A stretch of DNA of 64,000 nucleotides from Sphingopyxis sp. (GCA_017745175.1 JAGHZY010000016.1:17105-81104), one strand, 5' to 3'. Positions 1 to 64,000 are shown, counted from the first letter of the stretch. Numbers and translations are program-made. The notes: generated by a model not told the origin, from the sequence alone.

Positions 1-588
1 GGCCGCTTCCTGCGCGCCTGCGACGCGACGGGCTACGACCTGCTGCTGCTCCAGCGACGCTTCGGCGCGGGCTATGAACAGGTGGCGCACCGGCTGACGA
101 CCTTGCAGCGTGTCGGCGCGCGCGGGCTGCCCTTTTTCATGCTGCGTATCGACCGTGCGGGGCAGGGGAGCAAACGCTATGCTGGCGCGAGCCAGTCGCC
201 GCTGGTCGACGGCGATGCGCGCTGCCCGTTGTGGGGCGTGCATGAGGCGTTCGCGCGGCCCGGCGAGGTCGTCGCCGATCTGGTCGAGCTGGAGGATGGA
301 TCGCGCTGGTTCACCCAGTCGCGCTCGGTCGCCGCGCCGGGTGCAACGGGTAGCGGGACGCCAGCGCGCTTTGCCGTGTGCGTCGGGGTCGATGCCAAGG
401 TCGCCGCGCCGCTGATCGCCGCGCGCGGGATCGACCTGATGCGCAGTCCCGCGACGCCGATCGGCCTTGGGTGCAGGCGGTGCACGCGCACCGGGTGCGT
501 GCAGCGATCGATGCCGCCGCTCGGGCGACCGTTGCGCTTCCGCGAGGGCGAGCGCGGCGTGAGCGCATTCGATTTCGCGGGGGATTGA
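1..588 (+). CDS. C-terminal part of a short-chain fatty acyl-CoA regulator-like (XRE/ImmA/DUF2083-type) transcriptional regulator; 5' end lies outside the window
   Basis: Frame 1 is open from base 1 to the TGA at 586-588. The tail (YEQVAHRLTTLQRVGARGLPFFMLRIDRAGQGSKRY ... CPLWGVHEAF ... GCRRCTRTGC) resembles the Cys-containing DUF2083 C-terminal domain. Confidence 0.55.
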   Translation, partial: GRFLRACDATGYDLLLLQRRFGAGYEQVAHRLTTLQRVGARGLPFFMLRIDRAGQGSKRYAGASQSPLVDGDARCPLWGVHEAFARPGEVVADLVELEDGSRWFTQSRSVAAPGATGSGTPARFAVCVGVDAKVAAPLIAARGIDLMRSPATPIGLGCRRCTRTGCVQRSMPPLGRPLRFREGERGVSAFDFAGD

Positions 589-707
589 GGTTTGTCGGCG
601 GTTTGCGCACAGCCAAGGCGGCGTGTGCGATGCCGCATCGGAGACGGGTGCGGGTATCCGTCAGGCGGCTGCCGCAGAGCCCCTCCCCGAAAGGCTCTGC
701 GGCCCGA

Positions 708-2537
708 TCATGCCTTTTGCGCCGCGACCCAGCGGTCGATCACCGATTCGAGCACCGAGATCGGCATCGCGCCCGCCGACAGCGCGGTGTCGTGGAAGGC
801 GCGGAGATCGAATTTGGCGCCAAGCGCGGCCTTCGCCTTCTCGCGGATGCGGACCCAGCTTGTCTGGCCGACCATATAGCTCGTCGCCTGACCCGGCCAG
901 ACGCAGTAGCGTTCGATTTCGGTGACGTTCGACGGTTCGGGGGTGCCGAGCGTGTCGTTATAATAGGCGATCGCCTTTTCGCGCGTCCATTTATAATGGT
1001 GGAGCCCGGTATCGGCGACGAGGCGCGCGGCGCGGAACATATAGGACTGAAGGTAGCCGAGGCGGCCCCACGGGTCCTTTTCGTAGACGCCCATCTCGTC
1101 GGCGAGTTGCTCGGCGTAGAGGCCCCAGCCCTCGGTATAGACCGAATAGGCGGGAAGGCGGCGGAGGCGCGGGATGCCCTCGGCCTCCTGCGCGAGCGCG
1201 ATCTGGTGATGATGACCGGGCGACGCTTCGTGATAGGTCAGCGTCGGCAGCGTCCAGCTGGGGTTTTCCGCGGTGTCGCGCAGGTTGATATAATAGGCGC
1301 CGGGGCGTGAGCCATCGAGCGCGGGGATCTGGTAATAGCCGCCGGTCGCGCCATCCTCGATATCGGCGGGGACGCGGCGGATCTCGACCTTCGCCTTGGG
1401 CAGACGGCCGAAGGCTTCGGGCAGACGCGCCTGGATCGCCTGCATCTGGGCGTTGAGTTCGGCGATCAGCTTTTCCTTGCCCGCGTCGGTGTTCGGGTAG
1501 AGGAAACGCGGATCCTTGCCGAGCGCGCGCATCCGTTCGGCGACGCTGCCGTTGGTCATCCCCTGCGCCTTGAAGATCGCGTCGGCCTGCGCGCTCAAAT
1601 CGGCGACGCGATCGAGCCCGAGCTTGTGCACTTCCTCGGCCGACATGCCCGTCGTCGTCGCATAGCGGAGCGCATAGGCATAATATTCGTCGCCCTTCGG
1701 CAGACGCCAGACGCCGGCATCATGTGTCGCGCGCGCGCGGACGGCGCGAAGCTCGTCGGCCTGGCGGCGCATCGCGGGATAGATCTTGCCCTCGACGATC
1801 GCCGCGCAGCGCCTTGCCCAGTCGCCCGGAATGTCCTTCGTCTTCGCGGCGAGATTTTTGGTCAGTCCATTGGCGTCGGGGGCAGGGGCCTGGATGCGGT
1901 CGAACTGGCCGAGCGTGCGGTCGATGACAAAATCGGGCGGGATCACGCCCGCCGCATGGTCGGCCTTGATCCGCCCCGTCTCATTGTCGAGCTGAACCGC
2001 GAAATCGGCGCAGCGCGCGAGATAGGCCTCGGCGTCGGCGGCGTTCGCGATGCTGTGCTGGTTGATCAGGAAATCGGGGATCGAGCGATAGCTGCCCGAC
2101 AGCTGGGTCACCGGATGCGGTTCGGGCCAGCTGTGAAGGCCGTAGCCGAAGGTGTCATAGGCCTTGACGAAATATTCCCAGGGACCGCGGAAAGTTTCGT
2201 AGTTTACGAGGTCCATCCCCGACAGCTTTGACGCATCGATCTTTTTCAGTTCGGCGAGACCGTCGCGGTAGAGCTGGTGGCTCCGTTTGATGCCGGCGGG
2301 CGAGCGATCGTCGAGTCTGGCCTTGAGCGGCAGGCGGGCGTCCTTGTCGAGCCCGAGCGCGGTCGCGAATTCGGGGCTTTCGTCGACCATCCGGTCGTAG
2401 AAGCGGTCGTAGATCGCGGTGAGCCGCGCGCCTTCGCCGCTCGCCGCCTCGCCGGTCAGCGCGGCCGCGGGGTTGCGGACGCCCGCGAGGGCGGAGGTCG
2501 CGGCGAGGGTGGCGATGAGGGTACGGCGGTCGAGCAT
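708..2537 (-). CDS. DUF885 family protein (secreted, putative metallopeptidase-like)
   Basis: 609-aa ORF. Has a twin-arginine-like N-terminus (MLDRRTLIATLAATSALAG) and the HEASPGHHHQ motif typical of DUF885. Confidence 0.75.
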   Translation of the reverse strand: MLDRRTLIATLAATSALAGVRNPAAALTGEAASGEGARLTAIYDRFYDRMVDESPEFATALGLDKDARLPLKARLDDRSPAGIKRSHQLYRDGLAELKKIDASKLSGMDLVNYETFRGPWEYFVKAYDTFGYGLHSWPEPHPVTQLSGSYRSIPDFLINQHSIANAADAEAYLARCADFAVQLDNETGRIKADHAAGVIPPDFVIDRTLGQFDRIQAPAPDANGLTKNLAAKTKDIPGDWARRCAAIVEGKIYPAMRRQADELRAVRARATHDAGVWRLPKGDEYYAYALRYATTTGMSAEEVHKLGLDRVADLSAQADAIFKAQGMTNGSVAERMRALGKDPRFLYPNTDAGKEKLIAELNAQMQAIQARLPEAFGRLPKAKVEIRRVPADIEDGATGGYYQIPALDGSRPGAYYINLRDTAENPSWTLPTLTYHEASPGHHHQIALAQEAEGIPRLRRLPAYSVYTEGWGLYAEQLADEMGVYEKDPWGRLGYLQSYMFRAARLVADTGLHHYKWTREKAIAYYNDTLGTPEPSNVTEIERYCVWPGQATSYMVGQTSWVRIREKAKAALGAKFDLRAFHDTALSAGAMPISVLESVIDRWVAAQKA

Positions 2538-2582
2538 GATCGTCTCCGATAAGGTGTGTTGTCCGGATGCTACACGGAGACG

Positions 2583-3290
2583 TCAGCCGAGTCTTGTATC
2601 GATTTGACTCCGGCGCCATGCGCCCGGCGTGGCGCCGCTGAGCCGCGCGACCGCGTGCGTCATATGCGCCTGATCGGTGAAGTGGAGGCGGTGTGCGATG
2701 TCGGCGAGCGCCCCGGCGCCCGCGCGGATCGCCGCGAGCGCGGCGCGGGCGCGGGCATCGGCACGATAGGCCTTGGGGGTGCAGCCGTAGGCGGCGCGGA
2801 AGCCGCGGCTGAGCGTTTCGGCGCGTACACCCGTACGCTCGGCCCATTCGCCGAGCCGGATCGGTTCGCCGCCGCGCAGATCGCGCGCGAGCAGGTCGGG
2901 CCAGTCCTGCGCACGATCGGGAAGCGCGACAAATTGTTCGGCGAATGCCGCCGCGGCGTTGCGCGGGTCGTGCGCGGCGAGACGGACGAGCAGGTCGGGA
3001 TCGTCGACGCGGCCGCGGACCTGCGTGCTTGCCGCGAGTTTGGCGGGCAGATCGAGAACCAGGACGCGCGCCCCCCTCGCCTCGACGCGATCGAGGTGCG
3101 ATTCGAACGGATGGTGGATCAGCGCGTCGCCGGGACGGACGTCGAAGCGGCCTTCGTCGCCCGCCTCCTGATAGCCGCCTTCGAGCACAACCGCGACGAA
3201 GGCGTCGTCGTGGCAATGGCGCGCGCGCAGTTCGTGCGGGTGGTGAGCGAGCAACCCGAGCGGGGCATCGGCAAATTGGGGCGACGCCAC
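2583..3290 (-). CDS. AraC family transcriptional regulator
   Basis: 235-aa ORF with a C-terminal AraC-type HTH (LSRGFRAAYGCTPKAYR ... IAHRLHFTDQAHMTHAVARLSGATPGAWRR). It abuts the upstream manC-like gene. Confidence 0.8.
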   Translation of the reverse strand: MASPQFADAPLGLLAHHPHELRARHCHDDAFVAVVLEGGYQEAGDEGRFDVRPGDALIHHPFESHLDRVEARGARVLVLDLPAKLAASTQVRGRVDDPDLLVRLAAHDPRNAAAAFAEQFVALPDRAQDWPDLLARDLRGGEPIRLGEWAERTGVRAETLSRGFRAAYGCTPKAYRADARARAALAAIRAGAGALADIAHRLHFTDQAHMTHAVARLSGATPGAWRRSQIDTRLG

Positions 3291-4325
3291 CTATTCGCGC
3301 GCCTTTGCCGCCGTGCGGACGTCCTGCGACCGTTCGAGCGGCATGACGAGGATATCGTCACCGTCGACGATCACCGCGATATCCGACAGGCCGACGACCG
3401 ATACGCGCTTGCCGCCGGTGCGGATGAGGTTGCCGCGGCAGTCGTGGAGAAAGGCGTCGCCCGACACGGCATTGCCCGCTCCGTCCTTTATGCCGACGCC
3501 GTGGACCGCCTGCCAGCTGCCGAGATCGGACCAGCCCATCGAAGCCGGGACGACCGCAACGCGATCGTCCTTTTCCATCACGGCGTAGTCGATCGAAACG
3601 GACGGTGCCTTTTCGAACTCGATCGCGTCGGCATGGCACGCATCGCCGTCGCGCATGCCCGCGGCGACGGCTTTGTCGGCGGCCTCGAAGATCGCGCGGC
3701 AATGGGTGAGCATCGCGTCGCGCATCCGCGCCGCGCGGAACAGGAAGATGCCGGCATTCCAGCTGTACCCGCCTGCGGCGAGCATGGCCTCGGCATCGGC
3801 GAGCGGCGGTTTTTCGATGAAGCGATCGACGCGAAAACCCTCATCGCCGAGTGCGGCGCCGCCGGCGATATAGCCGAAGCCGGTTTCGGGACAGTCGGGC
3901 GTGATGCCGAAGGTGACGAGCCAGTCCTGCTGCGCGAGGCGTGCGCCCTTCGCGATCGCCGCGTGAAAGGCCGGGAGGTCGGCGATCACATGGTCGCTCG
4001 GCATCACGAGCAGCAGCGTATCGGCGTCGGCCTGCGCGACGGCTAGCGCGATTGCCGCGGCGGTGTTGCGCGGCATCGGTTCGACGAGCAGCGAGGCTTC
4101 CTTCGCGCCGATCTGTTCGCGGACCACCGCGACATGGGCATCGCCGCACAGGATGACGGGCGGGAGGAAATCGGGTCCTGCGGGCGTGCGCTGGACGGTC
4201 TGTTCGAACAGGCTCTTCTCGCCGGTCAGCGGCAGGAACTGCTTGGCGCGGTCGCCGCGCGATTCGGGCCACAGGCGCGTTCCGGCGCCGCCGCAGAGGA
4301 TTACGGGCTGGATCATCAAGGTCAT
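3291..4325 (-). CDS. mannose-1-phosphate guanylyltransferase-like sugar nucleotidyltransferase (no PMI/cupin domain)
   Basis: 344-aa ORF with the N-terminal motif QPVILCGGAGTRLWPESR typical of ManC/XanB-type nucleotidyltransferases. Confidence 0.8.
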   Translation of the reverse strand: MTLMIQPVILCGGAGTRLWPESRGDRAKQFLPLTGEKSLFEQTVQRTPAGPDFLPPVILCGDAHVAVVREQIGAKEASLLVEPMPRNTAAAIALAVAQADADTLLLVMPSDHVIADLPAFHAAIAKGARLAQQDWLVTFGITPDCPETGFGYIAGGAALGDEGFRVDRFIEKPPLADAEAMLAAGGYSWNAGIFLFRAARMRDAMLTHCRAIFEAADKAVAAGMRDGDACHADAIEFEKAPSVSIDYAVMEKDDRVAVVPASMGWSDLGSWQAVHGVGIKDGAGNAVSGDAFLHDCRGNLIRTGGKRVSVVGLSDIAVIVDGDDILVMPLERSQDVRTAAKARE

Positions 4326-4428
4326 GGCCCTCGTCTACCGCCTCCAATGCCGCCGGTCATCCTCTTCGTGAAACGGGAAGTGTAAAATTAACCGACAGTT
4401 GACGCCTCGGCTGTAGTATCGCGCCGGC

Positions 4429-5817
4429 ATGTTCCGGCTATTCAAACATTATGTCCCGCACGCCGTCGTCTGGCTGGCGCTGATCGAATTTCTCGCGCTG
4501 CTCGGCTCGGCCGAGGGGGCGTGGCATCTCTATGCGCATCAGGCGGGATTCGACGCGGGGCCGCTGGCCAGCCGCTGGCTTCCGCTCCTCACCTTCGGCA
4601 TCGCCAATTCGCTCGCGATGATGGCGACGGGCATGTACGGGAACGAGGGGCTGCGTTCGATGCGCTTTGCGACGGCGCGGTTGCTCGCGGCGATTTCGCT
4701 GGGCGTGATCTTTCTCTCGGTGCTCGGTTTCCTGTTGCCGACCGTGACGCTGTGGCGCGCGAACAGCCTCTATGCGATGATCCTTGCGATCACGGTACTG
4801 TTCGTGATCCGGCTCGCGCTCACCCAGTCGGCGGGAACCGAGGCATTCCGGCGCCGTATCCTCGTCCTCGGTGCGGGGCCGCGCGCGGCGCGGCTCGCCG
4901 CGCTGGCCGATGCGCCGGGAAGCGGGCTCGAGATGGTCGGCTTCGTCGCGATGGGCGCGGCCGAGACGACGGTGGCGGGCGCCGTGCCGCGCGAGGCGAT
5001 CGCCAATCTGTCGGACCATGTGGTGGCGCTGCGCGCAGGCGAAGTCGTGCTGGCGCTCGAGGAGCGGCGCAATGCGCTGCCGCTGAACGACCTGCTCCGC
5101 GTCAAGACGACGGGCGTGTATGTCAACGACATCGCGAGCTTCATCGAGCGCGAAACGGGGCGCGTCGACCTTGCGACCACCAACCCCAGCGGGCTGATCT
5201 TTTCGGACGGCTTTTCGGCCGGCCAGCGGATTTCCAAGGTCGGCAAACGGATATTCGACATCGTCGCGAGCCTGATCGTCCTCGTCGTCGGCCTGCCGCT
5301 GATCATCGTCGCGGGGATCGCGGTGGTGCTCGACAGCCGCGGGCCGGTCTTTTACCGCCAGCCGCGCGTCGGCCTGTTCGGCGAGCCCTATGACATCTTC
5401 AAGATCCGGTCGATGCGCACCGACGCCGAGGCGGCGGGCAAGGCCGTGTGGGCGGCCGAGAACGACCCGCGCGTCACCCGCGTCGGGCGCATTATCCGCA
5501 AGCTTCGCATCGACGAGCTGCCGCAGACCTGGTGCGTGCTGAAGGGCGACATGAGCTTCGTCGGGCCGCGCCCCGAACGGCCGAGCTTCGTCGAGGAACT
5601 CGAGCAGAAGCTGCCCTATTATGCCGAACGCCACATGGTGAAGCCGGGGCTGACCGGCTGGGCGCAGATCAACTATCCCTATGGCGCATCGGTCGAGGAT
5701 GCGCGCGTGAAGCTCGAATACGACCTTTATTACGCCAAGAATTATTCGCCTTTCCTCGACCTGTTGATCCTGCTCCAGACGGTGCGTGTCGTGCTGTGGC
5801 CGGAGGGTGCGAGGTAG
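4429..5817 (+). CDS. polyprenyl-phosphate sugar transferase, PEP-CTERM/XrtA-system-associated type (TIGR03013-like)
   Basis: 462-aa ORF. The N-terminus is hydrophobic and multi-TM (MFRLFKHYVPHAVVWLALIEFLALL). The C-terminal bacterial sugar transferase domain shows RVGLFGEPYDIFKIRSM, DELPQTWCVLKGDMSFVGPRPERP and KPGLTGWAQI. It sits directly upstream of prsK/prsR/prsT. Confidence 0.75.
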   Translation: MFRLFKHYVPHAVVWLALIEFLALLGSAEGAWHLYAHQAGFDAGPLASRWLPLLTFGIANSLAMMATGMYGNEGLRSMRFATARLLAAISLGVIFLSVLGFLLPTVTLWRANSLYAMILAITVLFVIRLALTQSAGTEAFRRRILVLGAGPRAARLAALADAPGSGLEMVGFVAMGAAETTVAGAVPREAIANLSDHVVALRAGEVVLALEERRNALPLNDLLRVKTTGVYVNDIASFIERETGRVDLATTNPSGLIFSDGFSAGQRISKVGKRIFDIVASLIVLVVGLPLIIVAGIAVVLDSRGPVFYRQPRVGLFGEPYDIFKIRSMRTDAEAAGKAVWAAENDPRVTRVGRIIRKLRIDELPQTWCVLKGDMSFVGPRPERPSFVEELEQKLPYYAERHMVKPGLTGWAQINYPYGASVEDARVKLEYDLYYAKNYSPFLDLLILLQTVRVVLWPEGAR

Positions 5818-5819
5818 CG

Positions 5820-7928
5820 GTGAGCGCGCTCGCCGGCCTGTCCCAGATCCTGTCCGGCCTCGCGATGGCGGGCTTTGCCGGGGTCACGCTGTGGCTGCTG
5901 ACGCGGCCGCGCGCGCGGACGGCAGCGCTGATGCCCGCACCGCGATGGCTCGCTGCCGCCGCCGCCGCCACGGGTTTCTGGGCCGGGGCGCTCTTCCTCT
6001 TCGGCCCCGGCTCGTCGCAATCGCTGGTCGTCCAGACCGTACGCGACCTTGCGATGCTGTTCTGGCTGGCGCAGACATTCTGGTCCGCGGGCGCACCGAT
6101 GTCGCGGCCGTTGCGGCTGATTCTCCGGATGCTGGCGACGATCTGCATGGTGACCCTCCTGCTGGGGGCGGCGGCGCATCTGCGTGCGGGGGACGCGGCC
6201 GAGCCGTGGATGGCGCCGGCGCTGGCCTTTGCGGCGGTGGTCGTCGCGATCGGCGGCCTGCTGCTTGTCGATGGCGGCGCGCGCCAGGCGAGCGCCGGAC
6301 AGCGCAAGCCGGTGATGGCGGTCGCGGCGGGTTTCGCGATGCTGTGGGCCTATGAGGTCAATATCCAGCTGATCGGCGCGCTGACCGGCGAGACCGCATC
6401 GATGCTGCGCGATCTCCTGCCCGGGGTCGCCTTGCTGACCCTGCCGACCTATGTCGTCGCGGCGCTCGATGTCGGGCGCGACCGGATGCGCCTGTCGCGC
6501 ACCGCGGCGACGCGCACGCTGATCCTGCTCGGCGGCGCGGCCTATCTGATCGTCATTGCCCTGACCGGCGCCGTCGCGCGGCTGGTGGGCGGCGACTATG
6601 CCGAGCTGGCGCAGGCGATATCGCTCGCCGCCGCGCTGGGCGCGGGCGGGCTCTTGCTCGCCTCCTCGCGATACCGCGCCTGGCTGACGGTGATCATCTC
6701 CAAGCATTTCTTCGAGCATCGCTACGATTATCGCGCCGAGTGGATGCGGTTCACCGCGACGCTGGGGCAGGGCGACGGCGACGACGACCGCAACCTCTAT
6801 CGCCGCGTCGCGAAGGCGCTGGCCGAGCTCACGGGCAGCCCGGGCGCGCTGCTGATGCTGCCGGGCGCATCGGGCAGCTTCCGTGTCGCCGAGCAATGGC
6901 ATTGGCCGGGCGCGCCGGGCGAGGAGGCGACGCTGTCGCTGCGGTCGGCCTTCATGCTGCAGGAGACGCAATATATCGTCGATCTCGACACCGAACGCCG
7001 CGGGCAGGGCAGCGAGGATCTGGCGATCCCCGACTGGCTGATCGCCGACACGCGGGCGTGGGTGGTCGTGCCCGTGCTGCATTTCCAGCGGATGATCGCG
7101 ATCGTCGTGCTGCAACGCCCCGCGGCGTCGCGCGCGCTCGACTGGGAAGATCTCGACGTGCTGCGCATCGCGGGGCAGCAGGCGGCAAGCTATCTCGCCG
7201 AATCGCAGAGCCAGCGGGCCTTGTCGGAGGCGCGGCGCTTCGACGAGTTCAACCGCCGCTTCGCCTTCATCATGCACGACATCAAGAATCTGGCGAGCCA
7301 GATCGGGCTGCTCGCGCGCAATGCCGAGCGCCACGCCGACAAGCCCGATTTCCGCGCCGACATGATCGGGACGCTGAAGGTTTCGGCGGGGCGGCTCAGC
7401 GACCTCCTCGTCCGGCTGGCGCCGCGCGAGCGCGGCCCCGCTGCGGAAGCCGGGCGGCTATTGGTCGAACCGGTGCTGAACGAGATCGCCGCCGCGATGC
7501 GCCCGCGCCGCGCGCTGTTCATCGGTTGCCAGGCCGGACTGGCGGCGTGGGCCAACGCGGGCGCGGTCCGGCAGATCGTCCAGCATCTGGTAACCAATGC
7601 GATCGATGCGTCGGCGCCCGAAACGCCGGTGCAGGTGGTCGCGGTCGCCGAGCAGGGGCGCGTGCGCATCGACGTGATCGACGAGGGCAGCGGCATGACG
7701 CGTGAATTCATCCGCGACGAGCTGTTCAAGCCCTTTGTGTCGACGAAGGAATCGGGGTTCGGGCTGGGGGCGTTCGAGGCGCTGCGGATCGCGCAGGCGA
7801 TGGGCGGCGCGATCGAGGTGGCGAGCGAGCCGGGCAAGGGAAGCAACTTTACCCTCTGGCTGCCGCTTGCCGATGTACGCAGCGAAAACGGGGGCGATCC
7901 CCGCGCGATGAAGGTGGGACAGCGATGA
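5820..7928 (+). CDS. prsK: XrtA/PEP-CTERM system histidine kinase PrsK
   Basis: In-frame GTG at 5820, just after the stop of the upstream gene; the track ORF start at 5448 would overlap that gene by 370 nt. The N-terminal half (~300 aa) is polytopic membrane. H-box FAFIMHDIKNL and ATPase boxes HLVTNAIDA / DEGSGM / GFGLG are present. Its 4-nt overlap with prsR suggests coupling. Confidence 0.75.
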   Translation: MSALAGLSQILSGLAMAGFAGVTLWLLTRPRARTAALMPAPRWLAAAAAATGFWAGALFLFGPGSSQSLVVQTVRDLAMLFWLAQTFWSAGAPMSRPLRLILRMLATICMVTLLLGAAAHLRAGDAAEPWMAPALAFAAVVVAIGGLLLVDGGARQASAGQRKPVMAVAAGFAMLWAYEVNIQLIGALTGETASMLRDLLPGVALLTLPTYVVAALDVGRDRMRLSRTAATRTLILLGGAAYLIVIALTGAVARLVGGDYAELAQAISLAAALGAGGLLLASSRYRAWLTVIISKHFFEHRYDYRAEWMRFTATLGQGDGDDDRNLYRRVAKALAELTGSPGALLMLPGASGSFRVAEQWHWPGAPGEEATLSLRSAFMLQETQYIVDLDTERRGQGSEDLAIPDWLIADTRAWVVVPVLHFQRMIAIVVLQRPAASRALDWEDLDVLRIAGQQAASYLAESQSQRALSEARRFDEFNRRFAFIMHDIKNLASQIGLLARNAERHADKPDFRADMIGTLKVSAGRLSDLLVRLAPRERGPAAEAGRLLVEPVLNEIAAAMRPRRALFIGCQAGLAAWANAGAVRQIVQHLVTNAIDASAPETPVQVVAVAEQGRVRIDVIDEGSGMTREFIRDELFKPFVSTKESGFGLGAFEALRIAQAMGGAIEVASEPGKGSNFTLWLPLADVRSENGGDPRAMKVGQR

Positions 7929-9301
7929 CCGGGGACGGGACCAATTTGCGCAAACTGCTGGTGGTCGAGGACGATCCGGGGCTGCAGGCGCAGCTCAAAT
8001 GGGCCTATGAGGACTATCAGGTGCTGGTGGCGGGCGACCATGACGCGGCGATCGAGCAGCTGCGCGCCGAGGAGCCCGACGTCGTCACGCTCGACCTCGG
8101 GCTGCCGCCCGATCGCGACGGGACGCGCGAAGGGTTCCGGACGCTGCAGGCGATTCTCGAGGCGAAGCCCGACACCAAGGTGATCGTCGTGTCGGGGCAT
8201 GGCGAGCGGGCGAGCGCGCTGTCGGCGATCGCGAACGGGGCGTGGGACTTCTATCAGAAGCCGATCGATATCGACGAACTGGGACTGATCGTCCGCCGTG
8301 CCTTCCACGTTCGCGAGCTCGAGGTCGAGAATGCCCGGCTGGCCCGCCAGGGCGCAGGTGACAATCGCGTGCTCGGCGGGATGATCACCGGCGCGCCCGA
8401 GATGCTGAAGGTCGCGCGCACGATCGAGCGCGTTGCCAACCTCGACGTATCGGTGATGCTGCTCGGGGCGAGCGGCACGGGCAAGGAACTGCTCGCGCGC
8501 GGGCTGCACGAGGCGAGCGCGCGGCGCGATGGCGCGTTCGTCGCGATCAATTGCGCCGCGATCCCCGAAAATCTGCTCGAAAGCGAATTGTTCGGGCACG
8601 AGAAGGGCGCCTTCACGGGCGCGGTGAAGACGACCGAGGGCAAGATCGAACTGGCGCACGGCGGCACGCTCTTCCTCGACGAGGTCGGCGACATCCCGCT
8701 GCCGCTGCAGGTCAAATTGCTGCGCTTTTTGCAGGAGCGCACGATCGAGCGCATCGGCGGGCGCAAGGCGATTGCGGTCGATACCAGGATCGTGTGCGCG
8801 ACACACCGCGACCTCGACGCGATGATCGCCGGACAGAGTTTTCGCGACGATCTTTATTACCGGCTCGCCGAAATGGTCGTGAAGATTCCGTCGCTCGCCG
8901 AACGGCCCGGCGATGCGGTGCTGCTGGCGCGGCACTTCCTTCACCAATATGCGCCCGAGATGAACCCCGGCGTGCGCGGTTTCGCGCCCGATGCGCTGCA
9001 GGCGATCGACGAGGGACGCTGGCCGGGCAATGTCCGCGAACTCGAGAATCGCATCAAGCGCGCGGTGATCATGGCCGACGGCAAGCTGGTGATGCGCGAG
9101 GATCTGGACCTCGCGACGAGCGAGGCGGACGGCGAGGAAGCATGGCTCAACCTGCGGAGCGCGCGCGAGGCGGCCGACCGCGTCGCGATCCGCCGCGCGA
9201 TGATGCAGAGCGAAGGCAATATCTCGGCCGCCGCCAAGCTGCTCGGGATCAGCCGCCCGACGCTCTATGACCTGCTCAAGCAATATCGGATGCAGGCCTG
9301 A
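7925..9301 (+). CDS. prsR: PEP-CTERM-box sigma-54-dependent response regulator PrsR
   Basis: 458-aa ORF. Receiver domain ([16 protein letters not shown] ... [11 protein letters not shown]). Canonical AAA+ motifs: [30 protein letters not shown]-terminal Fis-type HTH ([19 protein letters not shown]). Confidence 0.85.
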
Positions 9302-11149
9302 GTGGGGCTTCGCCGCGTCTCGACAGGCGCGCTGCTGCTCGCGGCGTTGCTGCTGACGGCATGCGGCGGCGGCGGGCCGCGCGCGCCGCGCGAGGCGTTG
9401 GAGGAGCGCCGCGCGGCGTTGCAGGCGGCGATCGCCGGCGATCCTGAAAACATCGTTCCGCGCGTCGAGCTGGCGCGCGTCGCGATCCGGCTCGGCGACG
9501 GAGTCGGGGCCGAAGCGGCGGTGCAGGGCGCGCTTGAAGCCGGCGCCAACGACGCGGCGCTGCGCCCCTTGCTCGCGCGCGCCTATGCGATGCAGGGCGA
9601 AGACGCCCGCGCGCTCCAGACACTCGATGGTGGGCCGATCATGCCCGAGATGACCGGCGAGGCGGCGTGGGTCGCGGGCGACGTCCATCTGGCGGGCGGC
9701 GATCTCGTCGCGGCGCGTGACGCTTATGATCGTGCGGTGCGCGAACTGCCTCGCAATTCGGACCTGTGGGTCGATGTCGCGCGCTTCCGCGATGCCAATG
9801 CCGACACGCTCGGCGCGCGCGACGCGGTCGACTATGCGATCGAACTCGACAAGGCGAACAGCGGGGCGCTGGCGTTCAAGGCGAATCTGGTGCGGACCGG
9901 CGAGGGGCTCAGGGCTTCGCTGGGCTGGTATGAAAAGGCGCTCGAAGCCGATCCCGACAACGCCGATGCGCTCATCGAACAGGCCGCGACACTCGGCGAT
10001 CTCGGCCGTTATCGCGATATGCTGACGGCGTTGCGCCGCGCCGCGCCGCTGGTTTCGCGCGACCCGCGGCTTTTCTATCTTCAGGCGGTGCTGGCGGCGC
10101 GCGCGGGCGATTATCCGCTCGCGCGCAGCCTGCTCCAGCGAACACGCGGCGAACTCGATGCGCAGCCGTCGTTCATGCTGCTGAGCGCCGTCGTCGAGCT
10201 CGAGCTGGGCGGCGAGGCCATCGCGGCGAGCTGGGCCGACCGGCTGCTGACCGAACAGCCGGACAATTTCACGGCGCGGCGCATCCTCGCCGCGGCGGAA
10301 TGGTCCGACGGCGACGCCGGCGCGGCGCTCGAAGCGCTGCGACCGGTCGTCGGGCGTCCCGACGCCGACAGCTGGTCGCTGCTGCTCGCGGCGCGCGCCG
10401 CGGGCGAACTTGGGAAGAGGGCCGAGTCGGCGGATTATCTGGGGCGTGCAGCGACGCTGACGCGCGGCGAGGCCGAGCCGTTTGCGGTCGACAATGACTA
10501 TGGCCTGCTGACGATGGCGGCCGATGCCGAACCGCTGAACCCGGCCAGCGTGATTCCCGCCATTTCGGCTGACATGGCGAGCGGCAACAGCGCGCGCGCG
10601 ATCGAGCGCGCGACGCGGCTGCGCGATGCGAACCGCGGCGTCGCCGATGCGCATATCCTGCTCGGCGACGCGGCGCTCGCAGGCGGGCGGACCGATCTGG
10701 CGGTCGAGGCCTATCGCGCCGCGCGCGATCTCGACGCGGGCGAGCGGACGACGCTGCGGCTCGCCAATGCCCTGTATCGCGCGGGCGATGTGGCGGGTTC
10801 GGGCGCGGCGATCCTCGCGCTGCAGCGCAGCCAGCCGTCGAGCGTCGCTGCCGACCGGCTTTCAGGGCATCTTGCCATGGATATCGGGCACCGCGATCAG
10901 GCGATCGTGCATTTCGAGCGCGTCCGCCGCCGGATCGGCGATCGCGATGTCGTGATCCTGCGCGAACTGGCGCGGGCGTGGGCGGCGAAGGGCGACGATG
11001 CGCGCGCGTTGCCGCTGATCGACCGCGCCTATCGGCTCCAGCCGCTCAATGCGGAGATCATGGAGATCTACGCCCGCCTGCTCGATCGGCGCGGCAAGAC
11101 GCAGGCCGCCGCGGACCTGCGCGACAAGGCGGCGCAGATCGGGCGCTAG
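9302..11149 (+). CDS. prsT: TPR-repeat lipoprotein, PrsT-like (PEP-CTERM system)
   Basis: GTG start directly after the prsR stop. Lipobox LLLTAC|GG. The rest is Ala/Leu/Arg/Asp-rich TPR-like repeats. The gene order prsK-prsR-prsT supports the call. Confidence 0.65.
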   Translation: MGLRRVSTGALLLAALLLTACGGGGPRAPREALEERRAALQAAIAGDPENIVPRVELARVAIRLGDGVGAEAAVQGALEAGANDAALRPLLARAYAMQGEDARALQTLDGGPIMPEMTGEAAWVAGDVHLAGGDLVAARDAYDRAVRELPRNSDLWVDVARFRDANADTLGARDAVDYAIELDKANSGALAFKANLVRTGEGLRASLGWYEKALEADPDNADALIEQAATLGDLGRYRDMLTALRRAAPLVSRDPRLFYLQAVLAARAGDYPLARSLLQRTRGELDAQPSFMLLSAVVELELGGEAIAASWADRLLTEQPDNFTARRILAAAEWSDGDAGAALEALRPVVGRPDADSWSLLLAARAAGELGKRAESADYLGRAATLTRGEAEPFAVDNDYGLLTMAADAEPLNPASVIPAISADMASGNSARAIERATRLRDANRGVADAHILLGDAALAGGRTDLAVEAYRAARDLDAGERTTLRLANALYRAGDVAGSGAAILALQRSQPSSVAADRLSGHLAMDIGHRDQAIVHFERVRRRIGDRDVVILRELARAWAAKGDDARALPLIDRAYRLQPLNAEIMEIYARLLDRRGKTQAAADLRDKAAQIGR

Positions 11150-11193
11150 GCTGGGAGAGGCGGGTTACGACCGGTGGCGGCCACTCTCTTTCG

Positions 11194-11268
11194 TCGTCAC
11201 CCCGGACTTGATCCGGGGTCCATGACTTCAGCGCTGCGATGGATCCCGGATCAAGTCCGGGATGACGA
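11194..11268. repeat. palindromic intergenic repeat, family 1 (two inverted 29-bp hairpin units)
   Basis: TCGTCACCCCGGACTTGATCCGGGGTCCA (11194-11222) and, at 11240-11268, a unit whose reverse complement TCGTCATCCCGGACTTGATCCGGGATCCA differs from it at two positions. Each unit is itself a hairpin. Related copies lie at 17344-17374 and 24325-24399. Confidence 0.85.
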
Positions 11269-11302
11269 ATGTCCGGAATCCACCCCAAGGCGGAAAGCGG
11301 GC

Positions 11303-11650
11303 TCAGGCTTCGGTGAGGTCGAGCAGCGTACGCGCGTCGAGGCCGATGCGGCGCATCTGCTCCGCAACCGGGGGCCAGATATTGGCAAGGAAGTCGGCGC
11401 GCATCAGGTCGCGGAGGCGCTCGGTCGCGCCCTGTGCCACAAACATGCCGACGCCGCGCTTGACCGTGACCAGTCCCTCGTCCTGGAACGTCTGATACGC
11501 CTTGGCGACGGTCAGCGGATTGGCGCCCTCTTCGGCAGCGAGCGAACGCACCGAGGGGAGCATGTCGCCGTCGCGGAATGTGCCGTCGAGGATGGCGTTG
11601 GCAATCACGTCGCGGAGACGCTGGTACACGGGTTTGGACTGGTCGAGCAT
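11303..11650 (-). CDS. GntR family transcriptional regulator (short, HTH-only type)
   Basis: 115-aa ORF with the GntR wHTH signature LPSVRSLAAEEGANPLTVAKAYQTFQDEGLVTVKRGVGMFV. Confidence 0.8.
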   Translation of the reverse strand: MLDQSKPVYQRLRDVIANAILDGTFRDGDMLPSVRSLAAEEGANPLTVAKAYQTFQDEGLVTVKRGVGMFVAQGATERLRDLMRADFLANIWPPVAEQMRRIGLDARTLLDLTEA

Positions 11651-11721
11651 GCCGCCTTAATGCCATAAGACAGCAGCACAGTCAAATTCGGCTAATTACA
11701 AATTCAGTCCGGATAGTGAAA

Positions 11722-12303
11722 CTAAATTTCCCAGGCGCGGACAACGTCGTCGTAATCGGGTCGTGGCCGCTCATCGAGTTCGCGCGACGCGGTGCCGAGG
11801 AAGAAATAGCCGACAATCCTGTCGCCGTCGCCTGCGCCGAACGCTGCCGTCACCTCGGGACTGAAGGCCGCCCAGCCGGTGAGCCAGCTCGCGACGAAGC
11901 CGTGCGCGTGCGCGGCGTGAAGCAGGTTCATGCCGACCGCGCCCGCCGACATTTGCTGCTCCCAAAGCGGAATCTTGCTACCGGGAACGGGAGTCGAGAG
12001 CAGCACGAGCAGGGCCGGCGCCTGATGCGCGAACTGGTCGAGCGCCGACAGGTCCATGCCCGCGGCTCCCGGGTTTTCCGCCACCCATGCTTTTTTGAGC
12101 AGCGCCGCAAAGGCTTCGCGCTGGTCGCCCGCAACGGTGACGATACGCCACGGAGCGAGCTTGCCATGGTCGGGGGTGCGCAGCGCGAGCGCGATGATGT
12201 CGCGGAGCTGTGCGGCGTCGGGACCGGGTGCGACCATGTCGCGCGCCTTGCCCGAACGACGGGTGGCGAGATGGGCGAGGAGCGAGGAGGTGTCGTTGAA
12301 CAT
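11722..12303 (-). CDS. nitroreductase family protein
   Basis: I chose the internal ATG at 12303 (MFNDTSSLLAHLATRRSGKA...), giving 193 aa. The N-terminal 62 aa of the track ORF look non-coding. The length and the TRRS...PGP..., HGKLAPWR pattern fit small nitroreductases. Confidence 0.65.
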   Translation of the reverse strand: MFNDTSSLLAHLATRRSGKARDMVAPGPDAAQLRDIIALALRTPDHGKLAPWRIVTVAGDQREAFAALLKKAWVAENPGAAGMDLSALDQFAHQAPALLVLLSTPVPGSKIPLWEQQMSAGAVGMNLLHAAHAHGFVASWLTGWAAFSPEVTAAFGAGDGDRIVGYFFLGTASRELDERPRPDYDDVVRAWEI

Positions 12304-12515
12304 GGAGCGCCATGTGGCCTTTTCCATGCGTTTGCGCAAGTGTTGCGAATGGTTCGCAATAAAAAATGGCCCGGTCGCGATAGTTACGCGCGCAATTAGA
12401 TTCTTCCCTTGAGCAATTTTCGCGCTAGGTTGCGCGATCATTTTCAAAAGAGGGGTGGGAATTCCGCGCTGCGGAAGGGCGCCCCGCAACCAGAATATAC
12501 CGGGGAGCCCGACGA

Positions 12516-14546
12516 ATGACGAATGAAGTGGACCCGAACGCGTCGCTGGAGCCAGGGGCGCGGCCCGCCGACATCACCATGATCCATCCGGGCGACCATA
12601 ATGGCTGGTTCGGCCATCCGCGCCAGCTGAAGCGCCTGTTCACCACCGAGATGTGGGAGCGCTTCGGCTATTACGGGATGCGCGCGATCCTGACGCTGTA
12701 TCTCGCGAAGCATTTCCTCTTCAGCGACACCACGACCGCGGGCGTCTATGGCGGCTTCACCGCGCTCGTTTACCTGACCCCGCTGATCGGCGGGCTGATC
12801 GCCGACCGCTATCTGGGGTCGAAGCGATCGGTGAAGTTCGGTGCGATCCTGATGGCGCTCGGTTATTTCACCCTCTGTTTCGGGGGCGATACGGCAAAGC
12901 CGTTCGCGACGATCGACGCGCAGCGCTACGACGTCACGATCGAGGCGAAGGCCGACGGCGGCGAGGCGCGTTTCGTCACGGTCGACGGGCAGAAGCTCGA
13001 AATCCGCGGCAACGAGGACAAGTCGGTGTCGCTGCTCGCCGCCGACGGCAGCGAAGCGCGCAAGGTCGAGCCCGCGAACTTCAGGTCCGACGCCGAGCGT
13101 TCGCCGATGTTCGTCGCGATCCTGCTCGTCGGTCTCGGACTCGTCACGATCGGCAACGGCTTCTTCAAACCCAATATCTCGACGATCGTCGGCACGCTCT
13201 ATGCCGACGGCGACCGCCGCCGCGACGCGGGCTTCACCATCTTTTACATGGGGATCAACCTCGGCTCGCTGATCTCGCAATTCTTCTGCCCGATCCTCGC
13301 CGAAGCGGTCGGCTGGTGGGCGGGGTTCGGCCTCGCCGCGGTCGGCATGACCTGTTCGTGGCTGCTCTTCCAGTTCGACGGCGGCCGGCTCAAGGGCTAT
13401 GGCGAGCGCCCCGAGGGCGCCGACGCGAGCAAGGACTGGGTGATCTACGGCTGCGCGCTGCTCGCGATTCCGCTCGTCTATTTCCTCTTTTCGAACCTCA
13501 TGTCCTATGTGAAGCCCGAGGCGGGCACCGGCCTGATCGGTTATCTTTCGACCCTGCCGATCATGGGCAAGGTGATGTTCGGCACCTTCATCCTCGCGAT
13601 TCCCGGCATCCTCGCCTGGGCGTGGTTCAAGGGCAGCCGCACCGAATTCCAGATGATGTTCGCCGCGATGGTGCTGATCGTCTTCAACGTCGTCTTCTGG
13701 ACCCTGTTCGAGCAGGCGGGGTCGTCGCTCACCCTGTTCGCCGAGCGCAACACGATGCTCGAAATCGGCTGGACCGAGCCGCTCTTCGCGATGTTCCGCG
13801 CGGCGCCGGTCAGCTATTATCTCTTCTTTGCCGCGCTGTTCGGCGGGGTCGCGTCGCTCGCCTGGTGGTTCTTCTCGAACGGCGAGGACGCGGCTGTAAA
13901 GCGCACGATGGCGATCGCGTGGGGCGTCGTCGTCATCGCCGCGATGATCGGCATGCACGTCGCGCGCCTCAACGGTTTCGGCAGCGAGCGCGTCTATGTG
14001 ATGCCCGCGGGGCAGACGCAGATCTTCAACGCGCTGTTCATCGTGCTGCTCGCGCCGATCTTTTCGATGCTCTGGAATGCGCTGGCGGCGCGCGGGCTCG
14101 AGCCCAACATCCCCGTCAAGTTCGGCATCGCGCTGATGGGCGTCGGCGCCGGCTTCCTGTTCCTCGTCTGGGGATCGCAGTTCGCTGACAGCCGCGCGCA
14201 GGTCGGACTCGTGTGGCTCGCGGGGCTCTATCTGATCCATTCGATCGCCGAGCTCTGCATCTCGCCGGTCGGGCTGTCGATGATCACCAAATTGTCGATC
14301 GCGCGCATCGTCGGGCTGATGATGGGCGTGTGGTTCCTGTCGATCGCGACCGCGCAATATGTCGCCGGCATCGTCGCGCAGTTCGCGAGCGTCGAGACGG
14401 TCGGCGGGCAGGTGACCAACCTGAAGGTCAGCCTCGACACCTATGTCGGGGTCTTCCAGACCATCGGCCTCGTGTCGATCGTGATCGGCGGCCTGCTGCT
14501 GCTGCTTGCATGGCCGCTCAAATATCTGATGCACGGCGTAAAATAA
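12516..14546 (+). CDS. POT/PTR2 family di-/tripeptide:proton symporter
   Basis: 676-aa polytopic ORF with the PTR2 signature FTTEMWERFGYYGMRAILTLYL and FFKPNISTIVG. It carries an unusual hydrophilic insert of about 70 aa after TM3. Confidence 0.85.
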   Translation: MTNEVDPNASLEPGARPADITMIHPGDHNGWFGHPRQLKRLFTTEMWERFGYYGMRAILTLYLAKHFLFSDTTTAGVYGGFTALVYLTPLIGGLIADRYLGSKRSVKFGAILMALGYFTLCFGGDTAKPFATIDAQRYDVTIEAKADGGEARFVTVDGQKLEIRGNEDKSVSLLAADGSEARKVEPANFRSDAERSPMFVAILLVGLGLVTIGNGFFKPNISTIVGTLYADGDRRRDAGFTIFYMGINLGSLISQFFCPILAEAVGWWAGFGLAAVGMTCSWLLFQFDGGRLKGYGERPEGADASKDWVIYGCALLAIPLVYFLFSNLMSYVKPEAGTGLIGYLSTLPIMGKVMFGTFILAIPGILAWAWFKGSRTEFQMMFAAMVLIVFNVVFWTLFEQAGSSLTLFAERNTMLEIGWTEPLFAMFRAAPVSYYLFFAALFGGVASLAWWFFSNGEDAAVKRTMAIAWGVVVIAAMIGMHVARLNGFGSERVYVMPAGQTQIFNALFIVLLAPIFSMLWNALAARGLEPNIPVKFGIALMGVGAGFLFLVWGSQFADSRAQVGLVWLAGLYLIHSIAELCISPVGLSMITKLSIARIVGLMMGVWFLSIATAQYVAGIVAQFASVETVGGQVTNLKVSLDTYVGVFQTIGLVSIVIGGLLLLLAWPLKYLMHGVK

Positions 14547-14559
14547 GGGGCTCTCCGAC

Positions 14560-15963
14560 ATGCGTTTATCGATTGCGGCACTGCCGCTGCTCGCGCTCGC
14601 TGCCTGCGCGGCCACCGAAGGCGGTCCGAAGCCGGCGAGCGACAAGCCCGCCGCCGCTGCGGCCGAGAAACCGGCGAAGTTCAACAAGGATCCGTATCCG
14701 TCGACCTACAAGCCCTATCCGGGGCAGGTCACCGCGGTGCGCAATGTCACCATCTTCGACGGCGAGGGCGGGCGGATCGAGAATGGCACCGTGCTGCTCG
14801 CGAACGGCAAGGTCGAGGCGATCGGCGGCCCCGATACGCCGATCCCGGCGGATATCGCAGTCTATGACGGCACCGGCAAGTTCCTCACCCCCGGGGTCAT
14901 CGATATCCACAGCCATCTCGGCGACTATCCGTCGCCCAGCGTCGATGCGCATTCGGACGGCAACGAGGCGACCGCGCCGACGACCCCCGAGGTCTGGTCC
15001 GAGCATAGCGTCTGGCCGCAGGACCCGGGCTTCAGCCGCGCGCTCGCGAACGGCGGGGTGACGGCGCTCCAGATCCTGCCGGGCAGCGCGAACCTGATGG
15101 GTGGACGCTCGATCACCCTCAAGAATGTACCCTCGCGCACCGTGCAGGGGATGAAATTCCCCGGCGCGCCCTATGGCCTCAAGATGGCGTGCGGCGAGAA
15201 TCCGAAGCGCGTCTATGGCGGCAAGGGGCGGATGCCCTCGACGCGCATGGGCAATTTCGCGGTGAACCGCGCGACGTGGCAGAAGGCGGCGGCGTACAAG
15301 AAGAAGATGGACGAGGGCAAGGCGGTCGACCGCGACCTCGCGATGGAAACGCTCGCGGGCGTGCTGTCGGGCGAAATCCTCGTCCACAATCATTGCTACC
15401 GCGCCGACGAGATGGCGCTCGTGATCGATATGTCGAAGGAGTTCGGCTACAAGGTCTCGACCTTCCACCACGCGGTCGAGGCGTACAAGATTGCCGACAT
15501 CCTCGCGAAGGAGGGCATCTGCGCGGCGATGTGGGCCGACTGGTGGGGCTTCAAGATGGAAGCCTATGACAGCGTCAACGAGAATATCCCGCTCGTCTAC
15601 AAGGCCGGGGCGTGCACGATCGTCCACTCGGACGACGCGAACCAGATCCAGCGGCTCAATCAGGAAGCGGCGAAGGCGCGCGCCGCCGGGCGCCGCATCG
15701 GCATCGATGTGAGCGACGAGGTGGCATGGACATGGCTGTCGTACAATCCGGCGAAGGCGCTGGGCATCGCCGACCGGACCGGGAGCCTCAAGCCGGGCAA
15801 GATGGCCGACGTCGTGCTGTGGAACGGCAATCCGTTCAGCGCCTATACGCGCCCCGAAAAAGTGTGGATCGACGGCGCGCTGATGTTCGACGCCAATGAT
15901 CCCAAGCGGCGTCCGGTGAGCGATTTCGAGCTGGGCCAGCCGGGCGAAGGAGACGTGAAATGA
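14560..15963 (+). CDS. amidohydrolase family lipoprotein (COG1228-type, prolidase/imidazolonepropionase-like)
   Basis: Lipobox LALAAC. Metal-binding motif PGVIDIHSHLG. Its 4-nt overlap with the next amidohydrolase gene suggests coupling. Confidence 0.75.
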   Translation: MRLSIAALPLLALAACAATEGGPKPASDKPAAAAAEKPAKFNKDPYPSTYKPYPGQVTAVRNVTIFDGEGGRIENGTVLLANGKVEAIGGPDTPIPADIAVYDGTGKFLTPGVIDIHSHLGDYPSPSVDAHSDGNEATAPTTPEVWSEHSVWPQDPGFSRALANGGVTALQILPGSANLMGGRSITLKNVPSRTVQGMKFPGAPYGLKMACGENPKRVYGGKGRMPSTRMGNFAVNRATWQKAAAYKKKMDEGKAVDRDLAMETLAGVLSGEILVHNHCYRADEMALVIDMSKEFGYKVSTFHHAVEAYKIADILAKEGICAAMWADWWGFKMEAYDSVNENIPLVYKAGACTIVHSDDANQIQRLNQEAAKARAAGRRIGIDVSDEVAWTWLSYNPAKALGIADRTGSLKPGKMADVVLWNGNPFSAYTRPEKVWIDGALMFDANDPKRRPVSDFELGQPGEGDVK

Positions 15964-17261
15964 TGCGCGCCCTCCTTCTTTCCGCCGCGGCACTGATCGC
16001 GGCTCCCGCCGCAGCGCAGGATGTCGCGATCGTCAATGCCAAGCTCGTCATCGGCGACGGCAGCGCGCCGATCGAGGGCGGCACCGTCGTCGTGCGCGGC
16101 GGCAAGGTCGTCGCGGCGGGCGCGGGTGTTGCCGTGCCCGCGGGCGTCGAACGCGTCAACGCGCAGGGGCGTTATGTCACCCCCGGCATCGTCGCGGCGT
16201 TCAGCCGCGTCGGGCTGACCGAGGTCGACGCCGTCAGCGGCACCAACGACCGGTCGGCGCCGCGCACGCGCTTTTCGGCGGGGCTCGATATCGCGCCCGC
16301 GCTGAACCCGATGGGCTCGCCCGTCGCGGTGAACCGCGCGTCGGGCGTCACGCGCGCGATCGTCGCGCCTGGCGGCAGCAGCAATCTGTTCGCGGGGCAG
16401 GGCGCGGTCGTCGACCTCGCCGACGACATGGACATGGTGACGCGCCCGCGCGCGCTGCAATATGTCGCGTTCGGCGAGGATGGCGCGTCGAAGGCGGGGG
16501 GCAGCCGCGCCGCGACCTTCCTGCTGTTCCGCGAACAATTGCTCGCGGCGCGCAGCTATGCCCGCAACCCCGCGACGCTTGCCGAATGGGGCAATGACGC
16601 GATGATCCAGCGCGCCGACGCCGATGCTTTGGTGCGGGTCATCAATGGCACGACGCCGCTGTTCGTGCGCGTCGACCGTGCTGCCGACATCGTCAACGTG
16701 CTGAAGCTGCGGCAGGAGTTTCCGGCGCTGAAGCTCGTGCTCGTCGGGGTGACCGAGGGCTGGCTCGTCGCGCGCGAGATCGCGGCGGCGAAGGTGCCGG
16801 TGCTCGTCTCGCCGCTCACCGACCTGCCGTCGAGCTTTGAACAACTCGGCGCGACGCAGTCGAACGCGGGCCGGCTGAAGGCCGCCGGCGTCGAGGTGTC
16901 GGTCGGCGTGTTCGACGACGATGATGCGCACAAGATGGGCTATGCGACGCAATATGCGGGCAATCTTGTCGGTCTCGCGCGCGTGCCGGGCGCGAGCGGG
17001 ATGACGTGGGATCAGGCCTTCGCCGCGATCAGCAGCGTGCCTGCGCGCGCGGTCGGGATGGACGGCAGCATCGGTTCGCTGCGTCCGGGGCGCGCGGGCG
17101 ACGTCGTGATCTGGGACAATGACCCGCTCGAACTCGGCAGCCGCCCGACCGCGATCTGGATCGACGGCAAGGCGCAGTCGCTGACGACGCGGCAGGATCG
17201 CCTGCGCGACCGTTATCGGGTCCCGCAGGAGGGCGCGCTGCCCAAGGCTTACGATCGCTAG
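15960..17261 (+). CDS. amidohydrolase family protein, paralog lacking the HxH metal motif
   Basis: Signal peptide MMRALLLSAAALIAAPAAAQD. The overall layout is amidohydrolase-like (GRYVTPGIVAA...; C-terminal GSLRPGRAGDVVIWD). The position that is DIHSH in the upstream paralog reads AAFSR here. Confidence 0.65.
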   Translation: MMRALLLSAAALIAAPAAAQDVAIVNAKLVIGDGSAPIEGGTVVVRGGKVVAAGAGVAVPAGVERVNAQGRYVTPGIVAAFSRVGLTEVDAVSGTNDRSAPRTRFSAGLDIAPALNPMGSPVAVNRASGVTRAIVAPGGSSNLFAGQGAVVDLADDMDMVTRPRALQYVAFGEDGASKAGGSRAATFLLFREQLLAARSYARNPATLAEWGNDAMIQRADADALVRVINGTTPLFVRVDRAADIVNVLKLRQEFPALKLVLVGVTEGWLVAREIAAAKVPVLVSPLTDLPSSFEQLGATQSNAGRLKAAGVEVSVGVFDDDDAHKMGYATQYAGNLVGLARVPGASGMTWDQAFAAISSVPARAVGMDGSIGSLRPGRAGDVVIWDNDPLELGSRPTAIWIDGKAQSLTTRQDRLRDRYRVPQEGALPKAYDR

Positions 17262-17343
17262 GGCCGACGGGCGTTTTACTGTCTGCGCCCGCCTTATATT
17301 GGTGGTCACGCAGGTCTGAAACGAAGGATGTGATTTGCTGTCG

Positions 17344-17374
17344 TCGTCACCCCGGACTTGATCCGGGGTGACGA
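17344..17374. repeat. palindromic intergenic repeat, family 1 (single hairpin unit)
   Basis: TCGTCACCCCGGA-cttga-TCCGGGGTGACGA: a perfect 13-bp stem with the same core as the 11194 and 24371 units. Confidence 0.85.
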
Positions 17375-17532
17375 AATGGTGATCGGAGCCTCTCAAAGCC
17401 GAACCACGTCGTCATCTTGTATCCTTCATGTTGACACTGTTATCTTTGTGGCGGATGGTGCCGGGACGATGCCGCGAGTCGCCCGCCGCGCGGGCGATCG
17501 ACGGCGGGAAACGCGTTCGATGAGGGACTGCC

Positions 17533-18234
17533 ATGCAACCGTTGTCGCTTCTGATCACGACCTGCGTCCTGTTCGTCGGGTCGCACCTCGTCCTGTCGCA
17601 CCCCTTGCGTGACGGGCTGGCGGGGCGGCTGGGCGAGCGGGGGTTCCAGATCACCTATTCGGTCGTCGCGATCGCGACATTCATCCTGATCGTGCAGGCG
17701 TGGCGCGGGATGCCGCCCGAGCCGCCGCTGTGGGCTGTCGACGATCCGCTGTGGATTCTGGCGTCGCTGATCGTGCTGGTCGCGAGCATATTGTTCATGG
17801 GCTCGCTGATCGGCAATCCGGCGCTGCCCGCGCCGCACGCCGCGCGCGATGCGGCCGCCGATCCGCGCGGGGTGTTCGCGATCACGCGGCACCCGATGAT
17901 GTGGGGTTTCGCGCTGTGGGCGCTCGCGCACGCGCTGGTGATGCCGACGCCGGGGCAGATCATATTGTCGGCGACGATCGCCTTTCTCGCGCTCGTCGGG
18001 TCGGCGGGGCAGGATGCGAAGAAGGCGCGGCTGATGGGCGACGCGTGGCGCGGCTGGGCGGCGCGGACGAGCTTTCTGCCCTATGCGCGGCAGGTCGGCG
18101 GCACGGCGCCATGGGGCGACACGATCCCGCGGCCGCACGCGCTGCTCGGCGGATTTGTGCTTTGGATTGCCGCGACCTGGGCGCATGGTGCGCTCGGTTA
18201 CATGGCCGCCGGAATCTGGCGCTGGATCGGATAG
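17533..18234 (+). CDS. NnrU family membrane protein
   Basis: 233-aa hydrophobic ORF. Motifs FVGSHLVLSHPLR and ITRHPMMWGFALWALAHAL are typical of NnrU. Confidence 0.7.
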   Translation: MQPLSLLITTCVLFVGSHLVLSHPLRDGLAGRLGERGFQITYSVVAIATFILIVQAWRGMPPEPPLWAVDDPLWILASLIVLVASILFMGSLIGNPALPAPHAARDAAADPRGVFAITRHPMMWGFALWALAHALVMPTPGQIILSATIAFLALVGSAGQDAKKARLMGDAWRGWAARTSFLPYARQVGGTAPWGDTIPRPHALLGGFVLWIAATWAHGALGYMAAGIWRWIG

Positions 18235-18241
18235 GAGCCGA

Positions 18242-18778
18242 ATGAACGCGGACACGCATCTCAACGATCTGTCGCTGCGATTGCTGGGCCGCGCCTTCGA
18301 CGATCTCGATCCCGAGGAAGGCCGTGTGGTGCAGGCGATCGCCAGGCGCGCGCCGAGCAGCCGTGACGCCGCCAATATGGGCGACGCACAGGCAAGCCAC
18401 GGCGACCGGCTCGCGGACAAGGTCGCCGCGGTCGGCGGTTCGTGGGGTTTCATCATCGTCTTCACGCTGGTGCTGCTTGGCTGGATGCTGCTCAATTCAG
18501 AGGTGCTGCAGCGCTTCGGGCTCGCGTTCGACCCTTATCCCTTCATCTTTCTCAATCTGATGCTCTCGACCCTCGCCGCGGTGCAGGCGCCGATCATCAT
18601 GATGAGCCAGAACCGGCAGGCGGCGAAGGACCGGCTGACCGCGAGCGTCGATTACGAGATCAACTTGCGCGCCGAGCTGGAGATCATGCGGCTGCACGAA
18701 AAGCTCGACCAGATGCGGATCAGCGAGCTGGCGGCGAAGGTTGATGAATTGTGTTCGCGGATGGACGCGAAGGGCTGA
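18242..18778 (+). CDS. DUF1003 domain-containing membrane protein
   Basis: ATG at 18242 (MNADTHLNDL...). Two TM segments are followed by VQAPIIMMSQNRQAAKDRLTASVDYEINLRAELEI, which is characteristic of DUF1003. Confidence 0.7.
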   Translation: MNADTHLNDLSLRLLGRAFDDLDPEEGRVVQAIARRAPSSRDAANMGDAQASHGDRLADKVAAVGGSWGFIIVFTLVLLGWMLLNSEVLQRFGLAFDPYPFIFLNLMLSTLAAVQAPIIMMSQNRQAAKDRLTASVDYEINLRAELEIMRLHEKLDQMRISELAAKVDELCSRMDAKG

Positions 18779-18787
18779 AAAACGACC

Positions 18788-19267
18788 TTATGTCCGTCCG
18801 GACCACGCGCTGCCCGCGATCGGGATCGGGCTTTGTTCCTTGACCTGCCGGATGATGACGAGCGTCTTGAAGCTTCGGACGCGGTCGTCGGCGGCGAAGA
18901 GTTCGCGGACCAGCGCGTCATAACCCTCCATATCCTGCGCGACCATGCGCAGCGCGATGTCGTGGTCGCCGGTGACGTTCCACGCCTCGATCACTTCGGG
19001 GACGCCCTCCAGCACCGCCATCATCTCGTCGACCGTGTGCGCGCCCTCGCGCTCGAGCGTGAGCAGGATGATCATCGACAGCGGCCAGCCGAGCGTTCGC
19101 GGTCGAACGACCGCGACTTCGCGCCGGATCATTCCCGACGCGCGGAGCTGGCGGATCCGGCGATAGCAGGCGGGCGCCGATAGGCCGATTTCGGCGGCCA
19201 TTTCGGGGACCGGCCGCGTCGAATCGGCCTGCATCAGGCGGAGCAGTTTGAGGTCGAAATCATCCAT
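18788..19267 (-). CDS. Lrp/AsnC family transcriptional regulator
   Basis: 159-aa ORF with HTH_AsnC (DDFDLKLLRLMQADSTRPVPEMAAEIGLSAPACYRRIRQLRASGMI) plus an AsnC ligand-binding domain. Divergent from an EamA exporter gene. Confidence 0.85.
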   Translation of the reverse strand: MDDFDLKLLRLMQADSTRPVPEMAAEIGLSAPACYRRIRQLRASGMIRREVAVVRPRTLGWPLSMIILLTLEREGAHTVDEMMAVLEGVPEVIEAWNVTGDHDIALRMVAQDMEGYDALVRELFAADDRVRSFKTLVIIRQVKEQSPIPIAGSAWSGRT

Positions 19268-19388
19268 GCGCGATTCCCTGTCACCGGAAACAGGCTATCA
19301 ATAATATTTATCGATAGGGCGTCAAATTCGATCACACTTATCGAGGCAAATCGGATAGCTCTCGCGCCGAAATCTGGTCGAGGAAGCC

Positions 19389-20300
19389 ATGACCGTCTCT
19401 GCTACCCCACGAATGAACGCCCGATCCGACCTGCCCGCGCTGGGCGCGCTCTTTCTGTCGCTGCTTTCGGTCACGGGCGGCGCGACGCTCGCGAAGAGCC
19501 TGTTCCCGGCGATCGGCCCCGAGGGAACCACCGCGCTGCGCCTGATTTTCGGCGCGATCCTGCTGTCCGCGATCCTGCGCCCGTGGCGACTGGACCTCAG
19601 GACCGGCTGGCGGTCGATCCTTGCCTATGGGCTGGTGCTGGGGGCGATGAACCTCAGCTTCTACAAGGCGCTCTCCTATATTCCGCTCGGCATCGCGATC
19701 GCGATCGAGTTTATCGGGCCGCTGAGCGTTGCCGTGCTGACGTCGCGTCGCCGCAGCGATTTCCTGTGGATCGGGATCGCGGTCGTCGGGCTCGGCCTGC
19801 TGCTGCCGCTGCAGGGCGGCGCGGCGCATCTCGACTGGCGCGGGATCGCGCTCGCGCTGTTCGCCGGGCTTTGCTGGGCAGCCTATATATTGATCGGGCG
19901 GCGCGCGGGCGCCGAACACGGCCCCGCGGCCGCCGCCGGCGGCGTGATCGTCGCGGCCATCGTCGCGGCGCCGATCGGGATCGCGCACGCCGGATCGGCG
20001 CTGCTCCAGCCCGAAATCCTTGCGATCGGTATCGGTGTGGGGCTGGTTTCGAGCGCAATACCCTATGGGCTCGAGATGATCGCGCTGCCGCGTCTGCCGT
20101 CGCACACCTTCGGTACCTTGCTCAGCGCCGAGCCCGCCGTCGGCGCGCTGATGGGCTTTCTTGTACTCGGCGAGCGGCTTGCGGCGATGCAATGGGCGGC
20201 GATCGGCCTGATTGTCTGCTCGTCGATCGGCGCCGCGATGAACGTGAAGGAGCATATCGCCGCCGAACCACCCTTCGACGGCGAACCGGCGGCCGGCTAG
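19389..20300 (+). CDS. EamA/DMT family transporter (RhtA-like exporter)
   Basis: 303-aa ORF with about 10 TM segments and a duplicated EamA pattern. Divergent from an Lrp/AsnC regulator. Confidence 0.75.
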
Positions 20301-21292
20301 AGCCGGACCATCCGCATGCCCATTTCGCCATAGCGCGGCCCGCTCGTCCCGCCCTTCGGCGCCGCCGTTTCGATCGCGGCGAGATCGTCGGCGGTCAGCG
20401 TGACCTCCGCCGCGGCGACGCTGTCTTCCATCGTCGCGCGGCGCTTGGTGCCGGGGATCGGGACGATGTCGGGGCCTTGCGCGAGCAGCCACGCCAGCGC
20501 GACCTGTGCTTTCGATACGCCATGCCTGTCCGCGACCGCGCCGATCGCATCGACGATCGCGAGGTTGGCGGGCAGATTTTCGTCCGAATAGCGCGGGTCG
20601 TTGCGGCGCCAGTCGGTTTCGGGAAGCTCGTCGCGGCTGCGCACCGCGCCCGCGAGGAAACCGCGGCCGAGCGGCGAATAGGGGACGAAGCCGATGCCGT
20701 GTTCGCGGCAGACCCCGAGGATCTCGTCCTCGATGTCGCGTTCCCAGATCGAATATTCGCTCTGCAGCGCGGTGATCGGCGCGGCCTTGGCGGCGCGGCG
20801 GATCGTCTCGGGGCCGGCTTCGGAGAGCGCGATGTGGCGGACCTTGCCCTCCTTCACCAGCTCCATCATGCCGCCGACGGTTTCCTCGATCGGCACCGAG
20901 GGGTCGACGCGGTGCTGGTAGAAAAGGTCGATCGTGTCGATGCCGAGCCGCTGGAGCGATCCCTCGCAGGCCGCGCGGGCGTTGGCGGGCGAGCCATCGA
21001 CGCCGGTGATCTGCTTGCCCTCGAAGCGGAAGCCGAACTTGGTCGCGATGACGAGGCCGTCGCGCTTGCCGCGGATCGCCTGCCCAAGCAGTTCCTCGTT
21101 GCTGAACGGGCCATAGATTTGCGCGGTGTCGAAGAAGGTGACGCCGAGGTCGATCGCGCGGTGGATCGTGCGCGTCGATTCATCGAGGTCGGCGGCTTCG
21201 CCATAGAGGATGTTGCCGCCCTTGATCATCGGCATGCAGCCGATGCCAATCGCCGACACTTCGAGGCCATGACCGAGCTTGCGATATTTCAT
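20297..21292 (-). CDS. aldo/keto reductase
   Basis: 331-aa ORF: [44 protein letters not shown]. Confidence 0.85.
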
Positions 21293-22581
21293 GATGCGAC
21301 TCCTGCGGGGGAACTATCATCTTCTACACCATCGGCGGCATATTTGGTCGCAGCGACGTCGCCGACGACATTGCCGAGCGTGCGGAAGATGTCGGGGAAG
21401 GTCTCGACCGCCACGAGCAACCCGAGCGGGGCGACGGGTACACCCATCGAGATCGCGATGGGCGCGATCGAGGTCACGAAGCTGATCGAGCCGGGCAGGC
21501 TGACCGACGAGAGTGCCGCGGCGAGCGCGACGCCGAGCCCGACGGCCATTTCGGGCCATGTCAGTTCGACGCCGAACAGCCACGCGATATAGACCACGAC
21601 GGCGAGGTTCATCGCGGGGCTGGTGAAGCGGAACAGCGCGACGGCGAGCGGCAGGACGATGTCGGCCTTCTTCGGGTCGACGCCGAGTTCGGCCGACGAT
21701 TTGAGCATCGCGGGCAGGCTGGCGAGCGAGCTTTGCGTACTCACCGCGACCGCAAAGGTCGGCACCATCGCGCGGACGAAGCGCGGCAGCGGCACGCCGA
21801 CGACGACCACCGCGAGGGCGACGCCGAGCAGGATCGTGCAGGTGCCGATCGCCGAAAGCATCAGCACATAGTGGACGAGACCACCGAAGGCGGCGACGCC
21901 GGCCTTGATCGCCAGCGCATAGCCGAGCGCGAACACGCCCAGCGGCGCGAGCGCGAGAACCCAGCCGATGACGACGAGCATCGCGTCGCCCAGCGCCTTG
22001 AAGAAGCCCGACAGCGTTGCGCGTTCGGCGTTGCCGATCCGGCCGATCGCAAAGGCGAAAATGGTGGTGAAGACGATCAGCGGCAGAATCGATGTTTCGG
22101 CGGCCGCGGCGATCGGATTGGTCGGGATGAGGCCGAGGATGAAATCGGTGAAGGTCGGCGTCGGCACCGCTTCGGTCGAGCCCCCGAGCCCGTGGCGCAG
22201 GCCTTCGGCTGCCGCGGCGGACATCGGGAAGGCGTGCAGCAGAAGCGGCAGCACCAGCAGGGTCATCAGCCCGGCGAGCAGATTTGCGCCGATGAAGATC
22301 GCGACCGCGCGCCCGGCGAGCTTGCCCGCCCGCGCCGCGTCGGCCGTAGCGGTGATGCCCGTGATCAGCAGCGCGACGATCAGCGGGATGATCGTCATCT
22401 TGAGCGCGTTGAGCCAGAGCAGGCCGATCCATTCGATATAGGGCAGCGACGCCGTGCCCCATTCGACCGAGATCATCTCGACCCCCACGCCGAGCAACAT
22501 GCCGGCGACGAGCGCCGAGAGAATGAACCAAGCGGATTTCAAAGCGGATTCTCCCGGCGTTTTTTCTGGCCTGCTTGCCAA
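21289..22581 (-). CDS. dicarboxylate/amino acid:cation symporter (DAACS family)
   Basis: 430-aa polytopic ORF. SSLASLP and the re-entrant-loop-like motifs PLGLLVAVETFPDIFRTLGNV fit GltP/DctA-type carriers. Confidence 0.75.
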   Translation of the reverse strand: MASRPEKTPGESALKSAWFILSALVAGMLLGVGVEMISVEWGTASLPYIEWIGLLWLNALKMTIIPLIVALLITGITATADAARAGKLAGRAVAIFIGANLLAGLMTLLVLPLLLHAFPMSAAAAEGLRHGLGGSTEAVPTPTFTDFILGLIPTNPIAAAAETSILPLIVFTTIFAFAIGRIGNAERATLSGFFKALGDAMLVVIGWVLALAPLGVFALGYALAIKAGVAAFGGLVHYVLMLSAIGTCTILLGVALAVVVVGVPLPRFVRAMVPTFAVAVSTQSSLASLPAMLKSSAELGVDPKKADIVLPLAVALFRFTSPAMNLAVVVYIAWLFGVELTWPEMAVGLGVALAAALSSVSLPGSISFVTSIAPIAISMGVPVAPLGLLVAVETFPDIFRTLGNVVGDVAATKYAADGVEDDSSPAGVAS

Positions 22582-22714
22582 GCAAAATTGGGTGACTTAG
22601 AGCATTTCCCGGAAGAAACGGGAACCGGTTTTTGGCCGGAAAATGCTCTGCGGGGGCCATCCCGCGGGTGCCGGGGCAGGCTTTGCTGCCACCGGATTAG
22701 GTAGCAGAGGGAAC

Positions 22715-24052
22715 ATGCGCAAGTTTTTCGGAACCGACGGGATTCGCGGGCTGACCAACAAGGCTCCGATGACGGCGGAGGTCGCGATGCGCGTCGGCAT
22801 GGCGGCGGGCGCGCACTTTCTGCGCGGCGGCCACAAGCACCGCGTCGTGATCGGCAAGGATACGCGCCTGTCGGGCTATATGCTCGAAAATGCGCTTGTC
22901 GCGGGTTTCACCAGCGTCGGCATGGATGTCGTGCAGGTCGGCCCGATGCCGACCCCCGCGATCGCGATGCTCACGCGTTCGATGCGCGCTGACCTTGGCG
23001 TGATGATCTCGGCGAGCCACAACCCGTTTCGCGACAACGGGATCAAGCTGTTCGGCCCCGACGGATATAAATTGTCCGATGAGGATGAGGCGCAGATCGA
23101 GCATCTGCTGACGCAGGAGCCCACGCTGGCCGATGCGGCGCATATCGGGCGCGCGAAACGCATCGACGACGCGCGCGGCCGTTACATCCACGCGGTGAAG
23201 CAGAGCCTGCCCGAATCGGTGCGCCTCGACGGGCTGCGCATCGTGCTCGATTGCGCCAACGGCGCAGCGTATAACAGCGCGCCGACGGTGTTCTGGGAGC
23301 TGGGCGCCGACGTGGTGGCGATCGGCGTCGAACCCAATGGCACCAATATCAACGACAAGTGCGGATCGACCGCGCCTGCCTTGCTGCAGGAAACGGTCGT
23401 CGCGAGCGGCGCCGATATCGGTATCGCGCTCGACGGTGACGCCGACCGGCTGATCGTCGTCGATGAAAAGGGAACGATCGTCGACGGCGACCAGATCATG
23501 GGGCTGATCGGCGCGAGCTGGGCGCGACAAGGCCGGCTGAAGGGCGGCGGCGTCGTCGCGACGGTGATGTCGAACCTCGGTCTCGAGCGTTTCCTCGAAG
23601 GCGAGGGGCTCCGGCTCGAACGCACCAAGGTCGGCGACCGCTACGTGCTCGAACGCATGAAGGAAGGCGGCTTCAACGTCGGCGGCGAGCAGTCGGGGCA
23701 CATGATCCTGTCGGATCATGCGACGACCGGCGACGGCACGCTCGCCGCGCTGCAGGTGCTCGCCGAGCTGGTCGCGGGCGGCAAGCCGGCGAGCGATCTG
23801 CTGCATCAGTTCGACCCCGTGCCGCAGCTTCTGAAGAATGTCCGCTTTGCGGGCGGAAAACCGCTCGAGCACAAGGATGTGATGGCTGCAATCGCCGAGG
23901 GCGAGGCGGCGCTGAACGGGCGCGGGCGCCTTGTCATCCGCCCCTCGGGCACCGAGCCGCTGATCCGCGTGATGGCCGAGGGCGACGACGCCGGGCAGGT
24001 CGAGCAGGTCGTCGACATGATCTGCGACGCGGTGCGCGCCGCGGCCGCCTGA
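22715..24052 (+). CDS. glmM: phosphoglucosamine mutase
   Basis: ATG at 22715 ([12 protein letters not shown]). Active-site loop [14 protein letters not shown]. Metal loop LDGDADR. 445 aa. Confidence 0.9.
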
Positions 24053-24086
24053 CCATTTTATTTTCCGGAACCGAAAGAGACTCATC

Positions 24087-24311
24087 ATGCTTGAAATGCG
24101 ACCCGATTGTGAAAAGTGCGGACGCGATCTGCCGGCGAACCTGCACGGCGCCTTCATCTGCTCGTTCGAATGCACCTTCTGCGCCAATTGCGCCGACAAG
24201 CTCGACGAGATTTGTCCCAATTGCGGCGGCGACCTGCTCGACCGGCCGCTTCGCGAAGGGGCGGCGCTGGCCAAATTCCCCGCCTCGACGGAGCGGAAGC
24301 ACAAGGGGTGA
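24087..24311 (+). CDS. DUF1272 domain-containing (Cys-rich zinc-ribbon) protein
   Basis: 74 aa: MLEMRPDCEKCGRDLP ... CSFECTFCANCA ... CPNCGG. Confidence 0.7.
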   Translation: MLEMRPDCEKCGRDLPANLHGAFICSFECTFCANCADKLDEICPNCGGDLLDRPLREGAALAKFPASTERKHKG

Positions 24312-24324
24312 GTCCTTTTCCCCT

Positions 24325-24399
24325 TCGTCATGCCGGGCTTGATCCGGCATCACCCGCCGCCCGGTCGTCATGGACCCCGGATCAAGTCCGGGGTGACGA
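24325..24399. repeat. palindromic intergenic repeat, family 1 (degenerate unit plus consensus unit in inverted orientation)
   Basis: 24325-24353 is TCGTCATGCCGGGCTTGATCCGGCATCAC (degenerate). 24371-24399 is TGGACCCCGGATCAAGTCCGGGGTGACGA, the exact reverse complement of the unit at 11194-11222. Confidence 0.85.
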
Positions 24400-24417
24400 A
24401 ATATCCCGGGTGGTCCG

Positions 24418-25560
24418 ATGACCGCGCGCGTCCTGATTATCGCGGGATCGGATAGCGGCGGCGGCGCGGGCATCCAGGCCGATATCAAGGCGGTCACGAT
24501 GCTCGGCGGTCATGCGATGACGGCAATCACCGCGATCACCGCGCAGAATACGCTGGGGGTACAGGGTGTCCATGCGGTCCCGACCGCGATGGTGCTGGCG
24601 CAGATCGACAGCGTCGCGTCCGATATCGGCGTCGATGCGGTCAAGATCGGGATGATCGGCAGCGCCGAAACCGCCGCGGCGGTGGCGGAGCGGCTGACGC
24701 AGCCCGATCTGGCGCAGGCGGCGCTGGTGTTCGATCCGGTGATGGTCGCAACAAGCGGGTCGGTGCTCGCCGACGCGGCGACGATCGACGCGTTTCGCGC
24801 GCTGCTGAACCGCGCGATGGTCGCGACGCCGAACCTGCCCGAGCTCGATGCGCTTGGCGGCGAGGAAGCGGTGCTCGCGCACGGCTGCTCGTTGCTCGTG
24901 AAAGGCGGCCACGCCGACGGCGAGACGGTCACCGACCGGCTGCTCGAAACGGGCGAGGGCGAGGTCGCGCGCTGGGAAGCGCCGCGCATCGACACGCCGC
25001 ACAGCCACGGCACCGGCTGCACGCTTGCGAGCGCGATCGCGACGGGGCTGGCGCAGGGCATGCCGCTCGAACCCGCGATCGCGCGCGCGCGAGATTTCGT
25101 ACGCCTCTCGCTGCACGATGCGCCAGGGCTGGGGCAGGGGCATGGCCCGATGGGGCAGCAATATGTGCGCAACGACGGGCTGTTCACCGGCCCGGCGCTC
25201 AACCAGATTACGCTGCCCGCGAATGATTATGCGGTGTCGGTTGCGTTCTACAAACAGATGGGCCTGAAGCAGATCGTCGATAGTCCGGACAACGGATACG
25301 CGCGCTTCGAGGCCGCGAATGGCGTCACGCTGTCGATCCATGTCGGCGACGGCGCGGCGGGCGGGGCGACCGCCTATCTGGAGAGCGGCGCGCTCGATGC
25401 TTGGGTTGCGTATCTTGCGCGGCGCGGCGTGCGGTTCGACCAGATGCCGAAGGATGAGGAATGGGGCTGGCGCGAGGCGCGGCTGGCCGATCCCGCGGGC
25501 AATCGCCTGTGCCTGTATCAGGCGGCCGAATATCGGAGGTATCCGCCGTGGCGGATGTGA
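24418..25560 (+). CDS. thiD: hydroxymethylpyrimidine/phosphomethylpyrimidine kinase fused to a C-terminal glyoxalase/VOC-fold domain
   Basis: ThiD motifs IAGSDSGGGAGIQADIK, FDPVMVATSG and HGTGCTLASAIA lie in residues 1-~255. Residues ~261-380 (ITLPANDYAVSVAFYKQMGL ... ARLADPAGNRLCLYQ) look like a VOC/glyoxalase domain. Confidence 0.8.
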   Translation: MTARVLIIAGSDSGGGAGIQADIKAVTMLGGHAMTAITAITAQNTLGVQGVHAVPTAMVLAQIDSVASDIGVDAVKIGMIGSAETAAAVAERLTQPDLAQAALVFDPVMVATSGSVLADAATIDAFRALLNRAMVATPNLPELDALGGEEAVLAHGCSLLVKGGHADGETVTDRLLETGEGEVARWEAPRIDTPHSHGTGCTLASAIATGLAQGMPLEPAIARARDFVRLSLHDAPGLGQGHGPMGQQYVRNDGLFTGPALNQITLPANDYAVSVAFYKQMGLKQIVDSPDNGYARFEAANGVTLSIHVGDGAAGGATAYLESGALDAWVAYLARRGVRFDQMPKDEEWGWREARLADPAGNRLCLYQAAEYRRYPPWRM

Positions 25561-25562
25561 CT

Positions 25563-25658
25563 CCCCTCCCGCTTGCGGGAGGGGTCGGGGGAGGGCATGT
25601 TTCGACAATGCCGGACCTCGACAGGCCCTCCCCTAACCCCTTCCGCAAGCGGGAGGGG
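25563..25658. repeat. palindromic intergenic repeat, family 2 (two GC-rich hairpins)
   Basis: CCCCTCCCGC-tt-GCGGGAGGGG at 25563-25584 and CCCCTTCCGC-aa-GCGGGAGGGG at 25637-25658. The second is identical to the copy at 37117-37138. Confidence 0.85.
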
Positions 25659-25663
25659 GACAA

Positions 25664-26218
25664 GTGATCGTCGGGGTCGACGAGGCCGGACGCGGGCCGC
25701 TTGCCGGCCCGGTCGTCGCGGCGGCGGTGCTGCTGTGCGAGGGCGGCATTGCCGGGCTCGACGACAGCAAGAAACTGACGGCCAAGCGGCGCAGCGAACT
25801 CGAGATCGAGATCAAGGCGCGGTGCCGCTGGAGCGTCGGCGAGGCGAGCGTCGCCGAGATCGACCGCATCAACATATTGCAGGCGACCTTCCTCGCGATG
25901 ACGCGCGCGGTCGAGGCGCTCGGCTTCGACCCGCACGAGGTGCTCGTCGACGGCAACCGGCTGCCCAGGTGGCGTTATACGGCGCGCGCGATCATTGGCG
26001 GCGACGCACTCCATCCGTGCATCTCGGCGGCAAGCATCATCGCGAAGGAGCATCGCGACCGCTACATGGTCGCCGCGGCGCGCGACTATCCGGGCTTTGG
26101 CTGGGAAACCAACATGGGTTATGGTACCGCCCGGCATCTCGCGGCGCTGCGGCAGCACGGCCCGACGCCGCACCATCGGACCAGCTTTGCCCCGGTCGCA
26201 CAAATGCAGCTGGTCTGA
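25664..26218 (+). CDS. rnhB: ribonuclease HII
   Basis: 184 aa: [34 protein letters not shown]. Confidence 0.9.
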
Positions 26219-26243
26219 AACCCGAAAGCCGGAGGGGAAGGCG

Positions 26244-27120
26244 ATGAGCAGGGGATTTACGGCCGACGACGTGTCGGCCCAGACCGGCCGAACCTTTCTT
26301 GTTACCGGCGCCAATGCCGGGATCGGTTTCGAGGCCGCAAAGGTGCTGGCGGCGCGCGGTGCGCATGTGATCCTCGCCTGCCGCGATGCGGGCCGGGCCG
26401 AGGCGGCGATGAACCGGATCCGGGTCGATGTTCCGAAGGCCGAGCTGTCGTTCCAGCCGCTCGATCTCGCCGATCTCGACCAGGTGCGCGATGCGGCGAA
26501 AGCGGTGCTCGCGGGGCCGCGGATCGATGTGCTGGTCAATAATGCGGGCGTGATGATCCCGCCCAAAACGCTGACGAAACAGGGGTATGAGCTGCAGTTC
26601 GGGGTCAACCATCTCGGCACCTTCGCCTTGACCGGGCTGATCCATGGCCATGTCGACGATCGCATCGTCATCACCGGCAGCATCGCGCACAAGAACGGTG
26701 CGATGGATTACAGCGACCTGTCGGCGGCGCGCAGCTATCACAACTGGGCGCGCTACCAGATGAGCAAGCTCGCGAACCTGCTCCATATGTTCGAACTCGA
26801 CCGGCGGCTGAGCGCGGCAGGGCGCGCGACGCAGGCGATCGGATGCCATCCGGGGGTCGCGCTGACCGAGCTGACGCGACATTTGCCGCTGCCGCTGCGC
26901 ACGATGACGCCGCTCGCCGGTCCCTTCTTCAACAGCGCCGCGCAAGGCGCGTGGCCGACGCTGCAGGCGGCGACCGGCGCGCGGGTGCAGGGCGGCGACT
27001 ATCTGGGGCCGCAGGGGCTCGGCGAGATATCGGGGCGGTCGGGACCGGCGCGCGCGACGCATACCGCGCGCGACCCGAAACTCGCGCGCGAATTATGGCA
27101 GCGTTCGATCGGGCTGACCG

Positions 27121-27140
<20 letters not shown>
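26244..27140 (+). CDS. SDR family oxidoreductase
   Basis: ATG at 26244. Cofactor motif TGANAGIGF, NNAG, catalytic YQMSK. Confidence 0.85.
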
Positions 27141-28488
<1,348 letters not shown>

Positions 28489-28548
28489 CGGCGCCATAAT
28501 GAACAGGCCGCCCCCGCGAAGGCGGGGCGACGATGAAAGGGATGGGCG

Positions 28549-29679
28549 TTGTTCCAGCCTCTGACGAAGCCCGATCTCGGCCCCGCGGCGGCGGGCGCGC
28601 AAATCTATTGCCGCCCGGCTTGTTTCATCGATCGTCCGCACGAACTCGATGACGCTTGCCTGCGGATCGCCGACACGATGGTCTGGTTCGCCGCCTGGCA
28701 TATCAGTCTGCGCGACGGCTTGACCGTGAAATCGGCGATCGTGCCGGTTCCCGAACTCGACGGCTGGATCGCGGCGATGCCCGAGCGGCTGGCCGAGGCG
28801 GCGACGGCGCAGCGCGCAGGCGTCGCGCGTCCGCGCGGCAATCTCCAACTCGGCGCGCGCACGATCCGGCTCAACGAGCCGCAGATCATGGGCATATTGA
28901 ACGTCACGCCCGACAGTTTTTCGGACGGCGGCAAGCATGTCGATGCGGTCGCGGCGGCCGAGGCCGGCTTCGCGATGGGCGCCGCGGGCGCGGCGATCGT
29001 CGACGTCGGCGGCGAATCGACGCGGCCCGGATCCCCGCTCGTCTGGGAAGGCGACGAGATCAGGCGCGTCGAGGGCGTCGTGTCGGCGCTGGCGAAGGGC
29101 GGCGCAGCAGTGTCGATCGACACGCGCAAGGCCGCGGTGATGGAGGCGGCGCTCGCTGCGGGAGCGCATATCGTCAACGATATTTCGGCGCTGCGTTACG
29201 ATGACCGGGCGATGGACGTCGTCGTGCAGGCGGGCTGTCCGGTGGTGCTGATGCACGCGCCGTCGGCGAAGAGCGACCCGCATGAAGGCGGGAATTATGC
29301 GCATGTGCTGTTCGACGTTTACGACATGCTCGCCGAGCGCGTCGCGGCGTGCGTTGCCGCGGGGATCGAGCGGTCGAAGATCATCGTCGATCCGGGGCTC
29401 GGTTTCGGCAAGGGGGTCGGCGACAATCTCGCGCTCATCAATGGTCTGGCGCTGTTCCACACGCTGGACTGCCCGGTGCTGTTCGGCGCGAGCCGCAAGC
29501 GGATGATCGGCGCGCTCGACAATGAGGCGCCCGCCGACCGGCGGCTCGGCGGTACGGTCGCGCTCCATTATCAGGCGGCGACGCAGGGCGCGCAGCTTCT
29601 CCGCGTCCACGATATCGCGGAGAACCGGCAGGCGCTGCGGGTCTGGCGCGGGCTGCGCGATGCGGCGCTGACCGGCTGA
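28549..29679 (+). CDS. folP: dihydropteroate synthase (with an N-terminal extension of about 100 aa)
   Basis: DHPS motifs GILNVTPDSFSDGG, DVGGESTRPG, DPGLGFGK. The start is uncertain: the track start is a TTG, and no in-frame ATG lies close upstream. Confidence 0.8.
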   Translation: MFQPLTKPDLGPAAAGAQIYCRPACFIDRPHELDDACLRIADTMVWFAAWHISLRDGLTVKSAIVPVPELDGWIAAMPERLAEAATAQRAGVARPRGNLQLGARTIRLNEPQIMGILNVTPDSFSDGGKHVDAVAAAEAGFAMGAAGAAIVDVGGESTRPGSPLVWEGDEIRRVEGVVSALAKGGAAVSIDTRKAAVMEAALAAGAHIVNDISALRYDDRAMDVVVQAGCPVVLMHAPSAKSDPHEGGNYAHVLFDVYDMLAERVAACVAAGIERSKIIVDPGLGFGKGVGDNLALINGLALFHTLDCPVLFGASRKRMIGALDNEAPADRRLGGTVALHYQAATQGAQLLRVHDIAENRQALRVWRGLRDAALTG

Positions 29680-31170
29680 TCAGGCCGCTGTGTCGATCCC
29701 GAGGTCGCTCAATTTGCGATAGAGCGTCGAGCGCCCGATGCCGAGCCGGCGCGCGACTTCGCTCATCCGGCCGCGATAATGGCCGATCGCGAGGCGGATG
29801 ACGTCGGCCTCGATCTCCTCGAGCGGGCGAAGGTTACCGTCGGGCAGGTAGAGCGTGACGCCGATCGCCTCGCCGTTGATCGCGATGTCGCTGACGCTGC
29901 CCACGCCGCCGCCGAGCGCGGCTTCGATCGCACGGAAATCGGCGCTGGTCAGGACATCGGTCCGGCTTTCGACCGCGGCGCGGAACAGCACATCCTGCAG
30001 CTGGCGGACATTGCCCGGCCATGCATAGGCGGCGAGCAGGCGCAGCGCGTCGTCGGTGACGCCGATCGGGCCCATCCCCGGCAAACCGCCGATGCGTGCG
30101 AGCAGATGGCGCGCGAGCGGCCCGACGTCGCCGCGGCGCTCGGAGAGCGAGGGCAGGGTGAATTGCGCGCTCGACAGCGCGTAGAAGAGATCCTCGCGGA
30201 AATGTCCGGCTTCGATCAGCTTGTCGAGCGGGCTCGCGCACGTCGCGATGATCCGCACGTCGACGCTCTGGCGGATCGAGCCGCCGATCATCTGCACTTC
30301 GCCGCTGTTGAGGAATTCGACGAGCTTCGCCTGCGTTTCGAGCGGGATGCATTCGACATGGTCGATGATGATGCTGCCGCCGTCGGCCTGCACGAGCCGT
30401 CCGACCTGCCGGTCGAACGCGCCGGGAAAGGCACCGCGTTCGTGGCCGAAGAGGCCCGAGCCGATCAGCCCCGGCGACACTGCCGAGCAGTCGACCATCA
30501 CGAGCTGGCCGCGCGCGCGGGGGGAGGCGCTGTGGATCGCACGGGCGAAGACTTCCTTGCCGGTGCCGGGCTTGCCGTTGATCATCACCGGGACGCGCGC
30601 GCGCGCGGCCTTGGCGGCGATCGCGAGCGCGCTGCGGAAATTGGGGCTCGACCCGATGATTTCCTCGAATGCCAGCGGCGCACGCAGCTTCTCGGTCAGC
30701 GGACGCAGCTCGCCCTGCGGGCCGCTCGTCGACACCACGCGGTCGAGCGCCTCGAGCAGGCGGTCGGGCGCGATGGGCTTCTGGACGAAGTCGCTCGCCC
30801 CGGCGCGCATCGCACCGACGGCGACCTCGACCCCGTTGCGCATGGTGATGACGATGAGCGGCAGCGCGGGGCGCCAGCGGCGCAGCTCGGCGACGAATTC
30901 GGCGATGTCGAGGCCCGGCGTGCCCTGATCGACGAGTACGGCGTCGAGCGCCAGACCTTCCTGCGTCCCGAGCTTGGCGAGCGCGGTATCGGTATCGGGT
31001 GCGATGATGCTGCGCCAGCCGCCGCGCGACACGAGGGCCGCCAGAAAGCGCTGTTGGGCAGGCTCGCTGTCGACGATCATCACCATTCGCGTGTCGCGCG
31101 TGTTCGTCATCGTATCGAATCTGCCCCCTGAACCGACATTGCTATGGGTTTGTTCTGCTGAGGAGGTCAT
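29680..31170 (-). CDS. NtrC-family response regulator (receiver + AAA+ + Fis HTH) with degenerate sigma-54-interaction and ATPase motifs
   Basis: Receiver (MVMIVDSE ... AVLVDQGTPGLD). AAA+ domain with GKPGTGKE, GHERGAFPGA and GGSIIIDHVE. C-terminal HTH (EVARRLGIGRSTLYRKL). The start codon is uncertain (M1, M21, M29 or M31). Confidence 0.75.
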   Translation of the reverse strand: MTSSAEQTHSNVGSGGRFDTMTNTRDTRMVMIVDSEPAQQRFLAALVSRGGWRSIIAPDTDTALAKLGTQEGLALDAVLVDQGTPGLDIAEFVAELRRWRPALPLIVITMRNGVEVAVGAMRAGASDFVQKPIAPDRLLEALDRVVSTSGPQGELRPLTEKLRAPLAFEEIIGSSPNFRSALAIAAKAARARVPVMINGKPGTGKEVFARAIHSASPRARGQLVMVDCSAVSPGLIGSGLFGHERGAFPGAFDRQVGRLVQADGGSIIIDHVECIPLETQAKLVEFLNSGEVQMIGGSIRQSVDVRIIATCASPLDKLIEAGHFREDLFYALSSAQFTLPSLSERRGDVGPLARHLLARIGGLPGMGPIGVTDDALRLLAAYAWPGNVRQLQDVLFRAAVESRTDVLTSADFRAIEAALGGGVGSVSDIAINGEAIGVTLYLPDGNLRPLEEIEADVIRLAIGHYRGRMSEVARRLGIGRSTLYRKLSDLGIDTAA

Positions 31171-31359
31171 GACTATCCGATAGGGGTAAAAGGGCGATTA
31201 AGGGCATTCGGCTTTTCCTGCTGCAGAGTCTAGGGTCACATATCCGCCAAACCCGCACTTGAGCATCGCGGGGCGCGTGGCTAAGACCGGCGCGATAACC
31301 GATTCTGGGTGCCGCGCTGTGCGTTCGCGCACAGGACCGGCCGCAAAAGGGGAAAAGCG

Positions 31360-31482
31360 ATGGCACAGCAGGAAATGAAGGCAGCGAACGAAACCTATGC
31401 GGGTTTCATCAGCCTGTTCAAGATCGGCTCGATCATCACCGCGGTCGTCGTCGTCGGCGTCGTCCTTCTCATCGCATCCTGA
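31360..31482 (+). CDS. 40-aa single-TM protein, resembles 'aa3-type cytochrome c oxidase subunit IV' (PF07835-like) small proteins
   Basis: It falls below the ORF-track length cutoff. Sequence: ATG at 31360, MAQQEMKAANETYAGFISLFKIGSIITAVVVVGVVLLIAS, TGA at 31480-31482. A purine-rich stretch (aaaggggaaaagcg) lies upstream. It sits 12 nt upstream of pntAA. Confidence 0.6.
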   Translation: MAQQEMKAANETYAGFISLFKIGSIITAVVVVGVVLLIAS

Positions 31483-31494
31483 CCGGCTTCGCGC

Positions 31495-32616
31495 ATGCGC
31501 ATCGCTGTCCTGAGGGAGCTCGCCGAAGGCGAGACCCGCGTCGCCGCGACCCCCGAAACCGTGAAGAAATTCATCGGGCTGGGCGCCGAAGTTGCCGTTG
31601 AATCGGGGGCGGGCGAACAAGCCTCGATCGCCGATGCCGATTATAGCGCGGCTGGCGCGAGCGTCGGTAGCCGCGCCGACACGCTGAAGGGCGCGAACAT
31701 CATTCTCGCAATCCAGGCCCCCGATCCGAAAGGGCTTTCGGGCTTTGCCGATGGCGCCTGGCTTGCCGCGGGACTCAACCCGTTCGGCGAGCGGTCGCGG
31801 GTCGACGATTATGCGAAGCTGGGACTCGAAGCGCTCGCGATGGAATTCATGCCGCGGATCACGCGCGCGCAGTCGATGGATATCCTGTCGAGCCAGGCGA
31901 ATCTCGCGGGCTACAAGGCGGTGCTGATCGCGGCGAACGCCTATGGCCGTGCCTTTCCGATGATGATGACCGCCGCGGGCACCGTCAGCGCCGCCAAGGC
32001 GTTCGTGATGGGCGTCGGCGTTGCGGGGCTGCAGGCGATCGCGACCGCACGGCGTTTGGGGGCGCAGGTCAGCGCGACCGATGTGCGCGCCGCGACCAAG
32101 GAGCAGATTCTCAGCCTCGGCGCGAAGCCGATCTTCGTCGAGACCGTCGCGGGGATCGAGGGCGAGGGCGCGGGCGGCTATGCGACCGAAATGTCCGACG
32201 AATACAAGGCGGCGCAGGCCGAGCTGGTGTCGTCGCATATCGCGAAGCAGGACATCGTCATCACCACCGCGCTGATCCCGGGGCGCCCCGCGCCGCGGCT
32301 GATCTCGGACGCGCAGCTCGCGACCATGCGCAGCGGCAGCGTGATCGTCGACATGGCGGCCGAAAGCGGCGGCAATGTCGAAGGCTCGGTGTCGGGCGAG
32401 GCGAAGAAGATTCACGGCGTCACCGTGATCGGCGCGAAGAATATCGCCGCGCTGATGCCCGCCGACACGAGCGCGCTGTTCAGCCGCAACCTGTTCAACT
32501 TCCTCTCCGCCTTCTGGGACAAGGAGGCCGGCAAGCCCGTGCTCGACGAGGAAATCGGCAATGCCGTGCGCCTGACGCAGGGCGGCAAGGTCGTGAACGA
32601 GCGGTTGCTGGGCTAG
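31495..32616 (+). CDS. pntAA: NAD(P) transhydrogenase subunit alpha, part 1 (dI domain)
   Basis: 373 aa: MRIAVLRELAEGETRVAATPETVKK, Rossmann motif GVGVAGLQAIATARRLGA. Confidence 0.9.
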   Translation: MRIAVLRELAEGETRVAATPETVKKFIGLGAEVAVESGAGEQASIADADYSAAGASVGSRADTLKGANIILAIQAPDPKGLSGFADGAWLAAGLNPFGERSRVDDYAKLGLEALAMEFMPRITRAQSMDILSSQANLAGYKAVLIAANAYGRAFPMMMTAAGTVSAAKAFVMGVGVAGLQAIATARRLGAQVSATDVRAATKEQILSLGAKPIFVETVAGIEGEGAGGYATEMSDEYKAAQAELVSSHIAKQDIVITTALIPGRPAPRLISDAQLATMRSGSVIVDMAAESGGNVEGSVSGEAKKIHGVTVIGAKNIAALMPADTSALFSRNLFNFLSAFWDKEAGKPVLDEEIGNAVRLTQGGKVVNERLLG

Positions 32617-32620
32617 GGCG

Positions 32621-32986
32621 ATGGGACTGTTCAGCGCCGGGGATATCGACATCGCCGGCGCGCAGGCCGAGTTTCAGGCGTGGCTGATCGAGGGCGAGCG
32701 CGTGCTCGCGGCGTTCCGGACGATCCGCGATACGGTGCTGCTGACGAACCTGCGTTTCATCTTCGTCGATGTGCAGGGGCTGACGGGATCGAAGAAGGAT
32801 TTCCAGAGCATTCCGTGGCGTTCGGTCACGCGCTTCTCGTTCGAGACCGCCGGAACCTTCGACCTCGATGCCGATATGAAGGTGTGGGTCTCGGGCGCTG
32901 CGACGCCGCTCGAGGTCAAGATTTCGCGCAAGAGCGACCCGCAGAAAATCCAGCAGTTGATGGCGCAACTGATCGTCGGCCGCTGA
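32621..32986 (+). CDS. bacterial PH-domain (bPH/DUF1696-like) protein
   Basis: 121-aa ORF 5 nt after pntAA. The pattern WLIEGERVLAAFRTIRDTVLLTNLRFIFVDVQGLTGSKKDFQSIPWRSVTRFSFETAG fits bacterial pleckstrin-homology domains. Confidence 0.55.
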   Translation: MGLFSAGDIDIAGAQAEFQAWLIEGERVLAAFRTIRDTVLLTNLRFIFVDVQGLTGSKKDFQSIPWRSVTRFSFETAGTFDLDADMKVWVSGAATPLEVKISRKSDPQKIQQLMAQLIVGR

Positions 32987-33002
32987 CGAAAAGCAAAAAA
33001 AT

Positions 33003-33020
33003 GGCCGATTTCGGCCTTTT
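33003..33020 (+). terminator. rho-independent terminator (bidirectional type)
   Basis: aaaaaaat-GGCCGA-tt-TCGGCC-tttt, immediately after the PH-domain gene stop. Confidence 0.7.
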
Positions 33021-33094
33021 CATGAAACTCCCTTTGGTTACTATGCGTTGAGGGTTTCCCTGACCCTCACTTTCAACCAGTTGGAGAATGATTG

Positions 33095-33724
33095 ATGTTG
33101 CCTGCGAAGCTTTTCGCCACTCCCCTCCTTGTGCTTGCCACTCTCTCGCCCGCCCACGCGCAGGACACTGCCGCTCCGGCCGAAACCGAAGTCGCCGTCG
33201 ATGCCGCCGCTCCCGGCGATACCGCTGTTGATGCCGCTGCCGATGTGGCTGCCGACGCCGCCGCACCTGTCGAGCAGACGGGTATCGCGCTCGAACTCGG
33301 TACCAAACCCGACCACAAGACGCTCGCCAATGCGCTGACCGCCGCCGGCGTGTCGGAAAAGCTCGCCGGCCAGCCCTTCACCATTTTCGCGCCGACCGAT
33401 CAGGCCTTTGCGGCGGTGCCGCAGCCGATGACCGACTGGCTGATGAACCCGGGCAACACCGAATCGCTCGCCAAGGTGCTGACCTATCATGTCGTCCCGG
33501 GCCGCGTGACCGCCGAGGATCTGTTCGCGAAGATCAAGGCCGGCGGCGGCAAGGCGACGCTCACCACCGTCGAGGGCGAGGCGCTGACCTTCACCGAGGT
33601 GCAGGGCAACATCAAGGTCGACGGCACGCAGGGCAGCAGCGGCTTCATCACCCAGCCCGACGTCGAGCAGTCGAACGGTAATATTCATGTCATCAACGGC
33701 GTGTTGATGCCGACGCTCGGCTGA
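33095..33724 (+). CDS. fasciclin (FAS1) domain protein, secreted
   Basis: ATG at 33095, 7 nt after GGAGA. Signal peptide ending AHA|QD. Ala/Asp/Pro-rich low-complexity linker. FAS1 motifs FTIFAPTDQAF and NGNIHVINGVLMP. Confidence 0.8.
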   Translation: MLPAKLFATPLLVLATLSPAHAQDTAAPAETEVAVDAAAPGDTAVDAAADVAADAAAPVEQTGIALELGTKPDHKTLANALTAAGVSEKLAGQPFTIFAPTDQAFAAVPQPMTDWLMNPGNTESLAKVLTYHVVPGRVTAEDLFAKIKAGGGKATLTTVEGEALTFTEVQGNIKVDGTQGSSGFITQPDVEQSNGNIHVINGVLMPTLG

Positions 33725-33765
33725 TGATTCGCGCCGCCGCGGTCGTCATTTTGAAGGACAAGGAT

Positions 33766-34341
33766 ATGAAAACCCCCCTCATCCTGACGGCCGCGGCGGC
33801 CGCACTCGCGCTGTCGGGTTGCGGCAAGAGCGAGACCCCGGCCGAGACGACGACCGTCGCGGATCGCGAAACGGCGCCCGCCGTCGCCGCGAGCGGCACG
33901 ATCGCGTCGAATCTGGCCGCAGCGCCCGATCACAAGTCGTTTGCCGCCGCATTGCAGCAGGCAGGGCTTGCCGAAATGCTGTCGGGCACGGGGCCGTTCA
34001 CGGTCTTTGCGCCGACCGACGCCGGTTTTGCGCAGGTGCCGCCGGTGACGCGCGACGGCTGGATGCGTCCGGCGCAGAAAGAGGTGCTCGCGGGCGTGCT
34101 CGAATATCATGTCGTTCCGGGCAAGCTGACCGCTGCCGACCTCGCCGCGAAAATTGCCGAAGGCGGCGGCAAGGCGGTGCTCGGGACCGCCGACGGGCAG
34201 GACCTGACGGTCAGCAAGAGCGGCGAAAATTTTCTGCTCACCAGCAGCAGCGGCAACAAGGCGACGGTGACGCAGGCCGACGTCGCCCAGTCGAACGGCG
34301 TCGTCCACGTGATCGACGCGGTGCTCGAACCCAAAATGTAA
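33766..34341 (+). CDS. fasciclin (FAS1) domain lipoprotein
   Basis: ATG at 33766 (MKTPLILTAAAAALALSGCGK, lipobox). FTVFAPTDAGF and NGVVHVIDAVLEP. Tandem paralog of the preceding gene. Confidence 0.8.
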   Translation: MKTPLILTAAAAALALSGCGKSETPAETTTVADRETAPAVAASGTIASNLAAAPDHKSFAAALQQAGLAEMLSGTGPFTVFAPTDAGFAQVPPVTRDGWMRPAQKEVLAGVLEYHVVPGKLTAADLAAKIAEGGGKAVLGTADGQDLTVSKSGENFLLTSSSGNKATVTQADVAQSNGVVHVIDAVLEPKM

Positions 34342-34347
34342 AAAACA

Positions 34348-34366
34348 GCGCCGGCTCGCCCGGCGC
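34348..34366 (+). terminator. candidate intrinsic terminator hairpin
   Basis: GCGCCGG-ctcgc-CCGGCGC is preceded by aaaaaa and followed by agcgatatttta. The T-tract is weak. Confidence 0.4.
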
Positions 34367-34506
34367 AGCGATATTTTATGTCGCCAGACACCCGCATTTC
34401 CCGCGCCGGGAGATGCGGGCGCTGCTTTTTGCCCGCTTTGGAGTCGACACACCCCGCGGGGCGCGGCAAGAGGTGCGCGAAACGGAATCAGCAGGGGAGC
34501 GAGCCC

Positions 34507-34788
34507 GTGGATTTTATCGCGATTTTTTCGATTTTCGTCCTGGCCTGCTTTGTCGGCTATTTCGTCGTCTGGTCGGTGACCCCGGCGCTGCACACGCCGC
34601 TGATGAGCGTCACCAACGCCATTTCGTCGGTGATCATCGTCGGCGCGCTGATCGCCAGCGCGGCGGCGGGTTCGGCCTCGTCGAAATGGCTCGGGCTGGC
34701 CGCCGTCGTGATGGCTAGCATCAACATTTTCGGCGGCTTTGCGGTCACGGCGCGCATGCTCGCGATGTACAAGAAGAAGGAGCGCTGA
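34507..34788 (+). CDS. pntAB: NAD(P) transhydrogenase subunit alpha, part 2 (membrane dII segment)
   Basis: In-frame GTG at 34507 ([41 protein letters not shown]...), 93 aa. The track ORF start at 34378 adds an Arg/Cys-rich, non-protein-like leader. Confidence 0.8.
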
Positions 34789-34789
34789 G

Positions 34790-36277
34790 ATGGAGTTTCA
34801 GTCGATCCTTTCCGCCGCCAGCGGCGGCCACGGCCTCGCGGTCAACCCTTGGGCGGCCGTCGCCTATCTGGTAGCCGGCGTCCTCTTCATCCTCGCGCTG
34901 CGCGGGCTCTCGAGCCCGGCGACGGCGCAGGCGGGCAATCGCTTCGGCATGGCGGGCATGCTGATTGCTGTCGTCACCACGCTGCTCACCCATGCGCCGG
35001 CCACCGCCGACGGCCTGCTCGACACGATCGGGCTCGTTGAAATCCTCGTCGCGATCGGAATCGGTGCCGTCATCGGTATCGTGATGGCGCGGCGGATTGC
35101 GATGACCGCGATGCCGCAGCTTGTCGCGGCCTTCCACAGCCTTGTCGGCCTGGCGGCCGTCGCGGTTGCGGCTGCCGCCTATCTCAATCCCACCGCATTC
35201 GGCATCGCCGACGCTGCGGGCGAGATTTTCACCGTCAGCCGCATCGAAATGGGGCTGGGTATCGCGATCGGTGCGATCACCTTCTCGGGCTCGGTCATCG
35301 CCTTCCTGAAACTCAACGGCAACATGTCGGGTTCGCCGATCATGCTGCCCGCGCGGCACGTCATCAATCTCGGCACGCTGGCCGCGATCATCGGTCTGGT
35401 CGCCTATTTCACGGTCGATCAGAGCCCGTGGGTGTTCTGGACCGTTACCGGGCTCAGCTTCGCTATCGGCTTCCTGCTGATCATCCCGATCGGCGGCGCC
35501 GACATGCCCGTCGTGGTGTCGATGCTCAACAGCTATTCGGGCTGGGCCGCGGCGGCGATGGGCTTCACGCTCGGCAACACCGCGATGATCATCACCGGCG
35601 CGCTCGTCGGCTCGTCGGGTGCAATCCTGTCGTACATCATGTGCCGCGCGATGAACCGCAGCTTCATCAGCGTGATCGCGGGCGGCTTCGGCGCCGACGA
35701 TTCGGGCGGCGGCGCGGGCGGTTCGAAGGAACAGCGCCCGTGGAAGCCCGGCAGCGCCGAGGACGCCGCCTTCCTGATGAGCCAGGCCGAAAATGTCATC
35801 ATCGTCCCCGGATACGGCATGGCGGTCGCGCAGGCGCAGCACGCGCTTCGCGAAATGGCCGACCAGCTGAAGAAGGAAGGCGTGAACGTCAAATATGCGA
35901 TCCACCCGGTCGCCGGCCGCATGCCCGGTCATATGAACGTGCTGCTCGCCGAGGCGAACGTCCCCTATGACGAGGTGTTCGAGCTCGAGGACATCAACGG
36001 CGAATTCGCGCAGGCCGACGTGGCTTTCGTGATCGGCGCGAACGACGTGACGAACCCCGCGGCAAAGACCGACAAGACGTCGCCGATTTACGGCATGCCC
36101 GTGCTCGACGTCGAAAAGGCGAAGACCGTGCTGTTCGTGAAGCGCTCGATGGGCGGGGTCGGCTATGCCGGCGTCGACAACGACGTCTTCTATATGGACC
36201 AGACGATGATGCTGCTCGGCGATGCCAAGAAGATGGCCGACGACATCGTCAAGGCCCTGAGCGGTAGCGGTCACTGA
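34790..36277 (+). CDS. pntB: NAD(P) transhydrogenase subunit beta
   Basis: ATG at 34790, 2 nt after the pntAB stop. The N-terminus is polytopic. The C-terminal dIII domain shows IIVPGYGMAVAQAQH, HPVAGRMPGHMNVLLAEA and GANDVTNP. Confidence 0.9.
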   Translation: MEFQSILSAASGGHGLAVNPWAAVAYLVAGVLFILALRGLSSPATAQAGNRFGMAGMLIAVVTTLLTHAPATADGLLDTIGLVEILVAIGIGAVIGIVMARRIAMTAMPQLVAAFHSLVGLAAVAVAAAAYLNPTAFGIADAAGEIFTVSRIEMGLGIAIGAITFSGSVIAFLKLNGNMSGSPIMLPARHVINLGTLAAIIGLVAYFTVDQSPWVFWTVTGLSFAIGFLLIIPIGGADMPVVVSMLNSYSGWAAAAMGFTLGNTAMIITGALVGSSGAILSYIMCRAMNRSFISVIAGGFGADDSGGGAGGSKEQRPWKPGSAEDAAFLMSQAENVIIVPGYGMAVAQAQHALREMADQLKKEGVNVKYAIHPVAGRMPGHMNVLLAEANVPYDEVFELEDINGEFAQADVAFVIGANDVTNPAAKTDKTSPIYGMPVLDVEKAKTVLFVKRSMGGVGYAGVDNDVFYMDQTMMLLGDAKKMADDIVKALSGSGH

Positions 36278-36323
36278 GGACCAAGCGGCGGCGGGCACTG
36301 GCGGCTTGCCGCAAAACTTCGTT

Positions 36324-36352
36324 CGCGGGCTTGCCCGCGGGCGCCAGTTTTT
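36324..36352 (+). terminator. candidate terminator hairpin downstream of pntB
   Basis: CGCGGGC-tt-GCCCGCG is followed 8 nt later by ttttt. Confidence 0.45.
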
Positions 36353-36365
36353 CTAGCCAAGTTCG

Positions 36366-36391
36366 GGACCGGGTCCGGCGAGACCCGGTCC
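36366..36391 (+). terminator. perfect 10-bp-stem hairpin downstream of pntB (terminator or regulatory element)
   Basis: GGACCGGGTC-cggcga-GACCCGGTCC is followed by tgttgcattt. It lies 23 nt upstream of the racemase start. Confidence 0.45.
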
Positions 36392-36413
36392 TGTTGCATT
36401 TCGGAGGACCATC

Positions 36414-37109
36414 TTGCGCAAAATCGGCCTGATCGGGGGAATGAGCTGGGCATCGACCGAGCTTTATTACCGCCATCTCAACAAGGGGGTGCAAAAGCGC
36501 CTTGGCACCGCCTGCTCGGCGCCGATCCTGATGGAGAGCCTCAACTATTGCGAGCTGTCGCGGATCACGACCCCCGAACAATGGGCGCATGCTAAGGAGG
36601 TGCTCATCGCCTCGGCGCAGCGGCTCGAGGCCGCCGGCGCGACCGCGCTGATGATCGCGGCCAATTCGATGCACAAGGTTGCCGAGGACGTCGCAGCAGC
36701 GATCTCGATCCCGATCCTGCATATCGTCGACGAGACGGGCGAGAAGATGAAGGCGGACGGGGTCAAAGCGGCTGCGGTCATCGGCACGCGCAACGTGATG
36801 ACCGAGCCCTGGTTCCGCCAGCGCCTCGTCCGTCACGGGCTGACGCTTGCGCCCTATGACGCGAGCCGCGCCGACGAGATCGACCGGATCATCTATGAAG
36901 AGCTGATGCTCGGCAAGGTGAACGAAAGCTCGCGCCGGACGATGAAGACCTTCATTACCGATATCGCGAAACAGGACATCCAGGCGATCGTGCTGGCGTG
37001 CACCGAGCTGGTGATGCTGGTCGACACCGACGCCAATCTGCTGCCGATCTACGATACGACGCGCATCCATGTGGCAGCAGGCGTCGACTGGATTTTGGGC
37101 GAGGGGTGA
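36414..37109 (+). CDS. aspartate/glutamate racemase family protein
   Basis: TTG start 6 nt after GGAGG. KIGLIGGMSWASTELYY, and ACTEL as the second catalytic Cys motif. Confidence 0.8.
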   Translation: MRKIGLIGGMSWASTELYYRHLNKGVQKRLGTACSAPILMESLNYCELSRITTPEQWAHAKEVLIASAQRLEAAGATALMIAANSMHKVAEDVAAAISIPILHIVDETGEKMKADGVKAAAVIGTRNVMTEPWFRQRLVRHGLTLAPYDASRADEIDRIIYEELMLGKVNESSRRTMKTFITDIAKQDIQAIVLACTELVMLVDTDANLLPIYDTTRIHVAAGVDWILGEG

Positions 37110-37116
37110 ATGGGCT

Positions 37117-37138
37117 CCCCTTCCGCAAGCGGGAGGGG
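37117..37138. repeat. palindromic intergenic repeat, family 2; probable bidirectional terminator between convergent genes
   Basis: CCCCTTCCGC-aa-GCGGGAGGGG, identical to 25637-25658. It lies between the stops at 37109 (+) and 37146 (-). Confidence 0.8.
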
Positions 37139-37145
37139 GCCAAAA

Positions 37146-37559
37146 CTAGCTCATCTTCGTCCACGTCACCGTGCGGCAGAACAGGCTGACGCAGCCCTTC
37201 ATCGTCATCTTTCCGCCGCTGGCGCGCAGATGCGCCTTGTAATAACGGCCATCCTCGGGGCTGTAGCCTTCGCCCTTCCAGCCGTCGCCGTGGGGGACGA
37301 GGTCCCAGTAGATCTGAAGCCCGGTCACCTTGCGGCCGCGCTTCGCCTTGTCGGGGTTGCGCTCGTCGAGCTGGCCGCCGGGGGGCTGCTTGATCAGCAG
37401 GCGTTCGACGCGCCCGCACATCCTGTTGCCGCACGCGGCCATCACGACGATGCCCTTGCCATCGTCGGTTTTCCATCGTCCCGCGATCGATGCGGGCGCC
37501 GCGGCCATCGATGGCACGGCTATCAAGGCGACAAGCGCCAAACCTGATCTGTGAATCAA
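37146..37559 (-). CDS. DUF2147 domain-containing periplasmic protein
   Basis: In-frame TTG at 37559, preceded by GGAGAGG. Signal-like LIHRSGLALVALIAVPSMA. IAGRWKTDDGKGIV ... CGRVE ... GLQIYWDL ... YKAHL fits DUF2147. Confidence 0.65.
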   Translation of the reverse strand: MIHRSGLALVALIAVPSMAAAPASIAGRWKTDDGKGIVVMAACGNRMCGRVERLLIKQPPGGQLDERNPDKAKRGRKVTGLQIYWDLVPHGDGWKGEGYSPEDGRYYKAHLRASGGKMTMKGCVSLFCRTVTWTKMS

Positions 37560-37656
37560 AGCGACCTCTCCCCGGTTAGCTACATATATGTCAGCAACAT
37601 CGCTTGGCATGCGTCAAGTCTTGTACCATGCTCCCCGAAAATCAGGGGAGAGACAT

Positions 37657-38874
37657 ATGCGATTCCATGGCCTGCGCTGCCACGCGGCGACGCTTTGCAT
37701 CGTGGCGGCCCTTGCCGCTCATCCGGCGGCGGCGAAAGTGATCAGCGTCAGTGCGGCAACGCCTGACGCCAATGAAAAGCTGCAGGAAGCGCTGATCCTC
37801 GCCGAGCCCGGCGACACGGTGCAGCTCGGCGCGGGCGTGTGGAAGCTGACCGACGGGCTGTCGCTCGACGTGGCCAATGTGACGGTGCGCGGTGCGGGCG
37901 CCGGCGAAGGCGGGTCGATCCTTGATTTTACGGGGCAGCAGGGCGCGGGCGAAGGGCTGCTCGTCACCTCGGACGACGTGTTCCTCACCGGCTTCGCGGT
38001 GCTCAACACCAGGGGCGACGGGATCAAGTCGAAGGGTGCCGACCGCATCGTCTATCACAAGCTGCGCGTCGAATGGACCGCGGGGCCCAGGGAAACCAAC
38101 GGCGCCTATGGCATCTATCCGGTCGAAAGCAGCGACGTGCTGATCGACAGCGTGTTTGTACGCGGCGCGTCGGACGCGGGCATCTATGTCGGCCAGTCGA
38201 AGAATATCGTCGTCCGCGATTCGATCGCGACCGAAAATGTCGCGGGGATCGAGATCGAGAACAGCCATGACGCCGATGTTCACGACAATATCGCGACGAA
38301 GAATACCGGCGGTATCCTCGTGTTCGACCTGCCGAGCCTGCCGATGCAGGGCGGGCATAATGTCCGCGTCTTCGAGAATATCGTCAACGACAACAGCACG
38401 CCGAACTTTGCGCCCAAGGGCAATATCGTCGCGAGCGTGCCGACGGGCACCGGCGTACTGATCATGGCGAACCGCAATGTCGAGGTTTTCGGCAATGTGT
38501 TCGACAACAACGGCACCGCCAATGTGATGATCGTCGGCTATCGTTACGAGCATAAGGACCCGAAATACCAGCCGCTGCCGAAGCAGATCGTCGTGCGCGG
38601 CAACCAGCATGGCAAGGCGGGTTATGCGCCGAAGTTTGCGGGCGGCGACATGATCGCGGCGGCAATGGGCGGCGCGATCCCGCCGGTGCTGTGGGACGGC
38701 GCGGGCGATGCGGTGGTGCTCGACAAGGTCGGCGTGCTGTCGTTGAACCTGCCCGACGTGAAGACGCCGCAGAGCGAGGCGAAGCCCGCCCCCGCCGACC
38801 TGTCGAAGGGCACGCCGCCCGCGGCGCTGCCGGCGATCAGGCTGCCCGATGCGATGGAGGCGAAGGTCAGGTGA
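37657..38874 (+). CDS. secreted right-handed parallel beta-helix repeat protein (NosD-like; TIGR03805-like)
   Basis: ATG at 37657 after aggggagag. Signal peptide ending AAA|KV. Repeated NxxGIxIxxS/N turns (NVAGIEIENSHDADVHDNIATKNTGGILVF, NVRVFENIVNDNS, NVEVFGNVFDNNG). Confidence 0.7.
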   Translation: MRFHGLRCHAATLCIVAALAAHPAAAKVISVSAATPDANEKLQEALILAEPGDTVQLGAGVWKLTDGLSLDVANVTVRGAGAGEGGSILDFTGQQGAGEGLLVTSDDVFLTGFAVLNTRGDGIKSKGADRIVYHKLRVEWTAGPRETNGAYGIYPVESSDVLIDSVFVRGASDAGIYVGQSKNIVVRDSIATENVAGIEIENSHDADVHDNIATKNTGGILVFDLPSLPMQGGHNVRVFENIVNDNSTPNFAPKGNIVASVPTGTGVLIMANRNVEVFGNVFDNNGTANVMIVGYRYEHKDPKYQPLPKQIVVRGNQHGKAGYAPKFAGGDMIAAAMGGAIPPVLWDGAGDAVVLDKVGVLSLNLPDVKTPQSEAKPAPADLSKGTPPAALPAIRLPDAMEAKVR

Positions 38875-39899
38875 AGCGTATTTTCGCGGCGTTGGCCGCG
38901 GCCCTATTATGTACGAGCGGCGGGGCGGCCCTTGCGCCGCCCGGCGTCGATCAGGCGCTGGTCGAGAGCGATGCGATGCCGCCGAAACTGTCGGCATTCG
39001 GGCTGTTTCGCGGCAATGACCCCGGGCAACCTGCAACCGGCATCGGCTATACGCTGCGCGCGCCGCTGTTCAGCGACTACACCGACAAGCATCGCTTCAT
39101 TTCGATCCCTGCGGGAAAGAGGGCGAAGATCGCGGCCGACGGCGCCATCGACTTTCCGGTCGGGACCGTGCTCGTCAAAAGCTTCGGCTGGAGCGATGTC
39201 AACGACGGGCGCCCGGTCGAGACGCGGCTGCTGATCCGCCGCGCGTCGGGTTGGGTCGCCTTGCCCTATATCTGGGATGCCGACGGCAAGGATGCGACGC
39301 TGACGCTCGGCGGACGCCGCGTTCCGGTGACCTTCAGGAGCCCCGACGGCGCGACGCACAGCATCCGCTATGCGGTCCCCAACAAGAACCAGTGCAAGGA
39401 ATGCCACAGCCTGAACGGCGGGATCGTGCCGATCGGGCCCAAGATGCGCAATTTCATTCCCGACCCGGCCGCGTCCGAAAAGCTGCGCAGCCTCTATTTC
39501 GAGAATCCGGCAGCGCTGAAACCGACAATGCCGCAATGGGACGATCCCGAATCGGGCAGTGTCGCCGACCGCGCCCGCGCCTATCTCGACGTCAATTGCG
39601 CGCATTGCCACAATCCCGCGGGCAGCGCGTCGAACAGCGGACTGTTTCTGCGCTGGACCGACGATCCGGCGGGTGTGAACTATGGCATCGGCAAGCGGCC
39701 GACTGCGGCGGGGCGCGGCAGCGGCGGCATGGATTTCGCGATCGCGCCGGGCGATCCCGACCACAGCTATATGATCTACCGCCTCGAAAGTACCGATCCC
39801 GGCATCGCGATGCCCGAGGTCGGGCGCTCGACGGTGCACCGGGAAGGCGCGGCGCTGCTGCGGCAATGGATTGCGGAGATGCCGAAAGCGTCGCATTAG
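38871..39899 (+). CDS. diheme c-type cytochrome (SO_2930/HNE_0200-family-like)
   Basis: GTG at 38871 overlaps the upstream stop (GTGA). Signal peptide present. Two CxxCH motifs: NQCKECHS and VNCAHCHN. Confidence 0.7.
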   Translation: MKRIFAALAAALLCTSGGAALAPPGVDQALVESDAMPPKLSAFGLFRGNDPGQPATGIGYTLRAPLFSDYTDKHRFISIPAGKRAKIAADGAIDFPVGTVLVKSFGWSDVNDGRPVETRLLIRRASGWVALPYIWDADGKDATLTLGGRRVPVTFRSPDGATHSIRYAVPNKNQCKECHSLNGGIVPIGPKMRNFIPDPAASEKLRSLYFENPAALKPTMPQWDDPESGSVADRARAYLDVNCAHCHNPAGSASNSGLFLRWTDDPAGVNYGIGKRPTAAGRGSGGMDFAIAPGDPDHSYMIYRLESTDPGIAMPEVGRSTVHREGAALLRQWIAEMPKASH

Positions 39900-39906
39900 G
39901 CTTCGC

Positions 39907-40539
39907 ATGACCCAGCTCGTCCTCCACGATTATTTCCGTTCCTCGGCCAGCTTTCGCGTTCGCATCGCGCTGAACCTCAAAGGCCTCGATTACGAACGCG
40001 TCGAGGTCAGCCTGATCGCGGGCGAGCAGCGCAGCGACGCCTATCTCGAGCAGAATGCGCAGGGCTTTGTCCCGATGCTCGTCGTCGACGGTGAACCGAT
40101 CATCCAGAGCATGGCGATCATCGACTGGGTAGACCGCGCCTATCCCGAACCGCGGCTGATCCCCGAGGAGGCGATGCCGCGCGCGGTCGCGCTGGCGCGC
40201 GCGCAAGTGATCGCGAGCGACATCCACCCGCTCAACAATCTGCGCGTGCTCAAATATCTGAAACGCGATCTCGGGCTGAACGAACAGACCAAGGATCGCT
40301 GGATCGCGACGTGGATCACGCAGGGGTTCGACGCATTGGAGGCGATGGCGGGCGACGGCAAATATCTCGGCGGCGACACGCCGGGGATCGCCGACTGCTG
40401 TCTTGTCCCGCAAATGTACAATGCGCGGCGCTTCGAGGTGCCGCTTGACGCCTTCCCGCGGCTGATCGCGATCGATGCCGCGTGCATGGAGCTTGACGCG
40501 TTTCAGAGGGCGCATCCCGACGCGGTCAAGCCGGCGTGA
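39907..40539 (+). CDS. maiA: maleylacetoacetate isomerase (zeta-class GST)
   Basis: ATG at 39907. LHDYFRSSASFRVRIALNLKG, HPLNNLRVLKYL. 210 aa. Confidence 0.85.
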   Translation: MTQLVLHDYFRSSASFRVRIALNLKGLDYERVEVSLIAGEQRSDAYLEQNAQGFVPMLVVDGEPIIQSMAIIDWVDRAYPEPRLIPEEAMPRAVALARAQVIASDIHPLNNLRVLKYLKRDLGLNEQTKDRWIATWITQGFDALEAMAGDGKYLGGDTPGIADCCLVPQMYNARRFEVPLDAFPRLIAIDAACMELDAFQRAHPDAVKPA

Positions 40540-42569
40540 TCCGCCTGCTGACGGGGACCGCGCTGCTGGCGATGCCGGCGGCGGCGGCGGCGCAGGACGA
40601 GTTGGTCAGGGTCGAGGTCTGTTGTTCGCGTGATCCGGCGGAAATCATCGTGACCGGATCGGGAGCGCTCACGCCGCCGGCGGGTGACGCGATCGGGCAG
40701 CGTGTCCTGATCGGCGACCTCGAACCCGGCCTCGGCGCACGCATCGAAAACCGGCTGCGCGACGAAGCGGGAATCGTCCAGTTCCGTCGTTCGGACGGCC
40801 GTTCGGCGCATCCTACCAGCCAGGGCGTCACGCTGCGCGGGCTCGGCGGCAATGCTTCTGCGCGAGCGCTCGTGACGCTCGACGGGGTGCCGCAGGCCGA
40901 CCCGTTCGGCGGCTGGGTCGCGTGGAGCGCCTATGATGCGATCCGCCTCGGCGGTATCGCGGTCGCACGCGGTGGCGGCAGCGGTGCCGACGGCCCGGGG
41001 GCGCTTGCCGGAACGATCGGCCTTTATTCGGAGATGACCGATGGCGCCGAAGCGAGCCTGGCCTACGGCAGCCGCGACAGTCGGGATGCCTCGGCATCGG
41101 TTGGCGGGCGGATCGGAAAGGGCGAGGTCGCGCTCGATGGACGCTACAGCCGCGGCGACGGTTTCATGCCCGTGGCTAGCGGGCAGCGTGGGTCGGTCGA
41201 TCGCGCTGCGGCCTATGAACAGGGCGGGCTCGGCCTTCGCCTGCGCTTCGACGTGGGCGATGCCAGTCGTATCGAGGCGAGCCTGCGTGGCTTCTCCGAT
41301 CATCGCGACCGCGGGACCGATTTCACGCAGAGCAAGTTCGACGGGATCGATGCGAGCCTGCGATTCGTGCATGATCTGCGCTATGGGACGCAATGGCTCG
41401 CGCTGGCCTATGTCCAGCTTCGCGATTTCGAAAGCGGCTTTGCCAGCGTCGCAGCGGGGCGGAACAGCGTCGCGCCGGCGCTGTTCCAGCGCGTGCCCGC
41501 GACGGGACTTGGCGCGCGGTTCGAACTGCGCCCGGCCATCGACGGCGCCAATCCCTTGCGCGTTGGCGCCGACTGGCGCCGCACCACCGGCCGCACCGAG
41601 GAGGATTTCTTCTTTTCGGGCACCATTCCGGGACGGCACCGTATTGCAGGCGGCAGCAGCGATACGGTCGGTGCCTTTGCCGAGTGGACCTCGGGTGACG
41701 ACGATGATGGCTTCCTCTGGACGCTAAGCGGTCGCCTCGATCGTTGGTCGCTCGGCGAAGGTTACCGGCTCGAACGCAATATCGGCGGGCCGGTCATCAC
41801 CAATCTGCGCTTCGCATCCCGGCAGGGTTGGGAGGGCAGTGGGCGTGCCGGGGTGCGCTGGAGTTCGGGCGATTTTGCATTGCGGGCCGCCGGCTATCGG
41901 GGCTGGCGTCTGCCGACGCTCAACGAACTCTATCGCCCGTTCCGCGTCGGGGCCGAGGTGACGACCGCGAACGAGGCGCTGAAACCCGAACGTCTGTGGG
42001 GCGGCGAGGCCGGCGCCGACTGGAACAGTGGCGGTACGAAGCTGTCGGCGACGATCTTCGCAAATCACCTGACCAACGCGATCGCCAATGTCACGCTCGC
42101 GCCGAACCTCAACCAGCGGCAGAATCTCGATGCGATCGACAGCAAGGGCGTCGAGGTCAGCGCCGAGCAGCGGATCGGCGTGGCGACGCTCCGCGCGACC
42201 TGGGCCTATACCGATGCCAGGGTCGATGCCGCGGGCCGCGCGGCTGCCCTCGACGGTCGCCGTCCGGCGCAGATCGCCAAACATGGCGGCAGCATCTCGC
42301 TGCGCAGCAATGCGAACGGACCGTTCGGCGGCTTTGCGACGCTGCGCTATGTCGGCAAGCAGAACGAGGATGATCTCGGGTTGCTCCGGCTCGACGACGC
42401 CCTGACGCTCGACGCGGGGCTGTCGTGGCGTTTTTCGGATGCGATCAGCATCGAGGCGCGCGGCGAAAACCTGTTCGACGAACTCGTCCCCGCCGCGATC
42501 TCCTCCTCGGGGATCGTCGAGCGCGCGACGCCGCGAACTTTGTGGGTCGGCGCGCGCCTTTCTTTCTGA
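40536..42569 (+). CDS. TonB-dependent receptor
   Basis: GTG overlaps the maiA stop. Signal peptide ending AAAAQ. Plug-like region (VTLRGLGGNASARALVTLDGVPQADPFGG). Beta-barrel ends in the terminal ...WVGARLSF. Confidence 0.8.
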   Translation: MIRLLTGTALLAMPAAAAAQDELVRVEVCCSRDPAEIIVTGSGALTPPAGDAIGQRVLIGDLEPGLGARIENRLRDEAGIVQFRRSDGRSAHPTSQGVTLRGLGGNASARALVTLDGVPQADPFGGWVAWSAYDAIRLGGIAVARGGGSGADGPGALAGTIGLYSEMTDGAEASLAYGSRDSRDASASVGGRIGKGEVALDGRYSRGDGFMPVASGQRGSVDRAAAYEQGGLGLRLRFDVGDASRIEASLRGFSDHRDRGTDFTQSKFDGIDASLRFVHDLRYGTQWLALAYVQLRDFESGFASVAAGRNSVAPALFQRVPATGLGARFELRPAIDGANPLRVGADWRRTTGRTEEDFFFSGTIPGRHRIAGGSSDTVGAFAEWTSGDDDDGFLWTLSGRLDRWSLGEGYRLERNIGGPVITNLRFASRQGWEGSGRAGVRWSSGDFALRAAGYRGWRLPTLNELYRPFRVGAEVTTANEALKPERLWGGEAGADWNSGGTKLSATIFANHLTNAIANVTLAPNLNQRQNLDAIDSKGVEVSAEQRIGVATLRATWAYTDARVDAAGRAAALDGRRPAQIAKHGGSISLRSNANGPFGGFATLRYVGKQNEDDLGLLRLDDALTLDAGLSWRFSDAISIEARGENLFDELVPAAISSSGIVERATPRTLWVGARLSF

Positions 42570-42613
42570 TTTTCGCGCGGTCCGCCCTTCACAGGCCCGA
42601 AACAGGCGATAGG

Positions 42614-43096
42614 ATGTCCCGCCGGGACAAAGATGTGGGGTTTTCAGGCATGGCCGCGAAGAAGCTGAATCTCGATAATTTTCTGCCCTATCGCCTGTCC
42701 ATCGCGTCCAACGCCCTGTCGAGCCGGATCGCCGCCGAATATGAGAATCGTTTCGGGCTGAAGATTCCCGAATGGCGGCTGATGGCGATCCTCGGCGAGG
42801 GGCAGCCGAAGACGCAGCGCGAACTCGTCGCGGCGACGCGGATGGACAAGGTGACGGTCAACCGCGCGGCCAAAGCGCTGGCGGACCGCCAGCTGATCGC
42901 GCGTCAGGCGCATGAAGCCGACGGGCGCTCTCACCATCTCGAACTCACCGAAACGGGGCGCTCGCTCTACGACGCGATCGTCCCCGCGGCGCTCGCGAGC
43001 GAGGCGCGGCTCGAATCGAACATCAGCGCGGGCGAGCGCGCGACGCTGATGGCCATCCTCGCGAAGCTGACCGCCGCCGCCGAAGTGTATGACTGA
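42614..43096 (+). CDS. MarR family transcriptional regulator
   Basis: ATG at 42614; 42650 is an alternative. LPYRLSIASNALSSRIAAEYENRFGLKIPEWRLMAILGEG ... RELVAATRMDKVTVNRAAKALADRQLI. Confidence 0.8.
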   Translation: MSRRDKDVGFSGMAAKKLNLDNFLPYRLSIASNALSSRIAAEYENRFGLKIPEWRLMAILGEGQPKTQRELVAATRMDKVTVNRAAKALADRQLIARQAHEADGRSHHLELTETGRSLYDAIVPAALASEARLESNISAGERATLMAILAKLTAAAEVYD

Positions 43097-43370
43097 TCGC
43101 GCCTATCGCGCGGCGCCCGCGGGCGCGCTGCGCGTCGAGCCGCTCGGCGCGCTGACCGCGATTTTCGACCGCCGGTCGATGCAGACGCATCTCGTCGTAT
43201 CGCCAATGCCCGAAATACTGGAGGCGATGGGCGAGGACGCGTGCAATGTCGCCGCGCTCGCCGCGCGCCTTGCCGCATCCTTCGATCTCGACAGCGAAGG
43301 CGACGTCCGGCCAATCCTCGCCGAACGGCTCGCCGAGCTGACGGCGATGGGGCTGGTGGAGCGGGCGTGA
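43089..43370 (+). CDS. PqqD-family (RiPP-recognition-element-like) small protein, 'HPr-rel-A system' type
   Basis: 93 aa. The ATG overlaps the MarR 3' end by 8 nt. The size and pattern (LTAIFDRRSMQTHLVVSPMPEILEAM ... LAERLAELTAMGLVE) fit PqqD-like peptide chaperones. Confidence 0.6.
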   Translation: MTDRAYRAAPAGALRVEPLGALTAIFDRRSMQTHLVVSPMPEILEAMGEDACNVAALAARLAASFDLDSEGDVRPILAERLAELTAMGLVERA

Positions 43371-44245
43371 GGCACCGCACGCGCATTGCCGTCGGTCCGG
43401 TGCAATTCCGTATCGGCAGCGACTGGGCCGAACCGGTCGCGGCGCTTGAAAGCCTCTATGCCGGCTATCCGCGCGACGAGATGCGCCCCGCCGACGCGAC
43501 GGTGCGGCTGTTTGCGGCGCGGCCGTGGCGGCGCTGGCTGCGGCCGTCGGTGCATATCGGCGGCGATTTCGTGGTTCCGGACGCGCTGCCGCTGCCGCTG
43601 TCGATGGGGCTGCTCGCCGCCGAGATGGGGATGAATTTGCAGGTCGCGCTCGGCTGGCGGCGGCACATGCTGCTGCACGCGAGCGCGGTGGCGAAGGACG
43701 GGCGGGCGCTGATCATGTCGGGTGAGTCGGGGTCGGGCAAATCGACGCTCGCGGCGCTGCTCGGCGAGAAGGAGGGCGGGGGCGACTGGCGGCTGATGGG
43801 CGACGAGTTCACGCTGATCGACCCGGCGGGCGGCGATGCCTTCGCCTTTCCGCGCGCGGTGAGCCTGAAGAACGAGGCGATCGCCGAAGTCGCGGCGCGC
43901 GTCGATGCGGCGCGGCTGGGGCCGCTCCTCGCGGGCACGCCCAAGGGCGATATCCGCCACCTGATTCCGCGTCCCGAAGCGATCGCCGCGATGCACGAAC
44001 CCGCACGCCCGGCGCTGCTGCTCTTCCCGCGTTTCGGGGGCGAGGCGGGCATCGAGCCGATGGGCGAGGGCGAAGCCTTCGTCCGGCTGACCGAGGCGTC
44101 CACCAACTATGTCGCGCTCGGCGAGGCGGGCTTCGCCGCGATGACGCGGCTGGTGCGCGAGACGCCCGCTTTCGGCATCACCTATCCCGACAGCGCCGCG
44201 GGCGTCGCGCTGGTCGAACGGCTCTGGGCGGAGGCGGCGCGGTGA
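43367..44245 (+). CDS. HPr-kinase-related P-loop kinase ('HprK-related kinase A'-like)
   Basis: GTG at 43367 overlaps the PqqD stop (GTGA). LLHASAVAKDGRALIMSGESGSGKSTLAALL matches the HprK-type P-loop context. 292 aa. Confidence 0.6.
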   Translation: MRHRTRIAVGPVQFRIGSDWAEPVAALESLYAGYPRDEMRPADATVRLFAARPWRRWLRPSVHIGGDFVVPDALPLPLSMGLLAAEMGMNLQVALGWRRHMLLHASAVAKDGRALIMSGESGSGKSTLAALLGEKEGGGDWRLMGDEFTLIDPAGGDAFAFPRAVSLKNEAIAEVAARVDAARLGPLLAGTPKGDIRHLIPRPEAIAAMHEPARPALLLFPRFGGEAGIEPMGEGEAFVRLTEASTNYVALGEAGFAAMTRLVRETPAFGITYPDSAAGVALVERLWAEAAR

Positions 44246-45255
44246 GCGCGGTGCGGACCTTTGTCGACCTGCTCGCCGGACGCGGCGATCCGGCTGTACT
44301 GGCGCCGCCCGACTGGGACGGCGTGATCGGCGTCGCGCGCAGCGAGGCGATGCTCGCGACGCTGGCGCACCGGCTGGCGGATGCCGGCCTTCCGCCCACC
44401 GTCGCCGCGCTGTTCGCCGACCAGCGCGCGGCCGCGGCGGTCGCGCAGCGCCAGGCACTGTGGGAGGCCGAGATGGCGCGGCGCGCGCTCGCGCCCGCGG
44501 GGATCGAGTTCGTGCTGCTGAAAGGCGCCGCCTATGCTGCCGCGGGCATGGCGTGCGCGGCGGGGCGGCAGATCGGCGACCTCGATATCCTCGTCCTCGC
44601 GTCCGACATCCGCCGCGCCGAGAACGCGCTGCTCAAGGCGGGCTGGGAGTGGGTCAAATCCGATCCCTATGACGATCATTATTACCGCGCGCACATGCAC
44701 GAGCTGCCGCCGCTCATTCACAAGGTGCGCGACCGGATGATCGACGTGCATCACACGATCCTGCCGCGCACGCACCGGATCACGCCCGATGCGCTCGCGC
44801 TGGTCAGCGATGCGGTGACGAGCGCCGATGGCCATGCCGTGCTGTGCGCTCCCGACATGGCGGTCCATTGCGCCGCGCATATGCTCGCCGACGGCGACCT
44901 GCAGGGCGGGCTGCGCAATCTCTGGGATTTCCACACGATGACGCGCGACTTTGCCGCCGCCGACCCGGGTTTCTGGGGGAAGCTCGACGGGCGCGCCGAG
45001 ATGCACGGCTTGCAGGCGGCGGTGCATCGCGCCGCGCGGCTGTCGCGCGACCTTTATGGCGCGGCGCTGCCGGGCGGGTGGGACCGGCAGGATCCGGCCG
45101 ACGTCTGGTTCCGCCGCCGTCTGTTCGCGCGCGACGATTGGGGACGGGTGACGCAGCCGTCGCTCGAACAGGCCTTCTACATCCGTTCGCACTGGCTGCG
45201 CATGCCGCCCGCGATGCTGGCGCGGCACCTCTGGACGAAGTGGCGCAAGCGCTAG
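44242..45255 (+). CDS. nucleotidyltransferase family protein (PF14907/NTP_transf_5-like)
   Basis: GTG overlaps the kinase stop (GTGA). FVLLKGAAYA ... RQIGDLDILV ... HHTILPR pattern. 337 aa. Confidence 0.6.
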   Translation: MSAVRTFVDLLAGRGDPAVLAPPDWDGVIGVARSEAMLATLAHRLADAGLPPTVAALFADQRAAAAVAQRQALWEAEMARRALAPAGIEFVLLKGAAYAAAGMACAAGRQIGDLDILVLASDIRRAENALLKAGWEWVKSDPYDDHYYRAHMHELPPLIHKVRDRMIDVHHTILPRTHRITPDALALVSDAVTSADGHAVLCAPDMAVHCAAHMLADGDLQGGLRNLWDFHTMTRDFAAADPGFWGKLDGRAEMHGLQAAVHRAARLSRDLYGAALPGGWDRQDPADVWFRRRLFARDDWGRVTQPSLEQAFYIRSHWLRMPPAMLARHLWTKWRKR

Positions 45256-45914
45256 AGCATTGCGAGAAGCGGGACCAGCTCGTCGAAATGATCGATCACA
45301 TGGTCGGCGCCAAGCTCCGGCGCGGGCCGGTCGAGAAAACCGAAGCTGACCGCGACGCTCGGCACGCCCGCATTCTTCGCCGCCATTACGTCATAGATGC
45401 TGTCGCCGACGAACGCTGCACGCCCGCCGCCGCATCGCTCGATCATCGCATGGATCGGCTCGGGTGAGGGCTTGCGAACCCCCAGCGTGTCGCCGCCGAT
45501 GATCGTCGCCATGCGATCGGCTAGATCGAATTCGGCAAGCAGCAGGCGCGCGAGATGCTCGGCCTTGTTGGTGACCACCGCGGTGCGTACGCCCAGCGCG
45601 TCGAGCCGGTCGAGCGCAGCGATGACGCCGGGAAAGAGCCGGCTTTTGCCCGAGATATCGGCTTCGTAAAAGCGCAGCAGTTCGGGATAGAGCCGCTCGA
45701 CCGCGCCGTCGGGGGCGCCGCCGGACGCACGCAGCCCTTCTTCGAGCATATGCTTCGCGCCGCGCCCGATCATCGGCCGTACCGCATCTTCGTTCAGCGG
45801 CGCGCGGTCCATCAGCGCCAGCGTGCGATTGACCGCAGCGGCAAGGTCGCCAAGCGTATCGAGGAGCGTGCCGTCGAGGTCGAAGCCGACGGTCGCAAAA
45901 GGAAATCCGTTCAT
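45252..45914 (-). CDS. HAD-superfamily phosphoglycolate phosphatase-like hydrolase
   Basis: ATG at 45914 (MNGFPFATVGFDLDGTLLDT), VVTNK, GDSIYDVMAAKNAG. 220 aa. The longer track ORF adds an Arg/Pro-rich, non-protein-like N-terminus. Confidence 0.8.
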   Translation of the reverse strand: MNGFPFATVGFDLDGTLLDTLGDLAAAVNRTLALMDRAPLNEDAVRPMIGRGAKHMLEEGLRASGGAPDGAVERLYPELLRFYEADISGKSRLFPGVIAALDRLDALGVRTAVVTNKAEHLARLLLAEFDLADRMATIIGGDTLGVRKPSPEPIHAMIERCGGGRAAFVGDSIYDVMAAKNAGVPSVAVSFGFLDRPAPELGADHVIDHFDELVPLLAML

Positions 45915-45961
45915 CGGCCCCGCATGGCGCGATGCTCTGGAAACCGCAATGATTTGCTGGC

Positions 45962-47326
45962 ATGGCAGCGCGCATGAGCAATCCCATCGCCGCCATCGTC
46001 CTTGCCGCGGGCAAGGGAACCCGCATGAAATCCGACCTGCACAAGGTGCTGCACCCGATCGCGGGGCGCCCGATGCTGCTGCACCTGATGGCGAGCGTCG
46101 ATCTGCTGAAACCGGCAAGGAAGGTCGTGGTCGTCGGCGACAAGGCCGAACAGCTCGAGGCGGCGCTGGCGGGCAGCGCCGATCTTGCGGTGCAGGAACC
46201 GCAACGCGGCACCGGCCATGCGGTGCAGCAGGCCGAAGGTGCGCTGGCAGGTTTCGACGGCGATGTGCTGATCCTTTACGGCGATGTGCCCTTCGTTCCC
46301 GCGGCGACGATGCAGGCAATGATCGACCGGCTCGGCGCACCCGATGCGCCTGCCGTCGTCGTGCTCGCCTTCGAGCCCGCCGATCCGTTGCAATATGGAC
46401 GGGTGATTACCGACGGCGACCGCGTCGTGAAGATGGTCGAGCACAAGGACGCGACCGATGCCGAGCGCGCGGTTCGTCTGTGCAATTCGGGGCTGATGGC
46501 CGCGAAGTCGGCCGATCTCTTCGCGCTGCTTGCGCGCGTCACCGACGACAATGCCGCGAAGGAATATTATCTCGTCGATATCGTCAATATCGCGAACGCC
46601 GACGGGCGGTCCTGCGCGGTCGTGAAGACCGATCCCGCCGATGTGGCGGGGATCAACAGTCGCGCCGAACTCGCGGCGGCCGAGGCGCAGTGGCAGGCGT
46701 TCAGGCGCGAGGAGGCGATGGCGGACGGCGCGTCGCTGCGCGCGCCCGACACGGTCTGGTTCTCGTGGGATACCGAGCTGGGCCGCGACGTGACGATCGA
46801 GCCCAATGTCTTTTTCGGCCCCGGGGTGAAGGTCGCCGACGGCGTCAACATCCGCGCCAACTGCCATATCGAGGGCGCGACGATCGGTACGGGCTGCGAG
46901 GTCGGGCCCTTTGCGCGGCTGCGCCCCGGCACGATACTTGGCGAGAAGGCCAAGATCGGCAATTTCGTCGAGACCAAGAATGCGGTGCTTGGCGAGGGCG
47001 CGAAGGCGAACCACCTCACTTACCTCGGCGACGTTACCGTCGGCGCGAAGGCCAATATCGGTGCGGGCACGATCACCTGCAACTATGACGGCTATTTCAA
47101 ATACCGGACCGAGATCGGCGAACGCGCGTTCATCGGGTCGAACAGCGCGCTCGTCGCGCCGGTGAAGATCGGCGCCGACGCGATCGTTGCCGCCGGCAGC
47201 GCGGTGACGCGCGACGTCGCCGACGGCGAATTGCGCATCGTGCGCGGCGAGCAGTTGGTGAAACCCGGCTGGGCCGACCGTTTTCACGAGGCGATGCGCA
47301 AGAAAAAGGCGGCGGAGAAAAAATAG
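45962..47326 (+). CDS. glmU: bifunctional UDP-N-acetylglucosamine pyrophosphorylase / glucosamine-1-phosphate N-acetyltransferase
   Basis: LAAGKGTRMKSDLHKVLHP, followed by a C-terminal left-handed beta-helix hexapeptide region (NYDGYFKYRTEIGERAFIGSNSALVAPV). Confidence 0.9.
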   Translation: MAARMSNPIAAIVLAAGKGTRMKSDLHKVLHPIAGRPMLLHLMASVDLLKPARKVVVVGDKAEQLEAALAGSADLAVQEPQRGTGHAVQQAEGALAGFDGDVLILYGDVPFVPAATMQAMIDRLGAPDAPAVVVLAFEPADPLQYGRVITDGDRVVKMVEHKDATDAERAVRLCNSGLMAAKSADLFALLARVTDDNAAKEYYLVDIVNIANADGRSCAVVKTDPADVAGINSRAELAAAEAQWQAFRREEAMADGASLRAPDTVWFSWDTELGRDVTIEPNVFFGPGVKVADGVNIRANCHIEGATIGTGCEVGPFARLRPGTILGEKAKIGNFVETKNAVLGEGAKANHLTYLGDVTVGAKANIGAGTITCNYDGYFKYRTEIGERAFIGSNSALVAPVKIGADAIVAAGSAVTRDVADGELRIVRGEQLVKPGWADRFHEAMRKKKAAEKK

Positions 47327-47330
47327 CCCG

Positions 47331-47870
47331 ATGCCCGCGCCGACGCTGACGACCGCGCGCCTCGTGCTGCGCCAGTTGCGCGAGGATGACGCCGCCGCGC
47401 TGTTTCCGGTGCTGTCGGATCCCGAGGTGATGGTCTGGTGGTCGAGCGGGCCGCACACATCGCCCGCCGAAACCGCGGACTATGTCAAAGGCAATGCCGC
47501 CGAAGGGCAGGGCTATCTCTGCTGGGCGATCACCGCGGGCGACGATGTCGCGCTCGGCTGGGTGATCCTGATCGACGGCAAGCCCGACGTGAAGGAAATC
47601 GGCTATATCCTGCGCCGCGACCAATGGGGTAGCGGCATCGCGCGCGAGGCGGTGGCGCGGGTGATCGACCATGGGTTCGGCGAGATGAAACTGCGCCGGA
47701 TCTTTGCCGATACCGACCCCGAAAATCCCGGCTCGATCGGATTGCTCGAGCGGCTGGGCTTCCAGCGCGAGGGCCGGCTGCGCGGCGAGTGGGAAACGCA
47801 TATCGGCGTGCGCGATTCGCTGATCTACGGCCTGCTTCGCGACGAATGGACGATGGAGAAGACAAATTGA
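47331..47870 (+). CDS. GNAT family N-acetyltransferase (RimJ/RimL-like)
   Basis: 179 aa: TARLVLRQLREDDAAALF, WGSGIAREAV, NPGSIGLLERLGFQREG. Confidence 0.8.
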   Translation: MPAPTLTTARLVLRQLREDDAAALFPVLSDPEVMVWWSSGPHTSPAETADYVKGNAAEGQGYLCWAITAGDDVALGWVILIDGKPDVKEIGYILRRDQWGSGIAREAVARVIDHGFGEMKLRRIFADTDPENPGSIGLLERLGFQREGRLRGEWETHIGVRDSLIYGLLRDEWTMEKTN

Positions 47871-48181
47871 GTGACCGCTACACCGACAAACCCTTCCTGC
47901 GCTTCGTCGACGCCTGGGTGCTGAAGGCGATCGGCCATCTCGACGAGCCAACCGAGACCTGGTGCAAGGCGATGGTGCCGCAGCTCGAACAAAGCTTCGG
48001 CGTGACCGGAAGCTGGGAACAGATTGTCGAACAGCAGATGAAATTCGGGCCTGAAGCGAAGGCACAGATCCTGAAAATCTGGACCGACGGCAAGGCGCGT
48101 TTCGCCGCGGGTAATGGCGAAGCCCCCGATCCGCGGCAGTTCGCGATGATCTTCGTCGACCGCAATTTCGGCCGGTCATGA
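47867..48181 (+). CDS. hypothetical protein
   Basis: TTG at 47867 overlaps the GNAT stop (TTGA) and is preceded by GGAGAAG. 104 aa with a protein-like composition. No family recognised. Confidence 0.4.
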   Translation: MSDRYTDKPFLRFVDAWVLKAIGHLDEPTETWCKAMVPQLEQSFGVTGSWEQIVEQQMKFGPEAKAQILKIWTDGKARFAAGNGEAPDPRQFAMIFVDRNFGRS

Positions 48182-48642
48182 GCGGCCTGATCGTCCGTCC
48201 CGCGGCGCGCGCCGATTACGACCGCTGGTTGCCGCTCTGGAACGGCTACAACGCCTTCTACGGCCGCAGCGGCGAGACAGCGCTGGCGCCCGAGATCACG
48301 GCCGCGACATGGGAGCGCTTCTTCGATCCCTATGAGCCGATGTTCGCACTCGTCGCCGAACAGGGCGACGCCCTTCTCGGCCTGACCCATTATCTGCTTC
48401 ATCGCAGCACGACGTCGCTGCTGCCGTCGCTTTATCTGCAGGATCTGTTCACCGCGGCCGAGGCGCGCGGCAAGGGGGTGGGAGGCGCATTGATCGAGGC
48501 CGTCTATGCGGCGGCGAAGGACCGCGCGCTGCCGCGCGTCTATTGGCTGACCCACGAAACCAACGACACCGCGATGCAGCTATATGATCGCATCGCCGAA
48601 AAATCGGGGTTCGTCGTCTATCGGAAGCAGTTGCCCGCTTGA
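48178..48642 (+). CDS. GNAT family N-acetyltransferase
   Basis: 154 aa. The ATG overlaps the previous stop. LQDLFTAAEARGKGVGGALIEAVY is an acetyl-CoA-binding Q/RxxGxG/A motif. Confidence 0.8.
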   Translation: MSGLIVRPAARADYDRWLPLWNGYNAFYGRSGETALAPEITAATWERFFDPYEPMFALVAEQGDALLGLTHYLLHRSTTSLLPSLYLQDLFTAAEARGKGVGGALIEAVYAAAKDRALPRVYWLTHETNDTAMQLYDRIAEKSGFVVYRKQLPA

Positions 48643-48644
48643 TT

Positions 48645-48665
48645 TGATATCATGATATGATATCA
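48645..48665. promoter_or_regulatory. twin palindromic operator/promoter element upstream of the antitoxin gene
   Basis: TGATATCA-tgata-TGATATCA: two self-complementary octamers with a 13-bp centre-to-centre spacing. The patch is AT-rich and ends 8 nt before the ATG at 48673. Confidence 0.6.
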
Positions 48666-48672
48666 TTCTTTC

Positions 48673-48897
48673 ATGCGCTTCCTCGCGGACATTCCGGACG
48701 ATGATATCCAGTGGCTCGACGCGCTTGCGGCCGAGCTTGGCGTGTCGCGCGCAGAACTCGTGCGCCGCGCGGTAGCGGCCTATCGCGCGGATGCGTCGGG
48801 CGACGCGATCGATAACGCCTTCGGCATTTTCCGCGCCCGCGCCGACATCGGCGACGGCCTCAAATATCAGCGGCGCCTGCGGGGCAAGCGCGAATGA
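48673..48897 (+). CDS. ribbon-helix-helix (CopG/VapB-like) antitoxin
   Basis: 74 aa: MRFLADIPDDDIQWLDALAAELGVSRAELVRRAVAAY. 4-nt overlap with the PIN gene. Confidence 0.7.
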   Translation: MRFLADIPDDDIQWLDALAAELGVSRAELVRRAVAAYRADASGDAIDNAFGIFRARADIGDGLKYQRRLRGKRE

Positions 48898-49262
48898 TCG
48901 ATGCGCAGTTCGACAGCGACATCCTGATCGACGCGCTGAACGGCGTCGAGGCGGCGCGCAACGAGATCCGCCGCGCGGGGCGCAAGAGCGTGAGCCGCGT
49001 CAGCTGGACCGAAGTCATGTCCGCCGCCGATCCCGCATCGGTGAAGGCGGTCGAGGCGTTCCTCGGCTGCTTTCAGGTCGAGGAGATCGGCGATGCGGTC
49101 GCGCGCCGCGCCGCGGCGCTGCGGGCGGAGCGCAAGGGCTTGACCTTGGCCGACGCTTTCGTACTGGCGACCGCGCAGATCAGCGGACGCATTCTCGTCA
49201 CACGCAATATCAAGGTGTTTCCGGCATCGATGCCGGGTATTCGCGTTCCCTACACGCTCTAA
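48894..49262 (+). CDS. vapC: PIN-domain toxin (VapC family)
   Basis: 122 aa. Acidic residues fall in PIN positions (FDSDILIDAL ..., LADAFVLATA, ILVTRNIKVF). Confidence 0.7.
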   Translation: MIDAQFDSDILIDALNGVEAARNEIRRAGRKSVSRVSWTEVMSAADPASVKAVEAFLGCFQVEEIGDAVARRAAALRAERKGLTLADAFVLATAQISGRILVTRNIKVFPASMPGIRVPYTL

Positions 49263-49277
49263 TGAAAGCCAGAACCC

Positions 49278-51101
<1,824 letters not shown>

Positions 51102-51122
51102 GGTCGTTATTGCGGTGAAAAT

Positions 51123-52067
51123 ATGAGTTCCGAATGGCCTGAAATCGGGATTGTACTGGCGGTGTTTATCGCCATTGCGGCGATAGTGATTGCACTCGGT
51201 CGCCGAGCCGGGGTGCCGGTCGACGATGGCCCGGAAGGCGAGCCCTATCGGATCTTCACGCGAGAATTCGACCGCACGATACCCGCGAAGGACCTGCCAG
51301 CGAGGCTGCGCGAGGCAAGCCCCGACCTCGAAAAGGGATATCTCGAAAAGGACGACCGGCAATGGCGCGCGCAGATCGATCGCGCCGAGACCCTCTATGG
51401 TCAGATCGTCGATATATTACCGTTGGAGGCGGGTGAGGCTGACGCGCTGTGTGATACTGCCGTCCTGTTGATGGTCGATCAATCCGGTTCGATGCGCGGT
51501 GAGCCGATGGCATGGGTCGCAGCGGGAGTGCGCCGCCTATCGGACGAACTGGGCCGTCGCGGCGCAAATGTTGCCGTCGCCGGATATACGACCGCCGGGT
51601 GGCATGGCGGCTTCGCGCGGCGCAAATGGCTGCGCGAAGGACGCCCCGAGCGGCCGGGGCGTCTGTGTGCATTGCTTCACATCGTTTACCGGCCGTTTGA
51701 CAGTGCCGGTCTGGACGAAGCTGCCTGGCAGCAAATGCTCAATCCGGATATCTTGCGCGAAAATGTCGATGGCGAAGCGTTGGAATGGGGGGCCGACTAT
51801 CTGAGACACCGCCCGGAACGACGGCGCATTCTGCTCGTCGTGAGCGACGGAGCGACCGTCGACGATGCGACACTTTTTGCGAACGGGCCTTCCTACATGC
51901 ACCGGCACTTCCTGAAGGTGCGCGATGTACTGCTGGATGCGAAGACCCCGGAATTGCTTGCGGTTGGAGTGGCCCATCGCGTGTCGGAATTTTATCCGGT
52001 GTCTCGTGATGCGCTTGATTCGGACGAGCTTGCCGAGGCGGGGCTGGGCCTCGTGATGGGGAAATGA
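51123..52067 (+). CDS. membrane-anchored vWA-domain protein related to the C-terminal half of CobT-like proteins
   Basis: N-terminal TM (IGIVLAVFIAIAAIVIAL). YRIFTREFDRTIPAKDL. MIDAS-like LLMVDQSGSMRGEP. LLVVSDGATVD. Confidence 0.6.
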   Translation: MSSEWPEIGIVLAVFIAIAAIVIALGRRAGVPVDDGPEGEPYRIFTREFDRTIPAKDLPARLREASPDLEKGYLEKDDRQWRAQIDRAETLYGQIVDILPLEAGEADALCDTAVLLMVDQSGSMRGEPMAWVAAGVRRLSDELGRRGANVAVAGYTTAGWHGGFARRKWLREGRPERPGRLCALLHIVYRPFDSAGLDEAAWQQMLNPDILRENVDGEALEWGADYLRHRPERRRILLVVSDGATVDDATLFANGPSYMHRHFLKVRDVLLDAKTPELLAVGVAHRVSEFYPVSRDALDSDELAEAGLGLVMGK

Positions 52068-52097
52068 CATGCGTGCATATCGGGTCATGATTTCGAT

Positions 52098-52412
52098 ATG
52101 AGCTGGAACACCGCCTGCCATTGCGGCGCCGTCTCGGTGCGGCTCGCCAGGGCGCCCGAAAAGATCGCCGAGTGTAATTGCTCGCTCTGTTTTTCGCACA
52201 GCATCCTCTGGAGCTACATGTCGCCGCGCGATGTCGCGATCGAAGGCGAAACGCGGACTTATAATCGCGCCGACCGCGAGAATCCCAATTCGGACCTGCA
52301 TTTCTGCGCGACCTGCGGATGCACGACACATTGGTCAGCGACCGCCGGGTTGAACGAACGAATGGGCGGCGAGGTCGATCTGATGGGCGTGGGGCTATGC
52401 GCGCGAGCATGA
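52098..52412 (+). CDS. GFA (glutathione-dependent formaldehyde-activating/CENP-V) family protein
   Basis: 104 aa with the Cys pattern CHCGAV ... CNCSLC ... FCATCGC. Confidence 0.7.
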   Translation: MSWNTACHCGAVSVRLARAPEKIAECNCSLCFSHSILWSYMSPRDVAIEGETRTYNRADRENPNSDLHFCATCGCTTHWSATAGLNERMGGEVDLMGVGLCARA

Positions 52413-52444
52413 GGTGACGCGCTGACGCGCGTGCCGGCCGGATG

Positions 52445-52633
52445 TCACTCCGGCGCGTTGGCCTGCGCCAGAATGGACTCGGCGATGTCCTCGATCTTGC
52501 CGGCAACAAGCAAGGGCGCGCCGCCGACCATGCCGACCTGCGTCTGGCCATTTTCATAGTCGCGGAGCCACGCGACATTCTCGGCAACGACGAGATAGTT
52601 GCCGCCGCGCGATTTGAGCGAAATGAACTTCAT
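52445..52633 (-). CDS. hypothetical small protein
   Basis: 62 aa. AGGAGA lies 9 nt upstream of the ATG. Composition is protein-like (MKFISLKSRGGNYLVVAENVAWLRDYENGQ...). Confidence 0.5.
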   Translation of the reverse strand: MKFISLKSRGGNYLVVAENVAWLRDYENGQTQVGMVGGAPLLVAGKIEDIAESILAQANAPE

Positions 52634-52673
52634 CGGGGGTGTCTCCTGATCGCCGATGCTCTAGGCGGGAAAT

Positions 52674-53351
52674 GTGAAGAATATGAGATCGACTCCTCCC
52701 GCCGCCATCATCTTCGACTTCGACGGCGTCGTCGCCGACAGCGAGGTGCGCGCCAACCTGTCGCTCGCCGAGAGCCTGACCGCGGCGGGGATGCCCGCGA
52801 CCTATGACGAGTGTCTGCGCGACTATTATGGTCATAACTGGCAGGAGACGCAGCGCCGGATCGAGGCGCGCTACGGCCGACCGCTGCCCGCCGATTTTCG
52901 CGAGACGCACCGCGAGCGGGCGCGGGCGCGTTATATGGAGGGCTTCGACCCCGTGCCGGGTGTGGCGGATTTTCTCGATGCGCTGGGCGCCATGCCGCGC
53001 GCGATCGCGTCGTCGAGCCGCGCCGAATATATCGGCTGGGCACTCGGGCTCTTCGGGCTCGGCCATCATTTCGGCACGCATGTCTACAGCGCCGACGGCT
53101 GGGATCGCGGCAAGCCGCATCCCGACATCTATCTCGCCGCGGCGAGGGGACTCGGGGTCGATCCGGCAAATTGTCTGGCAATCGAGGATTCGCCGACCGG
53201 GGCGCGGGCCGCGATCGCGGCGGGAATGACCGTGATCGGCTTTTGCGGTGCGGGGCATATCGTCGACCGTGCCGCGCATGGCGCGATGCTCCGCGAGGTT
53301 GGTGTTCACCGGCTTGCCTTTGCGTTCGACCAGATTAGCATGGCGGCCTGA
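52674..53351 (+). CDS. HAD family hydrolase (beta-phosphoglucomutase/phosphatase-like)
   Basis: AIIFDFDGVVADSE, SSS, GKPHPDIYL, IEDSPTGARAAIAAGM. Confidence 0.8.
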   Translation: MKNMRSTPPAAIIFDFDGVVADSEVRANLSLAESLTAAGMPATYDECLRDYYGHNWQETQRRIEARYGRPLPADFRETHRERARARYMEGFDPVPGVADFLDALGAMPRAIASSSRAEYIGWALGLFGLGHHFGTHVYSADGWDRGKPHPDIYLAAARGLGVDPANCLAIEDSPTGARAAIAAGMTVIGFCGAGHIVDRAAHGAMLREVGVHRLAFAFDQISMAA

Positions 53352-53369
53352 CCTTTCGGCGGAGGGTAA

Positions 53370-53639
53370 ATGATCTGGAATTTTCTGTGGCCGCTGATGC
53401 TTTTCTGCTCGGTGGTGGTCCTGCCGCTCTGGCTCTGGCGCCGGATGAAATATGTTCAGCAGGCAGCGCGTGACGCGTTGGACGATCCGTCGCCCCGTGA
53501 CGAAGCTTGGGAGGAGACGGCGGTGTCGACCGACGGCTTGAATTTCGGGCGCGCGCATGCCTTTGATCCGGCGCTGGCAAAAGCGTCGCGCGACGCCGAA
53601 GGGAGCGACGACGTCAAGAATCTTGAAGGGCGGCGCTGA
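53370..53639 (+). CDS. hypothetical membrane protein
   Basis: 89 aa. GGAGGG lies 4-5 nt upstream. One N-terminal TM (IWNFLWPLMLFCSVVVLPLWLW) followed by an acidic tail. Confidence 0.45.
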   Translation: MIWNFLWPLMLFCSVVVLPLWLWRRMKYVQQAARDALDDPSPRDEAWEETAVSTDGLNFGRAHAFDPALAKASRDAEGSDDVKNLEGRR

Positions 53640-53809
53640 ACGAACGTTTCTCGGGGGGCGGGATGCGCGGCACAAATCGCTGTCCTGCTTTGGTTGGCTC
53701 GATTAGTTTCGGGCCCGGTTCGATCCCGATCACCGGGACGAAATATGCAATCGCGAGTGAAGTTGCGCAGTTTTCCGCGACTTTTCCAAATGCCCCAAGG
53801 AGAGAGTGA

Positions 53810-54682
53810 ATGTGCACCGAGAACACCGAGGCCGATCTCGATCGCGCGGGGATGCCCGTCGGGCGGCGCAGCTTTACCGCGCTCGCGGGCGCCGGTGCGC
53901 TTGCAACGATGCTGCCGGTGAACGCAATGGCGGGCAAGCCGGTCCGGGGCCGCGACGTGATGATCAAGACCGATGACGGGACCTGCGACGCCTATTTCGT
54001 CGCGCCGGCCGAGGGCAGGCATCCGGGCGTGCTTGTGTGGCCCGATATCCGCGGGCTGCGCCCCGCCTTTCGCCAGATGGCCGACCGGCTGGCGGGGGAG
54101 GGCTATGCCGTGCTGACGGTGAATCCCTTCTACCGCTGGCAGAAATCGCCGGTCGTTGACGCAGCGAACGACTTCAACGTGCCCGCGGTTCGGGAGAAAT
54201 TGTTCGGTTATCTGAAGCAGTTGAACAAGGAACTGGTGACGACCGATGCAAGGGCGTATCTCGCGTTCCTCGACGCGCAGAAGGAGGTCGATACGAAGCG
54301 GCGTATCGGCACGACGGGTTATTGCATGGGCGGCGCGATGACGATCTATACTGCGGCGCTCGATCCGAACCGGGTCGGCGCGGCGGCGAGCTTTCACGGC
54401 GGCGGAGTCGCCACGGGCAAGCCCGACAGCCCGCATCTGCTGATCGGCGACACCAACGCCGGCTATCTGTTTGCGATCGCCGACAATGACGACAAGGAAA
54501 CGCCGGACGAGAAGGTCTTGCTGAAACAGGCTCTCGAACCGCGCCCGCAATGGCACGAGGTCGAGGTCTATGAAGGCGCGATGCACGGCTGGTGTCCGCC
54601 CGACGGCCGCGCCTATAACGAGGCGGCGGCCGAAAAGGCGTGGGCGCGGATGCTCGAACTGTTCAAGGCCGAGCTGGCCTGA
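53810..54682 (+). CDS. dienelactone hydrolase family protein (Tat-exported)
   Basis: Twin-arginine signal GRRSFTALAGAGALA. Nucleophile motif GYCMGG. C-terminal AMHGW. Confidence 0.8.
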   Translation: MCTENTEADLDRAGMPVGRRSFTALAGAGALATMLPVNAMAGKPVRGRDVMIKTDDGTCDAYFVAPAEGRHPGVLVWPDIRGLRPAFRQMADRLAGEGYAVLTVNPFYRWQKSPVVDAANDFNVPAVREKLFGYLKQLNKELVTTDARAYLAFLDAQKEVDTKRRIGTTGYCMGGAMTIYTAALDPNRVGAAASFHGGGVATGKPDSPHLLIGDTNAGYLFAIADNDDKETPDEKVLLKQALEPRPQWHEVEVYEGAMHGWCPPDGRAYNEAAAEKAWARMLELFKAELA

Positions 54683-54687
54683 CGTCG

Positions 54688-55263
54688 CTAGCGCGACAGG
54701 GCATCGAGCAGGGCCTTGCCGCGCGGCGACAGCCGATACCCGGTCTCGAGACTTTCGGTCAGACCAAGCTCCTTGAGCTTGCGGATATTCTGTTTGAGCC
54801 ACATCTTCCCGACCCCGAGCGATTGCGCGATGTCAGCGGCCGCCTGTCCCTCGTGGGCGGCGATATGGTCGAGGGCGGACCGTGTCCACGGGCTGGCGCC
54901 CCGGTCGAGGCGATCGAGCCGCTGCGCGAGCGACGCCACCTCGCCTGCCGAAAGATCGCCCGCCTCGCGAAGCGCGATGCGCGGATCGGGCCGGTCGAAA
55001 CGGAAGGCGATGCGATAGATGTCGCCGTCCGGGCGGGCGTCGAGCCCGGCCAGCAATTCCGCGCGCGACCCGAAACCGGCGGCGCGTGCATCGGCGTCGG
55101 TAATCGCGGCGGCCGCGCAGGGCGTCACGCTTTCGATCGCCAGTTCGCCGATCGCGGTGCGCAGCCGCCCGCCGGCCTTCACCGTCGGCCGCCGCCAGCG
55201 CCGGAAGGCGAGCGTGACCTCGCCGGCCGCGATGCGTTCGAGAATGGCGGCGCGGAACAGCAT
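54688..55263 (-). CDS. hypothetical protein: ASCH/PUA-like N-terminal domain plus C-terminal winged-helix
   Basis: 191 aa. AILERIAAGEVTLAFRRWRRP is ASCH-like. The C-terminal AADIAQSLGVGKMWLKQNIRKLKELGLTE is wHTH-like. Confidence 0.5.
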   Translation of the reverse strand: MLFRAAILERIAAGEVTLAFRRWRRPTVKAGGRLRTAIGELAIESVTPCAAAAITDADARAAGFGSRAELLAGLDARPDGDIYRIAFRFDRPDPRIALREAGDLSAGEVASLAQRLDRLDRGASPWTRSALDHIAAHEGQAAADIAQSLGVGKMWLKQNIRKLKELGLTESLETGYRLSPRGKALLDALSR

Positions 55264-55278
55264 CGGGCCGCCGCCGCC

Positions 55279-55746
55279 TCAGTGCGCGTGCGCGCCGCCG
55301 CTCGCCGCGTAACTCGCATAGACGCGCTGGCCGGCGGGGCCGAAGGTCATCACCTTGTAGGCCTCGCGGTGGTCGCCATGTTCCATGCCGGGCGAGCCCG
55401 TCGGCATGCCGGCGACCGCGAGTCCCTTCACGCCCTTGGGCCTTTCGCGGAGCAGGCGGCTGATGTCCTTCGCCGGCACATGCCCCTCGATCACATAACC
55501 GCCGACGAGCACGGTGTGGCAGCTGCGCAGCGCCTGCGGCACGCCCTGCTTGTCCTTGACCGCGGCCATGTCGGGCGAATTGACGATCACCGCCTTCTGC
55601 CCGAACGACGCCTTCACCTGTTCGAGCCATTTGAGGCAGCAGCCGCAGCCTGCGTCGCGGAACATCGTCGGGTTCGCGGCGTGCGCGGTGCCGATGACGG
55701 CGGAGAAGGCGGCGAGGGCGAAAAGCGCGCGGCGGGAAGGAGTCAT
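55279..55746 (-). CDS. DUF411 domain-containing metal-binding periplasmic protein
   Basis: Signal peptide. CGCCLKW motif. CHTVLVGGYVIEGHVPAKDI. Confidence 0.75.
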   Translation of the reverse strand: MTPSRRALFALAAFSAVIGTAHAANPTMFRDAGCGCCLKWLEQVKASFGQKAVIVNSPDMAAVKDKQGVPQALRSCHTVLVGGYVIEGHVPAKDISRLLRERPKGVKGLAVAGMPTGSPGMEHGDHREAYKVMTFGPAGQRVYASYAASGGAHAH

Positions 55747-55793
55747 CGCAAATCCTTTTGGTGGAAACGCTGCAAAGCCTATAGGCCAAGCCC

Positions 55794-56363
55794 ATGAAAG
55801 TCCATTTCATCCGGTCGGGCGAGCGGCGCTACAGCATGCGGATCGAACGCGCCCGGCTGCCGGTGCTGGTCATGGACCCGGCGCCGGGCTTCGATCGCGA
55901 CCTGCCGCACGACATGGTGCATTTCGTCGTCGAGGCGGCGCTGGGGCTCGGAACCGGTGTCTTCGGCCAGATCGCAGCGGGCGGCGACGCGGGGTCCTTT
56001 CATGTCGAGGCGGACGGTGCGCTGTCGGCGAAGGAACGCCAGCGTGCGGCGCGCAAGCAGGTCGCGAAGGGCGTGAAGCTGATCAGGGCGCAGGGGCGCG
56101 AGGGCGAATTGTCCGAACTCGCCGCATTCCTGTTCGACATCGCGTGGCGGAGCCGGTCGCGCCCCGACAGCGCGGCGCAGCGCGCGGCTTTGGGCGAAGC
56201 CGGGCGCACGCGCGCCTCGCTCAGCGCCGACGAGCGCGCACGGATCGATGCCGCGAAGCCGCGCGTGTTCGCGGATTTCGAACGGCTGTCGAAGGCCTGG
56301 CGCGCGCTGCCGGTCGGCGATGCGCTGATCCTCGAATGGCCGTCCGCTCAGCCCATCGGGTAG
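55794..56363 (+). CDS. hypothetical protein
   Basis: 189 aa with a protein-like composition. No family recognised. It contains HDMVHFVVE, an HxxxH pattern only. Confidence 0.45.
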   Translation: MKVHFIRSGERRYSMRIERARLPVLVMDPAPGFDRDLPHDMVHFVVEAALGLGTGVFGQIAAGGDAGSFHVEADGALSAKERQRAARKQVAKGVKLIRAQGREGELSELAAFLFDIAWRSRSRPDSAAQRAALGEAGRTRASLSADERARIDAAKPRVFADFERLSKAWRALPVGDALILEWPSAQPIG

Positions 56364-57364
56364 AGGATATCCTTGCCGACCTTGTGCAGCGCCTTCATCA
56401 GCTCGTCGGGCAGCACCAGATCCAGTGCGTCGAGGATCGGGTCGACCTGATCATGGGCGCTGACCCCGACGATCGTCGAGGCGACGAAGTCGTGCTGTTT
56501 CGACCAGGCGGTGGCCATCGTCACCGGGTGCAGCCCGGCCTCTTGGGCAATCGCCAGATAGCGTTCGGTCGCGGCGAGGGTCCTGTCGTTGACGAAACGG
56601 CGGCCCATTGCCGCCTGCCGGCCCTCCATCTGGAGGTAGCGCGAGAAACGCGCGCCCTCGGGCATCGCGCCGCCCTGATATTTGCCCGAAAGCACGCCGC
56701 CTGCGAGCGGCGAATAGGCGATCAGGCTGACGCCTTCCTGCCGGCACACTTGCGCGAGTTCGTCCTCGAAGCGGCGGTTGTTGAGGCTGAAATTATTCTG
56801 GATCGTGTGATAGCGCGCGCCGCCAAGCTTCTCCGATGCGGCGAGCGATTTCATCAGCCCCCAGCTCGTTTCGTTCGAACAGCCGAGGATGCGTACCTTG
56901 CCGGCGCGGACAAGCTCGTCGAGCGCGTCCATCATCTCGTCATAGGGCGCGTCATGGTCGGGCCAGTGCGTCTGATAAAGGTCGACATAGTCGGTCTGGA
57001 GGCGCCGCAAGCTGTCGTCGAAGGCCTGCATGATATTCTTGCGGTCGAGCGCGGTCATGCCGTTGCGGCACGGCGACCTGAACCAGACGTGGCTCGGCCC
57101 CGACACCTTGGTCGCGAGGATGATCGCGTCGCGCGGCTTGGTCTTCATCCAGCGGCCGACGATTTCCTCGGTGCGCCCGACCCATTTTGTGTCGGGCGGT
57201 ACCGGATAGCCCTCGGCGGTGTCGTAGAAACTGATCCCGGCGTCGAAGCAGCGGTCGAGCACGCGAAAGGCTTCGGTCTCGTCGGTCTGGCTGCCGAAGG
57301 TCATCGTTCCCATGCAGATGTCGGACACATGGATGGCGCTCTTGCCGAGACGGCGGCTTTGCAT
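56348..57364 (-). CDS. aldo/keto reductase (Tas-like)
   Basis: 338 aa: MQSRRLGKSAIHVSDICMGTMTFG, FYDTAEGYP, DLYQTHWPD. Confidence 0.85.
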   Translation of the reverse strand: MQSRRLGKSAIHVSDICMGTMTFGSQTDETEAFRVLDRCFDAGISFYDTAEGYPVPPDTKWVGRTEEIVGRWMKTKPRDAIILATKVSGPSHVWFRSPCRNGMTALDRKNIMQAFDDSLRRLQTDYVDLYQTHWPDHDAPYDEMMDALDELVRAGKVRILGCSNETSWGLMKSLAASEKLGGARYHTIQNNFSLNNRRFEDELAQVCRQEGVSLIAYSPLAGGVLSGKYQGGAMPEGARFSRYLQMEGRQAAMGRRFVNDRTLAATERYLAIAQEAGLHPVTMATAWSKQHDFVASTIVGVSAHDQVDPILDALDLVLPDELMKALHKVGKDILYPMG

Positions 57365-57427
57365 GGCTCTGTTCTCCGGTCAGGAAGGGGGAGCGCCGTG
57401 CATAGGTTGCGAACCGCTACCTGGCAA

Positions 57428-58018
57428 TCAGATGAGGAGCGCGAGCGACCCCACGAGCAGCGCCGCCATCGTCCAGTTGAACGCCCTGAGCCGCGCCGGG
57501 CTCGACAGCCAGCCGCGCAGCGACACGCCCATCACCGCCCAGAGACTCGTCGAGGGCAGGTTGATGATGCCGAAGATCACCGCGACGAGCAGCACCGCGC
57601 CGAAATTGCGGTCGGGCGCGTAAAGCGCGATCGCCGAGAGCGCCATCGACCAGGCCTTGGGGTTCACCCACTGGAACATCATCGCCTGAAAGAAGGTCAT
57701 CGGCTTGCCCCGCGCGCCGCTTGTCGTATCGGGGGCGGCGGCATTGGCGATCTTCCACGCGAGCCACAGCAGATAGACGACACTCACCACCTTGAGTGCG
57801 ATATTCAGGACCGGAAACAGGTCGAACAGCCCCATAAGACCGACCCCGACGAGGACGATCATCAGCGTGAAGCCGATGCCGACCCCAAGCGCGTGCGGCA
57901 CGGTCCGGCGCAGCCCGAAATTGGCGCCCGACGCCATCAGCATCATATTGTTCGGCCCCGGCGTGATCGACGAGACGAGCGCGAAGGCAGAGAGTGCGGC
58001 GAGAGTGGTCTGGTTCAT
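57428..58018 (-). CDS. LysE family amino-acid exporter
   Basis: ATG at 58018 (MNQTTLAALSAFALVSSITPGPNNMMLMASG), 196 aa with 6 TM. Divergent from an Lrp/AsnC regulator. Confidence 0.8.
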   Translation of the reverse strand: MNQTTLAALSAFALVSSITPGPNNMMLMASGANFGLRRTVPHALGVGIGFTLMIVLVGVGLMGLFDLFPVLNIALKVVSVVYLLWLAWKIANAAAPDTTSGARGKPMTFFQAMMFQWVNPKAWSMALSAIALYAPDRNFGAVLLVAVIFGIINLPSTSLWAVMGVSLRGWLSSPARLRAFNWTMAALLVGSLALLI

Positions 58019-58077
58019 GCGCGCAACATAATGCGTTTCGGTGCGCGACGGATTGCAAAGATACGTAGTCATCGGAT

Positions 58078-58091
58078 AGATTGCGCAATCT
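58078..58091. promoter_or_regulatory. perfect 14-bp palindrome abutting the Lrp/AsnC start codon (candidate autoregulatory operator)
   Basis: AGATTGCGCAATCT is self-complementary and ends 1 nt before the ATG at 58092. Confidence 0.4.
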
Positions 58092-58544
58092 ATGATCAAG
58101 ATCGACGCAATCGGCCGCAAAATATTGCAGGAATTATCGCGCGACGGGCGAATCTCGAACCTCGAACTCGCCGAGCGTGTCGGGCTGTCGCCGTCGGCCT
58201 GCCTGCGCCGGGTGCAGGAGCTGGAACGCAGCGGAGTGATCAAGGGCTATCGCGCGGTGACCGACCCCGCGAAGCTCGGGTTGACGTTCGTCGCCTATGT
58301 GACGATCGGTCTGTCGTCGCACACGAAGAAGTCGCAGAATGATTTCGAAGCCGCGATGGCGCTGGCGCCCGAAGTGCGCGAATGCCACAATATCACCGGC
58401 ACGATCGAATATCTGCTGCGCGTCGAGACGGAGGATCTGGCGTCGTACAAGCATTTTCACACCGAGGTGCTGGGCGTGCTGCCGCAGGTGCATTCGATCA
58501 CCACCTATGTGCTGATGGACTCGCCCAAGGACGAACGGGCATAG
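58092..58544 (+). CDS. Lrp/AsnC family transcriptional regulator
   Basis: 150 aa: [48 protein letters not shown]. Confidence 0.85.
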
Positions 58545-58611
58545 TTTTTCTTCGCCATGCCGGCGAAGCGGTGCGGTTGAACCCGATGCACCGCCACCGC
58601 ATATCGGTTGC

Positions 58612-59598
58612 ATGACGAAACTCTCCTTCCTCGACCTCGTGCCCGTCACCGATAGCGGCACGATCGCGCAGTCGCTTGCCAACGCCGCCGATCTTGCCCG
58701 GCATGCCGAGGTGCTCGGTTATGAACGCTACTGGGTCGCCGAGCATCATGGCATGGCGGGGATTGCGAGCGCCGCGACCTCGGTCGTGCTCGCGCATATC
58801 GGGCAGGCGACCTCGACGATTCGTATTGGCGCCGGCGGCATCATGCTGCCGAACCATGCGCCGATGGTGATCGCCGAGCAGTTCGGGACATTGGAAGCCC
58901 TGTTCCCCGGCCGGGTCGATCTCGGCCTTGGCCGGGCGCCGGGATCCGACGGCGTCGTCGCGCGCGCGCTGCGCCGCAACCTTGCGAGCGACGAGCGGCA
59001 GTTCCCGCAGGACGTCGTCGAACTGCAGGCCTTTCTCGCCGGTGACGACCGCCTCGGGATCCGGGCGGTGCCGGGGGAAGGAACGAACGTCCCGCTCTGG
59101 ATCCTCGGGTCGAGCCTGTTCGGCGCGCAGCTCGCGGCGATGCTGGGGCTGCCCTATGCCTTCGCCAGCCATTTCGCACCCGATGCGCTCGACGAGGCGC
59201 TCGACATCTACCGCCGCCAGTTCAAGCCGTCGGCGCAACTGGCCGAACCCTATGCCGCTGCCGCCTTAAACGCCTTCGCCGCCGACACGCGCGAAGAGGC
59301 CGAGCTTCTCGCCTCGTCGCAACAACAGGCTTTCGTCGCGCTGCGCACCGGCAATCCGGGCAAGATGAAGCCGCCGCTTGCCGGGTACAAGGATAGCCTG
59401 CCGCCCAACGCGCGCGCGATCCTCGACCATGTGCTGCAGTGTTCGGCCGTGGGAACCGCCGACGACATCGCGGCGGGTCTCGGGGCCTTTCAGGCCCGCA
59501 CCGGGGTCGACGAGATCATCGTCGCTTCGTCGATGTACGACCATGAGGCGCGCAAACATTCGGTGGCGCTGACGATGGAAGCGGCAAAAGCGCTCTAG
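58612..59598 (+). CDS. LLM-class (luciferase-like) flavin-dependent oxidoreductase
   Basis: 328 aa: [39 protein letters not shown]. Confidence 0.8.
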
Positions 59599-60077
59599 TT
59601 TGATGCGGAGCCCTGATCTTTCTGCCGGCTCTCGCCGGCCTCGCGCCTGATGAAGCTGATCTTGCCCTGCGGCTCGAGGATCGCCCAGGCTACCTGCTCG
59701 ATATGTGCGATGCCCGCCAGGCGCATTTCGGATTCGACTTCAGCGCGGGTCAGGCGATCGCGGCGCAGATTTTCCTCCCGGAGCCGGCCGTCGCGGATGA
59801 CGATCCGGGGATGGCCTTCAAGCGGATCCTTGAGGCGCGGGAACAGGTAGCTCAGCCAGCTGAGCACGACGCCCCAGAAGGCGAAGGTGCAGATCGCCAG
59901 CGTCGCACCCGTCACGCTGAAGTCGTTGTGCGTCACACCCTGCTGGATCAGGTCGCCCATGACGACGAGCACGACGAATTCGAACGGCGTCAGTTGACCC
60001 AGCTCGCGCTTGCCGAGCAGCCGGAGCAGCGCGAAAAGCACGGCGAACATGACGGTGGCGCGCAGCACGATATCCAT
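59595..60077 (-). CDS. DUF421 (YetF-like) membrane protein
   Basis: 160 aa: [26 protein letters not shown], and a C-terminal soluble domain ([28 protein letters not shown]). Confidence 0.75.
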
Positions 60078-60607
60078 CAGGGAAAGACCCTGATCGACAG
60101 CGGAAGCTGCCCGAGGCGCCGGTCGCCATCATAGAGAAGGATGCGGCCCGACGTGCCGGCGAACAGCGGCGGATTGATCTGTCCGTCGATCTTGACGTGC
60201 AGCGTGTCGCCTGCCTTGATCGGGCCGTAGGACCAGCGCAACATTCCCTTCTCGAACCTCTCTCCGGCAGGCGAGGGCAGGGTGGTGTTGATCGTCGTGT
60301 CGCGCCACAGGTCCGGCGTCACCGCGATCACGGCATCCGCGATATCGGTGCGGGCATGGACCTCGATGCGCGTTTCGAAAAACTCGCCGTTGCGTAACGT
60401 TCGCGGCGTGTCGACCGTCAAGGCGGCGTCGCCGAAATCGCGCTTGACCGGCGTCGACGGATGGCCGCCTGCGACGTCGAGCAACGCAAGGACCAGCAAG
60501 GCGCCGAGCACGACCACCGACAAGGGACTCGCGTGGCGGGCGAAGATCCGGCCGCCGTGCAGATTTTCCTCGGCGAGACCATCGGGAAATTTGCCGGCGT
60601 CTTGCAT
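60077..60607 (-). CDS. hypothetical membrane-anchored protein
   Basis: ATG at 60607 (MQDAGKF...). One TM (LSVVVLGALLVLALL). The stop overlaps the DUF421 start (TGATG), which suggests an operon. Confidence 0.45.
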   Translation of the reverse strand: MQDAGKFPDGLAEENLHGGRIFARHASPLSVVVLGALLVLALLDVAGGHPSTPVKRDFGDAALTVDTPRTLRNGEFFETRIEVHARTDIADAVIAVTPDLWRDTTINTTLPSPAGERFEKGMLRWSYGPIKAGDTLHVKIDGQINPPLFAGTSGRILLYDGDRRLGQLPLSIRVFP

Positions 60608-60774
60608 GGATTCTCTTCTCCCGATCATCGCTAGCAACGAAAACGGGCGAAATTGGTTGCCCCGCATCCTCTTCGAAGCGGCTCCGCAAAGAGCAATCGG
60701 TGCCATTGATTTGTCGGGTTGCGGGCCCTATTGCGCGCCTTTCCCGTTTCTGCCTCTTTGGAAAGGTGCCCGAT

Positions 60775-61962
60775 ATGTCGATCACGCCGCTGATGCCCGT
60801 TTACCCCCGGTGCGGTGTGCGTCCGGTGCGCGGCGAGGGCGCGTATCTGATCGGCGAGCGCGGCGAGCGCTATCTCGACTTCGCGAGCGGCATTGCGGTC
60901 AACCTGCTCGGTCACGGCCATCCGCACCTGACGAAGGCGATCCAGGAACAGGCCGCGACGCTGATGCATGTGTCGAACCTCTATGGCAGCCCGCAGGGCG
61001 AGGCTTATGCCGCGCGGCTCGTCGAGAACACATTCGCCGACACGGTGTTCCTCACCAACTCGGGTGCCGAGGCGGTCGAATGTTCGATCAAGACCGCGCG
61101 CGCCTATCATTCGAGCGCGGGCAATGCCGAAAAGCACACGCTGATCACCTTCAACAACGCTTTCCACGGCCGCACGCTCGGCACGATCTCCGCGACCAAC
61201 CAGGAAAAGCTGCGCAAGGGTTTCGACCCGCTGCTGCCCGGTTTCGCCTATGCGCCGTTCGACGACATCAACGCTGCGCTCGACCTCGTCGACGACAATA
61301 CCGCGGGCTTCCTCGTCGAGCCGATCCAGGGCGAGGGCGGTATCCGCCCCGCGTCGCAGCCTTTCCTGCAGGCGCTGCGCGACATTTGCGACAAGCGCGA
61401 CCTGATGCTCGTCTTCGACGAGGTCCAGTGCGGCGTCGCGCGCACCGGTCACCTCTATGCCTATGAACATTATGGCGTGACGCCCGACATCATGGCGAGC
61501 GCCAAGGGCATCGGCGGCGGCTTCCCGATGGGCGCGTGCCTCGCGACCGAAAAGGCGGCGCGCGGCATGGTGATCGGCACCCACGGGTCGACCTATGGCG
61601 GCAACCCGCTGGCATGCGCGGCGGGGCAGGCGGTGCTCGACGTCGTTCTCGAAGACGGTTTCCTCGACCAGGTCAGGGCGACCGGCGAACGCCTGCGCGG
61701 CGCGCTCGAACAGCTCATCCCGAACCACGACCAGCTGTTCGACAGCGTCCGCGGCGTCGGGCTGATGCTTGGGCTCAAGCTCAATTCGGACAGCCGCGCG
61801 TTTGTCGCGCACCTGCGCGACAATCACGGGCTGCTGACCGTCGCGGCGGGCGAGAATGTCGTCCGCGTGCTGCCGCCGCTCAACATCGACGACAGCCATA
61901 TCGCGGAATTCATCGAGAAATTGTCAGCGGGCGCGGCGAGCTACACGCCGCCCGAAGCCTGA
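60775..61962 (+). CDS. argD: acetylornithine/succinyldiaminopimelate aminotransferase (class III)
   Basis: ATG at 60775. [36 protein letters not shown]. Confidence 0.88.
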
Positions 61963-62885
61963 TGCCACATTTTCTGAACCTGTCCGACGCGGGCGGGGAT
62001 GCCGTTGCCGCGATGCTTGCCGACGCGATCGATCGCAAGGCAGCGCGTGCCGGCTGGCCGAAGGGCAAGGTCGACGCCGATGCACCGCTCGCGGGTCATG
62101 TGCTTGCGATGGTGTTCGAAAAGAATTCGACGCGCACGCGCGCCTCGTTCGACATCGCGATCCGCCAGCTCGGCGGCTCGGCGATGATCATGGATGCGGG
62201 CGTCACGCAGCTCGGTCGCGGTGAGACGATCGCCGATACCGCGCGCGTCCTGTCGCGTTATGCCGACGCGATCATGATCCGTACCGATGACCATGCGAAG
62301 ATCGAGGAACTCGCCGAATATGCCAGCGTCCCCGTGATCAACGGGCTGACCGACCTGTCGCATCCGTGCCAGATCGTCGCCGACCTGCTGACGGTCGTCG
62401 AGAGCGGCAAGGCGCTGCCCGGGCTTGAACTTGCATGGCTCGGCGATGGCAACAATGTCCTTGCTTCGCTGATCGAGGCAGCCGGTCTGTTCGGCTTTCA
62501 CGTCCGCGCGGGTGTGCCGCAGGGCTATGAACCCGATGCGAGCTTCGTCGAAGCCGCGCGCGCGAAGGGCGTCCGCATCGACATCATGCGCGACGCGCGC
62601 GAGGCGGTGGCGGGCGCCGATCTGGTCGTCACCGACACGTGGGTGTCGATGGGACAGGATCATGCGCATAACAAGGTCGCGGCGATGGCGCCCTATCAGG
62701 TCGACGAGCGGCTGATGACGGGTGCCAGGGATGATGCGATCTTTCTCCATTGCCTGCCCGCGCACCGCGGCGAGGAGGTCGTCGACGCGGTGATCGACGG
62801 TCCGCGGTCGCGCGTGTGGGACGAGGCCGAAAACCGCGTTCATGCGCAGAAATCGATCCTGCTCTGGGCGCTCGGGAAATTGTGA
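61962..62885 (+). CDS. argF: ornithine carbamoyltransferase
   Basis: ATG at 61962 overlaps the argD stop by 1 nt. [26 protein letters not shown]. 307 aa. Confidence 0.9.
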
Positions 62886-62895
62886 GTTCGAAGAC

Positions 62896-63819
62896 GTGAG
62901 TGAGATTATCGAAACCTGGTTCGACCAGCCCTTGCTGTTCACCATCGCCGAACGCCATGTGCGCGGGCGGCTGGTGCGGCTCGGGCCGACGCTGCAGACC
63001 ATCATCGGGGCGCATAACTATCCGCCGGTGGCCGAAAAGCTGCTCGCCGAAGCGCTGGTGCTCACCGTCCTGCTCGGCTCGACGCTGAAGGACGAGAATG
63101 GCCAGATGACGCTGCAGGCGCAGACCGGCGGTGGGCCGGTCGAACTGCTCGTCTGCGACTATCGCGGCGGCGAGCTGCGCGGCTATCTGAAGTATGATGC
63201 CGAGCGGCTGGCCGAGGTCGGCGCCGATCCCACCCTGTTCGCCCTGTTCGGCGAAGGCTTCCTTGCGATCACCTTCGACCAGGCGACGACGGCCGAGCGC
63301 TATCAGGGCATCGTCCCGCTCGAAGGCGCGTCGATCGGCGAGGCGGCCGAACATTATTTCGAGCAGTCCGAACAGATACCGAGCCTGATCAGGCTCGCCG
63401 CGCGCCATGACCCCGAGGCCGGCTGCCTTGCCGGCGGATTGCTTTTGCAGCATCTGCCCGAGGGCGAAGTCGGTCGCGACCGGCTGCATGTCCGCCACGA
63501 CAGCCCCGAATGGGAACATGCCAAGACGATCGCCGCGACGTTGAAGGGCGAGGAACTGACCGATCCCGCGACGTCGCTCGAGACGCTGGCGTGGCGCCTG
63601 TTCCACGAGGACGAGGTGCGCGTCGAGCCGGGCGCCCCGGTGTCGCGCGGCTGCCGGTGCAGCACCGGTTATTTTGCGGGCGTGCTGGCGCAATTTCCGG
63701 AGGGCGAGCGCGCCGAAATGGCGGACGATGCGGGCAATATCGTGGTCGACTGTGCCTTTTGCTCGCGCTTCTTTCCGATTCCGCTGGGCGAAATCGCGAC
63801 GCACGACCGCGCGGAATAG
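62896..63819 (+). CDS. hslO: Hsp33 family redox-regulated chaperone
   Basis: GTG at 62896; the exact start is uncertain. The C-terminal zinc centre reads GCRCS ... DCAFCSRFF. Confidence 0.8.
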   Translation: MSEIIETWFDQPLLFTIAERHVRGRLVRLGPTLQTIIGAHNYPPVAEKLLAEALVLTVLLGSTLKDENGQMTLQAQTGGGPVELLVCDYRGGELRGYLKYDAERLAEVGADPTLFALFGEGFLAITFDQATTAERYQGIVPLEGASIGEAAEHYFEQSEQIPSLIRLAARHDPEAGCLAGGLLLQHLPEGEVGRDRLHVRHDSPEWEHAKTIAATLKGEELTDPATSLETLAWRLFHEDEVRVEPGAPVSRGCRCSTGYFAGVLAQFPEGERAEMADDAGNIVVDCAFCSRFFPIPLGEIATHDRAE

Positions 63820-64000
63820 CAAGGCGATTTTCCGTCTTTCGCGCGATGGCGCGGGGCAATCCGGCGCCGAGCGGTTGAAATGTGGCGGGGGCATTGCTAG
63901 CTAACCGGGAACAGGGTCGCAGTACAGCCCGGCAACGGGCGGCCGGCGGATAGGATAAAATGGCGATCTTCTCTCCCTTGCTCCGATGGCCCGTGATGGC

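Follow-up and report, generated by a model that had tools for sequence, protein, structure and literature searches.

The PqqD-like protein, the HprK-related kinase and the PF14907 nucleotidyltransferase encoded side by side in a 64,000-nucleotide stretch of Sphingopyxis sp. DNA (the whole stretch analysed, hereafter the window) are, on the evidence of family models, the Sphingopyxis ortholog of the 'HPr-rel-A system' defined in NCBIfam. What is new is another member of a system that is named already but functionally uncharacterised. In most related loci the gene just before that of the chaperone encodes a protein whose leader is of the twin-arginine (Tat) type. A MarR-family regulator takes that place in the window, and the target of the enzymes therefore has a concrete candidate family, the proteins c1 and c4 described below. 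The reading that we favour, tentatively and at a little under an even chance, is that a Tat-exported protein is held at its leader by the PqqD-like chaperone and is meanwhile modified by the kinase and the transferase, the target gene being unlinked in Sphingopyxis.

Results and discussion

Gene order and family membership

The four genes (Table 1) overlap by 8 nt at the MarR/PqqD-like junction (ATGACTGA), by 4 nt at the PqqD-like/kinase junction and by 4 nt at the kinase/transferase junction. Being read directly from the sequence, these overlaps bear out the four-gene coupled operon proposed in a previous sequence-only reading of this DNA. The kinase starts with the GTG at 43367, within GTGA 43367-43370; the transferase starts with the GTG at 44242, within GTGA 44242-44245, and stops with TAG at 45253-45255. 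The GESGSGKST P-loop that had been reported for the kinase and the GDLDILV motif for the transferase were both found, and so was a convergent HAD gene said to lie beyond the operon. This HAD/phosphoglycolate-phosphatase-like gene ends at 45252, so that its stop overlaps the stop of the transferase gene.

Table 1 Features of the window. Positions are counted from the first nucleotide of the window; bit scores are those of the corresponding family models.
Feature	Position	Strand	Details
Sigma-70-like promoter candidate of the four-gene operon	42588..42615	+	TTCACA-16 nt-TAGGAT
MarR-family regulator	42650..43096	+	148 aa; TGA stop 43094-43096; coupled translationally to PqqD-like gene
PqqD-like peptide chaperone, probable RiPP-recognition-element (RRE) homologue	43089..43370	+	93 aa
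HprK-related kinase A, PEPCK/HprK-fold P-loop enzyme	43367..44245	+	292 aa
PF14907 (NTP_transf_5) nucleotidyltransferase-fold enzyme	44242..45255	+	337 aa
XrtA/PEP-CTERM module (TIGR03013 glycosyltransferase, prsK, prsR, prsT-like)	4429..11149	+	32 kb from cassette
TIGR03013 glycosyltransferase	4429-5817 (ORF; scanned as 4417-5817)		485.7 bits
PrsK	5448-7928		436.9 bits, cut-off 300
PrsR	within 7706-9301		664 bits
PrsT-like TPR protein	9302-11149		196.7 bits, below cut-off 312

All three signature models were matched above their cut-offs, in agreement with the 'HPr-rel-A system' assignment that the sequence-only reading had proposed: the PqqD-like protein scored 49.7 bits with TIGR04353 (cut-off 35), the kinase 221.1 bits with TIGR04352 (cut-off 200, residues 7-286 of 292 aligned) and the transferase 174.2 bits with PF14907 (cut-off 31.2). 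Two further models named in that reading gave no match above threshold with the window proteins. TIGR04355 (23.8 bits, cut-off 200) stayed far below its cut-off and, like TIGR04249 (16.4 bits, cut-off 125), matched the kinase weakly in the P-loop region, and PF05402 gave no match to the PqqD-like protein at E<=0.01. PF05402 is matched by 14 of 28 members of the chaperone family (best E 1.1e-11).

The set of related loci used for comparison has about 165 members, including 80 from Sphingomonadales and 80 diverse metagenome loci, and the PqqD-kinase-transferase order with overlapping junctions is kept in essentially all of these two groups. Among 50%-identity cluster representatives, the number of proteins that match the kinase is 153 with a limit of E<=1e-30 and rises to 726 with E<=1e-10. 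The cassette occupies a conserved chromosomal position in 80/80 retrieved Sphingomonadales loci, where it is a core-genome fixture with phoR-pstSCAB-phoUB on one side and glmU-glmS on the other, and its composition is native (GC3 0.82-0.89).

The kinase and its fold

All 13 family-invariant residues of the kinase are present, including H104, K125, D146 and E147, and its AF2 model has a pLDDT of 95.9. The name 'HprK-related kinase A' is already carried in RefSeq by Sphingopyxis proteins of 88-92% identity, and the precomputed Pfam label is PF27840 (ScmC). Pfam Hpr_kinase did not match the kinase at E<=0.01, and phmmer searches of the three cassette proteins against PDB sequences returned generic P-loop matches only. 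In a Foldseek search with the model, ATP-dependent PEP carboxykinases (ATP-PEPCK) came first (E 2e-8, TMq about 0.5), above the HprK/P chains (E 2e-4 to 1e-3, TMt 0.41-0.46). Since ATP-PEPCK outranks HprK/P, the predicted structure places the kinase only at the level of the fold that the two share.

This ranking bears on a different view of the cassette, in which the substrate phosphorylated by the kinase is a sugar or acid from which the XrtA-linked exopolysaccharide is made, the product is then nucleotidylated or transferred by the PF14907 enzyme, the PqqD-like protein is no more than a scaffold, and the protein with the Tat leader is a partner in the periplasm with no relation to this chemistry. 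The closest solved folds are indeed those of small-molecule PEP carboxykinases and not of protein kinases; moreover, polysaccharide genes surround the cassette in many loci, and in Sphingomonadales it adjoins a HAD phosphatase gene, glmU and glmS. However, HprK/P has the PEPCK fold in common and yet phosphorylates a protein. The chaperone family shows homology to RREs that bind peptide leaders, fusions of chaperone and kinase recur, and the conserved leader of c1 and c4 would be left unexplained. Furthermore, the sole characterised pair of a kinase and a nucleotidyltransferase homologue, PsmK/PsmN, acts on a peptide (PMC9266682). We regard a small-molecule substrate as unlikely, though deserving some weight.

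The transferase and the chaperone

The transferase has K94, G95, R109, D113, D115 and D168, which are invariant in 24 diverse members, as well as the further invariant residues H170, H171, H209, H213, R225 and D229. Its sequence thus contains the G-x-D-x-D carboxylate motif and the third acidic residue of a putative Pol-beta-type nucleotidyltransferase. Natural fusions of kinase and transferase occur (P0179, P0195, P0224, P0256 and P0271), and PqqD::kinase fusions also occur repeatedly.

A profile of the chaperone family matches TfuB1, a lasso B1 protein (6jx3_B, E=8.7e-5), which is its best sequence match among solved structures; TbiB1 follows with E 0.38. At the level of sequence, this match and those to PF05402 indicate that the chaperone family is homologous to the leader-binding lasso B1 proteins. 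The same match would also be expected if the cassette were an orphan lasso tailoring set, with the genes for cyclase, protease and precursor either at another place in the genome or missing because of a contig break, and lasso peptides are tailored by HPr-kinase homologues and a nucleotidyltransferase (PMC9266682). The sequence-only reading had seen no lasso core genes or precursor, and its observation stands: among the annotated ORFs of the window there is neither an Asn-synthetase-like lasso cyclase nor a transglutaminase-like B2 protease nor an ABC exporter, and no short precursor-type ORF was noticed. Lasso core genes never adjoin the cassette in the about 165 related loci, where neither cyclase, protease nor ABC exporter is conserved beside it. 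With the cassette a native, core-genome fixture of Sphingomonadales, we consider an orphan lasso set very improbable.

The MarR gene and its promoter

The MarR gene had been assigned a start at 42614. Alignment of 9 loci moves this start to the ATG at 42650 (MAAKKLN...), the 36 nt between the two positions being a variable insertion found in only 3/9 Sphingopyxis-type loci. A conserved promoter-like element (TTCACA-16-TAGGAT) overlaps the ATG at 42614 and is the sole promoter-like match in 42300-45600, where shuffles expect 0.2. The core CTTCACAG...CGATA(A/G)G is kept in 7/9 Sphingopyxis-type loci. An inverted-repeat search upstream of the MarR gene did not find a convincing MarR box; the repeats there are short and G+C-rich and overlap the end of a receptor gene. 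The protein belongs to the MarR family by PF12802 (48.1 bits) and PF01047 (39.4 bits), and has no equivalog-level NCBIfam match (best 45.9 bits, cut-off 125).

Sphingopyxis-type loci (L001-4, L006-8, L020, L146, L148, L163 and the window itself) are the only ones in which a MarR gene precedes the cassette. The MarR gene is a Sphingopyxis-lineage addition and stands outside the conserved system. Of the MarR-headed set described in the sequence-only reading, the coupling of MarR to the PqqD-like gene is real, but as a feature of the system it does not extend beyond the Sphingopyxis lineage among the related loci.

Proteins with a Tat-like leader upstream of the chaperone gene

We denote by c1 the unannotated upstream protein in other phyla and by c4 its counterpart in other Sphingomonadales. 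The c1 gene (about 200 aa) lies directly upstream on the same strand in 42/52 eligible non-sphingomonad loci; in one locus (L086) it is downstream of the transferase gene, still within the cassette. The c4 gene (about 135 aa) fills the same upstream slot in most other Sphingomonadales. In 42 of 46 c1 proteins an (S/T)RRxFLK-like motif is followed by a hydrophobic stretch, and the part that c1 and c4 have in common is the leader only (hhalign, 37 columns, probability 88%, E 3e-6). A common leader on proteins that otherwise differ is what a recognition leader joined to varied cargo would look like. Searches of c1 and c4 against Pfam and NCBIfam gave no family and only sub-threshold Tat-signal matches, and their C-termini lack the conserved Ser that lasso kinases target. 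For c4, AF2 gave a weak model with a pLDDT of 62, and a Foldseek search with it gave no match at E<=0.001. Motifs resembling sigma-54 promoters occur ahead of c1 genes no more often than in the background.

The window has MarR, and no Tat-leader gene, upstream of the chaperone gene. HMMs of c1, c4 and the shared leader found nothing better than E 0.05 in the six-frame translation of the 64 kb, the weak matches being short antisense fragments. Among the 120 best c4 homologues no species-named Sphingopyxis protein was found. The lone 'Sphingopyxis sp.' entry there (P0344) shares 96% identity with a protein that bears the name Parasphingorhabdus sp., and its locus keeps the ancestral gene arrangement.

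With the ancestral upstream gene missing and no replacement found in the window, the Sphingopyxis cassette might be thought a functionless remnant, decaying after loss of its target gene. We give this almost no credence. Purifying selection acts on the four Sphingopyxis genes as strongly as it does in lineages that carry c4, with dN/dS values of 0.05-0.33 for MarR, 0.17-0.42 for the PqqD-like gene (equal to lineages that retain the upstream candidate target gene), 0.12-0.26 for the kinase and 0.13-0.31 for the transferase. The range for the three cassette genes (0.12-0.42) is thus not above that of lineages keeping c4; all family-invariant residues are intact, and the tight start/stop overlaps are conserved across Sphingopyxis species.

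Linkage to PEP-CTERM genes

The prsKRT module that had been placed 32 kb upstream of the cassette is present, with PrsK above its cut-off, a high-scoring PrsR and a PrsT-like protein below its cut-off (Table 1). The region from 17 to 40 kb of the window, between module and cassette, consists of housekeeping genes, so the 32-kb gap does not in itself amount to linkage to prsKRT in this window, where the cassette does not adjoin XrtA/PEP-CTERM genes. In at least 21 non-sphingomonad loci, on the other hand, the cassette lies beside PEP-CTERM genes, and this physical linkage substantiates the co-occurrence with exosortase/PEP-CTERM species that the sequence-only reading had put forward with some hesitation. 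Many non-sphingomonad cassettes are embedded in XrtA/PEP-CTERM exopolysaccharide clusters. The neighbours across those loci are PrsK/PrsT, the TIGR03027 exporter, TIGR04063 or TIGR03013 glycosyltransferases, TIGR03015/03016/03018/03007 and XDP1. One locus (L157) reads prsK-prsR-prsT-c1-PqqD-kinase-transferase on one strand. Loci with PrsR only were left out of this count because the ad hoc 'PrsR' HMM also matches response regulators of no relation to it, KdpE and PhoB among them. Among the non-sphingomonad loci with at least 8 kb of flank, PEP-CTERM adjacency was seen in 11/23, and about half show none nearby.

A possible target suggested by the sequence-only reading was a sorting-signal protein. 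The candidate found is instead c1/c4, and none of the genes conserved next to the cassette codes for a PEP-CTERM protein. Another unlinked protein or peptide may still be the one modified, either PEP-CTERM sorting-signal proteins or a new Sphingopyxis client, with c1/c4 as accessory only. Such a client would fit with the linkage to PEP-CTERM/XrtA genes, among them, in one locus (L130), a gene just before c1 that encodes XDP1, an exosortase-dependent surface protein, and with the selection on Sphingopyxis enzymes that have no adjacent c4. Against it, c1/c4 is what is conserved next to the enzymes, and a candidate for the alternative client was not found within the 64 kb. PEP-CTERM signals, moreover, are C-terminal, whereas lasso B1-type RRE domains read N-terminal leaders. 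This alternative seems to us quite improbable.

Proposed mechanism

In the reading that we favour, the client would be a small exported protein of the c1/c4 family. The chaperone would bind its N-terminal leader, which is of the twin-arginine type, and present the protein to the kinase for phosphorylation on a hydroxyl side chain. By analogy with PsmK/PsmN, the phosphate would then be elaborated by the PF14907 enzyme. The modified protein would leave via the Tat pathway and take part in the exopolysaccharide programme of the XrtA/PEP-CTERM system. In Sphingopyxis, the target gene would have been displaced from its ancestral slot just upstream of the chaperone gene and the MarR gene would have moved in, placing the enzymes under MarR control; it follows that the target would be encoded outside the 64-kb window. 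We infer the role of c1/c4 as substrate, the modification chemistry, the Tat export and the PEP-CTERM role from the comparative evidence above. Several of the results count against this reading, namely the lack of a c1, c4 or leader match in the 64 kb and of a species-named Sphingopyxis protein among the 120 best c4 homologues, the rank of PEP carboxykinases as nearest solved folds to the kinase, the missing C-terminal Ser and sub-threshold Tat matches of c1 and c4, and the absence of nearby PEP-CTERM genes from about half of the long non-sphingomonad loci.

A fuller version is possible but rather doubtful. There the cassette would be a cytoplasmic machine for maturing Tat-exported proteins, in which a repurposed RRE reads the leader, the kinase and the PF14907 enzyme add a phosphate-based adduct before export, and the product serves the XrtA/PEP-CTERM exopolysaccharide/floc programme, possibly as an input to PrsK; the Sphingopyxis client would be unlinked and MarR would be the switch. 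The stimulus of the PrsK sensor kinase was called 'obscure' by Haft et al. 2006 (PMC1569441).

The HPr-rel-A system is common, yet our literature search found no paper naming it or its families, and the best-ranked PEP-CTERM/exosortase papers made no mention of PqqD or HPr kinase. If the proposed client is true, a RiPP-style recognition element guides modification of a folded exported protein and not of a small peptide, which would be a new kind of modification of Tat substrates before export, and the PEP-CTERM/exosortase system gains a component. For annotation of Sphingopyxis genomes, the target should not be expected beside the enzymes.

Comparison with known systems

HprK/P and the kinase have in common the P-loop and the fold of the C-terminal catalytic domain (TMt about 0.43), whereas the whole two-domain kinase superposes better on ATP-PEPCK. 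No HPr/PTS gene was noticed among the annotated neighbours of the cassette. ScmC of the SynChlorMet cassette (TIGR04249; PF27840) and HprK-related kinase B (TIGR04355) are related to the kinase through the Pfam label and through P-loop-region matches far below cut-off, and have different partner genes.

The lasso tailoring sets offer the same three protein types as the cassette, namely PadeK/ThcoK/PsmK, PsmN and B1, the lasso side being known by published description. Lasso-peptide kinases phosphorylate precursor peptides and have an essential His-Lys-Asp-Asp motif (PMC9266682), which the His/Lys/Asp/Glu set of the present kinase (H104, K125, D146, E147) resembles. In the PsmK/PsmN pair, the substrate of the kinase is the precursor with its leader, and the transferase builds on the phosphate, phospho-Ser receiving a hexose (PMC9266682). 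Unlike the lasso sets, the cassette is without cyclase, B2 protease, exporter or short precursor. Its candidate client also differs from lasso precursors, since it is a folded protein, 135-225 aa long, whose leader is of the twin-arginine kind and whose C-terminus lacks a conserved Ser.

Tat proofreading chaperones of the TorD, DmsD and NapD class keep hold of the twin-arginine leader for as long as their cargo is maturing in the cytoplasm. By analogy, the PqqD-like chaperone would likewise be a small cytoplasmic holder of such a leader; the folds are unrelated and homology is not claimed. Maturation in the proofreading class is cofactor insertion, whereas for the cassette it may be covalent modification of a side chain.

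The closest counterpart is the HPr-rel-A system itself, with which the window shares the signature models, the gene order and the translational coupling. It differs in that the Sphingopyxis lineage has MarR where most members have the Tat-leader gene.

Operon organization and protein families

Direct reading of 42000-45700 together with the ORF table shows four genes on one strand, with every junction overlapping. This bears out the sequence-only reading, which had described four coupled genes with one overlap of 8 nt and two GTGA overlaps; the motifs GESGSGKST and GDLDILV that it had named were also both found. The stops of the transferase and convergent HAD-like genes overlap in the palindrome CTAG (45252-45255), with neither intergenic space nor a terminator-like hairpin between the two genes. 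GC3 of the four operon genes is 0.82-0.89, which is a native codon composition.

The MarR start, previously placed at 42614, had to be revised. When nine Sphingopyxis-type loci are aligned, the stretch of 36 nt that separates ATG 42614 from ATG 42650 turns out to be a variable insertion: it is present, with differing lengths, in only three of them (the window and the related loci L001 and L163). The sequence MAAKKLN, encoded from 42650, is kept in seven of the nine and appears as MAAKTLN in an eighth, and a conserved promoter-like element, TTCACA-16-TAGGAT, overlaps ATG 42614. Because the insertion is variable, MAAKKLN is conserved and the promoter-like element covers the upstream ATG, we place the start at 42650. 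The insertion, listed as 42616-42649, separates the promoter-like element from the MarR start and creates the spurious in-frame ATG.

Scores of the operon products are given in the table. The expected matches to TIGR04353, TIGR04352 and PF14907 were obtained; however, the window chaperone did not match the Pfam PqqD model, which is matched by 14 of 28 diverse members of the chaperone family. A profile of this family aligned over nearly its full length to TfuB1 (6jx3_B), a lasso-peptide leader-binding protein, with E 8.7e-5. The closest database proteins are 88-92% identical; where a name is given it is 'HprK-related kinase A', and most such entries belong to named Sphingopyxis species, so that the window comes from a Sphingopyxis. 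The window kinase keeps all 13 residues that are invariant in a 40-sequence alignment, including H104, the P-loop G124-K125-S126-T127 and D146-E147, and the transferase keeps K94-G95, R109, D113, D115 and D168 as well as a run of invariant histidines. Foldseek placed the AlphaFold model of the kinase (pLDDT 95.9) with ATP-dependent PEP carboxykinase (E 2e-8) and with HprK/P (E 2e-4 to 1e-3), so that the label 'HprK-related' is valid only as regards the fold common to PEPCK and HprK/P.

Features of the window and of related loci (L-numbers); operon junctions and the ends of the transferase and HAD-type genes were read directly from the sequence
Feature	Location	Strand	Family or remark
TIGR03013 glycosyltransferase	4429-5817 (scanned as 4417-5817)		485.7 bits
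PrsK	5448-7928		436.9 bits, cut-off 300
PrsR	within 7706-9301		664 bits
PrsT-like TPR	9302-11149		196.7 bits, below TIGR02917 cut-off 312
Long antisense ORF	7190-10654		spans PrsT-like region
DNA methyltransferase	27292-28488		PF01555 N6_N4_Mtase, C-terminal RAMA domain
Block replacing pho flank	37588-42569		NosD/right-handed beta-helix protein; SO2930-family diheme cytochrome c (377 bits); glutathione S-transferase; TonB-dependent receptor
Promoter-like element	42588-42615		
MarR gene	stop TGA 43094-43096	+	PF12802 48.1 bits, PF01047 39.4 bits
Chaperone, 93 aa	start ATG 43089	+	8-nt overlap with MarR; TIGR04353 'HPr-rel-A system PqqD family peptide chaperone', 49.7 bits, cut-off 35
Chaperone/kinase junction	GTGA 43367-43370	+	kinase 292 aa; TIGR04352 'HprK-related kinase A', 221.1 bits, cut-off 200
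Kinase/transferase junction	GTGA 44242-44245; transferase end 45255	+	transferase 337 aa; PF14907 NTP_transf_5, 174.2 bits
HAD-type gene, convergent	end at 45252	-	phosphoglycolate-phosphatase-like
PIN-sized ORF	48816-49262		within 48600-49262, counterpart of L001:15307-15896
Pho-regulon block beside cassette	L012:457-9124; L167:255-7770		
c4 examples	L012:9145-9597; L167:8001-8417		equivalent site in most other non-Sphingopyxis Sphingomonadales loci
c1 examples	L130:9076-9711; L157:8910-9617; L099:8923-9594		also about 40 other metagenome loci
Serine protease/lytic transglycosylase	L131:6167-7877; L130:12041-13752		

Conservation of the trio

We compared 80 loci from distinct Sphingomonadales genomes, 80 metagenome loci seeded with a distant subgroup, and seven further contexts. 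Wherever a locus was long enough to tell, profile searches found, with essentially no exception, the order chaperone-kinase-transferase, mostly with overlaps between neighbouring genes. Among related proteins (P-numbers) there are chaperone::kinase fusions (P0155/P0272/P0273, P0234, P0227/P0274) and kinase::transferase fusions (P0179, P0195, P0224, P0256, P0271). The order is conserved and natural fusions occur both ways; therefore, the three proteins work together. The lasso core genes had been reported missing beside the operon, and this holds more widely: no conserved Asn-synthetase-like cyclase, transglutaminase-like protease or dedicated exporter was found in the collected neighbourhoods. 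We regard an orphan lasso tailoring set as effectively excluded.

The cassette belongs to the fixed core genome of Sphingomonadales, where HAD, glmU and glmS lie on one flank. On the other, most loci outside the MarR-type group carry a divergent phosphate block, phoR-pstS-pstC-pstA-(pstB)-phoU-phoB. This pho flank is replaced in Sphingopyxis-type loci, and the break falls exactly where c4, a protein with a Tat-like leader, would be encoded. The replacing block in the window has four genes and lies directly upstream of the operon. On the glmS side, the close relative L001 carries a small toxin-antitoxin pair (RHH antitoxin, PIN toxin) flanked by two GNAT acetyltransferase genes and, on its other side, by glmS; comparison with L001 shows a PIN-sized ORF in the window counterpart.

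The upstream slot and a candidate client

A MarR gene directly upstream of the chaperone gene is confined to the window and loci closely related to it (L001-4, L006-8, L020, L146, L148, L163). In two c4-bearing loci (L070, L159) a MarR ortholog lies a few kb downstream on the opposite strand, which points to a local rearrangement that moved MarR to the client's position. In other Sphingomonadales this slot holds the highly conserved c4 (~135 aa). Its twin-arginine-like leader follows the pattern ...(S/T)RRxxLMLGAAxASAVVSIRPALAQT; the mature part, ~90 aa long, has two invariant Cys and an invariant C-terminal SGFTC(F/Y)ASLQMPR. There are ~3,300-3,900 c4 homologues, and the named ones among the 120 listed are 'hypothetical protein'. 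For c4, AlphaFold gave a weak model (pLDDT 62), with a disordered leader, a small core at pLDDT 70-86 and low confidence in the invariant tail; no structural relatives of c4 were found.

Outside Sphingomonadales, a different protein of ~200-225 aa, c1, is encoded directly upstream on the same strand in 42 of 52 eligible loci; in L086 its gene follows the transferase instead, still inside the cassette. In 42 of 46 examples the leader combines an (S/T)RRxFLK-like motif with a hydrophobic stretch, closes with an Ala-x-Ala-like sequence and leads into a conserved Cys and a Ser-rich motif. The conserved sequence after the leader is C-x-S-x-S-G-x-x-S-G-N-x-S, and the conserved C-terminal domain reads ...LGxHxVAALLN...GYYEPTAGVxW. 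Neither c1 nor c4 has a family in Pfam or NCBIfam, Tat-signal matches being sub-threshold only. In profile-profile comparison the two align in the leader only (37 columns, probability 88%, E 3e-6), and the mature parts do not align. We infer that c1/c4 is a candidate client of the chaperone, mainly because a conserved leader with varied cargo stands at the position of a RiPP precursor. The main competing explanation, that the trio serves a small-molecule or glycan pathway, would fit the PEPCK-like kinase fold and the polysaccharide and UDP-GlcNAc gene neighbours, but we consider it unlikely in view of the chaperone's peptide-binding homology, the chaperone::kinase fusions and the leader conserved in c1 and c4.

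In order to assess selection in Sphingopyxis, pairwise dN/dS was calculated between the window and five Sphingopyxis-type loci, giving 0.05-0.33 for MarR, 0.17-0.42 for the chaperone, 0.12-0.26 for the kinase and 0.13-0.31 for the transferase. Pairs of c4-bearing lineages, where MarR is not applicable, gave 0.17-0.34, 0.11-0.22 and 0.14-0.37 for the trio, respectively. Constraint is not relaxed in Sphingopyxis, which suggests that a binding partner of the chaperone still exists; a decaying remnant is likewise effectively excluded. HMMs of c1, c4 and the shared leader found nothing in the six frames of the window, and database searches returned no species-named Sphingopyxis protein among the best 120 c4 homologues. 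The sole 'Sphingopyxis sp.' label among them, P0344, is 96% identical to a Parasphingorhabdus sp. protein and has the ancestral layout.

Linkage to PEP-CTERM loci

A prsKRT module, the PEP-CTERM control module, had been placed 32 kb upstream of the cassette. PrsK, PrsR and the glycosyltransferase are indeed present, but the PrsT-like protein scores below its cut-off. Its ORF of ~615 aa, compared with ~925-945 aa (575 bits) for full-length PrsT elsewhere, may be truncated, divergent or mis-delimited. The intervening 32 kb hold housekeeping genes. The methyltransferase of the window is reminiscent of CcrM-type cell-cycle methylases from alphaproteobacteria.

Linkage in other loci is stronger evidence than the module of the window, and it supports the exosortase/PEP-CTERM association that the sequence-only reading had raised. 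In non-sphingomonad loci the cassette adjoins PrsT (575 bits), PrsK (819 bits) and PrsR (757 bits), the TIGR03027 exporter, TIGR04063 and TIGR03013 glycosyltransferases, TIGR03015 ATPase, TIGR03016 outer-membrane protein, TIGR03018 tyrosine kinase and TIGR03007 chain-length determinant. L157 carries prsK-prsR-prsT-c1-chaperone-kinase-transferase on one strand, and in L130 the exosortase-dependent surface protein XDP1 is directly upstream of c1. Counting only markers reliably identified by ad hoc HMMs, 11 of 23 loci with at least 8 kb of flank are PEP-CTERM-linked, as are ten shorter loci. Among the PEP-CTERM-linked loci, genes for a trypsin/HtrA-like serine protease and for a lytic transglycosylase are found repeatedly beside the cassette (clusters of 7 and 3 loci); after export, c1 could be processed by this protease. 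That the trio instead acts on a different unlinked protein, for example PEP-CTERM proteins, seems to us unlikely.

Discussion

The best-supported reading, which we put forward tentatively, is that the chaperone would hold a c1/c4-family protein by its twin-arginine-type leader, that the kinase would phosphorylate a hydroxyl side chain, and that the PF14907 enzyme would elaborate the phosphate, by analogy with PsmN, which elaborates the phospho-Ser phosphate of pseudomycoidin (PMC9266682). After export via the Tat pathway, the product would act in the XrtA/PEP-CTERM programme. The Sphingopyxis version would have an unlinked client gene and enzymes under MarR control.

In lasso-peptide kinases a His-Lys-Asp-Asp set is essential by mutagenesis (PMC9266682), and H104/K125/D146-E147 of the window kinase echo it. 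The HPr-rel-A system is a curated, named family that is experimentally uncharacterised, and the cassette, whose orthologs RefSeq already labels, belongs to it as an ordinary member; the arrangement in Sphingopyxis, with MarR in and the client out, is lineage-specific. To this we add a candidate client family described in no library, a leader common to c1 and c4, Rosetta-stone fusions among the trio and physical linkage of the cassette to PEP-CTERM loci, which together make the function directly testable.
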